From NCBI GenBank assembly GCA_001281695.1, contig LJIE01000001.1, forward strand, positions 1,098,586 to 1,130,585: a stretch of DNA of 32,000 bases. The letters run 5' to 3'. Shown piece by piece: positions 1 through 32,000 of this stretch. A program made the position numbers and the translations under genes. Within the stretch, counting starts at the first letter, position 1, and every line of letters begins with the position of its first letter. Origin of the DNA: a bacterium 336/3 (GTDB taxonomy: Bacteria; Bacteroidota; Bacteroidia; Cytophagales; Thermonemataceae). The notes beneath the pieces were generated by a model. That model was given only the letters and a program-made list of their open reading frames with translations, was not told the DNA's origin and ran no database searches.

Positions 1-14
1 ATTATTATTTAAAG

Positions 15-1175
15 TTAATCAGTCCAACTCATAGGGTAATTTTCATCAACATATTCCAACGCTTCTTCTGTAATGAAAAGAGGTTTGAACGTGTCAATCA
101 TTACTGCATATTCATGTGTTTCTTTTGCTCCAATACTTTTTTCTACTGTTCCAGGGTGTGGACCGTGAGGCAAACCACCAGGGTGTAGGGTAAATGAACC
201 TCTATCAATACCTTTTCTACTCATAAATTCACCTTCTGCATAAAATAAAACTTCATCAGAATCTATGTTGGAATGGTTATAAGGTGCAGGAACAGAAAGA
301 GGATGGTAATCGAATAAACGAGGAACAAACGAACAAATTACAGCTCCACCACACTGGAATGTTTGATGAATAGGAGGTGGCATGTGTATTCTGCCAGTAA
401 TGGGCTCAAAATCGTAAATGGAAAATGTATAAGGATATAGAAACCCATCCCAACCAACTAAATCAAGTGGACTGTGTTCATAAACGTACTGATGAATAAA
501 ACCACCTTTTTTTATTTTTACAGTATATTCTCCTTTCTCTGTTTCTGTAACAAGTTCTTGTGGAGGATGAATATCTCTTTCGCAATAAGGAGAGTGTTCT
601 AATAACTGCCCCAATTCGTTTCTATAACGTTTTACAGTTTCTATGGGAGTCATAGATTCTGTAATGAGCATACGAACAGGCTGATTATCAAAAACTAATC
701 TGTAAATAGTAGTTCTTGGAATTACTACATAATCACCTTTTTGGAAACGAAGTCTTCCAAATTGAGAGTCTAAATATCCACTTCCATCATGGATATAAAG
801 CAATTCATCAGCTTCACCATTTTTATAATAATAATCCATTTTGCAATTTTCCAAATTGCAGATAGCAATTCTCAAATCATGGTTTGCCATTAAAATTTTA
901 CGTCCTTCTAAGAAGTCTGTTCCAGTGTTTTTAGAAATAGACGTTTTGAGATGTGTTTGTAATAAAGGCCTGTCTGTGAGCATTTTCAAAGGTACAGGGA
1001 TAGACTCCCCAACTTTTTTGATACGTGTAGGGGCATAGGTATGATATAAATTCGAATAAATGCCACTAAAACCTTTAGAACTCACAAGTTCCTCAAAATA
1101 TAAAGAGTTATCAGGTTGACGAAATTGAATATGCCTTTTGGCAGGGATTTTACCAAGTCTATAATAGTAAGCCAT
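15..1175 (-). CDS. hmgA: Homogentisate 1,2-dioxygenase (tyrosine/phenylalanine catabolism)
   Basis: Uninterrupted 386-aa ORF. The N-terminus MAYYYRLGKIPAKRHIQFRQPDNSLYFEEL and the overall length match my recollection of Bacteroidota HmgA. Recognised by eye, not searched. Confidence 0.85.
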   Translation of the reverse strand: MAYYYRLGKIPAKRHIQFRQPDNSLYFEELVSSKGFSGIYSNLYHTYAPTRIKKVGESIPVPLKMLTDRPLLQTHLKTSISKNTGTDFLEGRKILMANHDLRIAICNLENCKMDYYYKNGEADELLYIHDGSGYLDSQFGRLRFQKGDYVVIPRTTIYRLVFDNQPVRMLITESMTPIETVKRYRNELGQLLEHSPYCERDIHPPQELVTETEKGEYTVKIKKGGFIHQYVYEHSPLDLVGWDGFLYPYTFSIYDFEPITGRIHMPPPIHQTFQCGGAVICSFVPRLFDYHPLSVPAPYNHSNIDSDEVLFYAEGEFMSRKGIDRGSFTLHPGGLPHGPHPGTVEKSIGAKETHEYAVMIDTFKPLFITEEALEYVDENYPMSWTD

Positions 1176-1354
1176 AAGATTGCAAGTTTAATGAGATGTA
1201 TCTTTGGCTTTCAATTTACAAAATCTTTGTGTTGTGCAAGATAAAATTACTTATTTTCTTTTGTTTGTATAGAGCCTATTCTCTAAATCATAAGGCTTTT
1301 ATGACAAACTTTTGAATTTTAGTCAGAAATCAAAGTATTTCATAAAATTTGCAC

Positions 1355-1362
1355 TAAATTTG
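1355..1362 (+). promoter_or_regulatory. Candidate Bacteroidota -7 promoter box (TAAATTTG)
   Basis: Exact match to the established Bacteroides/Flavobacterium primary-sigma -7 consensus TAnnTTTG, 32 nt upstream of the ATG at 1394. Confidence 0.45.
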
Positions 1363-1393
1363 TTTTATACTCAAAGCAAATATATTTCTAACC

Positions 1394-2134
1394 ATGCTTT
1401 TTGATTTAACAGATATTATTTTTGAAAATAGAAATAAAATTTATGGAGCTTACAAACTCCGAAAAACATATCACAAATCACTTCTAATAGGGTTATTAAC
1501 CAATATTCCTTTTATCATAGGTTTTATTGTTTGGATAAAATGGGAAAATCCTAAAAAAGTTGAAAAAGAAGACTTACAAGAACATATTGTTTTCTTGCAA
1601 GTCAATGATGTAGAGCTCTCTGATATAGAAGATATGCCTGTTTTGGTAGAACCCCAAATGCCTCAATTGCAACAAACTAAAAATTCTGACAACGATAAAA
1701 AAGAAGAAAGCCAAGAAAAACAAGATACTCAGAAAGAAATAAACATAAAAGAAGAAACTGACCCTAAAAAAGACGAAAAGAAAACTGAAGATAAAAAGCA
1801 AGAAGAAAAAAAAGGTGAAACTAACAAAGAAAATATAGCTCCAGTGCTTTACTCAAAGGATATTTGGAGCATATACATCAAAAAAAATTTAGTTTACCCT
1901 GAGCAAGCTCTCAAAGAAAAAAAGGAGTGTAAAGTATCTGTTACAGTTGTCATTCAAGAAGATGGGAGCATTAAAGTAGAAAGAGACAGACCTATTTATG
2001 GATGCGAAGACTATTTCAATGATGAAGTAAAGAGATTGATAAAAAATGCTCCTAAATTTGTACCTCCTACCAATCAAGAAGGGCAACCTCAACGAAAGAT
2101 TGCCATAGCCATAGAGTTTAACTTACCAAAGTAA
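1394..2134 (+). CDS. TonB-family energy transducer (N-terminal anchor, K/E-rich linker, TonB C-terminal domain)
   Basis: The N-terminus FENRNKIYGAYKLRKTYHKSLLIGLL followed by one TM helix is typical of Bacteroidota TonB-like proteins. A charged K/E/D/Q linker follows. The C-terminal YPEQALKEKKECKVSVTVVIQEDGSI...FVPPTNQEG resembles the TonB_C fold. Confidence 0.8.
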   Translation: MLFDLTDIIFENRNKIYGAYKLRKTYHKSLLIGLLTNIPFIIGFIVWIKWENPKKVEKEDLQEHIVFLQVNDVELSDIEDMPVLVEPQMPQLQQTKNSDNDKKEESQEKQDTQKEINIKEETDPKKDEKKTEDKKQEEKKGETNKENIAPVLYSKDIWSIYIKKNLVYPEQALKEKKECKVSVTVVIQEDGSIKVERDRPIYGCEDYFNDEVKRLIKNAPKFVPPTNQEGQPQRKIAIAIEFNLPK

Positions 2135-2176
2135 AATTTATGTTAATCCATGTAAGAAAAGTATAAAAATGTAAAA

Positions 2177-2977
2177 TTATGTCCAAACTCTTGAGATAGA
2201 AGCTCCATGAACTTTACCTGTTTTTCTATCTATTCCTGCCTGAATAAATAAACCTGAAATACTATCAGCATCTGGATATTCGTAAAAATATAAACCTGTA
2301 CTTTCACTCCAAAAAACATGTTCAATACTCAATAATTGATCACCTTTTATTTCAATAGCATATTCATCATCAGGCTTTAGGTATTTTTGAGCACCAACTC
2401 TATTCCAACCATATTCTGTCCATAAATACCACCATGTAATATCTTGTTTAGGGTATTCTAATGGCGAAAAAGCTTCACTTTTTTTATCTATGGGAAAGGA
2501 TGGTGTTCTTATAAAGCCATTGATAAAACTTGAGTTTTTGAGATAATCCATAAGAGTATCATGAATAGAATTATTGATAAGGTCTAATTCAAAAAAATCA
2601 AATTCAGGATCACCTTCATCACTAAAGTTTCTAATTGTAAAACCATTGTTCTGAAGAGCTTTGATAAACTCTTTAAATGTTGAAATATGCTGATGAAATA
2701 AGGAAGAAAGTTCAGAAACAGGTTTCAATATTGCATCAGGGTATTTAGCAACAGCTTTTGGTGGAGGAGTAGCTTTTCCATAAATAATTAAGTCCACACC
2801 ACTCATCATTTTATTATAAACTACTTTAGCTCCCAAAGCAAAGGCCATACATCGATATGTATAATAATCATCAACATCGCCAAAAAAAATGCTTTTGTCT
2901 GTTAAAAAATTGTCTAAAGGAGTTTGATTTTCTGTTAAGCTATTGAATGTATTAGCATGTTTTTTTAATGGAAGCAT
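2177..2977 (-). CDS. Hypothetical protein (possible BRCT-like N-terminal region; C-terminal W/Y-rich domain of unknown function)
   Basis: 266-aa ORF with no competing ORF on other frames. DKSIFFGDVDDYYTYRCMAFALGAKVVYNKMMSGVDLIIYGK loosely fits a BRCT pattern. No signal peptide or TM segment is seen. Confidence 0.55.
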   Translation of the reverse strand: MLPLKKHANTFNSLTENQTPLDNFLTDKSIFFGDVDDYYTYRCMAFALGAKVVYNKMMSGVDLIIYGKATPPPKAVAKYPDAILKPVSELSSLFHQHISTFKEFIKALQNNGFTIRNFSDEGDPEFDFFELDLINNSIHDTLMDYLKNSSFINGFIRTPSFPIDKKSEAFSPLEYPKQDITWWYLWTEYGWNRVGAQKYLKPDDEYAIEIKGDQLLSIEHVFWSESTGLYFYEYPDADSISGLFIQAGIDRKTGKVHGASISRVWT

Positions 2978-3004
2978 ACAATATTGTGTTTGAGTAAAAA
3001 GTAA

Positions 3005-3047
3005 ATATAAAAAAAAGAGCTTTAGAAAAATATCCTAAAGCTCTTTT
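3005..3047 (-). terminator. Rho-independent terminator downstream of the TonB-dependent receptor gene
   Basis: AAAGAGCTTTAG (3014-3025) pairs with CTAAAGCTCTTT (3035-3046). On the minus strand the hairpin is followed by a T-run, seen as an A-run at 3009-3016 on the plus strand. Confidence 0.6.
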
Positions 3048-3062
3048 TTAGTTTTTAAAATT

Positions 3063-6000
3063 TTAGAAACTATATCTCAAACCAAATTGAGCTTGCCATA
3101 CAGAACGAATACTTGTAGAATTCAAGAATTTATTAAATCCAGCTTTTGCATCTTCAATTACAACACTACCATTTGCTTCCTGACGAGCAGAAACAACTTC
3201 TATATCGCTGTTGAAACGATACAAAATGTTTCCAGTTAAATTATCATAAGAAACAGCTTGGACTGGGTTGGTTCTACCAAATTGGATAAGTCCCCAGTTT
3301 TTATTCAATAAATTTCCAACATTAATAATATCCCAAGTGATTTGTACTTGATGCTTCATTTTTTTGCTTGGAGCATTGACTGTATGAGTAAAACGTACAT
3401 CAAAACGATGATTCCAAGGAGCAACAGCACCATTACGTTCTGCAAACTGTCCTCTACGATTTTTTAAACTTTTTTCACTTTCAATAAAGCTATTGAATCC
3501 TTCCCATTGTTTGTCTGATGTAAGAGTATAAGAAGCTGTACGAATAAGCTCTCCATTAGTATTGGTAAATCCAAAACGGCTTACATCTACATCTCTTGAG
3601 TGGTTTTGGAATTGAATTTCAGATGCATTACGAGGAACATAAATTAATTCGTTGTTGTTGATACCATCTAAATTGATGTCTGTTACAGTACCACCAGAAG
3701 CAGTTGCTACTAAGAAAGAATAATTGTTACCCATTTGTCCATTATAGAACATGGCTAATTGAGAAGTACCATATTCATTCCAATTTTTTGTATAACCAAA
3801 TGCTACAATAGCTCTATGACGAACATTGAAATCACTTTCTGCAACCAATGGTGTGTTAGGGCTGTTAGCACCTGTTCTTGTTAAGTTAAAGTTAGAAGAT
3901 GAAACTGAGTTTGTCGCACTCAAAGCATCTTTAGCAATAGAATAAGTATAAGCTACATTACCAAAAAAGTTCTTAGCATTTTTACGTAATTGAGCTGTTG
4001 CACTATACTGCAAACCTGCATTCGTATTTTCAAGAACATAAACACCCGTAAAATTTGCAGGATCAATTAAACGAGGACCTTGTCCAAATGTTCCAAATAT
4101 GGGTCTATTTTCGTTATTCAATACACCTTGCTGACCAGCCAAGTTAATATTTCTAAAGTACATATCATTCAATGTTCTTGTATAAATAAACTCTGCTGTA
4201 CCTACTAAGCCCCAAGGCAATTTTTGGTCAACACCTAAACTTGTACGAAATACTTGGGGTAAACGTAAGTTAGGATTGGTAAGGTTTACAAGAGATGTTC
4301 CACCTTGAACGCCTGCTCCAGGAGGTAAATAATTAGGATTTGTTAAAATAGCATCTCTTTGAGCTTGTGTCAAACCTGTAAAAATAGCATTCAATTGTCC
4401 TTGATCTTGGATGTTTACTTGTCCAAAATCTACACCACTATTGCTATATTGGTTAGAAAGCCATACAAAAGGAGGGCGACCAGCAAAGATACCAGTACCA
4501 CCACGAACTTGTGTTTTACCATCACCTTTTACATCCCAATTGAATCCAACTCTTGGAGACCAAAGAATCTTAGGAGAGGGGGTTTCATCATTACGAATAC
4601 CAAATTGTTCTTCAAATAAAGGATTTCTGCTTACATCACCTAACATTACTGGTAAATCACCACGTACGCCTAACGTGAGGCGAAGTTTATCATTTACATT
4701 CCACTCATCCTGAATATATAAGCCAAATTGTACAGCTGCCCATTTAGCACTTTGTCTACTATCAGATGTTCTAGAATAATTCTTTAAATAACTAATAGGT
4801 ATACCAGACTCTAAACTAAAATTAGGAGCAGTAGGATCTACTTGTCCAGTTACTGGATCTCTTGGTGCAAATACAGAAGCAAATCCCCACTCACCAGCAG
4901 CAGCCTGAATAAATAAGTTGTCAAAGAAATATAATTCATTTCTTGTTCCAAATAACAAGGTATGTTTTCCTTTAAACCAAGTGAAATGGTCTGTAATTTC
5001 TACCAAATTTTGACGGAGACTATTTGCTCCTCTAATTCTGTCTAAACCTGTTACAACTGTACCAATAGTTGCATTGTTTACACGCATACTTGGAAAATCT
5101 CTACCTTCATTGTCACTCAAATCATAAATATTGGTATAACCTAATCTGAATTCATTACTCATTTTGTTGTTAAAACGGCTTTGAATTTCAAAAACAGTGG
5201 TATTAGTTGTGTTTGTGATACGATAGCCAGAACTTGGAAAAGAATAAGTTGTACTACCTCTGAAAATTTCTTGAGAAAAAGCTCTAATAAAATTATGACG
5301 GAGCGTAAGAGTGTGTTTATCACTTAAGTTAAAATCCAAACGACCAAATATTTTATTATTATTTTGGATATTATCAAATGTACTGGCAGGATCTCCAGGA
5401 TCATAGTTAAATTTCTGAATATGAATATTACGAATGTCATTTAATTCTGTAATAAGATTATTAAGAATAGCAGGATTACTTCTAGTAAAGAATGGCAACT
5501 CAAATAAGTTTGGTTCTGTACGTCTGCCAATTTCGCCATTTACAAAGAAAAATAATTTATTCTTCAAAATAGGACCACCTACTCTAAATCCATACTGGTT
5601 GTCTTTAAAATTTGTAACAGTAAGTGTTCCATCTCCAATACGTCTTCCTACTAAATCCTGATTTTTGAGAAATGTATAAACAGAACCTTCAATTTCGTTT
5701 GTACCACTACGAGTTACAGCATTTACACCACCACCAATAAAACCACTCTGACGAACATCATAAGGAGCAATAATTACCTGAATTTCTTTGATAGCATCTA
5801 AGCTAACAGGTTGAGAACCAGTTCTTCCGCCAGGTGTTCCTCTGTCATTCAAACCAAAAACGTCATTGTTTACAGCACCATCAATCATTACATTGTTGAA
5901 ACGGTTGTTTTGTCCTGCAAAGGAAAGTCCTCCATTTGCCTGAGCTGAAAACTGAGGAGTTAATCTCACAAAATCATCTAAACCTCTTGAAATAGTAGGT

Positions 6001-6452
6001 AAAGAGTTGATTTCTTCGTTGGAGATGTTAGTAGAAGCTCCTGTTCTAGAGGCATCAAATATTTTATCTTTTGTTCCAACAACCTCAATACCAGAAATTT
6101 CCTGATTGTCTTCAGCCAATGAAAAATTTAGTTTAAGGGTTTGTCCCAGTTGTAAAGAAATATTGGATTGCTTATTGGTTTTATAGCCTATCGCCTCAAT
6201 AGTGATGGTATATGGACCTCCAACTCTTACATTTGGTAGAAAATAAGCACCATTTTCGTCAGTTACTGAGCCATATTTAGTGCCTGTTGGTTCGTGAATA
6301 GCAATAACAGTAGCACCTGCAATAACTTGATTTTTAGTATCTTTTGCTGTACCTGTTACAGATGCAGTTGTTATCCCTTGCCCCTGAACATTCAAACTTG
6401 CAAATACTAAAATACATGCATAGGTTAGGTAAAGTAGAATTTTTCGATTCAT
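3063..6452 (-). CDS. TonB-dependent outer-membrane receptor with N-terminal carboxypeptidase-regulatory-like domain (1129 aa); no SusD-like partner
   Basis: Signal peptide MNRKILLYLTYACILVFASLNVQGQ. A CarboxypepD_reg-like segment follows (VTGTAKDTKNQVIAGATVIAIHEPTGTKYGSVTDENGAYFLPNVRVGGPYTITIEAIGY), then plug-like and long beta-barrel regions ending in an aromatic terminus ...QFGLRYSF. I chose the start at M43 of the track ORF because a -7 box lies inside the longer extension. Confidence 0.9.
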   Translation of the reverse strand: MNRKILLYLTYACILVFASLNVQGQGITTASVTGTAKDTKNQVIAGATVIAIHEPTGTKYGSVTDENGAYFLPNVRVGGPYTITIEAIGYKTNKQSNISLQLGQTLKLNFSLAEDNQEISGIEVVGTKDKIFDASRTGASTNISNEEINSLPTISRGLDDFVRLTPQFSAQANGGLSFAGQNNRFNNVMIDGAVNNDVFGLNDRGTPGGRTGSQPVSLDAIKEIQVIIAPYDVRQSGFIGGGVNAVTRSGTNEIEGSVYTFLKNQDLVGRRIGDGTLTVTNFKDNQYGFRVGGPILKNKLFFFVNGEIGRRTEPNLFELPFFTRSNPAILNNLITELNDIRNIHIQKFNYDPGDPASTFDNIQNNNKIFGRLDFNLSDKHTLTLRHNFIRAFSQEIFRGSTTYSFPSSGYRITNTTNTTVFEIQSRFNNKMSNEFRLGYTNIYDLSDNEGRDFPSMRVNNATIGTVVTGLDRIRGANSLRQNLVEITDHFTWFKGKHTLLFGTRNELYFFDNLFIQAAAGEWGFASVFAPRDPVTGQVDPTAPNFSLESGIPISYLKNYSRTSDSRQSAKWAAVQFGLYIQDEWNVNDKLRLTLGVRGDLPVMLGDVSRNPLFEEQFGIRNDETPSPKILWSPRVGFNWDVKGDGKTQVRGGTGIFAGRPPFVWLSNQYSNSGVDFGQVNIQDQGQLNAIFTGLTQAQRDAILTNPNYLPPGAGVQGGTSLVNLTNPNLRLPQVFRTSLGVDQKLPWGLVGTAEFIYTRTLNDMYFRNINLAGQQGVLNNENRPIFGTFGQGPRLIDPANFTGVYVLENTNAGLQYSATAQLRKNAKNFFGNVAYTYSIAKDALSATNSVSSSNFNLTRTGANSPNTPLVAESDFNVRHRAIVAFGYTKNWNEYGTSQLAMFYNGQMGNNYSFLVATASGGTVTDINLDGINNNELIYVPRNASEIQFQNHSRDVDVSRFGFTNTNGELIRTASYTLTSDKQWEGFNSFIESEKSLKNRRGQFAERNGAVAPWNHRFDVRFTHTVNAPSKKMKHQVQITWDIINVGNLLNKNWGLIQFGRTNPVQAVSYDNLTGNILYRFNSDIEVVSARQEANGSVVIEDAKAGFNKFLNSTSIRSVWQAQFGLRYSF

Positions 6453-6494
6453 AAGAATTTTAATAGAATAATTAGACATTTCTTTCCAAAAGTG

Positions 6495-6502
6495 CAAAGT
6501 TA
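6495..6502 (-). promoter_or_regulatory. Candidate -7 box for the receptor gene (TAACTTTG on the minus strand)
   Basis: Plus-strand CAAAGTTA is the reverse complement of TAnnTTTG. It lies 43 nt upstream of the ATG at 6452. Confidence 0.5.
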
Positions 6503-6624
6503 CAATATATGTACTGATTGCCAAGACTTCTTCTATTAATTTATCATTAACACTTCTCAAAAACTTTGTAAAAGACATGTAAGTTTTAAGTAAATTAAGA
6601 AAAAAATAAATAATTTTTTCTTCT

Positions 6625-6632
6625 TATCTTTG
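6625..6632 (+). promoter_or_regulatory. Candidate -7 box for the Endonuclease I gene (TATCTTTG)
   Basis: Exact TAnnTTTG match 22 nt upstream of the ATG at 6654. It overlaps the TTG used as the start in the ORF track, which argues against that upstream start. Confidence 0.55.
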
Positions 6633-6653
6633 CGACAAAAAAAAGATACCCTG

Positions 6654-9308
6654 ATGAAAAAATATTACTGCTTATGGTTGGTAGCTTTTATAAGCTTAAC
6701 CCTTCATGCCCAGATACCCGCAGGATACTATAATACTGCGACAGGTACAGGATACACCTTGAAAACACAATTATATAATATTATTAAGAATCATACAGTG
6801 GTTTCTTATGGTACATTGTATTCTTGTTATCAAGGTACCTATAATGGTAATGCAACAGATAAAAAGCCAAATGGAAAAGTTTGGGATATGTATTCGGACA
6901 TTCCAAACGGAACACCTCCTTATGAATATAATTGGAATCAAACTTGTGGCAGCTATTCAAATGAAGGTGATTGCTTTAATAGAGAACACTCCTTACCTCA
7001 GTCTTGGTTTAATTCAGCTTCACCAATGGTTTCTGATTTATTTCATGTTTATCCTACAGACGGGAAAGTCAATGGTATCAGAAGCAATTTTCCTTTTGGA
7101 ACAGTAACCAATCCTACACAAACCACCCAAAATGGGAGTAAATTGGGGCCTTGTTCATTTGCTGGTTACACAAGTACTGTGTTTGAACCAAGAGATGAAT
7201 ACAAAGGTGACTTTGCTCGTACATATTTTTATATGGCTACTCGTTATGAAGATGTAATAGCTGGTTGGCAAACTAATGGTAATGCTGATAATGTGTTTAA
7301 TGGAACATCCAATCAAGTTTTTGATACTTGGCAATTAAATTTATTATACCAATGGCATATTCAAGACCCTGTAAGTCAAAAAGAAATAGATAGAAACAAT
7401 GCTATTTACACTATCCAAAATAATAGAAACCCTTACATAGACCGTCCTGAGTGGGTAGCTACTATTTGGGGTTTTGGTCCTGTTTCTCCTGCTGTAAATT
7501 TTGCAAGTGCAACAGGCTCTATACAAGAGCCTGCTTCAGGAACAAGAACTTATTCTGTAAATATTTTAGCTAATACAACAGCCAATAACCCTTTTACTGT
7601 AAATATTTCTGTGGATGGAGCAGGTTCTACAGCAGCAACACCCAGTGATTATACTTTTTCTACGACTTCTGTAACTTTTACAGGTTCAGAAACTTCTAAA
7701 ACAATTCAGGTAACTGTAAATAGCGATGGAAATACAGAACCTGATGAAACATTGAAGTTAGTTTTATCATCACCTACCAATGGAATGGCTCTTGGAGGTA
7801 CAACAGCTCATACCATAACAATAAAAGATGTTTCTGCTACAACTTCTACCGTTGAAACTTTTGACCCTTGTACAAATCTGAATACATGGAAAGCTTTTAG
7901 TGTAACAGGTACTCAAGTATGGGCATGTACTACAAGTGGGTTTGGTGGAACAAGTGGAGCTCAAATGAATGGATTTAGTGGCTCTGCTCAAAATAATGAA
8001 GATTGGCTCATCTCACCTGCTCAAACAGTTACAGCTACATCAAAAATATCATATCGTTCAAGAGCAGATTTCTCTGGACCTGTTTTAGAATTATTTGTTT
8101 CATCAAATTACTCAGGTTCAGGAACACCTACTGCAGCTACTTGGACGAAAATAAATACAGCCACTTTTGCAATACCTTCGGGTAATTCTGCTGGAACATG
8201 GGTTTATACACAAGACCTTGATATTTCTGCTTATACAGGTGCCAATCGTTATTTTGCATTCAAATATACTTCTACTACTGGTACAAATACAGCAGCTCGT
8301 TGGACTTTAGATGATATTGGTTTTTCAGGAAATTCTGGTTCTGTGGGCATTCCTCCAGCATTAATGGCAACTGGCAGTCTTGTGAATTTTGGTAGTATTG
8401 TTGTAGGTTTGACATCTACAAATCAAAGTTTTGTAGTTTCAGGAACCAATTTAACAGGAGATGTAGCTGTAGAGGCACCTGCTAATTTTCAGGTTTCTAA
8501 AGATGGTATAACTTTTAGTAGTACTATTATATATGTGTCAGGTACAGATTTTACATTACCAACACTTACTAATAAAACTGTATATATTCGTTTTGCTCCA
8601 AACTCGGGTGTTGATGGCTCTAAAGATGGAGATGTAGCAATTAGTTCGCCATTAGCATCTACTATATATTTGACTGCTGAGGGTACAGAAACAGGTAATG
8701 GTTCTGCTCAAATACAGTTTAAAGGCATAACAAGTGATGTGGTAGAAGGTAATAATAAAATTGTATTGCTGGATATTAGCCCTGCTCCTACAAGATTAAC
8801 ATCTTTTACAGTTAAAACCAGATTTTTGGGTGGAATCTCAATGGATGATTTTACAAGTACTCCTAATTTGAACACAACAGATTCTACTTTTACGATTAAT
8901 ATCCCTATAGGAGCAACACAAAGTTCCTTCATTATCAATGCAAAACAAGATACTCAAACAGAAACAAATGAAGCTTTAGAGTTCAGAATAATAGGAACAG
9001 CAGCAGGTTTGAGTTCAGCAGGACAAATTACACATAGACTTAATTTCTTGGATACTGATGTAACTGCTATTGATGATTATATTTCTGAAAATACAGTATT
9101 ATATCCAAATCCATCCTCAGAAATGTTGTATATCAGAACACCTTTAGAGCAATATACAATCGAAATAGTTGATGTTTTGGGTAAAAAAATAGATACATTC
9201 AATACATCCAGAGAAATCAATCTGAAAAATTTTACGGAAGGGGTTTATTTTGTAAAACTCAAAACTGATGGAGGAGTTGTAACTAAAAGACTAATTATCA
9301 AAAGATAA
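6654..9308 (+). CDS. Secreted Endonuclease I family nuclease with Calx-beta-like, choice-of-anchor-J/MAM-like and Ig-like modules and a T9SS type-A C-terminal sorting domain (884 aa)
   Basis: Signal peptide MKKYYCLWLVAFISLTLHAQ. Endonuclease I family motifs are FNREHSLPQSWF, HVYPTDGKVNGIRSNFPFG, FEPRDEYKGDFARTYFYMATRY and NRNPYIDRPEW. A Calx-beta-like pattern is present (TPSDYTF...VTFTGSETSKTIQVTVNSDGNTEPDETLKLVL). The CTD reads YPNPSSEMLYIRT...GVYFVKLKTDGGVVTKRLIIKR. Confidence 0.85.
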   Translation: MKKYYCLWLVAFISLTLHAQIPAGYYNTATGTGYTLKTQLYNIIKNHTVVSYGTLYSCYQGTYNGNATDKKPNGKVWDMYSDIPNGTPPYEYNWNQTCGSYSNEGDCFNREHSLPQSWFNSASPMVSDLFHVYPTDGKVNGIRSNFPFGTVTNPTQTTQNGSKLGPCSFAGYTSTVFEPRDEYKGDFARTYFYMATRYEDVIAGWQTNGNADNVFNGTSNQVFDTWQLNLLYQWHIQDPVSQKEIDRNNAIYTIQNNRNPYIDRPEWVATIWGFGPVSPAVNFASATGSIQEPASGTRTYSVNILANTTANNPFTVNISVDGAGSTAATPSDYTFSTTSVTFTGSETSKTIQVTVNSDGNTEPDETLKLVLSSPTNGMALGGTTAHTITIKDVSATTSTVETFDPCTNLNTWKAFSVTGTQVWACTTSGFGGTSGAQMNGFSGSAQNNEDWLISPAQTVTATSKISYRSRADFSGPVLELFVSSNYSGSGTPTAATWTKINTATFAIPSGNSAGTWVYTQDLDISAYTGANRYFAFKYTSTTGTNTAARWTLDDIGFSGNSGSVGIPPALMATGSLVNFGSIVVGLTSTNQSFVVSGTNLTGDVAVEAPANFQVSKDGITFSSTIIYVSGTDFTLPTLTNKTVYIRFAPNSGVDGSKDGDVAISSPLASTIYLTAEGTETGNGSAQIQFKGITSDVVEGNNKIVLLDISPAPTRLTSFTVKTRFLGGISMDDFTSTPNLNTTDSTFTINIPIGATQSSFIINAKQDTQTETNEALEFRIIGTAAGLSSAGQITHRLNFLDTDVTAIDDYISENTVLYPNPSSEMLYIRTPLEQYTIEIVDVLGKKIDTFNTSREINLKNFTEGVYFVKLKTDGGVVTKRLIIKR

Positions 9309-9316
9309 AATTACTG

Positions 9317-9354
9317 AGCCTTGAAACCTAATTAATAAGTTTCAAGGCTTTGTT
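9317..9354 (+). terminator. Rho-independent terminator after the Endonuclease I gene
   Basis: AGCCTTGAAAC (9317-9327) pairs with GTTTCAAGGCT (9339-9349) and is followed by TTGTT. Confidence 0.6.
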
Positions 9355-9401
9355 ATGTGTTTTAATAACATACAATTAACAACTAATCCAAAAACATTTC
9401 A

Positions 9402-9409
9402 TAATTTTG
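9402..9409 (+). promoter_or_regulatory. Candidate -7 box (TAATTTTG) for the 1156-aa gene
   Basis: Exact TAnnTTTG match 41 nt upstream of the ATG at 9450. Confidence 0.5.
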
Positions 9410-9449
9410 CGAGCATTTTTACTTTAGTATTCAACAAACAAAGTTTTAT

Positions 9450-12400
9450 ATGAAACAAAAAAATTACACAAGTCTTATACTACTCCTTTGCTTATGGGTA
9501 TTAGGTGTAGGCAATGTGAAAGGACAAATACTTACAGAACAGTTTAATTATGGAGCAGTATCTGATAGTCTCAGCTTTATTTCTGGAACAGTATGGAATG
9601 GACATAGTTTAGGAGGAGCTTCTTTAACCAATCCAATTCAATATGTAGCTGGTTCAAATTTGAGTTTGGGTTCTTACCCTACCTTGGGAGGCAAAGTGAC
9701 TTTTACTACATCAGGGCAAGATATTAATAGTACATTGTCTTCTGCGGTTACATCTGGGACACTGTATTATTCTTTTTTGGTAAATATTACAAGTGCACAG
9801 ACAGCAGGAGATTATTTTATTCATACAGGACCAAGTCCAATAGGTAGTGGTTTTAATAATAGAGTTTTTGCTCGTTTAAGTGGTGGAAATTTACAATTTG
9901 GTATTCAAAAAACTAGTACAGGTCCTGCAACTTATGGAACAAATAACTATTCTACAGGTACAACTTATTTAATAGTTGTTAAATATCAGTTTAATACAGG
10001 AAGCACTACAGACGATGTATCTAGTCTATATGTATTTACTACTACAGCTCCTTTGACAGAACCTGGTGCAACAGAAGCAACAAATAGTGCAGGAACTGAC
10101 CCTACATCACTCCAAACCATAGCCATCAGACAGGGAACAGCTGCAAATGCTCCTGCTGGAGAAATAGATTATATACGTGTGGGTACAACTTGGGCAGATG
10201 TTACATCTGTACCTTCTGCTACACCTACTATCACTTTAGGTTCTACAAGTTTAACAGGTTTTACTACTACTGTGGGAACACCTTCAACAGCACAACAATA
10301 CGGAGTATCTGGTTCAAACCTTACAGGTTTTCCTAGTGATATAGTAGTGACAGCTCCCACAGGTTATGAAGTATCATTGACATCAGGCTCTGGATTTTCA
10401 GGTTCTGTGAATGTGGCTTATACAAGTGCAACACTTTCTAACACAACAATCTTTGTAAGAATAGCAGCGAGTGCAAGTGTTGGTTCACCCAGTGGAAATA
10501 TTACCAATGCAGGTGGTGGAGCAACTACCCAAAATGTAGCTGTAAGTGGTACTGTAAATGCTCCTCCAGCTACACTCACAGTGAACCCTACAAGTTTGAG
10601 TGGTTTTACAACAGTAACAGGCACAGCATCAACTGAACAATCTTATACTTTGAGTGGCACAGATTTAACAGGTTTCCCAGCTAATATTACAGTAACAGCA
10701 CCCACAGGTTATGAAGTATCATTGACATCAGGTTCTGGTTTTGCGGGTTCTGTGAATGTGGCTTATGCAAGTGCAACACTCTCTAACACAACAATTTTTG
10801 TAAGAATAGCAGCGAGTGCATCAGTAGGCTCTCCTAGTGGAAATATCACCAATGCAGGTGGTGGAGCAACCACTCAAAATGTTGCTGTAAGTGGAAATGT
10901 AAACCCATTAACTCCTACATTGAATGTAAATCCAACATCTCTTTCAGGCTTTACAACAATTACAGGCACAGCATCAGCAGAGCAATCTTATACCTTAAGT
11001 GGAACAAACTTAACAGGCTTCCCTGATAACATACTAGTTACAGCCCCTACGGGTTATGAAGTATCATTGACATCAGGCTCTGGATTTGGAGGTTCTGTGA
11101 ATGTGGCTTACACCAGTGCAACACTTTCTAATACAACTATTTTTGTAAGAATAGCAGCGAGTGCAAGTGTTGGCTCACCTAGTGGAAATGTTACCAATGC
11201 AGGTGGTGGAGCAACTACCCAAAATGTAGCTGTAAGTGGTACTGTAAATCCTGTTCCTACACCAACATTAACAGTAAATCCAACAAGTTTAAGTGGCTTT
11301 ACCACAACAGCAGGTACAGCATCAGCTAATCAATCATATACATTGAGTGGAGTTAATTTAACAGGTTTTCCTAGTAATATAGTAGTGACAGCACCCACAG
11401 GTTATGAAGTATCATTGACATCAGGTTCTGGATTTGGAGGTTCTGTGAATGTGGCTTACACCAGTGCAACACTTTCTAACACAACAATCTTTGTAAGAAT
11501 AGCAGCTAGTGCAAGTGTTGGTTCACCAAGTGGAAATGTTACCAATGCAGGTGGTGGAGCAACTACCCAAAATGTAGCAGTAAGTGGTACTGTAAATGCA
11601 GCACCTACAGTAGTACCTATTGCAAATATTCGTAATGCGATAGATGGAAGTGGAGCACAAGTCGCTCCTTATGCTGCTGGTACAGCAGTCATGATACAAG
11701 GACAAATTTATGGTGTAAATAGAAATATTGATGCAACTGTAGCCAATGGTACAAAGCAAAAATTTGAATTCACAGTGATAGATAATAGTACAGGTAGAAA
11801 TGGTATTGTGATACGTTCAACAGGAACAGTGGATATTGCCCCTGTTGATATGTTGGAAGGAGATAACATCACAGTATCAGGAACAGTGAGTCAATTTAAT
11901 GGTTTAACTCAAATTACAGCTACTTCTGTAACAAGAAATAGCACAGGTAACACTCGTAAAACACCTGTGAGTGCTACTGTAATTGCAGAAAATGAAGAAT
12001 CTCAATTGATTAGACTTACAGGGGTTACAGTAACGGCTTGGCCTACACTTCCTCATACAGGTTCGGGTGTGAATGCAACTATTACTGTGGGTGCAAATAC
12101 TTATACGCTTCGTATTACATCTGCAAGTGAACTATTTAATAAATCAGTAACAGACGTTTTTGGTACTGGAGCAACTCTGCCTGTAAATAATGTAACTATG
12201 GTTGGTTTAGGAGGTCAGTTTGATAATGCTTCTCCTTTTGATTCTGGTTATCAGTTATTTGTAACGAAACTTTCTGATGTAACCATTCCACCTCCAATTA
12301 TTCCTGCAATTAGTACAAATGCACCCAGCACAGGTTTAGATTTCGGAAATGTTGCTAAAAATACTGTTTCAACATCTCAAACTTATAAACTGATAGGTAA

Positions 12401-12920
12401 AGATTTGCCTACTACAGGTTCTAATTTGAATGTAGTTGTAAATGTTCCTAATAATTTTCAAGTATCTAAAAATAATACAGATTTCTTCTCTACAATTTCT
12501 TTTACAAATGCAGAAGTAAATAATGCAGGAACCACAGGTTTGGATGTATATGTTCGTTTTGCACCAGTATCTGACATTGATGGAGCCAAAGGTGGAGATG
12601 TAACACACTCTGTACCTTCAATTGTTCCTACTCTTAATGCGAATGTTGCTGTAAAAGGTGTACAAACAGCACCATTGAGTATTGCAGATGAACTTGCAAG
12701 TCAAGTAAACATTTATCCTAATCCTACAAATGGAATGACTATTAAAATAGATGCTCCTCAAGATTTTGTAGTTGAAATGTTAGATATAACAGGTAGAAAA
12801 GTGGCTAATTTTAATAGTTCTGAGCCTAAATTATCAGATAATTTACCTAATGGATTGTATTTCTTGCAATTTAGCAATGGAACTACTAAGTTTGTAAAAC
12901 GTTTGGTTATACAAAAATAA
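9450..12920 (+). CDS. Large secreted T9SS-cargo protein with no recognisable catalytic domain
   Basis: Signal peptide MKQKNYTSLILLLCLWVLGVGNVKGQ. An N-terminal beta-sandwich-like region is followed by four tandem ~115-aa Ig-like repeats (see the repeat feature). A bipartite OB-like module at about 11611-12285 (VIDNSTGRNGIVIRS...EGDNITVSGTVSQFNGLTQI...LIRLTGVTV...GGQFDNASPFDSGYQLFVTKLSDV) parallels the N-terminal module of the next gene. A fifth, diverged Ig-like module follows. The CTD reads IYPNPTNGMTIKI...GLYFLQFSNGTTKFVKRLVIQK. I found no nuclease, peptidase or glycosidase motif. Confidence 0.8.
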   Translation: MKQKNYTSLILLLCLWVLGVGNVKGQILTEQFNYGAVSDSLSFISGTVWNGHSLGGASLTNPIQYVAGSNLSLGSYPTLGGKVTFTTSGQDINSTLSSAVTSGTLYYSFLVNITSAQTAGDYFIHTGPSPIGSGFNNRVFARLSGGNLQFGIQKTSTGPATYGTNNYSTGTTYLIVVKYQFNTGSTTDDVSSLYVFTTTAPLTEPGATEATNSAGTDPTSLQTIAIRQGTAANAPAGEIDYIRVGTTWADVTSVPSATPTITLGSTSLTGFTTTVGTPSTAQQYGVSGSNLTGFPSDIVVTAPTGYEVSLTSGSGFSGSVNVAYTSATLSNTTIFVRIAASASVGSPSGNITNAGGGATTQNVAVSGTVNAPPATLTVNPTSLSGFTTVTGTASTEQSYTLSGTDLTGFPANITVTAPTGYEVSLTSGSGFAGSVNVAYASATLSNTTIFVRIAASASVGSPSGNITNAGGGATTQNVAVSGNVNPLTPTLNVNPTSLSGFTTITGTASAEQSYTLSGTNLTGFPDNILVTAPTGYEVSLTSGSGFGGSVNVAYTSATLSNTTIFVRIAASASVGSPSGNVTNAGGGATTQNVAVSGTVNPVPTPTLTVNPTSLSGFTTTAGTASANQSYTLSGVNLTGFPSNIVVTAPTGYEVSLTSGSGFGGSVNVAYTSATLSNTTIFVRIAASASVGSPSGNVTNAGGGATTQNVAVSGTVNAAPTVVPIANIRNAIDGSGAQVAPYAAGTAVMIQGQIYGVNRNIDATVANGTKQKFEFTVIDNSTGRNGIVIRSTGTVDIAPVDMLEGDNITVSGTVSQFNGLTQITATSVTRNSTGNTRKTPVSATVIAENEESQLIRLTGVTVTAWPTLPHTGSGVNATITVGANTYTLRITSASELFNKSVTDVFGTGATLPVNNVTMVGLGGQFDNASPFDSGYQLFVTKLSDVTIPPPIIPAISTNAPSTGLDFGNVAKNTVSTSQTYKLIGKDLPTTGSNLNVVVNVPNNFQVSKNNTDFFSTISFTNAEVNNAGTTGLDVYVRFAPVSDIDGAKGGDVTHSVPSIVPTLNANVAVKGVQTAPLSIADELASQVNIYPNPTNGMTIKIDAPQDFVVEMLDITGRKVANFNSSEPKLSDNLPNGLYFLQFSNGTTKFVKRLVIQK
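10227..11610 (+). repeat. Four in-frame tandem coding repeats, period 345/345/348 bp
   Basis: The identical 26-mer GGTTATGAAGTATCATTGACATCAGG recurs at 10362, 10707, 11052 and 11400. The translated units are about 115 aa each and highly similar. Confidence 0.92.
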
Positions 12921-12927
12921 AAAATAC

Positions 12928-12962
12928 ATAAGTCTTGGGAATATTCATTTCCCAAGACTTAT
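12928..12962 (+). terminator. Hairpin (possible terminator or attenuator) between the repeat-protein and PLD-nuclease genes
   Basis: ATAAGTCTTGGGA (12928-12940) pairs perfectly with TCCCAAGACTTAT (12950-12962). The trailing T tract (TTCAT) is weak, so read-through is plausible. Confidence 0.5.
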
Positions 12963-12985
12963 TTCATAAAGCAAACAAATCTAAT

Positions 12986-15382
12986 ATGAAAAAAATATAC
13001 TTTTTTGTATTCTTTCTTGTGATAGGAAAGGCTTTCGCTCAAGTAGAGCCAATAGGAACAGCAAGAGTGAAATCGAATGGTAGTGTGGTTACAGTAACTG
13101 GAATAGTTACTAATGATGCTGCTCATGATAACCGTAATAGGAACCGTTGTTTCCAAGATGCTACGGGTGGTTTAAATATTTTTGCTCAAAACTCTGCCAC
13201 TGCACCAACATTACAATCTCTTAAACCTGGTGATAGTGTTGTTGTAACAGGGACACTTGCAGAATTTAATAATTTGAAGCAACTAGTAGAGCCACTTACA
13301 ATAACAAGAGTTGCAGAAAATAAAACAGTGCCTAAAGCAAGAGTTGTAACTATTGCTGAATTACAGAATCCCGCAGTAGCAGAACTTCTTGAAAGTATGT
13401 TGGTTAGAGTAGAAGATGTTGTATTTGATACTGGAGATGCTATTTTTGGAAGTGGTACAGCAGGAAGAAGCTATGATTTTGACGACCCTAAAAGTCCTGT
13501 AAGTGGTAACTGTTTTCCAGTATCAGCAGATTGTAACAATGGTCCAATATACAGAATAAACCCAGGAAATCCTTTGGTTGGAACTGATATTCCTAAAGGA
13601 ACAGTTAGTTTATCAGGTTATTTAGGGCAATTTGCTGCTGCATACCAAATTACAGCAAGAGGAAGACAAGATTTAGAGTTAGGTTTAGTGATAGAAAATG
13701 TATTGCAAGAATCTATTAAACTAAATTCATTCAAATTAACCTTTACAACCAATCAAAAAGCGAAAACTCGTGTACGTTGGGGAAGTATTTTCCTAGTAGA
13801 TGTTAGTACAACCGACCCTACAAACTATGTAGCAAATTATGATACGACTTTTGTGGGTGAAACCAATATCACAGACCTAAATACAAATCATGAAATTAAT
13901 ATTACAGGTTTGAATGAAGCATCATTGTATTTTGTAGAGATTTTTTGTCAGAATGCTGAGGGGAATAAAAACACAATAGTTGGTGATGTATATGCAACGG
14001 CATCTCAATCAACAGGAGATATTAAAGTGTTTTTTAATAGAACTGTAGATGGATCTTTTTCTCGTAATGGTGCTGTACCATTTGTTACTACTGATATGGC
14101 TCAAGTAATAGCTGACTATATCAATAAAGCTCAAGTTTCTGTAGATGTTTCAATATACAATGCTAATACTGCTGGAGCTACTAAAATTGCAACAGCATTG
14201 AACAATGCTCAAACGAGAGGCGTACAAGTAAGATATATCTTTGGTGGCGAATCTGCGAATACAGCTAACACTTTGATACCTAATATTTTGAAAATGCGTG
14301 ATAGAAATACTGGTGGAGATGCTGCATTACAAAGAACAGGAACAGGTAATCATAATAAATTTGTTGTAATAGACCCTAATAGTACTCTTAACTCTTATGT
14401 GATAACAGGTTCTGGAAACTATACAGATAATAACTTATTTACAGACCCTAATAACTTTTTAGTCATTCAAGATCAAACATTGGCTCGTGCTTATAGAACA
14501 GAATTTGATGAAATGTGGGGAGAAGGACCTGTGAGTTTGGCAAACCCTGATCGTCAGAAAAAATCTCGTTTAGGAGCTCAAAAAATTAAAAATACACCTT
14601 CTAAATTTGTAATTGGTGATAGAGTAGTAGAACTGGCATTTTCACCTAGTGATAAAACTACCAATACTATCCGTAAAGCAATCTATAGTGCTGATAATGA
14701 TGTTCGTTTTGGATTACTTCTTATAACATCAGACGACTTACGTACACCTTTGGATTCTATGCAAAATGTAGGATGGGACGTAAAAGGTCTCATTGATGAT
14801 GAAAATGCTGTGGCTGAGACATCTCCATTGGTTCAAGGAAGTGATTTTGTTTGGTTAAGAGATAAAGGTGTCAATGTAAATGCTTATGTAAGTTCTACAA
14901 GTCAGTTACACCACAAATATGTGGTAATAGATGCAGTCCGTACTAATTCTGATCCTCAAGTAGTTACGGGTTCTCATAACTGGTCTTCAGGAGCTGAAAC
15001 ATCAAATGATGAGAATACTCTTATCATTCATGATGCTAAAATTGCCAATATGTATCGCCAAGAGTTTGGGCAACGTTGGTTTGAAGCAACAGGAATTAGA
15101 GATGCTTATGTATTGGCTTTAGACGAACCCACAAACGAAAAAGGTGCTGTTATCTATCCAAACCCATCACAAGGTGTATTCAAAATCCAATTTGATAGAG
15201 TTGTAAATTCAGAAATTCATGTGAAAGTTGTTGATTTACAAGGTAAGACCATAGAAAATCAAATAATAAATATGGATAGCTCACAATTTGAAATGGAAAC
15301 TAATCTACCAAAAGGTATGTATGTTTTACAAATTCGTGTAGGCGAAAAGACATTTACTCGTAAAATGGTGGTTACCAAATAA
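12986..15382 (+). CDS. Secreted PLD-superfamily (two-HKD, Nuc-like) nuclease with N-terminal OB-like module, FN3-like domain and T9SS type-A CTD (798 aa)
   Basis: Signal peptide MKKIYFFVFFLVIGKAFAQ. The OB-like module reads VVTVTGIVTNDA...CFQDATGGLNIFAQ...PGDSVVVTGTLAEFNNLKQL...LVRVEDVVF...GYLGQFAAAYQITARGRQDLE. HKD motif 1 is GNHNKFVVID...TGSGNYT (His codon at 14351). HKD motif 2 is LHHKYVVID...TGSHNWSSGAETSNDENTLIIHD (His codon at 14909). The CTD reads IYPNPSQGVFKIQF...GMYVLQIRVGEKTFTRKMVVTK. The track's TTG start at 12935 lies inside the upstream hairpin, so I prefer the ATG at 12986. Confidence 0.85.
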   Translation: MKKIYFFVFFLVIGKAFAQVEPIGTARVKSNGSVVTVTGIVTNDAAHDNRNRNRCFQDATGGLNIFAQNSATAPTLQSLKPGDSVVVTGTLAEFNNLKQLVEPLTITRVAENKTVPKARVVTIAELQNPAVAELLESMLVRVEDVVFDTGDAIFGSGTAGRSYDFDDPKSPVSGNCFPVSADCNNGPIYRINPGNPLVGTDIPKGTVSLSGYLGQFAAAYQITARGRQDLELGLVIENVLQESIKLNSFKLTFTTNQKAKTRVRWGSIFLVDVSTTDPTNYVANYDTTFVGETNITDLNTNHEINITGLNEASLYFVEIFCQNAEGNKNTIVGDVYATASQSTGDIKVFFNRTVDGSFSRNGAVPFVTTDMAQVIADYINKAQVSVDVSIYNANTAGATKIATALNNAQTRGVQVRYIFGGESANTANTLIPNILKMRDRNTGGDAALQRTGTGNHNKFVVIDPNSTLNSYVITGSGNYTDNNLFTDPNNFLVIQDQTLARAYRTEFDEMWGEGPVSLANPDRQKKSRLGAQKIKNTPSKFVIGDRVVELAFSPSDKTTNTIRKAIYSADNDVRFGLLLITSDDLRTPLDSMQNVGWDVKGLIDDENAVAETSPLVQGSDFVWLRDKGVNVNAYVSSTSQLHHKYVVIDAVRTNSDPQVVTGSHNWSSGAETSNDENTLIIHDAKIANMYRQEFGQRWFEATGIRDAYVLALDEPTNEKGAVIYPNPSQGVFKIQFDRVVNSEIHVKVVDLQGKTIENQIINMDSSQFEMETNLPKGMYVLQIRVGEKTFTRKMVVTK

Positions 15383-15403
15383 TCCTAAAAAGTATTTAAA
15401 GAT

Positions 15404-15829
15404 ATGAAAAGAAATCTTATATATTTGTTTTTTGTAGCTCTGATAGCTATTTCTTGTAAAGAGGCAAAAGTTGTAGAGCCATTGACATTGTCACAGACTA
15501 TCCAAAAAATGTGGAAAATTAAAAGCGTACAAGTTACAGAAAATGGCTTGCCTGCTGATAATTTAACTGTATACAATGGGTTTACGATAGAGTTTGTAGG
15601 AGAAAAATACTATGTAAGCAATGGTAATGATGCTTTCCCAAATAGCCAAGGGCTTTGGGGCTTTAACGACCCCAATTTAAATACTATCGAATTTGATGGA
15701 GGAGTTATAGCAACTGTAAGTAAGTTTAATGCAAGTGAGCTAAATTTTACCTTCACACGTAAAGGTAGTACTGTAAATGGTAGAATTCCTGATAGAACTT
15801 TTACCTTTGAATTAGTGGCTTTTAAATAA
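15404..15829 (+). CDS. Small lipoprotein, lipocalin-like (141 aa)
   Basis: Signal peptide with Cys (MKRNLIYLFFVALIAISC|KE). The beta-rich small protein carries a WKIKSVQVTENG...ELNFTF pattern typical of lipocalin-like Bacteroidota lipoproteins. It starts 21 nt after the PLD gene stop, so it is probably co-transcribed. Confidence 0.65.
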   Translation: MKRNLIYLFFVALIAISCKEAKVVEPLTLSQTIQKMWKIKSVQVTENGLPADNLTVYNGFTIEFVGEKYYVSNGNDAFPNSQGLWGFNDPNLNTIEFDGGVIATVSKFNASELNFTFTRKGSTVNGRIPDRTFTFELVAFK

Positions 15830-15959
15830 AAGGAAATATAGGTTTTTGCCTAAAAAACAAAATTTTTTTCTGAAAAAATTATGATTGTTTTTAGAAAATA
15901 TTTTATATTGCATTAAATTATTGAGACTTCTCTATTTAAAATTTAAAAAAAGTAACGTT

Positions 15960-16397
15960 ATGAAAAATACGAAAATTTTACTATTCCTAATGCTTCTTGG
16001 TGTTGTTTTTTCTGCTGGTAAATGTAAGAAAAAAGATAAGGATGAAAATCCTGTTGGTGTAAAAGGTAATTGGAAAATTACTGCTATTACTAATAGTGCT
16101 AATCAGACTCCAGCTAATTTAACTTCTTTATTAGAGGGTACATTTACTGGTGGTGATACAAGCTATGAGTTTAAAAATAATTCTGGTACTAGTGTAGAAA
16201 GTGGTTCTTATACTTATGATGCTACTGCTAACACTTTAAGCTTTACACCTAGTGGAACATCAGTATTTACAGGTGGTGCAACTGCTTATACAGCTAAAAG
16301 CACACTTACATCTACAACACTTCAGTTGGTTGTAAACATTGCTGCTCCTAGCAAACCAGAAAACAACCTTACTATCAGTCTTACAAAACAACAATAA
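15960..16397 (+). CDS. Small secreted protein or lipoprotein, lipocalin-like (145 aa)
   Basis: The internal ATG at 15960 gives the signal peptide MKNTKILLFLMLLGVVFSAGKC followed by KKKDKDENP. GNWKITAITN...LSFTPSG is lipocalin-like. It is T/S/G-rich. The lipobox is non-canonical (K at -1). Confidence 0.6.
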   Translation: MKNTKILLFLMLLGVVFSAGKCKKKDKDENPVGVKGNWKITAITNSANQTPANLTSLLEGTFTGGDTSYEFKNNSGTSVESGSYTYDATANTLSFTPSGTSVFTGGATAYTAKSTLTSTTLQLVVNIAAPSKPENNLTISLTKQQ

Positions 16398-16419
16398 GAT
16401 ATTGATAACCAAGCAAAAA

Positions 16420-16449
16420 GGCGAAATTTTTAAAAATTTCGCCTTTTTT
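16420..16449 (+). terminator. Rho-independent terminator closing the nuclease/lipoprotein gene run
   Basis: Perfect 24-nt palindrome GGCGAAATTTTTAAAAATTTCGCC (16420-16443) followed by TTTTTT (16444-16449). Confidence 0.7.
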
Positions 16450-16612
16450 ATTTTCTCATTTTTTCAAGAAAAAATTAGATTCTTGAAAATGAGTTCCATA
16501 AAAAAAAACCTAATAAAAAACCTTACATTAGGAAACCTTTTTTCAAAAAAAAACATTATTTTTGATAACTACATTCCCTAAAATTACGTAATCATCACTG
16601 ACACTATTACAT

Positions 16613-16620
16613 TAAATTTG
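16613..16620 (+). promoter_or_regulatory. Candidate -7 box (TAAATTTG) for nrdA
   Basis: Exact TAnnTTTG match 80 nt upstream of the GTG start at 16700. It is the only exact match I saw in the 302-bp intergenic region. Confidence 0.35.
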
Positions 16621-16699
16621 TTATATCCATTATTCCTAATGTATATGATAAATCTGTTAATTTATTGTTTTTTGGTTTCACTATAAAATATAAAAATTC

Positions 16700-19072
16700 G
16701 TGCTTGTACAAAAAAGAGATGGTCGTTTGGAGTCAGTAAAATTTGACAAGATTACTGCCCGTATCGAGAAATTGTGCTATGGCTTAAACATGAAATATGT
16801 TGAGCCCGTGGAAATCGCCAAGCGTGTTATCAATGGAATTTATGACAAAATTCCTACAACTGTTTTAGATGAATTGGCTGCTCAAATGGCTGCTTCTCTT
16901 ACTACGGTTCACCCAGATTATGCAATATTAGCAGCTAGGATAGCTATTTCTAATTTGCATAAAGAAACCAGTAAGTCTTTTTCAAATACAATGAAAAGAC
17001 TTTATGAGTACATTGATCCTAAAACAGGCGAAAATGCAGGACTGATAGCTAAAGATGTTTATGAAGTAATCAGAAAGAATGCAGCTCTTTTAGATTCTTC
17101 TATTATCTATGATAGAGATTATCAGTATGACTATTTTGGCTTCAAAACACTGGAAAGATCGTATCTTTTACGTACAGATGGTAAAGTAGCAGAACGCCCT
17201 CAACACATGTTGATGCGTGTGGCTGTTGGTATTCATAAAGATGATATTGATGCTGCCATAGAAACGTATAATTTGCTTTCTGAGAAGTGGTTTACGCATG
17301 CAACGCCTACACTATTCAATGCAGGTACACCTAAGCCACAACTTTCTTCATGTTTCTTATTAACTATGAAGGGAGATTCTATTGATGGAATTTATGATAC
17401 TTTAAAGCAATGTGCTAAGATTTCTCAGTCAGCTGGCGGAATAGGTTTAGCTATCCATAATATCAGAGCAACAGGCTCTTATATTAAGGGAACGAATGGA
17501 TATTCTAATGGAATTATCCCTATGCTTAAAGTATTTAATGATACAGCTCGTTATATTGATCAAGGTGGAGGAAAGCGTAAAGGTGCATTTGCTATTTATA
17601 TAGAGCCTTGGCATGCTGATGTAATGGATTTCTTACAATTACGTAAAAATCATGGTGCAGAAGAATTGAGAGCAAGAGATTTATTTTATGCACTTTGGAT
17701 TTCTGATTTATTCATGAAGCGTGTAGAAGCCAATGAAACATGGTCTTTGTTCTGCCCTAATGAAGCTCCTGGACTTTCAGATTGTTATGGAGATGAATTT
17801 GAAAGACTTTATGAAAAATATGAGTCTGAGGGTAAAGCAAGAAAAGTTGTAAAAGCTCAAGACTTATGGTTTGAAATTCTTGAATCTCAAATAGAAACAG
17901 GAAATCCTTATATTTTATTTAAGGATGCAGCCAATAAAAAATCTAATCAGAAGAATTTGGGTACAATCAAGTCGTCAAACTTATGTACTGAAATTATGGA
18001 ATATACTGCTCCTGATGAAGTGGCTGTATGTAATTTGGCTTCTTTGGCATTGCCCAAGTACATCAACAATGGTAAATTTGACCATCAACGTTTGTATGAA
18101 GTAACCAAAGTTATTACCAAAAACTTAAATAAAATTATTGACATCAACTATTACCCTGTTCCTGAAGCAGAGCGTAGTAATAAACGTCACCGTCCTATTG
18201 GTATTGGTGTACAAGGTTTGGCGGATGTATTTATTATGCTGCGTATGCCTTTCGATTCGGATGAGGCAAGAGGTTTAAATAAAGATATTTTTGAAACTAT
18301 TTACTATGCTTCTTTAGAGGCTTCTATGGAAATAGCAAAAGAGAAGGGATATTACGAAACATATCCAGGTTCTCCTATTTCACAAGGTATTTTCCAATTT
18401 GATATGTGGGGTGTAAAACCTTCGTCTGGTCGTTGGGATTGGGAAGCTTTGAGAGCTAAAATTTTAGAAAATGGCGTAAGAAACTCTTTGTTACTTGCTC
18501 CTATGCCAACAGCTTCTACGTCTCAAATTTTGGGTAATAACGAATGTTTTGAGCCATACACAAGCAATATGTACACTCGTAGAGTGCTTTCTGGAGAGTT
18601 TGTGGTAGTAAACAAACATTTACTCAACGATTTAATTGAGCTTGGTTTGTGGAATGAAAATATGAAAAACAAGCTCCAAGCTGCTGAAGGCTCTGTTCAG
18701 AACATCAAAGAAATTCCTGAGAATATCAAGGAAATTTATAAAACTGCTTGGGAATTGAAGCAAAAATCTATTTTGGAAATGGCAGCAGATAGAGGTGCTT
18801 TCATTTGTCAAAGTCAAAGTTTGAATGTGTTTGTTACAGAACCTAATTTTGGAAAACTGACTTCTATGCATTTTTATGCTTGGAAGCTTGGACTTAAAAC
18901 AGGTATGTATTACTTACGTACACAAGCTGCAAGCAGTGCTATTAAATTTACTGTGGATACAAATGTATTACAAGAACAAAACACTCAAGAGTTGGTATCT
19001 GTTGAACAAAAACAAAAAGATATGATGTGCTCATTGGATGATCCAGATAGCTGTGAGGCTTGTGGAAGCTAA
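16700..19072 (+). CDS. nrdA: Ribonucleoside-diphosphate reductase large (alpha) subunit, class Ia, eukaryote-like, with N-terminal ATP-cone
   Basis: 790 aa. The N-terminus (M)[28 protein letters not shown] closely parallels the eukaryotic R1 ATP-cone. Core motifs are [25 protein letters not shown] and [19 protein letters not shown]. The C-terminal redox tail is [17 protein letters not shown] start. Confidence 0.95.
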
Positions 19073-19106
19073 AATAGCTCTGAGATATAAGAATTAAAAT
19101 AGATAT

Positions 19107-19140
19107 TGTGGTTTGTGCATGCACAAACCACAAGTTTTTT
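19107..19140 (+). terminator. Rho-independent terminator after nrdA
   Basis: Perfect palindrome TGTGGTTTGTGCATGCACAAACCACA (19107-19132) followed by AGTTTTTT. Confidence 0.75.
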
Positions 19141-19162
19141 ATAGGCTATAGAACTAAAAAAT

Positions 19163-19396
19163 ATGGAATTAAAAACCTATACAAAAAGCCAATTGGCATT
19201 ACGAAATGGGCAAGACAAACCTGAAATTTGGGTTGCATTTCAAGGAGTAATTTATGATGTAACCAAATCGAGATTGTGGAAAAATGGCAAACATTACGAA
19301 CATTGGGCTGGACAAGACTTAACTGAAGAGCTTGAAGATGCTCCACATACTGAAAAAGTATTTGAAAAATTTGATATGGTTGGGAAACTTGTCTAA
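19163..19396 (+). CDS. Cytochrome b5-like heme/steroid-binding domain protein (COG4892-type, 77 aa)
   Basis: YTKSQLALRNGQDKPEIWVAFQGVIYDVTKSRLWKNGKHYEHWAGQDLTEELEDAPH matches my recollection of the small bacterial predicted heme/steroid-binding proteins. Confidence 0.7.
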   Translation: MELKTYTKSQLALRNGQDKPEIWVAFQGVIYDVTKSRLWKNGKHYEHWAGQDLTEELEDAPHTEKVFEKFDMVGKLV

Positions 19397-19469
19397 ATAA
19401 ATATAGAAAAATTTTGAAAAAATAGTTTTTATAACGTTCTTAAACAATGAAACAAAAATCAACTTTAAT

Positions 19470-20396
19470 ATGAACAAACTAAACTTTTTTCAGAAACGAG
19501 ATTTTGGCGAAAATGTAAATTTTACTTTTCAATTTGTAAAGGAAAATTTTATTCACTATTTCGTAAATATTCTTATACTCAATATACCTATATGGATACT
19601 GATAGGTTTAGGTGTGTATGTGATGGCTGATAATTTAACAACAGTTTTAAACTCTTTGGGGTCAGGTGGAGTATTTTCTGTATTGGGGACACTTGTTATG
19701 TTTTTTATATTTGGTGTTTTATTTACTACTTATTCAGCATCTGTAGGGTATAATTATTATTTGCTCTACATGCAAAAAGGGCATAAGGGTTTTAGTTTAC
19801 AAGAACTGCTTGCTAAAGCGATTGGCTCTATGATGAAATTATTAGTAGCCAATATCGTCTTGTTTGGTATTAGTTTGGGAGTATTTATTATTGCATCTTT
19901 TTTGTTTTCTCTTTTAGGAAAATTTGGAGTTATATTGATGCTTCCTTTATCTATTGTTGGTATTTACTATGCTATTCAATTGATCTTTTTTCAAATAATT
20001 GTTATTAGAGATAATAAATCAGCAATGGAAGCTATACAAAAATCTTTTTTCTTAGTAAAAGACAATTGGTGGCAAACTTTTGGTATATTAATTGTTTTTG
20101 GTGTGATAGGTCTTATAATTAGTTGGATAGTGCAATCTATTATGGGAATATTTGCAACAGAAGTAATTACACCTCAAGATCTTTTAGGAGGAAACTTTAA
20201 TATGACAATAGGAACTATAATCATATATATTATCACTAATATTATTACATCTACATTGTCAGGAATGTTTTCTACAACGGCTGTTTTTGCCCAATATGGA
20301 AGTTTGGTGGAAGAGAAAGAAGGTGTACATTTAAAACAAAACATAGATAAATTTGGCACAACTCCTGATAATGAAAAAGAAGAAGAGGATTTTTAA
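19470..20396 (+). CDS. Polytopic inner-membrane protein of unknown function with acidic C-terminal tail
   Basis: 308 aa with about 6 hydrophobic helices and the tail ...TTPDNEKEEEDF. No family was recognised with confidence. Confidence 0.65.
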   Translation: MNKLNFFQKRDFGENVNFTFQFVKENFIHYFVNILILNIPIWILIGLGVYVMADNLTTVLNSLGSGGVFSVLGTLVMFFIFGVLFTTYSASVGYNYYLLYMQKGHKGFSLQELLAKAIGSMMKLLVANIVLFGISLGVFIIASFLFSLLGKFGVILMLPLSIVGIYYAIQLIFFQIIVIRDNKSAMEAIQKSFFLVKDNWWQTFGILIVFGVIGLIISWIVQSIMGIFATEVITPQDLLGGNFNMTIGTIIIYIITNIITSTLSGMFSTTAVFAQYGSLVEEKEGVHLKQNIDKFGTTPDNEKEEEDF

Positions 20397-20448
20397 GAAA
20401 AAATAAAATAGATAACTATACTTATACGTTTTGAAATAAAATATATTC

Positions 20449-21414
20449 ATGCAACCATTTCAATCAGATGTAGAAGCAGCAGATGCCATAGCATCATCAT
20501 ACCAAAAGCTGCATAATGAAATATCAAAAGTTATTATAGGACAAGACGAAACTGTTCGATTATTACTTACTTCTATTTTTTCGCAAGGGCATTGCTTGCT
20601 TGTGGGTGTACCAGGGCTTGCGAAAACGTTACTTGTACAAACATTGGCTTCAGTATTAGACTTGAGTTTCAACCGTATTCAGTTTACGCCAGACTTGATG
20701 CCTTCCGATATTGTTGGCTCAGAAACATTGGACAAAGACCGTAATTTTCAGTTTTTGCAAGGTCCTATTTTTGCCAATATTATTTTAGCTGATGAGATTA
20801 ACCGTACTCCTCCTAAAACTCAAGCAGCATTACTTGAGTCTATGCAAGAGTATGCTGTAACCATAGCAGGTAAAAAATATATGTTACCCAAACCATTCTT
20901 TGTGCTTGCAACACAAAACCCTATTGAGCAAGAAGGTACATATCCTTTGCCAGAAGCTCAATTAGACCGTTTTATGTTTAATGTACAACTGGGTTACCCT
21001 TCGTATATGGATGAGGTGAAGGTTGTAAAAAATACTACTTCAGGACAAACTGTGAACCTTCAAAAAATTATTGATGGAGAAATGCTTTTATATTTCCAGC
21101 AGTTGATACGCAAAGTAGTGGTGGCTGATAATGTGATAGAGTATGCTGTAAAGCTAGTTCATAAAACAAGACCCAATACCGAAAATGCTTCTAAAGAAGC
21201 TAACCAATATTTGGAGTGGGGAGCTGGACCAAGAGCTTCGCAATACTTGATTATTGGGGCAAAATGTAATGCTTTGCTTAAGGGCAAATACTCTCCTGAT
21301 ATAGAAGATGTCAAAGCTGTTGTAGAGCCTATTTTAAGACACCGTATTGTACGAAACTTTAAAGCGGAGGCTGAAGGTATCAGTATAGAAAATATTATTC
21401 AGGCCATTCTATAA
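20449..21414 (+). CDS. MoxR-family AAA+ ATPase
   Basis: IIGQDETVRLLLTSIFSQGHCLLVGVPGLAKT (Walker A), ILADEINRTPPKTQAALLESMQE (Walker B/sensor) and LATQNPIEQEGTYPLPEAQLDRF are classic MoxR/RavA-type features. 321 aa. Confidence 0.9.
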   Translation: MQPFQSDVEAADAIASSYQKLHNEISKVIIGQDETVRLLLTSIFSQGHCLLVGVPGLAKTLLVQTLASVLDLSFNRIQFTPDLMPSDIVGSETLDKDRNFQFLQGPIFANIILADEINRTPPKTQAALLESMQEYAVTIAGKKYMLPKPFFVLATQNPIEQEGTYPLPEAQLDRFMFNVQLGYPSYMDEVKVVKNTTSGQTVNLQKIIDGEMLLYFQQLIRKVVVADNVIEYAVKLVHKTRPNTENASKEANQYLEWGAGPRASQYLIIGAKCNALLKGKYSPDIEDVKAVVEPILRHRIVRNFKAEAEGISIENIIQAIL

Positions 21415-21471
21415 TATCTAAAAAAAACTTATTTTGGTGATCACAATTCACCTTAATCTTACTAAAAGCCA

Positions 21472-24400
21472 ATGTCTGCTCTCATCAAAAATCTGAAATT
21501 ATATCATTTACAGTTTTTGTTGGGAGCAATCTTTTTTACTCTTCTTGCTTGGGTTGCCATAAATTTCCATCAAAAAAAGCCATTAATCGCTGTTAATGAA
21601 AAATATAGATCTGTTATACAACGAAATATTTTAGAAGAAATCAAGATTTTAGAGCAAGAAGGTAGAGAAGTAGAGCAGTTCTTCCAAGAAGGGAATGCTA
21701 TCAGTTTGGTAGAACTCAAAAGGAAACATGTATATCCCTGTGTAGTTTTTAACAACGAAAAACTCGTTTTTTGGTCTGATTTTAGATTTATTCCTGAGTA
21801 TAATTTGATAGCAGGCAAATACGAAATTCAATTTTTGGAACTCAAAAATGGAATGTATTTGATACATAGGCAATATTTTAAAACGGCTGAAAGTAATAGT
21901 ATTGAAATATATACATATCTGCCTATCTTCAGTCGGTTCAATATTGAAAATACATATTTACAAGCTGCTTATAATCAGGAGATAGTTCCTTCAGAAAAAA
22001 TAACCATTAGTAGCAAGCCCTCCAAAACAAATATATTTTCTAATAAAGGTAATCTTCTATTTTCTCTACCTTATAACTCAAATAAAGAAGTAGATAGCTC
22101 AGAATGGTTTTTGTTGAGTCTATTTTCAGGAATATTTGCAGCAGGTTTTCTATTTATATTTTTGTGGAAATGGCGTTTGTACTTCCTTCAAAAACGTTTG
22201 TATGAGGTTAGTTGGTTAAGTTTTTTAGGTTTTTTTCTCCTTTTAAGGTGGGTAATGCTTTATAACCAAATTCCATTTGGTTTTTTTGAATGGGAGCTAT
22301 TTAACCCAAAATTATATGCTTCTTCTTTTTGGTCGCCTTCGTTGGGAGATTTAGCCCTTAACTTAGTTTGTATATTTTGGTTGCTTTATCAAATACAGAA
22401 TTATTATCCTCGTACATTTTTATTTCAGAAAACACGAACCATCAACAAAATAGCGATATTTATCATTGCCACTATTTTGATACTGTTGAGTTATATTGTC
22501 TTTTATAAGATATTCTGGATATTCAGTTCTATTTTTACGGATTCTCAGTTGGTTTTAGATATTTCTCAAAACATTAGTTTTTCCTCAGCTCATTGGTTGG
22601 CATATTTGGTGTTTGTGATGTTATCTGTTATTTATTTCTTTTCTAACCATTTGATAGGCAGAATTTTAATTAAAGTAATCGATAATCGCTATATTTTGTT
22701 TATTACTTCTTTTGGATTAACAACTTTAGTGCATATTCTTTGGATATATGCCAACAAAGAATTCCATCCACTACTGAGCTTTATTAATGGCGTTTATATT
22801 TTACTTTTATATTATTTTGCTTTTCCTAAATTTTTATATCAGTTTAAATATTCATCTACACTTTATTTATTTTTAGCGAGTTTATTTTGTGCCATTTCTG
22901 GAGTATATGCCATGATTTACTTTGGGGGTAGAACTCAAGATGTACAAATGCGGAAATATGCAGAAAACCTTTTGGAAGAACGAGATTTTTCTGCTGAATA
23001 TAGTTTGGATAATATCAGTGATGATATTCGTTTAGATGCTGGAATCAAAGAATATTTAAGAAGTCCATTTTTAGAAAAATCCTTGATTAGAAAGAAAATT
23101 CAAAAGACATACTTGAAAAACGATTTTCCTGACTATCAAGTAAATATATATACATTTGATGCATTTGGGTATTCTTTGCAACCCCAAACCAATAATCAAA
23201 CCTATCAAGAATGGGTAAGTACATACCAGAAAAAAGAATTTGGAATAGATAGAACAGATATATTTTTTATTAACGAAACGCAAGCTATTGAGCAAAAAGT
23301 AGATATCAATTTACTCAGAATGTATCTGGATTTTGTGGAAATTAAGAGAGATACTAATATGTTGGGTTATGTGATTTTAGAGTTGAAAAAGAAAAAAAAT
23401 GAGCCTTTTAAAGTATATCCTGAACTTTTACAGAATGAGCGATTTAAAGAACCAGAGGAATTCAAGAATTTTTCGTATGCAATTTATAATGATGAAAAGC
23501 TTATTTATGCTTATGGAAACTTTAATTTTGAAAAAGCTTTTAAGAAGAGTTTGTTTAATATAAAAGCTTTATACAATGAGGGTTATGTGCATCAAGGTTT
23601 TAAACACTTGAGTGTGAAGGGAGAAAAAGGTCGTACGATTGTGGTTTCTATACCTGTCTATGCATTTAAAAATGTTTTTGCGAATTTTTCTTTTTTATTT
23701 TTATTACTTGTCCTTATTGTTACACAGGTTTTATTATTCTATGGTTTAACCAATTATACAAAGAAAATAAAAATAACTTTTACAACTCGTATTCAACTAT
23801 TTCTGAATACAGCATTTTTCCTGCCATTGGCAGTTGTTAGTATTACTACATTGAGCATTATTAGCTCTTCTTATGACAAAGACCTAAATAATTCTTTTGT
23901 TCAGAAGGCTGAAAATGCGACAAGAAGCCTTGTCAATATTGTTCAACAATACAAAAAAGAACTAATAGAAAAAGATGAGTTACTGAAAGATATTGAAGCC
24001 ATAGCTGGTTACGCTCAATCTGATATAAACCTTTTTGATGTATCAGGAAGGCTCATTGCCTCCAGCCAGTCTGGTATTTATGATAATGAATTGATTTCCA
24101 AGTATATTAATCCAGAAGTTTTATGGAAAATTGTTGAACAAAAGGAACAAAGTGTGATGCTTTTAGAATCTGTGGGTTCTTTAGGGTATAAATCGGTATA
24201 TTTAGCGATACGTTCTTACGAAGACAATCAGTTGCTTGCAATATTGAGTATTCCATTTTTCGATGCAGAGGATGAAAGACAACGAAAAATTGCAGTGGTT
24301 TTGACAACTATCATCAATATTTTTACAATAGTTTTCATCATTTTTATTGTGATTTCATACTTTGCATCTAATATTTTGACAGAACCCCTGACACTGATTA

Positions 24401-25212
24401 CTCAAAAAATTAGAAAAACGACTCTTTATGCCTATAATGAGCCTTTGCAATGGGATTCGGATGATGAAATAGGGCTTATGATAAATGAGTACAACAAAAT
24501 GCTTGTGAAATTGGAGCAGAGTAAAGAGGCCTTGGCTCAAACCGAAAAAGAATCAGCTTGGCGAGAAATGGCAAAACAAGTAGCTCATGAAATCAAGAAC
24601 CCGCTAACGCCCATGAAGCTCACTTTGCAACACTTGCAAATGCGTATTGAAAGGGAAAATCCTGATTTACAAAAACTCACCTCAAAGCCTTTTGAAACAC
24701 TTTTGGCTCAGATAGATTTGTTGAGTGATATAGCTACCTCATTTTCTAATTTTGCGAAAATGACCACTCCGAAAAATGAAATTTTTGACGTTTCAGAAAC
24801 TTTAAGGCAAACACTCCAGCTCTACGAAAGTGATGAAAAAGTGCATTTGATACGTATTTTGGAAAAAGGTAAATTTCAGGTACAAGGAGATAAACAACTA
24901 ATGACACAGATTTTTACCAACATTATTTTAAATGCTATTCAGGCCGTACCTTCGGGTAAAGAGGCTGAAATAGGGGTGAGCTTGTACAGAGATGGCAGTT
25001 TTGTACATATCGAAATCAGAGATAATGGAGTGGGTATTCCTAAAGAAGTGCAAAATAAAGTATTCTTGCCTAATTTTAGTACCAAGTTTACAGGCTCAGG
25101 AATTGGGCTTGCCCTAGCAAAACGTGGTATTGAGCATGTTGGAGGGAAAATTTGGTTTGAAACCAAAGAAAATGAAGGAACTTGTTTCTTTATAGAACTA
25201 CCTTTGGTATAA
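21472..25212 (+). CDS. Orphan sensor histidine kinase (NtrY-like transmitter) with a very large multi-TM sensor region (1246 aa)
   Basis: The H-box is QVAHEIKNPLTPMKLTLQHL (His codon 24586-24588), with an upstream HAMP-like segment. The HATPase_c motifs are NAIQAV (N box), IRDNGVGIP and GSGIGLALAKRGIEHVGGKIWFE. The preceding ~950 aa hold more than 10 hydrophobic helices and two soluble blocks. No response regulator is present in the window. Confidence 0.88.
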   Translation: MSALIKNLKLYHLQFLLGAIFFTLLAWVAINFHQKKPLIAVNEKYRSVIQRNILEEIKILEQEGREVEQFFQEGNAISLVELKRKHVYPCVVFNNEKLVFWSDFRFIPEYNLIAGKYEIQFLELKNGMYLIHRQYFKTAESNSIEIYTYLPIFSRFNIENTYLQAAYNQEIVPSEKITISSKPSKTNIFSNKGNLLFSLPYNSNKEVDSSEWFLLSLFSGIFAAGFLFIFLWKWRLYFLQKRLYEVSWLSFLGFFLLLRWVMLYNQIPFGFFEWELFNPKLYASSFWSPSLGDLALNLVCIFWLLYQIQNYYPRTFLFQKTRTINKIAIFIIATILILLSYIVFYKIFWIFSSIFTDSQLVLDISQNISFSSAHWLAYLVFVMLSVIYFFSNHLIGRILIKVIDNRYILFITSFGLTTLVHILWIYANKEFHPLLSFINGVYILLLYYFAFPKFLYQFKYSSTLYLFLASLFCAISGVYAMIYFGGRTQDVQMRKYAENLLEERDFSAEYSLDNISDDIRLDAGIKEYLRSPFLEKSLIRKKIQKTYLKNDFPDYQVNIYTFDAFGYSLQPQTNNQTYQEWVSTYQKKEFGIDRTDIFFINETQAIEQKVDINLLRMYLDFVEIKRDTNMLGYVILELKKKKNEPFKVYPELLQNERFKEPEEFKNFSYAIYNDEKLIYAYGNFNFEKAFKKSLFNIKALYNEGYVHQGFKHLSVKGEKGRTIVVSIPVYAFKNVFANFSFLFLLLVLIVTQVLLFYGLTNYTKKIKITFTTRIQLFLNTAFFLPLAVVSITTLSIISSSYDKDLNNSFVQKAENATRSLVNIVQQYKKELIEKDELLKDIEAIAGYAQSDINLFDVSGRLIASSQSGIYDNELISKYINPEVLWKIVEQKEQSVMLLESVGSLGYKSVYLAIRSYEDNQLLAILSIPFFDAEDERQRKIAVVLTTIINIFTIVFIIFIVISYFASNILTEPLTLITQKIRKTTLYAYNEPLQWDSDDEIGLMINEYNKMLVKLEQSKEALAQTEKESAWREMAKQVAHEIKNPLTPMKLTLQHLQMRIERENPDLQKLTSKPFETLLAQIDLLSDIATSFSNFAKMTTPKNEIFDVSETLRQTLQLYESDEKVHLIRILEKGKFQVQGDKQLMTQIFTNIILNAIQAVPSGKEAEIGVSLYRDGSFVHIEIRDNGVGIPKEVQNKVFLPNFSTKFTGSGIGLALAKRGIEHVGGKIWFETKENEGTCFFIELPLV

Positions 25213-25246
25213 AAGAGCTCTATGAAGTTTTTCATAGAGCTCTTTT
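25211..25246. terminator. Bidirectional terminator between convergent genes
   Basis: AAAAGAGCTCTATGAA (25211-25226) pairs with TTCATAGAGCTCTTTT (25231-25246). A/T runs on both sides allow it to terminate both the kinase (+) and the permease/M1 (-) transcripts. Confidence 0.75.
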
Positions 25247-25248
25247 AT

Positions 25249-28200
25249 TTAATGTATACTTTTTTCATTGTTTTCTTCTGAGATATCTATAAACCTCAGC
25301 TTTGGGTCTAATATGATACGAGTAGGCTTTTTGGATAGCTCAAGACTCGTTTTGAGTTGATGAGGCTCTAAAGTAAAATACTCGTTTGTTCCATCTTGAA
25401 AATTAATTTGTATTTCAATAGGTTCATTAAAAGGCATATTTTGACGAGAGCCATCAATATTTTCTATATATTTTTTTGCTTCCGTTTCAAAAGAAAGTAA
25501 ATATTTTTTGTCTTTTTGAATAGCTGAAACAAATTGAATACTTAAATCGTAAGTAGTGATGGTTTTAAAAAGCTCGTCTATTTTAGCATGAATAGATGTA
25601 TTAGAAATAGTTTTTAACTCTTCTATAAGATTCAAAGTAGTGGGTGGTTCATGAGGAAAGGCATGTTTTTCTAAAAGGCTTTTTAATGCTAGATTCATGT
25701 TTTTTTCACCAATTAGTTTGTACAATTGATACATCACTATCATGCCTTTATCATAACATAAAAATACTCTGTTAGGATGTGATGTGTAAAGTGGTTCATC
25801 ACCTCCTAAACCTCTGTCGCCTAAATAAATATCTTTATGGATATTCACTCTATTGATAAGTCTTTCTTCTCCATATGTTTGTTTATAGAGCATCAATTCA
25901 GTGTACATAGCCAATGTTTCTGTAAGAATTTTACTGCCTTGCTGGCGTGGTGGGCTTATTTGGGAATTTCCCCACCAAGTATGTGAAAGCTCATGGCTTA
26001 CAAGTTCATTGATAATATCCTTATCGGGATTAGCTTCAATTTTACTTTGTAAACCAAAATTTTCAGGAATAAAAAAACTATTAGGATATGCTGTACCTGC
26101 AAAACCTTGTACAAAAGAAGAAATTTCTATAAAACGAATACTTTTGAAGGGATATTTACCAAAATTTGCTTCACAATAATCCAATGTTTGAGTAGCTATT
26201 TTAAGTAAATAATCGATATTTTGATAATGACTTGGATGATAATAAGCCTCAATGGCAATGCCATGATACATTGTTTTTTTAAGCTGATAAGAAGCAGAAG
26301 CCACAGCAAATCGGAAAGGAGTAGGTGATGTTGTTTTATATTTGAAATAATTTCGGTCATTCTTTTGCCAAGATTCTACAAACTCCCCAACTCCAATAGC
26401 TGTCTGATTTTTAGAAGTAGAAATAATAGTTTCAAGATTGATAAACTCATAATCAAAAGGACTTTGAGACGGATTTTCTAATGGCATTAAAGGTGTAGTA
26501 GAAGGCAGTTTACGATATTTTCTTTCTTGTAAATTTGTAATTTCATTATCTGCCTGATAACCCAAACGTGGAAAATAATTGCTAATACGCATAAAAGAGC
26601 CATTTTCTAAAATAGAATTGAAAGAAGTATGTCCTGTAAAAGCAGACCAACCGTATTCAAATGTAAAATGCATTTTTAAGGAATCGTTTGGAGCTAAGGG
26701 AGTGAAAAGTGTATAAAATTCATGTCCAAACTTATTATCTTTTTTAGCTATTTTTCCTTTTTCAATAGAAACGGACTTCCACTGAATACTTTTATCTAAA
26801 TACACCAAAATTTCTTTGAGAGGAGTATTTTGTTTATTGACAAGTATGTATGTACCTGAAACTTGATAACGATTTTGCTCTGGAAATAAATTTATTTGAG
26901 TTTTAACATCTGTGATGGTTGGCAAACGCATTTTTTCATATTTTCTGTACTCTAATTCGTATGCTTGTTTCCAATCATTTATTTCTTGAGTTGTTTGAAG
27001 ATGAGTTTCTTTAGCAATAAAAATGCCTATTGTAGCAGTGCTTAAAACAAACATAAACAGACATAAATATCCAAATCTTGATTTTTTTAAGGATTTTAAA
27101 GGGAAAAATAAATACCAAAGTAAACAAACACTTATCATAAAAAGAACCCCAAAAAGCATTTTTACATGAAAAGCATCAAGATAAGCCCCAAATCCTGTCA
27201 TATCGCTATATTTACCTTGTAATGATTTTGTAAACTTCAATAATGGATGTTTAAGACCAATTATTTTTCCGATATTGGTATTCATGAGTGCATGTATAAA
27301 AAAGCCTATTACAAGGGCTACATATTTACTTTTAAATAATTTTTGCAGTAAAATAATAATTGATGAAAACAAAGTAAGTGGTAAACCAATCACATAAAAA
27401 AGAGAAAAATATAATCCCCAATTGAATATGAAATGTTTGAATGCAATCTGGAAAAATAGACACAGAAAAATATTAAATACAATTAGAACAAACCCAATCA
27501 GCACTAAGACAGCCCATTTTGCAATAGTTATAGAAAATTTAGAAATAGGTGTGGAAATTTCAATATCTTGAAATCGAAAGGTTTTACTCTTCCAGAAAAT
27601 TTCACTTCCATAAAATAAAAGTAAAATAACGGCTATATCTGGGAATGTATCAAGAATTTCATTGACAAGTAAATGTGTAGTTGCAAATTGTTCTGGCATT
27701 CTTGAGCTACCATTTAAACCACTAAAAATCTCAATACTTATAAAAATGAGCCAGCCTGATATAAATAAAACAAAAGGAAGACTTTTAAGAATACTGAAAA
27801 AATCTATTTTGATAATACTTAAAATGCTTTGTAAAGCATATCGAATAGAAGATATACGTGTTGAAATTGGTGTGTAAACCAAAGATAGTGTATTGATTTC
27901 TTTGGTGAGCTTTTGATTGTTTTTTTGTTTTTTATGATAAATAGTGAAGTTTGATTTTTTATATGTGAACCATATAAGTCCAAGAGATACAAGTAAATAC
28001 AATACCCTATTGATGAGAAAATTTCCTTCTAAAACTAAAACCTGCGAATTTCGATTTTGTGCTGACCAATACCTTGTTTGTTCCAAAAATGCAGAGACCC
28101 CAAAAGGGTCAAGTTTTGCAGAAAGACTCATAGCTTCTGCTGAAACAGGCTGATTGCCTGCAACCAAAGGTGAATTGGTAAAAATAGCAATTCCCCAATA

Positions 28201-28752
28201 CAAGAAATATAAAAAAAGCCCTGCTATGTAAATAATCATTTTGTTTTTGGAAATAGCTCCCAAGCAACCCATAACTGCCAAACAAAATAGAATATTGGGA
28301 ATAACAATCACCAAAAAAGGCTGAATGTAGTACCAAAAGTCAAAATTTCCGTAAATGTGTGTGGCTTTGCGTAAGAACTGATGCCCAAACATGATTCCTA
28401 CCACAAATAATAAAAAATGTAAAAAACTAATTTGAAAAATAGTCATCAAACGACTGGTAAGATAATGTTGCTTTTTTAAAGGTGTGGCATACAAAATCAA
28501 ATCAAAATGATAATCTTTTTCTCTAAATAAACTTTGTGCAGCCAAAATAGCTACTACAAAAATACTTGTCAGAGAAAATAAACCTAATAGATATGTGAGT
28601 ACAAAAGGTGAGTTTTTATTTGTATTTGCCCAAGGGAAATTTGCAAATGAGGCAACCATGATACCTAAGCCAAAAAATAGAGCAAGAGAAACATACAAAG
28701 CCTTTTTCTTACTGAAAAAAAGCCAATCAAATAACAAAATATCTTTAAGCAT
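25249..28752 (-). CDS. Fusion protein: ABC-2-type permease-like membrane region (~13 TM) plus C-terminal M1-family zinc metallopeptidase domain (1167 aa)
   Basis: The first ~620 aa form two blocks of hydrophobic helices. The C-terminal ~550 aa carry the gluzincin site HELSH (25981-25995, minus strand) and a third-ligand helix KILTETLAMY aligned to the canonical M1 WLNEGFASY. I chose the start at ATG 28752 (MLKDILLFDW...), which overlaps the upstream ABC ATPase stop by 8 nt (ATGCTTAA). The ATG at 28788 remains possible. Confidence 0.85.
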   Translation of the reverse strand: MLKDILLFDWLFFSKKKALYVSLALFFGLGIMVASFANFPWANTNKNSPFVLTYLLGLFSLTSIFVVAILAAQSLFREKDYHFDLILYATPLKKQHYLTSRLMTIFQISFLHFLLFVVGIMFGHQFLRKATHIYGNFDFWYYIQPFLVIVIPNILFCLAVMGCLGAISKNKMIIYIAGLFLYFLYWGIAIFTNSPLVAGNQPVSAEAMSLSAKLDPFGVSAFLEQTRYWSAQNRNSQVLVLEGNFLINRVLYLLVSLGLIWFTYKKSNFTIYHKKQKNNQKLTKEINTLSLVYTPISTRISSIRYALQSILSIIKIDFFSILKSLPFVLFISGWLIFISIEIFSGLNGSSRMPEQFATTHLLVNEILDTFPDIAVILLLFYGSEIFWKSKTFRFQDIEISTPISKFSITIAKWAVLVLIGFVLIVFNIFLCLFFQIAFKHFIFNWGLYFSLFYVIGLPLTLFSSIIILLQKLFKSKYVALVIGFFIHALMNTNIGKIIGLKHPLLKFTKSLQGKYSDMTGFGAYLDAFHVKMLFGVLFMISVCLLWYLFFPLKSLKKSRFGYLCLFMFVLSTATIGIFIAKETHLQTTQEINDWKQAYELEYRKYEKMRLPTITDVKTQINLFPEQNRYQVSGTYILVNKQNTPLKEILVYLDKSIQWKSVSIEKGKIAKKDNKFGHEFYTLFTPLAPNDSLKMHFTFEYGWSAFTGHTSFNSILENGSFMRISNYFPRLGYQADNEITNLQERKYRKLPSTTPLMPLENPSQSPFDYEFINLETIISTSKNQTAIGVGEFVESWQKNDRNYFKYKTTSPTPFRFAVASASYQLKKTMYHGIAIEAYYHPSHYQNIDYLLKIATQTLDYCEANFGKYPFKSIRFIEISSFVQGFAGTAYPNSFFIPENFGLQSKIEANPDKDIINELVSHELSHTWWGNSQISPPRQQGSKILTETLAMYTELMLYKQTYGEERLINRVNIHKDIYLGDRGLGGDEPLYTSHPNRVFLCYDKGMIVMYQLYKLIGEKNMNLALKSLLEKHAFPHEPPTTLNLIEELKTISNTSIHAKIDELFKTITTYDLSIQFVSAIQKDKKYLLSFETEAKKYIENIDGSRQNMPFNEPIEIQINFQDGTNEYFTLEPHQLKTSLELSKKPTRIILDPKLRFIDISEENNEKSIH

Positions 28753-29629
28753 ATTGTTTAGTATGAAGGAGTTGAGAAAAATAAACATCTTCTAAATCGG
28801 GATATTTAGGAACAAATCCATTATTTGGATTGCTTTCTGAATAAATATGAATTTTCAGTTTGCCAGAATGGAGTTGTGAAGAAATTACCTGATAGTTTTG
28901 TTCATAAATAGGGCGTTCTTTTTTATCAATTTGTTTTTCCCAAATACAATTTTCGAGTTTTTCAATGAAATACTGGGGTTTTCCACAGACTTGTACAACC
29001 CCTTTGTGGATAATAGCCATCTGTGAACACAAATTCTTCACATCTTCTACAATGTGTGTGGATAAGATGACGATTACTTGTTCGCCAATTTCACTTAAAA
29101 GATTATTGAAACGATTTCTTTCTTCAGGGTCTAAGCCTGCTGTAGGCTCATCTACAATAATAATTTGAGGATTTCCCAAAAGAGCTTGAGCAATACCAAA
29201 TCTTTGACGCATACCACCAGAAAAAGTACTTACAGCTTTGTTTCGGTGTTCATACAAATTGGTTTTTTCAAGAAGAGCTAAAATTTGGTTTTTTCTTTCA
29301 GAAATAGATGCTATGCCTTTTAAAATGGCTAAATGTTCAAGTAAATAAAAAGCTGAAATATTGGGATATACCCCAAAATCTTGGGGTAAATATCCCAAAT
29401 GTTGCTTGATATAGAGAGGGTTTTCTATAATATTGACACTATTAAACAAAATTTCGCCTGTATCAGGTATTTGTAAACCAGCAATAGTTCGCATTAGCGT
29501 AGATTTTCCTGCACCATTTGCTCCTAAAAGCCCAAACATACCATTTTGTATTTCTAAAGAAATATCTTGCATGGCTTTTACTCCATTTGAGTAAGTTTTA
29601 GAGATGTTTTTGATTTCTAGTTGATTCAT
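28745..29629 (-). CDS. ABC transporter ATP-binding protein
   Basis: Walker A GANGAGKST, Q-loop LPQD, signature FSGGMRQR, Walker B IIIVDEPTAGLD and H-loop STH. A ~80-aa C-terminal extension is typical of ABC-2 partner ATPases. Confidence 0.92.
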   Translation of the reverse strand: MNQLEIKNISKTYSNGVKAMQDISLEIQNGMFGLLGANGAGKSTLMRTIAGLQIPDTGEILFNSVNIIENPLYIKQHLGYLPQDFGVYPNISAFYLLEHLAILKGIASISERKNQILALLEKTNLYEHRNKAVSTFSGGMRQRFGIAQALLGNPQIIIVDEPTAGLDPEERNRFNNLLSEIGEQVIVILSTHIVEDVKNLCSQMAIIHKGVVQVCGKPQYFIEKLENCIWEKQIDKKERPIYEQNYQVISSQLHSGKLKIHIYSESNPNNGFVPKYPDLEDVYFSQLLHTKQYA

Positions 29630-29719
29630 GAAAAACAGTTTTTAGTTAAGACAATGGACTTCTAATCACCCATTTTTGGGTGTTTTTATATATAAAAATG
29701 AATAAGATGTGTAGCTCTT

Positions 29720-29926
29720 TTAGTCGGGCTTGTACTCTAAAATATCACCTGGCTGGCAATCAAGGGCTTTACAAATAGCCTCTAGAGTGTCAAAACGAAT
29801 ACCTTTTGCTTTACCAGTTTTTAAAATAGACAAATTGGCTGGGGTAATTTCAAGTATTTCTGCCAATTCTTTTGATTGCATTTTACGTTTGGCAAGCATC
29901 ACATCTACATTAACTATAATTGGCAT
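29720..29926 (-). CDS. Small XRE/Cro-type helix-turn-helix transcriptional regulator (YozG-like, 68 aa)
   Basis: MLAKRKMQSKELAEILEITPANLSILKTGKAKGIRFDTLEAICKALDCQPGDILEY is the characteristic YozG-type HTH sequence. Confidence 0.85.
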   Translation of the reverse strand: MPIIVNVDVMLAKRKMQSKELAEILEITPANLSILKTGKAKGIRFDTLEAICKALDCQPGDILEYKPD

Positions 29927-29928
29927 GG

Positions 29929-30444
29929 TTATATAAATAAGTCTTGTTCTTTTTGAAGATTTAAACCTTGTCTAAAAATAGTAGCTAAGAAATAAGCAAA
30001 TATACCTAATACAAAGTGTAATAAAATGAGTATTTCCGTTGGATCTTCTACTTTTGTAAAGATACTTGTAATAAGAGCTGTAAGGCTTGGGAGTATCAAA
30101 TTTCCCAAATAAAACCATTTGAGCTGTTTTACACCATACTCTGTAAAAAGTTTTGGCTGAAAAAACACTTTAAAAACATTGCTTACAAGCAAGAAAAACA
30201 GTCCATACAAACTAATAGGTACTAAAAAATAGAAAAAAATATACTCTGTATAATACTCTCCAAGTAAAAAAGGCTTGTTTGTAAAAGGAAAACATACCTG
30301 AAAATACTTGCCATTGTCCTTAATATTTAATGACCATTTGGTTGATAAGGCAATGACAGAATGTAAGGACATGGCAAAATAGAGAATTGCCAAAAACCTT
30401 GTGACATAGAATAAAATTTTAGAAATGATTTTGACTGAATTCAT
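29929..30444 (-). CDS. Small 4-TM membrane protein, DUF2975-like
   Basis: 171 aa with about four hydrophobic helices. Its stop lies 2 nt before the HTH start codon. A membrane protein paired with a YozG-like HTH is the recurrent DUF2975 context as I recall it. The assignment rests on context and topology, not on motifs. Confidence 0.55.
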   Translation of the reverse strand: MNSVKIISKILFYVTRFLAILYFAMSLHSVIALSTKWSLNIKDNGKYFQVCFPFTNKPFLLGEYYTEYIFFYFLVPISLYGLFFLLVSNVFKVFFQPKLFTEYGVKQLKWFYLGNLILPSLTALITSIFTKVEDPTEILILLHFVLGIFAYFLATIFRQGLNLQKEQDLFI

Positions 30445-30470
30445 ACAATATTAAGTTTAAATAATTATCG

Positions 30471-30478
30471 CAAAAGTA
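30471..30478 (-). promoter_or_regulatory. Candidate -7 box (TACTTTTG on the minus strand) for the DUF2975/HTH/ABC gene run
   Basis: Plus-strand CAAAAGTA is the reverse complement of TAnnTTTG, 27 nt upstream of the ATG at 30444. Confidence 0.45.
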
Positions 30479-30581
30479 ATAGTAATTATTGTAAAACAAT
30501 AATTATTTATCAAAATATTTAATTGTGGTTGTCTCGGAAATCAAATATTTAAAAATATTCTTAGAAATTCATTTTGAATTT

Positions 30582-30594
30582 TGAACATTGTTCA
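30582..30594. promoter_or_regulatory. Candidate TetR operator, copy 1 (TGAACATTGTTCA)
   Basis: Perfect 5-3-5 palindrome, extendable to TTGAACATTGTTCAA, ending one base before the tetR -7 box. A near-identical copy sits at 31265-31277. Confidence 0.5.
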
Positions 30595-30595
30595 A

Positions 30596-30603
30596 TAAGT
30601 TTG
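30596..30603 (+). promoter_or_regulatory. Candidate -7 box (TAAGTTTG) for the TetR gene
   Basis: Exact TAnnTTTG match 22 nt upstream of the ATG at 30625. A TTTG at 30573-30576 sits at a plausible -33 distance. Confidence 0.5.
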
Positions 30604-30624
30604 TAACGATATAATAAATGATGT

Positions 30625-31245
30625 ATGGGAACTGCTGAAAGAAAAGCTAAAGAGAAAGAAGAGTTGAAGCACCTTATTTTAGAGGGAGCAAAGAAGCTCT
30701 TTGCTGAAAGGGGCATAGAGCATACAACTATTAGAAATATTGCCAACGAAATCAATTATAGTGTAGGGACAGTATATGTTTATTATAAAGATAAAAACGA
30801 TATACTTCACGCTTTACACATGCAAGGTTTTTCAATGCTTGGTTCTCGTTTTAAAGTGCTTTTTTCTGTTGAAAATCCTATGGAACGCCTGAAGGCTATG
30901 GGCAAAGAATACATTCGTTTTGCTTTGGAAAGCCCTGAAATGTACGATTTGATGTTCAACCTCAGAGCCCCTATCGAGTTTTTGGATGCTATGCAATCTG
31001 ATGAATGGAATGAAGGCAGAGCAACATTTTTTATATTAAAAAATACAGTAATGGCTTGTATGGAACAAGGGCATTTTAAAGGTTTACAAGATGCAGAGGC
31101 TATTTCTTTTATGATTTGGAGTACAGTACATGGTATGTGTAGCCTTGAAATCAGAGGAAGGTGCAAAGGGGTAGCTTTTGAAAATCCTGAAACAATTGTA
31201 GAAAGAGGCTATGCCATCATGCTAAAAATGATTGATAGTATCTAA
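30625..31245 (+). CDS. TetR/AcrR-family transcriptional regulator
   Basis: The N-terminal HTH is ILEGAKKLFAERGIEHTTIRNIANEINYSVGTVYVYYKDKNDIL. It is 206 aa with an all-helical C-terminal ligand domain. Confidence 0.9.
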   Translation: MGTAERKAKEKEELKHLILEGAKKLFAERGIEHTTIRNIANEINYSVGTVYVYYKDKNDILHALHMQGFSMLGSRFKVLFSVENPMERLKAMGKEYIRFALESPEMYDLMFNLRAPIEFLDAMQSDEWNEGRATFFILKNTVMACMEQGHFKGLQDAEAISFMIWSTVHGMCSLEIRGRCKGVAFENPETIVERGYAIMLKMIDSI

Positions 31246-31264
31246 ATTTTTTTTACACCTATAA

Positions 31265-31277
31265 TGAACATCGTTCA
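31265..31277. promoter_or_regulatory. Candidate TetR operator, copy 2 (TGAACATCGTTCA)
   Basis: Matches copy 1 at 12 of 13 positions and keeps the same palindromic arms TGAAC/GTTCA. It lies 20 nt upstream of the TolC-like ATG. Confidence 0.45.
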
Positions 31278-31297
31278 AAATTAAAATAAAGTTCAAT

Positions 31298-32000
31298 ATG
31301 AAAAAAACGCTATTCTTATGTTGCTTATGGATACTAACGAGTTTGGTATCAGCACAAACCAAACTCAATGAATATATTTTGGAAGGTTTGAAGAGTAATG
31401 AAATGCTCAATCAAAGAAAAATCTCTTTAGAGAGAAGTCTATGGGCATTGAAAGAGGCAAAAAACTTGTATTCTCCAAGTATTACGTTTGGAGCCAATTA
31501 TTACAGAGCAGATGGAGGTAGAACTGTTGACTTTCCTATAGGGGATTTGTTGAACCCTGTTTACCAAACACTTAATCAGCTTACAGGAAGTGATAGATTT
31601 CCACAATTAGAAAATCAGAGTATTTTACTCAATCCTAATGATTTTTATGATGCTCGTTTCAGAGTCAGTATGCCACTGATTAATGCAGAAATACAACACA
31701 ATAAAAGAATTAAACAATATCAGTACGATTTACAAAAAACAGAGATTTCTATTTATCAAAGAGAACTTATCAAAGATGTAAAGAAAGCGTATTTTCAGTA
31801 TTTACAAGCAACTAAAGCCATTGAAATTTATGAAAATGCTCAAAAAATAGTTGCTGAAAGCAATAGAGTCAATAAATCGTTGTTTAACAACCAAAAAGTA
31901 AACAGAACTGTTGTAACTCGTAGCGAAAACGAACTTACGAAAATAGAATCGCAGATTAAAGTAGCTCAAGAAAATCAGAAAAATGCTCAAGCTTATTTTA
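31298..32000 (+). CDS. TolC-family outer-membrane efflux protein, 5' part (runs off the window edge)
   Basis: This gene is absent from the ORF track because it has no stop in the window. My translation from ATG 31298 is MKKTLFLCCLWILTSLVSAQTKLNEYILEGLKSNEMLNQRKISLERSLWALKEAKNLYSPSITFGANYY...KAYFQYLQATKAIEIYENAQKIVAESNRVNKSLF... It has a signal peptide plus OEP-type coiled-coil repeats and follows a TetR gene. Confidence 0.8.
   Translation, partial: MKKTLFLCCLWILTSLVSAQTKLNEYILEGLKSNEMLNQRKISLERSLWALKEAKNLYSPSITFGANYYRADGGRTVDFPIGDLLNPVYQTLNQLTGSDRFPQLENQSILLNPNDFYDARFRVSMPLINAEIQHNKRIKQYQYDLQKTEISIYQRELIKDVKKAYFQYLQATKAIEIYENAQKIVAESNRVNKSLFNNQKVNRTVVTRSENELTKIESQIKVAQENQKNAQAYF

Follow-up and report, generated by a model that had tools for sequence, protein, structure and literature searches.

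The window analysed here is a stretch of 32,000 nucleotides from bacterium 336/3, a Raineya-like member of the Bacteroidota, and it carries a gene cluster that is conserved among relatives. Five genes lie on the forward strand at positions 6654–16397. The first (g1) encodes an Endonuclease I family enzyme, the second (g2) a non-catalytic protein of 1156 amino acids and the third (g3) a phospholipase D (PLD)-superfamily enzyme with two HKD domains. Two lipoprotein genes, lipo1 and lipo2, follow. An Oar-type TonB-dependent transporter (TBDT) is encoded divergently from g1. Gene calling and profile searches found the genes and their domains where an earlier, sequence-only reading of this DNA had placed them, and the Endonuclease_1, PLDc_2, TIGR04183 and CarboxypepD_reg profiles all matched as expected. 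The T9SS type-A sorting domain (CTD) ascribed to g1, g2 and g3 is found in all three; signal peptides were read off the sequence by inspection.

Table 1. Features of the cluster and its surroundings in the window.
Feature	Position	Strand	Basis
TonB C-terminal domain protein, 246 aa	1394..2134	+	Pfam TonB_C 34.9 bits
266-aa protein without signal peptide, directly 3' of TBDT, same strand	2177..2977	-	
Oar-type TBDT, 1129 aa	3063..6452	-	CarboxypepD_reg 74 bits, OMP_b-brl_4 (PF25183) 181 bits
Divergent control region, 201 bp	6453..6653	.	Bacteroidota-type -7 motifs in both directions
TAACTTTG, -7 motif for TBDT	6495-6502	-	motif match
TATCTTTG, -7 motif for g1	6625-6632	+	motif match
g1, secreted Endonuclease I family nuclease, 884 aa from ATG	6654..9308	+	profile searches
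Stable hairpin right after g1 stop	9317..9349	+	-17.4 kcal/mol, z -4.1
TAATTTTG, -7-type promoter motif, 41 nt 5' of g2 start	9402..9409	+	motif match
g2, 1156-aa T9SS cargo, without catalytic family	9450..12920	+	profile searches
Four tandem 345-nt repeats in g2 (115-aa Ig-like units)	10221..11558	+	79-85% identity to reference copy
DUF5689-like (OB) module of g2, ~residues 784-950	11799..12299	+	hhalign
Stable 14-bp hairpin right after g2 stop, without T-run	12928..12962	+	-20.3 kcal/mol, z -7.4
g3, secreted PLD-superfamily (Nuc/NucT-like) nuclease, 798 aa	12986..15382	+	profile searches
lipo1, 141-aa lipoprotein, lipocalin-like eight-strand barrel	15404..15829	+	lipobox AISC, AF2
lipo2, 145-aa lipoprotein, distant lipo1 paralogue	15960..16397	+	Lipocalin_4 23.6 bits (cut-off 22.4)
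Intrinsic terminator closing cluster, 15-bp stem then T-run	16415..16448	+	-16.6 kcal/mol, z -6.0
nrdA, ATP-cone and RNR domains, directly downstream of cluster	16700-19072		

Between the TBDT gene and g1, the control region keeps 91% identity in relatives with PLD proteins that are 83–86% identical. Both g1 and g2 have a TAnnTTTG motif ahead of them. Since a -7-type motif turns up roughly every 740 nt on each strand, these are consistent with promoters and fall short of proof. The hairpin behind g1 is likely to be a terminator or an mRNA-stabilising element. At the same place, R. orbicola and the relative L083 have hairpins of differing sequence, the one in R. orbicola being followed by a T-run; behind g2 such hairpins recur in R. 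orbicola, L083 and L021. Those of the window match the cluster-closing terminator in stability. The sequence-only reading had set all five genes between one promoter region and one strong terminator. The terminator stands, but the hairpins after g1 and g2, with promoter-like motifs before both, make the scheme too simple; a single operon for the five genes is unlikely.

The g1 product is modular: a signal peptide, the Endonuclease I domain, a Calx-beta domain, choice-of-anchor J, Ig-like modules and the CTD follow one another. It scores 294 bits against Endonuclease_1 (cut-off 25), covering the whole 235-position profile, and its CTD scores 51 bits against TIGR04183 (cut-off 23). The catalytic sequence REHSLPQSW begins at residue 110, and VNGIRSN follows from residue 139. 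The motifs EH..P..W, VNGxRSN, EP, ARTYFYM and NRNPY line up with E. coli EndA. The catalytic residues that both nuclease assignments presuppose are kept, in the Endonuclease I motifs of g1 and in both HKD motifs of g3.

In g3, the signal peptide is followed by a DUF5689 tandem-OB region (residues ~20–240), a beta-sandwich, the two HKD domains and the CTD. The two PLDc_2 domains contain HNKFVVID at residue 456 (H456) and HHKYVVID at 642 (H642). By sequence, the enzyme resembles the nucleases Nuc (1byr, E 4e-8), Zucchini and NucT more than lipid PLDs. The best named NCBIfam relatives are NucT models, reached with a score of 39.6 against an equivalog cut-off of 297. A model of residues 1–245 (pLDDT 84) has HIN-200 domains and RPA70 as its top PDB matches. 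The HIN-200 matches are IFI16, p202, p204 and AIM2, with DNA-bound entries including 4jbm; TM-scores are modest (0.3–0.4). 4jbm is the structure from which DNA binding by DdbD was argued (PMC12478041). The DUF5689 region of g3 is predicted to form a tandem-OB DNA-binding module of HIN/RPA-like fold. Homologues of g3 are annotated by their sources as 'phosphatidylserine/.../cardiolipin synthase-like enzyme'.

The g2 product consists of a variable N-terminal beta-rich domain, the four repeats, the OB module, Ig-like modules and the CTD, which was the sole accepted match in Pfam and NCBIfam searches; these returned no catalytic family. An OB-like module had been noted in g2 from the sequence, and profile comparison bears this out: by hhalign it is homologous to the N-terminal DUF5689 region of the PLD proteins (probability 97.5%, E 8.8e-12). 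It also weakly matches the ExeM/NucH N-terminal model. Lengths of g2 range from 1017 to 1156 aa across relatives. The counterpart in the distant lineage L021 has four choice-of-anchor J and two DUF5689 domains together with DUF5017; that in L094 is partial and shows an OB domain and a CTD besides DUF5017. On this domain content, g2 is proposed to be a surface DNA-binding protein. The annotation of g3 homologues, together with the wealth of repeats and the variable N-terminal domain that g2 has in common with many adhesins, could instead point to g3 as a lipid phospholipase D for phospholipid phosphorus scavenging and to g2 as a generic T9SS adhesin or gliding protein, leaving only g1 nucleic-acid-related. 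This is very improbable: g3 falls with the nuclease branch of its superfamily (Nuc, Zucchini, NucT), it is fused to a HIN/RPA-like module that g2 shares, and it is linked to Endonuclease I here and to LTD/ExeM-like and EEP proteins elsewhere.

The lipo1 gene starts 21 nt past the end of g3. Both lipoproteins have a lipobox Cys, and their families are related (hhalign 92%, E 6e-7). Their description as small and lipocalin-like agrees with the profile match of lipo2 and with the AF2 model of lipo1 (pLDDT 92.5), whose fold matches are of lipocalin type. The lipo1 family is rare, with 49 cluster representatives among 1.84 billion proteins. In seven independent lineages it lies directly 3' of a DUF5689-PLD-CTD gene, and in an eighth, on a truncated contig, it is preceded by a CTD protein. 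Paralogue lipo2 was found in R. orbicola, Thermonema and L006.

Co-conservation, suggested as a check for receptor and cargo genes, holds for the nuclease and g2 genes and for lipo1, and is variable for the receptor. R. orbicola, Thermonema, Raineyaceae MAGs and Roseivirgaceae all share the synteny Endonuclease I, g2, PLD, lipo1, and most of them have lipo2 as well. Since this order persists in at least five lineages at 35–66% identity, it is more than chance. The TBDT, divergent beside g1 in the window as had been read, is variably linked elsewhere; R. orbicola keeps the five genes with no TBDT adjacent. Two distant lineages, L021 and L094, encode an Oar-type TBDT immediately after PLD and lipo1 on the same strand; these transporters are 41% and 44% identical, respectively, to that of the window. 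The closest homologues of the window TBDT outside the Raineya lineage (46–55%) lie amid unrelated genes, and some homologues adjoin pstSCAB-phoU, ppk/ppx or cytidine deaminase. A distinct TBDT family stands directly 5' of the DUF5689-PLD gene in 33 of 80 other Bacteroidota species-level loci, and within four genes of it in 39; an LTD-CTD protein is also upstream in 28 of these TBDT-linked loci (at -2 in 27). Adjacency of a TBDT to the PLD family thus spans many lineages, three TBDT types and several arrangements.

It is rather improbable that g1–g3 are independent nucleases or adhesins, serving in the remodelling of biofilm eDNA, in competition or in escape from DNA traps, with TBDT, TonB and RNR as unrelated neighbours. 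The separate promoter-like motifs and hairpins of g1 and g2, the arrangement in R. orbicola and the mostly unrelated contexts of the nearest TBDT homologues would agree with it. So would the links of the Bacteroides DdbF homologue to biofilm formation (PMC12478041) and of Riemerella Endonuclease I to virulence (PMC12398890). The recurrence of PLD/TBDT adjacency is, however, hard to account for without functional coupling, and the lipoprotein/TBDT juxtaposition in L021 and L094 resembles known pairs of TBDT and surface lipoprotein. Conserved synteny and recurrent TBDT linkage therefore support a logic for DNA like that of polysaccharide utilisation loci (PULs), in which the window TBDT is the candidate importer of degradation products.

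From the domains present, the intact catalytic motifs, the fold predictions and the retained gene order, we consider the locus to be probably a cell-surface and extracellular DNA capture-and-degradation cluster whose fragments are imported via the TBDT. The following sequence of events is envisaged. (i) The T9SS would export g1, g2 and g3. (ii) The Mg-dependent Endonuclease I enzyme g1 and the metal-independent PLD/Nuc-type enzyme g3 would act as nucleases. (iii) On its repeat stalk, g2 would present a putative DNA-binding module homologous to that of g3. (iv) Jointly, g1–g3 would bind and cut extracellular DNA. (v) DNA fragments or nucleotides would be passed on, probably aided by lipo1 and lipo2, to the Oar-type TBDT. 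The most likely purpose, we infer, is nutrient or phosphate scavenging.

The chief alternative purpose, though an unlikely one, is the uptake of DNA for natural transformation: the surface DUF5689 proteins would capture dsDNA, the NucT-like PLD would trim it, and the TBDT would carry it through the outer membrane towards ComEC/DprA, a route put forward for Riemerella anatipestifer. The NCBIfam relatives of g3 favour it, as NucT is a Helicobacter PLD nuclease tied to transformation. In Riemerella anatipestifer, RA0C_RS04915 (a CarboxypepD_reg outer-membrane protein) and RA0C_RS04920 (choice-of-anchor J, DUF5689 and DUF5017) are needed for transformation (PMC8459023). Of these domains, g1 has choice-of-anchor J, g2 and g3 have DUF5689, and the L021 protein corresponding to g2 combines all three. 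Compared by domains, both loci set such surface proteins beside a CarboxypepD_reg-type TBDT with a nuclease gene nearby; the binders of the present locus differ in carrying T9SS CTDs and in being joined in one protein with a degradative nuclease or encoded next to such enzymes. Two sugar-nonspecific endonucleases beside the receptor would, however, destroy incoming DNA, the NucT score is far under its cut-off, and a scan of the window found no com genes. The pstSCAB-phoU, ppk/ppx and cytidine deaminase genes near some TBDT homologues make nutrient salvage the better fit.

The composition had been thought to lack a described system, but precedents exist (PMC12478041, PMC8459023, PMC8115612, PMC12398890). 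By analogy, the locus looks like a T9SS-anchored counterpart of gut Bacteroides DNA-utilisation loci. The ddbABCDEF loci of Bacteroides thetaiotaomicron and other gut Bacteroidales are explicitly called PUL-like (Sharan et al., PNAS 2025, PMC12478041); they combine a TBDT and its DUF5689 partner with secreted nucleases and are related to the Riemerella competence pair. Shared features are several secreted nucleases, a TBDT, a HIN/p202-like DUF5689 component, extra small surface proteins and a modular make-up that varies by lineage. The extracellular parts are T9SS type-A CTD cargo here and SPII lipoproteins in ddb. DUF5689 is fused to the PLD nuclease and lies within the 1156-aa stalk protein, whereas in ddb it is a stand-alone lid beside the TBDT. 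The nucleases here are Endonuclease I and PLD, probably a set unlike that of ddb, and the window scan found no periplasmic nuclease, nucleotidase or inner-membrane transporter gene. The TBDT of the window is Oar-type and divergent, and the host belongs to an environmental Cytophagia-like lineage, not to gut Bacteroidales.

Other precedents share single elements. Flavobacterium johnsoniae has low-phosphate-induced EndA1/EndA2, TBDT/lipoprotein pairs and 'Pus' loci (Lidbury et al., ISME J, online 2020, PMC8115612). Common ground lies in extracellular Endonuclease_1 enzymes that bear accessory domains, in TBDTs with small hypothetical lipoproteins encoded behind them and in the concept of a PUL-like route by which Bacteroidota acquire organophosphorus; EndA1/2 were classed as 'orphan', being unclustered with a transporter, and that study reports neither a PLD nuclease nor DUF5689. 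The T9SS-secreted Endonuclease I of R. anatipestifer, with biochemically shown DNase and RNase activity (Shen et al. 2023, as cited in PMC12398890), resembles g1 in family and export, but was studied on its own, as an enzyme contributing to virulence, and not within a multi-gene locus with binders, lipoproteins and a TBDT. Vibrio cholerae Dns (Endonuclease I) and Xds scavenge eDNA phosphate and have further biofilm roles (PMC4714964, PMC3212620). They too are two mechanistically different secreted nucleases acting on eDNA; secretion and uptake routes differ, an EEP exonuclease takes the place of the PLD, and there is no clustering with a TBDT. SusC/SusD polysaccharide utilisation loci likewise co-encode surface binding, surface hydrolysis and TonB-dependent import. 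Their substrate and enzymes differ, as does the T9SS anchoring here, and Pfam and NCBIfam searches found no SusC signature in the window TBDT and no SusD at the locus.

Among the flanking genes, the TonB-family gene is present beyond the TBDT as claimed. It may be a peripheral energiser of the TBDT, its membership resting on proximity. The claimed adjacency of RNR is true of the window and close relatives and absent in R. orbicola, Thermonema and L021. The 266-aa protein had no match in Pfam and NCBIfam searches; by place and length, a gene for 267–269 aa corresponds to it in the close relatives L084 and L086.

The cluster is real, conserved and well delimited, and it looks like a T9SS-anchored version of a known DNA-utilisation logic; the idea itself is not new. 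The evidence consists of domain composition, motifs, predicted folds and synteny. Profile searches recovered the genes, domains and gene order of the sequence-only reading, whose description is accurate: the five genes, the divergent TonB-dependent transporter (TBDT), the TonB-C gene and nrdA were all found as stated. The first gene, g1 (884 aa), encodes Endonuclease_1, Calx-beta, choice-of-anchor J and Ig-like modules and a T9SS type-A sorting domain (CTD). The second, g2 (1156 aa), specifies a CTD, four tandem 115-aa repeats and an OB-type module, and Pfam and NCBIfam profile searches matched it to no enzyme family. The third, g3 (798 aa), joins a DUF5689 domain to two PLDc_2 domains and a CTD. 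The small gene lipo1 (141 aa) starts 21 nt past g3 and is followed by lipo2 (145 aa). The window TBDT (1129 aa) is divergent from g1; beyond it lie a 266-aa protein and then a convergent TonB-C gene. Close relatives have a gene of similar length (267–269 aa) in the slot of the 266-aa protein.

Proteins carrying a type-A CTD are secreted or attached to the cell surface. The CTDs of g1, g2 and g3 score 51.3, 42.3 and 44.5 bits against a cut-off of 23 (TIGR04183/PF18962), and all three proteins have N-terminal signal peptides, read from the sequence by eye without a predictor; together these features mark them as predicted T9SS type-A cargo. A 75-residue chain named 'Endonuclease I' (PDB 8glk chain D) matches the g3 CTD (residues 722–796), which suggests that structural studies have previously employed an Endonuclease I CTD as a model substrate of the T9SS. 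Across the whole window, Rfam and tRNA scans found no hits.

Coordinates of features in the window and in comparison loci (L numbers) of other genomes
Feature	Position	Strand	Remark
Five-gene cluster	6654–16397	plus	g1, g2, g3, lipo1, lipo2
g1	6654–9308	plus	Endonuclease I
g2	9450–12920	plus	1156-aa cargo
g2 N-terminal domain	9525–10220; L083 6482–7300		
g2 repeats	10221–11558		four tandem 345-nt units
g3	12986–15382	plus	DUF5689-PLD nuclease
lipo1	15404–15829	plus	lipoprotein
lipo2	15960–16397	plus	lipoprotein
Window TBDT	3063–6452	minus	Oar-type
266-aa protein	2177–2977	minus	directly 3' of window TBDT, same strand; no signal peptide, no Pfam/NCBIfam match
nrdA	start 16700		
Hairpins after g1/g2	9317–9349, 12928–12962; L003 6755–6800, 9950–9975; L083; L021 9868–9925		
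Candidate internal motifs	12887; 15802		unproven
LTD-CTD / TBDT / DUF5689-PLD triad	L008 5803–12181; L055 2066–9001		examples; loci among L008–L080
Window-TBDT homologues near phosphate/nucleotide genes	L092 1012–16764; L089 163–4393; L091; L097		
Exo_endo_phos_3 gene	L036 8806–9843		one of seven loci
Region 3' of nrdA	19163–25212		
ABC-2/M1 peptidase fusion with upstream ABC ATPase	25249–29629	minus	fusion protein 1179 aa
ABC ATPase	28745–29629		upstream of the fusion gene

The sequence-only reading had left it to proper alignment whether the catalytic residues of the two predicted nucleases are substituted; they are intact in both. Endonuclease I enzymes are Mg-dependent, sugar-nonspecific endonucleases. 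The g1 match to Endonuclease_1 (PF04231) scores 294.1 bits against a cut-off of 25 and covers profile positions 1–235 of 235, with Vvn and Vibrio EndoI among its relatives in the PDB. REHSLPQSW (residue 110) is the counterpart of EWEHVVPAW in E. coli EndA, and VNGIRSN (139) that of VNGDRGN; they hold the catalytic His of E-H-x-x-P-x-x-W and the metal-binding Asn of V-N-G-x-R; the EH block was paired with EndA by eye because MAFFT misplaced it. Compared with EndA and with the Raineya orbicola and Roseivirgaceae homologues, all signature blocks are there (EH..P..W, VNGxRSN, EP, ARTYFYM and NRNPY). Nuc-type PLD enzymes are metal-independent nucleases that work via a phosphohistidine intermediate. 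The g3 protein matches PLDc_2 over two stretches (120 bits), and both of its HxK(x)4D motifs are intact (HNKFVVID at 456, HHKYVVID at 642), the H, K and D being invariant across 18 homologues with identity down to 31%. Its best solved relatives by sequence search are Nuc (1byr, E 4e-8) and Zucchini/MitoPLD, and its NCBIfam relatives are NucT and DrmC; by sequence g3 therefore sits with the nucleases of the PLD superfamily, closer to them than to the lipid-acting PLDs. All NCBIfam scores fall far under the equivalog cut-offs (for NucT, 39.6 bits against 297); g3 is related to NucT without being its orthologue or that of any other named enzyme.

Predicted DNA-binding modules accompany the nucleases. 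DUF5689 in g3 scores 37.5 bits against a Pfam cut-off of 28.6. An AlphaFold2 model of g3 residues 1–245, built on a 15-sequence alignment (pLDDT 84, pTM 0.79), resembles tandem-OB DNA binders most closely among PDB structures: IFI16, p202 (4jbm), p204 and AIM2 come first, through their HIN-200 domains, and RPA70 next. The matches include 4jbm, 2oq0 and 3rn2, and several HIN-200 structures were solved with DNA. TM-scores against tandem-OB DNA binders are modest (0.3–0.4) and therefore indicate a resemblance of fold class, not proof of binding. By hhalign (97.5%, E 9e-12), g2 contains a homologue of the g3 DUF5689 module at about residues 784–950; the g2 OB module and the g3 N-terminus thus share ancestry, a homology that supports the earlier view of g2 as a non-catalytic, predicted binder with an OB-like module. 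The g2 repeats are 79–85% identical. Among relatives g2 ranges from 1017 to 1156 aa, and assembly L084 has it as two separate ORFs, probably through variation in repeat number or a collapsed assembly. The g2 N-terminal domain of a Raineya sp. MAG (L083) is a different sequence variant from that of the window, though the PLD proteins are 86% identical, and it resembles that of a distant Raineyaceae MAG (L005), which suggests domain replacement or fast diversification of a surface-exposed module. Pfam searches at E up to 1 gave no informative family for the g2 N-terminal domain, repeat unit or C-terminal modules, and sequence search of the PDB found nothing for g2 or the window TBDT.

The two small proteins are lipocalin-like by fold or family match, and each has a lipobox. 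The lipo1 model (pLDDT 92.5) is an eight-strand barrel that matches lipocalins and odorant-binding proteins with TM-scores up to 0.53. Pfam gave no match for lipo1 itself; two of its homologues match Lipocalin_4 (PF13648), and lipo2 passes the cut-off of that family marginally (23.6 against 22.4 bits). The proteins lipo1 and lipo2 belong to distantly paralogous families, the first of them small (49 cluster representatives in 1.84 billion proteins). The lipo1 gene lies directly 3' of the PLD gene in seven lineages; in an eighth, whose contig is truncated, the end of a CTD protein precedes it.

Conservation of gene order was examined in a scan anchored on the PLD gene, with one genome per species, which yielded 80 loci. 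Five further lineages were informative for the window-type arrangement. The source bacterium is an uncultured Raineya relative; its g3 is 86% identical to the protein of the Raineya sp. MAG and shares 66% identity with that of R. orbicola. The order in R. orbicola is EndoI, g2-like, PLD, lipo1, lipo2, and in Thermonema g2-like, PLD, lipo1, lipo2. Two Raineyaceae MAGs have a g2-like gene followed by PLD, one with lipo1 and lipo2 next; the contig of the second stops just past the PLD gene. A Roseivirgaceae MAG (L021) carries a tight same-strand array of a CTD protein, EndoI, a g2-like protein (2040 aa, with four choice-of-anchor J domains, two DUF5689 and one DUF5017), PLD, a Lipocalin_4 lipoprotein and an Oar-type TBDT with 41% identity to that of the window. 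A metagenomic contig reached via a lipo1 homologue (L094) encodes in turn a g2-like protein (DUF5017, OB, CTD), DUF5689-PLD-CTD, lipo1 and two Oar-type TBDTs, the first 44% identical to that of the window. In seven loci a gene of the Exo_endo_phos_3 (EEP nuclease/phosphatase) family adjoins the PLD gene, in five of them at −1 on the opposite strand; it may stand in for Endonuclease I as the second nuclease. The adjacent RNR gene was rejected as a part of the system: only close relatives of the window have nrdA 3' of the cluster, and the adjacency pointed out earlier is absent in R. orbicola, where a cadherin/CHU_C protein takes its place, and in Thermonema and L021, which have other genes there. 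No nrdB adjoins nrdA in the window.

The picture of a single operon likewise fails. A very stable hairpin stands just past each of three stop codons, those of g1 (−17.4 kcal/mol), g2 (−20.3) and lipo2 (−16.6, with a T-run). The 201-bp divergent region has one Bacteroidota-type −7 motif (TAnnTTTG) per direction, and another lies 5' of g2. Hairpins occur in the same positions in R. orbicola and the Raineya MAG, and after g2 in the Roseivirgaceae MAG; their place is kept across lineages, with unrelated sequences. A T-run is present in some only, among them the post-g1 hairpin of R. orbicola. Those after g1 and g2 may be terminators or mRNA-stability or processing elements. The cluster probably comprises two or three transcription units, and co-regulation of its genes is possible. 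Footprinting of the divergent region resolved no operators, the relatives being too close (91% identical).

TBDTs import their substrates with power from TonB. The window TBDT matches CarboxypepD_reg (74.4 bits) and the OMP_b-brl_4 barrel (PF25183, 181.1 bits), the composition of an Oar-like protein, and its homologues are named 'TonB-dependent transporter Oar-like' in their sources. In 33 of the 80 loci the gene directly 5' of DUF5689-PLD, on the same strand, encodes a TBDT of a different family from the window's (CarbopepD_reg_2 plus Plug, about 950 aa); in 39 such a gene is at most four genes away. An LTD-CTD protein, similar to the ExeM N-terminus, is also upstream in 28 of these loci (at −2 in 27), forming a triad for which no description was found in the literature. 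Such TBDT-PLD loci occur in Saprospiraceae, Cryomorphaceae, Crocinitomicaceae, other Flavobacteriales and Bacteroidia MAGs, and the triad in Saprospiraceae, Flavobacteriales and Bacteroidia MAGs. Thermonema has a SusC-like TBDT three genes 3'. The repeated occurrence of the PLD family beside three TBDT types in varied arrangements is the strongest argument for functional coupling, and the phylum-wide TBDT/DUF5689-PLD pairing is what most merits further study. One main alternative is that the nucleases act without a transporter, in biofilms or in competition. The suggested co-conservation of receptor and cargo stands for the EndoI/g2/PLD/lipoprotein order; TBDT linkage is variable, with no TBDT within the R. 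orbicola locus. Outside the lineage, the nearest homologues of the window TBDT (46–55%) sit among housekeeping genes with no nucleases nearby (P0128, P0130, P0131 and P0132), which weakens strict TBDT co-localisation. A search with the 'Chryseobacterium' MAG copy of the PLD-adjacent TBDT, meant to link that family to Riemerella RA0C_RS04915 or to DdbC of the ddb locus, returned only unnamed environmental proteins and no named Riemerella or Bacteroides matches. The TBDT lid families of Price et al. include no lipocalin, DUF5689 or DNA-related lids.

To our knowledge, the lipoprotein-based ddb locus (ddbABCDEF) of gut Bacteroidales is the only genetically defined Bacteroidota DNA-utilisation system so far. 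As described by Sharan et al. (PMC12478041), it encodes DdbE, three nucleases, the TBDT DdbC, and DdbD, a DUF5689 protein that was modelled as a lid and likened to p202 (4jbm); it is explicitly called PUL-like and related to a natural-transformation pair of Riemerella. The two members of the pair are a CarboxypepD_reg outer-membrane protein and a choice-of-anchor J/DUF5689/DUF5017 protein (PMC8459023). In Flavobacterium johnsoniae, Endonuclease_1 enzymes and TBDT/lipoprotein pairs are induced by phosphate depletion, and the term 'Pus' was coined for such PUL-like loci (Lidbury et al., PMC8115612). A Riemerella T9SS Endonuclease I has also been characterised (cited in PMC12398890). Precedents therefore exist for what the sequence-only reading took to be a composition with no described system. 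The window and ddb loci share secreted nucleases (predicted for g1 and g3) and a DUF5689 component with a HIN/p202-like predicted fold. DdbD is a stand-alone lipoprotein, whereas DUF5689 in the window is a domain of larger proteins, fused to the PLD nuclease and to the stalk protein g2. The ddb TBDT adjoins the DUF5689 gene; the window's is Oar-type and set off from its DUF5689 genes by g1. Extracellular ddb parts are SPII-anchored and accompanied by a periplasmic SPI nuclease (DdbB), in contrast to the window nucleases, which have SPI-type leaders and T9SS CTDs for secretion or anchoring; here the sole lipoproteins are lipo1 and lipo2, and the window has no nuclease beyond g1 and g3. Obligate lipocalin lipoproteins and the Oar-type transporter are further differences. 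Unlike SusC/SusD PULs, the locus has no TIGR04056/04057 or SusD match in any window protein.

The earlier functional reading is, as a prediction, largely right, apart from its novelty and the RNR and single-operon parts. In the proposed mechanism, g2 and the g3 N-terminus would hold DNA at the surface, g1 and g3 would cut it, each under different ionic conditions, and the lipocalin lipoproteins and TBDT would carry products into the periplasm. The most likely purpose is scavenging of phosphorus, nitrogen or nucleotides. Among homologues of the window TBDT, one adjoins a cytidine deaminase, two lie near ppk (one of these also near ppx), and two in tandem in Rufibacter adjoin oprP-pstSCAB-phoU; these are anecdotal hints of a phosphate or nucleotide role for the clade. 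DNA uptake for transformation, the function of the Riemerella pair, is the main alternative purpose.

Sediments, hot-spring mats, sludge and soils store much phosphorus, nitrogen and genetic information as extracellular DNA (eDNA), and Bacteroidota are major polymer degraders there. The same DUF5689-PLD-CTD nuclease occurs in other lineages within the triad. The window and its relatives suggest that environmental lineages build a ddb-like function from T9SS cargo, with DUF5689 fused to the PLD nuclease. We tentatively propose, with rather limited confidence, that this nuclease, an obligate lipocalin lipoprotein and an Oar-type TBDT form an undescribed T9SS-dependent branch of Bacteroidota DNA-uptake machines. 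A DdbD-like DNA-binding lid would here be fused to the nuclease and surface-attached via T9SS. Such a branch would occur widely in environmental Saprospiraceae, Flavobacteriales and Cytophagia. For these abundant degraders it would be the principal way to import eDNA for phosphorus or nucleotides or, in some lineages, for transformation. The PLD/TBDT linkage covers dozens of species and, if confirmed, would provide gene markers for metagenomic eDNA turnover and a tractable test of nucleic-acid fragment uptake by a TBDT.

Other features of the window lie 3' of nrdA. They include a 77-aa ORF in the place of an annotated Cyt-b5 gene of relatives, a GPDPase_memb/DUF7847 membrane protein, a MoxR AAA+ ATPase and a 1246-aa histidine kinase without a recognised sensor domain. 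The AT skew is −0.22 over 22001–23000. Farther on, an unusual fusion joins an ABC-2-type membrane domain to an M1 peptidase domain, and its gene overlaps the upstream ABC ATPase gene by 44 nt.

Follow-up and report, generated by a model that had tools for sequence, protein, structure and literature searches.

A Bacteroidota operon encoding an ABC ATPase and a permease–M1 peptidase fusion: a possible export-coupled peptidase

The window (the whole 32,000-nucleotide stretch analysed here) contains a four-gene, minus-strand operon encoding a DUF2975-like membrane protein, an HTH_26 protein, an ABC ATPase, and a fusion of a permease with an M1 peptidase. Our favoured reading, held with somewhat less than even confidence, is that the operon specifies an inducible ABC-2 exporter or extractor that delivers a peptide-like, membrane-associated substrate to the periplasmic peptidase it carries. 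The ATPase and fusion protein would together make up a single type V (ABC-2) ABC machine, in which (i) one permease chain provides both membrane domains and binds two copies of the 294-aa ATPase, and (ii) a thirteenth transmembrane helix (TM13) brings the chain back across the membrane, such that the M1 zinc peptidase lies on the periplasmic side, docked onto the transporter. ATP binding and hydrolysis would extract an amphipathic, peptide-like substrate—candidates include antimicrobial peptides, lipopeptides and membrane-trapped peptide remnants—from the membrane or from its outer leaflet, by way of the permease's conserved periplasmic face; the tethered peptidase would receive it directly, and presumably cut it without need of a free N-terminus. 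In this clade, the machine would belong to an inducible four-gene unit behind a conserved operator. If true, this would amount to export-coupled degradation or processing.

The four genes, and the overlap between the last two, are as follows:

29929–30444, minus strand: DUF2975-like (YoaS-like) polytopic membrane protein, 171 aa, first gene of the operon
29720–29926, minus strand: Cro/C1-type HTH protein (HTH_26, YozG-like), 68 aa, putative autorepressor
28745–29629, minus strand: ABC ATPase, 294 aa
28745–28752, minus strand: ATGCTTAA, in which the fusion start codon overlaps the ATPase stop codon
25249–28752, minus strand: permease–peptidase fusion, 1167 aa, counted from the ATG within ATGCTTAA

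The open reading frames stand as first described, and the overlap of the ATPase and fusion genes—from which the first-pass annotation had proposed translational coupling—was verified. The fusion gene has an alternative in-frame ATG upstream, at 28788; the start within ATGCTTAA was taken because homologues begin MLKD... and the database entry is 1167 aa long. The pairing is kept in related loci: the ATPase gene lies directly 5' of the fusion gene in nearly every one, with a gap of no more than 30 nt in 21 of 29 (eight of them overlapping). Across the fetched loci, no other neighbour recurs, and the surroundings of the fusion show no conserved peptide, bacteriocin or outer-membrane gene.

A frameshift or assembly artefact joining two separate genes, an earlier concern, is vanishingly improbable. 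Independent genomes from many phyla encode the end-to-end architecture (1233 clusters at 50% identity and E <= 1e-30), and a database protein identical to the window fusion, and of equal length, was recovered. Nothing was found in support of an artefact; the fusion is genuine. The survey of spread and neighbourhood suggested in the first-pass annotation thus gives a family of many phyla with the ATPase gene nearly always adjoining. The family is large and already catalogued, under the NCBI name 'ABC transporter permease/M1 family aminopeptidase' and as TCDB family 3.A.1.145 (Myxococcus xanthus Q1D520), a 13-TM ABC-2 permease of ~1200 aa with a C-terminal Peptidase M1 domain (PMC3924187). In line with the first-pass statement that such fusions carry automatic names but are not known to have been characterised experimentally, literature searches turned up the TCDB cataloguing paper alone and no functional study of any family member.

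The ATPase consists of a nucleotide-binding domain (Pfam ABC_tran, 101.5 bits) and a ~70-aa C-terminal extension. Its Walker A (GANGAGKST, at 36), signature (SGGMRQR, at 137), Walker B (IIIVDEPT, at 156) and H-loop (STH, at about 190) motifs are intact. The top NCBIfam models are GldA, DrrA and lantibiotic-protection ATPases, with the NodI model also among the best-scoring; by sequence, the protein is assigned to the ABC-2 subgroup (DrrA/GldA/NodI-like).

The membrane half of the fusion protein is divided as follows:

27955–28752, minus strand: first ABC-2 membrane domain (residues 1–266; connecting helix 2–14, TM1–6), from AlphaFold2 and Foldseek
27106–27846, minus strand: second ABC-2 membrane domain (residues 303–549; connecting helix 303–322, TM7–12), from AlphaFold2 and Foldseek
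27007–27078, minus strand: extra helix TM13 (residues 559–582), running from cytoplasm to periplasm, from hydropathy and AlphaFold2

Hydropathy gives 6 + 7 hydrophobic helices, matching the first-pass description of about 13 helices in two blocks followed by an M1-like domain. The AlphaFold2 model of the 1167-aa chain (pLDDT 88.5, pTM 0.84) agrees: two units, each of one amphipathic helix and six TM helices, are followed by TM13. Judged by the criteria of PMC11406275, the type V elements occur in the correct order (connecting helices 2–14 and 303–322, coupling helices 77–89 and 395–400, external helices 205–236). The best Foldseek matches of this half are Rv1217c (577–600 columns, TMq 0.5), NosY, PmtD and ABCG2, and profile searches matched NosY over residues 4–124 and PmtD over residues 305–483; the similarity to solved transporters is weak in both searches (Foldseek E no better than 0.015, profile E 1e-3). 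Going by the predicted structure, the membrane half is a tandem type V (ABC-2) exporter.

On which side of the membrane does the peptidase lie? Loop K+R content alternates in all 63 homologues, with a mean of 29.0 on the N-terminal side versus 9.4 on the opposite side, and a K/R-rich loop (mean K+R 4.5) lies just ahead of TM13. Type V six-TM domains end in the cytoplasm and TM13 then crosses outward, placing the M1 domain in the periplasm. Charge bias and fold therefore agree with the earlier topology claim: the N-terminus is inside and the M1 domain is periplasmic. The converse, a cytoplasmic domain that processes the substrate prior to export, has a conceptual precedent only, in the peptidase-containing ABC transporters (PCATs), whose C39 domain processes the substrate before export; given that both lines of evidence point outward, we consider it very improbable here.

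Conservation in the membrane half is concentrated on the periplasmic side. Of the 21 positions with >=90% conservation, about 19 map to periplasmic loops or to helix ends on that side; together with the helix that follows TM13 (Tyr598, Glu599), the periplasmic face shows the strongest conservation in this half. The pTM over the whole chain suggests that the peptidase is packed in a defined manner against the membrane part.

The peptidase half contains the following domains and active-site elements:

26218–26919, minus strand: beta-rich N-terminal M1 domain I (residues 612–845), from AlphaFold2 and Foldseek
25564–26217, minus strand: thermolysin-like catalytic domain (residues 846–1063), from Pfam Peptidase_M1 and alignments
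26080–26106, minus strand: GFAGTAYPN (residues 883–891), at the GAMEN position
25981–25995, minus strand: HELSH (residues 920–924)
25918–25920, minus strand: third zinc ligand Glu945, in KILTETLAMY
25753–25755, minus strand: catalytic Tyr1000
25249–25563, minus strand: C-terminal beta-sandwich, counterpart of M1 domain III (residues 1064–1167 plus stop codon), from AlphaFold2

The catalytic domain scores 50.2 bits against Pfam Peptidase_M1 (cut-off 27.7), and Foldseek aligns the M1 half with IRAP, E. coli PepN and ERAP over ~590 columns (E about 1e-19). Exactly 20 residues separate HELSH from Glu945, as in the HEXXH-X20-E reading of the first-pass annotation. Tyr1000, a residue marked earlier for checking, aligns with PepN Tyr381. 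All 63 homologues (24–79% identity to the window protein) share the HEXXH motif, third-ligand Glu and catalytic Tyr without exception, and the three are likewise present in 77/77 full-length genomic relatives. With the zinc ligands, general-base Glu and transition-state Tyr all kept, we propose that the M1 domain is catalytically competent.

Two features set this domain apart. Firstly, the Glu of the GAMEN motif, which in M1 aminopeptidases holds the free N-terminus of the substrate, is lost. Three independent alignments (phmmer against ERAP2, the family profile against ERAP2, and hhalign against E. coli PepN) differ in register at this position, and none places an acidic residue opposite the GAMEN Glu; none of the 77 full-length genomic relatives has a G.MEN motif. 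The earlier claim that Met-Glu-Asn is not conserved hence holds across the family. Secondly, no helical domain IV follows the beta-sandwich, either in the AlphaFold2 model or in the hhalign alignment, which stops at PepN residue 495. The beta-sandwich itself is the least conserved part, and is missing from relatives of about 1061 aa.

Loss of the GAMEN Glu, together with the lack of a capping domain IV, makes an ordinary aminopeptidase role unlikely. The clear Pfam match, the M1 fold and the 'M1 family aminopeptidase' of the NCBI name would suit a membrane-anchored aminopeptidase that trims periplasmic peptides for nutrition, uncoupled from the ABC cycle. However, the defining M1 exopeptidase motif is missing in all 77 relatives, anchoring needs one helix rather than 13, and retention of the fusion and its adjoining ATPase gene across many phyla and 1233 clusters favours functional coupling; we give the nutritional role a small chance. 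The GAMEN loss indicates altered N-terminal recognition only, and says nothing of what the enzyme cuts. The domain could conceivably act on a non-peptide bond, or merely bind and cap; it might, for example, handle a lipid-linked or N-acylated substrate delivered by the exporter: leukotriene A4 hydrolase is an M1 member that cleaves a lipid epoxide, lipids and hydrophobic molecules are common cargo for type V exporters (PMC11406275), and the residue that recognizes a free amino group is missing family-wide. We nonetheless judge this improbable, since the invariant HEXXH, Glu and Tyr lead one to expect a working hydrolase, of which peptide-bond cleavage is the simplest account.

Domain IV gates other M1 enzymes, and in its absence some other part may gate the peptidase. 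ATP hydrolysis in the cytoplasm could thus open and close the periplasmic peptidase without transport, switching proteolysis of a periplasmic or envelope substrate. FtsEX (which switches hydrolase activators) and NosDFY (which does periplasmic work) provide precedents, NosY, an ABC-2 permease whose partner is periplasmic, ranks among the top hits of both the structural and the profile searches, and the conserved periplasmic face and post-TM13 helix would suit such signalling. Against this, Rv1217c (the nearest structural match) and PmtD are genuine exporters, with cavities in the outer leaflet. The data fit mechanotransmission and transport-coupled cleavage alike; we regard mechanotransmission alone as unlikely, though less so than the other alternatives to substrate hand-over by an exporter.

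Expression of the exporter–peptidase is probably controlled from two elements upstream of the operon:

30483–30505, minus strand: putative operator, a perfect 10-nt inverted repeat, TAATTATTGT-N3-ACAATAATTA
30471–30478, minus strand: putative -7 promoter box TACTTTTG, 26 nt ahead of the operon's first start codon

The Bacteroidota -7 box has the consensus TAnnTTTG, which TACTTTTG fits, and related loci carry TAcATTTG or TATATTTG 3' of the palindrome; we infer that TACTTTTG is the promoter box of the operon. The 171-aa product of the first gene scores 25.4 bits against Pfam DUF2975, slightly under the gathering score of 27, and has a homologue at the equivalent position in 12 related loci. The HTH_26 gene starts 2 nt past the stop of the DUF2975-like gene; its 68-aa product (Pfam HTH_26, 87.8 bits) is conserved in related loci. 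In 12 related loci, drawn from different genera and all lacking a TetR neighbour, the inverted repeat recurs almost base for base 5' of the DUF2975-like gene; the putative operator is most likely bound by the HTH_26 repressor. In six other loci, a LytS-type kinase and a LytTR regulator adjoin the operon. The conserved operator with its DUF2975-like and HTH_26 genes, and the LytS/LytTR neighbours, point to induced rather than housekeeping expression.

The inverted repeat fits the operator class of YoaS-YozG operons (bioRxiv 10.64898/2026.09.15.751765). In these too, a small HTH_26 protein neighbours a DUF2975-like membrane protein and an AT-rich inverted repeat precedes the pair; the window pair differs in sharing its operon with the ABC ATPase and permease–peptidase fusion. 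The upstream pair, X20 spacing and a GFA[GA]TAYP motif mark the Bacteroidota subclade of the window protein, while a more distant subclade of the family is without the pair. TCDB 3.A.1.145 Q1D520, judged by its description, is alike in architecture. With the M1 aminopeptidases (PepN, ERAP1/2, IRAP, APN), the peptidase half shares domain I, the thermolysin-like domain, the beta-sandwich and HEXXH, and its third-ligand Glu aligns with PepN Glu320; unlike them, the window family has no GXMEN Glu and a spacing of X19–21 rather than X18, and the window M1 half is without helical domain IV and tethered to a 13-TM transporter.

In type VII systems, each protomer has four TM helices, and TM1 and TM2 are separated by a large periplasmic domain. 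An earlier comparison with these (FtsEX, MacB, LolCDE) is rejected, the permease fold being type V and the ATPase favouring the GldA, DrrA and NodI models: the Foldseek matches of the permease include no type VII structure (no MacB, FtsX or LolC), and there is no FtsX or MacB Pfam match. Only the general idea of cytoplasmic ATP hydrolysis serving a periplasmic task is shared; the window fusion has 6 + 6 + 1 TM helices and a C-terminal extracytoplasmic domain. The best Foldseek match belongs to a type V ABC exporter of Mycobacterium tuberculosis, Rv1217c-Rv1218c (PDB 8K1M, 8K1N, 8K1O), which resembles the window pair in having both membrane domains in one chain, connecting, coupling and external helices, and a separate ATPase with a C-terminal extra domain (a homodimer in Rv1217c-Rv1218c). 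Rv1217c, at 9–12% identity, differs in its TM helix count (12) and in lacking a periplasmic enzyme domain. NosFY operates together with a partner domain in the periplasm, and the substrates exported by PmtCD are amphipathic peptides. The ABC-2 permeases of NosDFY (PDB 7O0Y, 7QBA) and PmtCD (PDB 6XJH), the next best structural and profile matches (profile E about 1e-3), are separate six-TM chains with no fused hydrolase. They are the better precedents within the ABC-2 fold, for periplasmic work and peptide export respectively. The first-pass idea that the complex may be a peptidase powered by ATP and acting outside the cytoplasm, or may couple export to substrate processing, stays a plausible hypothesis.

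The ABC ATPase gene lies directly upstream of the fusion gene, and the two are arranged in the window as follows:

28745..29629, minus strand: ABC ATPase ORF, 294 aa, stop codon TAA (PF00005, 101.5 bits)
28745-28752, minus strand: overlap of the ATPase and fusion ORFs, ATGCTTAA
25249..28752, minus strand: fusion ORF, 1167 aa, ending at 25249 with a likely start at 28752

The ORF coordinates agree with the first-pass annotation, in which the two genes were read as overlapping in this 8 nt sequence. A mechanical ORF listing puts the fusion start further upstream, at an ATG at 28788; we consider 28752 the likely start because homologues begin MLKD... and the identical database protein is 1167 residues long. 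The Walker A, signature, Walker B and H-loop motifs of the ATPase are all intact. An ATPase gene sits directly upstream of the fusion gene in essentially every locus having upstream sequence, with a gap of 30 nt or less in 21 of the 29 loci examined (and overlap in 8).

A long ORF joining a permease to a peptidase could result from a frameshift or an assembly error. This is unlikely here, and is ruled out by recovery of the same fusion, end to end, across many phyla: a genome scan found at least 437 loci encoding it, and an exhaustive HMMER search returned 1233 cluster representatives (50% identity clusters) at E <= 1e-30. Among these representatives, the best 150 are almost all 1050–1250 aa long with end-to-end alignments, and distant full-length relatives of 1190–1200 aa occur in many phyla. 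The 80 loci listed include Bacteroidota, Acidobacteriota, Pseudomonadota, Planctomycetota, Gemmatimonadota, Ignavibacteria, Calditrichia and others. The fusion is thus real, old and widespread. In one related locus, from Chryseobacterium proteolyticum (L040, 3863-7031), the fusion gene is present as two ORFs of 599 and 342 aa, and the protein library includes a 599-aa permease-only and a 528-aa peptidase-only entry (P0260, P0223). Such short forms may be fragments, pseudogenes or naturally split variants.

The family has been catalogued before. Entry 3.A.1.145 of TCDB, made in 2013, describes a Myxococcus xanthus protein (Q1D520) of 1200 aa with 13 TM helices, an ABC-2 permease and a Peptidase M1 domain, and offers only a guess at function (PMC3924187). 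As described for Q1D520, this architecture, with the peptidase domain at the C-terminus, is the same as that of the window fusion (PMC3924187). Members carry the NCBI name "ABC transporter permease/M1 family aminopeptidase". Full-text literature searches yielded the TCDB paper alone, and no functional, structural or genetic study of any member; the first reading, that such fusions have automatic names but are not known to have been characterised by experiment, was accurate. The window gene adds a member to a family that is already catalogued yet unstudied.

Two further genes complete a four-gene operon, preceded by conserved DNA elements and a divergent regulator gene:

30625..31245, plus strand: TetR-family regulator, divergent from the operon
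30483-30505: perfect 10-nt inverted repeat upstream of the DUF2975-like gene, TAATTATTGT-N3-ACAATAATTA
30471-30478: TAnnTTTG box, after the palindrome
29929..30444, minus strand: DUF2975-like membrane protein, 171 aa (DUF2975 25.4 bits, slightly short of the cut-off, 27)
29720..29926, minus strand: HTH_26 protein, 68 aa (Pfam, 87.8 bits)

The HTH_26 gene starts 2 nt after the stop of the DUF2975-like gene. The same four-gene order is found in Flavobacterium johnsoniae, and 12 related loci share it; these belong to Flavobacterium, Emticicia, Terrimonas, Chryseobacterium, Muricauda and one Ignavibacteria genome. In these 12 loci (among L001–L013 and L040), upstream of the DUF2975-like gene, palindrome and box are kept almost base for base across genera, Ignavibacteria included, and are likely the operator and promoter of the operon. 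This arrangement—a DUF2975-like gene beside an HTH_26 gene, with an inverted repeat upstream—resembles the YoaS-YozG module, the DUF2975 score being sub-threshold here; in YoaS-YozG (DUF2975 + HTH) operons, upstream inverted repeats have been described as putative autoregulatory operators (bioRxiv 10.64898/2026.09.15.751765). Overall, there is strong support for the ATPase and fusion genes sitting in a tight operon with their own putative repressor.

The DUF2975-like/HTH pair is absent from the more distant clade. In six loci of different lineages (L007, L014, L015, L022, L038, L081), a histidine kinase of the LytS type (PF06580) is instead encoded beside the operon together with a LytTR response regulator, upstream of the ATPase gene and mostly divergent from it, suggesting an alternative regulatory module. 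Both arrangements suggest that expression is induced by a signal perceived at the membrane. The TetR-family protein is unlikely to be the operon's regulator, since the operator is conserved but none of the 81 related loci has the TetR gene. Separately, the 90-nt gap between the HTH and ATPase genes contains a 6-bp, GC-containing hairpin (CACCCA-N4-TGGGTG, 29667-29682), which scores as a terminator on the plus strand only, although no gene lies ahead of it there; on the operon strand it might serve as an attenuator or a processing site.

When every ORF flanking the 81 loci was clustered, no recurrent peptide, bacteriocin or outer-membrane partner emerged. Recurrent neighbours are limited to the ATPase, which is kept across many phyla, the DUF2975-like/HTH pair and two others seen in a few loci only: the LytS/LytTR pair and a PF00144 (beta-lactamase/serine hydrolase family) gene. 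The latter lies less than 4 kb from the operon in L005, L008, L009, L015, L033 and L060; this proximity may be chance, because such genes are abundant in these phyla. An anti-phage defence role was discarded, as PADLOC was silent on the fusion and gave generic ATPase matches only. Elsewhere in the window, a histidine kinase gene (21472-25212, plus strand) is convergent with the fusion gene and ends 36 nt from its stop. It encodes 1246 aa, with many hydrophobic stretches in a very long N-terminal part, and is not conserved beside the operon in related loci. At 6630-15382 (plus strand) lie three consecutive large genes, all with a C-terminal type IX secretion sorting domain (Por_Secre_tail) in their products: one with Endonuclease I and Calx-beta domains, one of 1156 aa without other Pfam match, and one with PLD-like and DUF5689 domains. 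As a group they resemble a gene cluster for secreted nucleases or phosphodiesterases.

The C-terminal part of the fusion protein matches Pfam Peptidase_M1 (PF01433; residues 849-1055, 50.2 bits against a cut-off of 27.7). Three alignments were used to compare it with characterised M1 enzymes: (i) phmmer against ERAP2, (ii) the family profile against ERAP2, and (iii) hhalign against PepN from the E. coli K-12 genome. All three identify Glu945, opposite PepN Glu320 and the corresponding ERAP2 ligand, as the third zinc ligand. Exactly 20 residues separate it from the zinc motif HELSH (residues 920-924), upholding the X20 spacing originally read by eye in place of the X18 seen in PepN. The catalytic Tyr, which stabilises the transition state in M1 enzymes, is also kept: Tyr1000 (CYDKG) is opposite PepN Tyr381 (VYEKG) and the Tyr of ERAP2 SYNKG. 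All 63 aligned homologues (24–79% identity to the window protein) have the same residues as the window protein at His920, Glu921, His924, Glu945 and Tyr1000, with an HEXXH-to-Glu spacing of X20 in 43, X19 in 19 and X21 in one.

In M1 exopeptidases, a GXMEN motif is diagnostic, and its Glu binds the free N-terminus of the substrate. The window protein has GFAGTAYPN at this position. Its threading onto GAMEN varies between the three alignments, and in none of them (ERAP2 twice, PepN) does an acidic residue face the GAMEN Glu. Close-clade members have GFA[GA]TAYP here, and distant-clade members xF-AQSF. Among 77 full-length relatives, taken as ORFs from species-representative genomes, a regex for G.MEN matched none, and HEXXH-X19-21-E is kept in all. 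The alignments and the regex rule out that a normal GAMEN was simply misplaced by eye, and bear out the initial view that Met-Glu-Asn is not conserved. Since the catalytic residues are kept and G.MEN is gone family-wide, the domain looks like a working zinc hydrolase without the M1 exopeptidase feature. A plain aminopeptidase, the activity implied by the NCBI name, is unlikely given this loss.

A confident AlphaFold2 model of the entire protein, based on 63 homologues (pLDDT 88.5, pTM 0.84), divides the region from the last TM helix onwards as follows:

residues 559-582: TM13
residues 588-605: helix after TM13
residues 612-845: beta-rich domain
residues 846-1063: helical catalytic domain
residues 1065-1165: final beta-sandwich

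Domains I to III resemble those of IRAP, PepN and ERAP (Foldseek E ~1e-19, ~590 columns). In PepN, ERAP and IRAP, the active site is capped by a helical domain IV; here that domain is absent, the chain stopping after the beta-sandwich and the hhalign alignment halting at PepN residue 495. M1 proteins of ~474 aa, too short for domain IV (6A8Z, 6IFF), also matched the family profile, so its absence alone is no bar to M1 membership. The C-terminal beta-sandwich (window residues 1064-1167) is probably dispensable for core function, because it is missing from a subgroup of relatives of ~1061 aa (e.g., P0032, P0047, P0067; L005, L006, L009) and is the least conserved stretch of the protein. An M1-fold domain with an intact catalytic set, lacking GXMEN and domain IV, is strongly supported.

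The membrane part contains 6 + 7 hydrophobic helices by hydropathy, in keeping with the roughly 13 helices in two blocks first proposed, and the AlphaFold2 model agrees: two units, each of one amphipathic helix and six TM helices, precede TM13. Several lines of evidence concern the transporter class. ABC2_membrane_3 scores 18.9 bits in the window protein, under the cut-off of 31.6, and many homologues bear precomputed Pfam PF12698, PF12730 or PF12679 (ABC2_membrane) matches. The best NCBIfam models for the ATPase are GldA, DrrA, lantibiotic-protection and NodI, all under their equivalog cut-offs. A profile of the membrane half matches PmtD and NosY in the PDB (E ~1e-3). A separate AlphaFold2 model of residues 1-600 (pLDDT 86.7) has Rv1217c as its top Foldseek match (577-600 columns, TMq 0.5), followed by NosY, PmtD and ABCG2, with weak E-values of 0.015 or worse. 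Type V exporters are defined by short, unswapped 6-TM domains in which TM1 and TM7 are each preceded by a connecting helix, coupling helices lie between TM2 and TM3 and between TM8 and TM9, and external helices lie between the last two TM helices (PMC11406275). The helix order of the AlphaFold2 models—predicted, not solved, structures—fits all of these. With several weak lines agreeing and this modelled helix order, the permease is probably a type V (ABC-2) exporter, and a type V machine of two ATPase copies and one tandem permease is strongly supported.

Two independent observations place the peptidase. Firstly, loops on the N-terminal side carry a mean of 29.0 K+R against 9.4 on the alternate loops, with the same sign in 63 of 63 sequences, and the loop preceding TM13 is strongly basic (4.5 K+R in ~16 residues). 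With the N-terminus inside and 13 helices, the peptidase lies outside the cytoplasm. Secondly, the cytoplasmic ATPase of a type V exporter is touched by its connecting and coupling helices, and each six-helix domain ends in the cytoplasm (PMC11406275); TM13 must therefore cross outward. Charge bias and fold thus independently give the same answer, strongly supporting a periplasmic peptidase domain and the topology originally deduced from the positive-inside rule. A cytoplasmic peptidase, on the same side as the ATPase, is unlikely.

Conservation in the membrane half is concentrated on the same side. Of 21 positions conserved at 90% or more, ~19 lie in periplasmic loops or periplasmic helix ends (Asn47, Gly119, Tyr142, Ala212, Asp215-Pro216-Phe217-Gly218, Trp229, Asn235, Asn248, Arg249, Gln435, Tyr448, Leu504, Gly520, Tyr598, Glu599 and Pro611); only Phe8 and Pro91 are cytoplasmic. 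This pattern and the high pTM of the whole protein suggest that the transporter has its functional site on the periplasmic or outer-leaflet face, and that this face works together with the peptidase.

Transport and cleavage could be coupled in three steps: (i) the ATPase cycle would move an amphipathic, peptide-like molecule from the membrane or outer leaflet, (ii) the molecule would be presented to the tethered peptidase, and (iii) the peptidase would cleave it without needing a free N-terminus. A more specific version is export-coupled degradation, in which a type V extractor pulls N-blocked or membrane-embedded peptides from the outer leaflet directly into a tethered M1-fold endopeptidase needing no free N-terminus; we regard this as rather unlikely, if conceivable. 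Lipopeptide or amphipathic antimicrobial peptides would be example substrates. To our knowledge, no M1 enzyme with endopeptidase activity independent of a free N-terminus has been characterised. The main rival is ATP-gated proteolysis without transport, along the lines of NosDFY or FtsEX, and the present data fit either this or transport-coupled cleavage.

The sequence offers three handles on these possibilities: (i) a periplasmic peptidase with kept catalytic residues, (ii) a lost aminopeptidase motif, and (iii) a transporter whose most conserved part is the face meeting the peptidase. Genetically tractable hosts that share the four-gene operon, F. johnsoniae among them, make the coupling idea directly testable. 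Should transport and cleavage prove to be coupled, ABC exporters would have a new route for disposing of or processing peptide-like molecules, and the known chemistry of the M1 family would be widened; were the degradation proposal also true, it would constitute a new, widespread mechanism of peptide-antibiotic immunity. The family is large (at least 1233 clusters at 50% identity) and has had a database name since 2013, without experiments that we could find. The gene deserves attention because it is unknown yet open to test, and not as the discovery of a new kind of system.

The first-pass annotation was right about the topology, about the unusual active site and about the family being uncharacterised; its comparison with type VII systems (FtsEX, MacB, LolCDE) fails, with ATPase, profile and Foldseek results all pointing to ABC-2. 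In type VII transporters each protomer has four TM helices, with TM1 and TM2 separated by a large periplasmic domain, and FtsX or MacB_PCD domains are present. The fusion has no FtsX or MacB Pfam match, and its top 50 Foldseek matches include no MacB, FtsX, LolC or other type VII structure; kinship with MacB/FtsEX is ruled out on the Pfam, NCBIfam and Foldseek evidence. In contrast to MacB, FtsX and LolC, the fusion has 13 TM helices and carries its ectodomain at the C-terminus, and the nearest structural match of its membrane half is Rv1217c, a fused 12-TM type V exporter.
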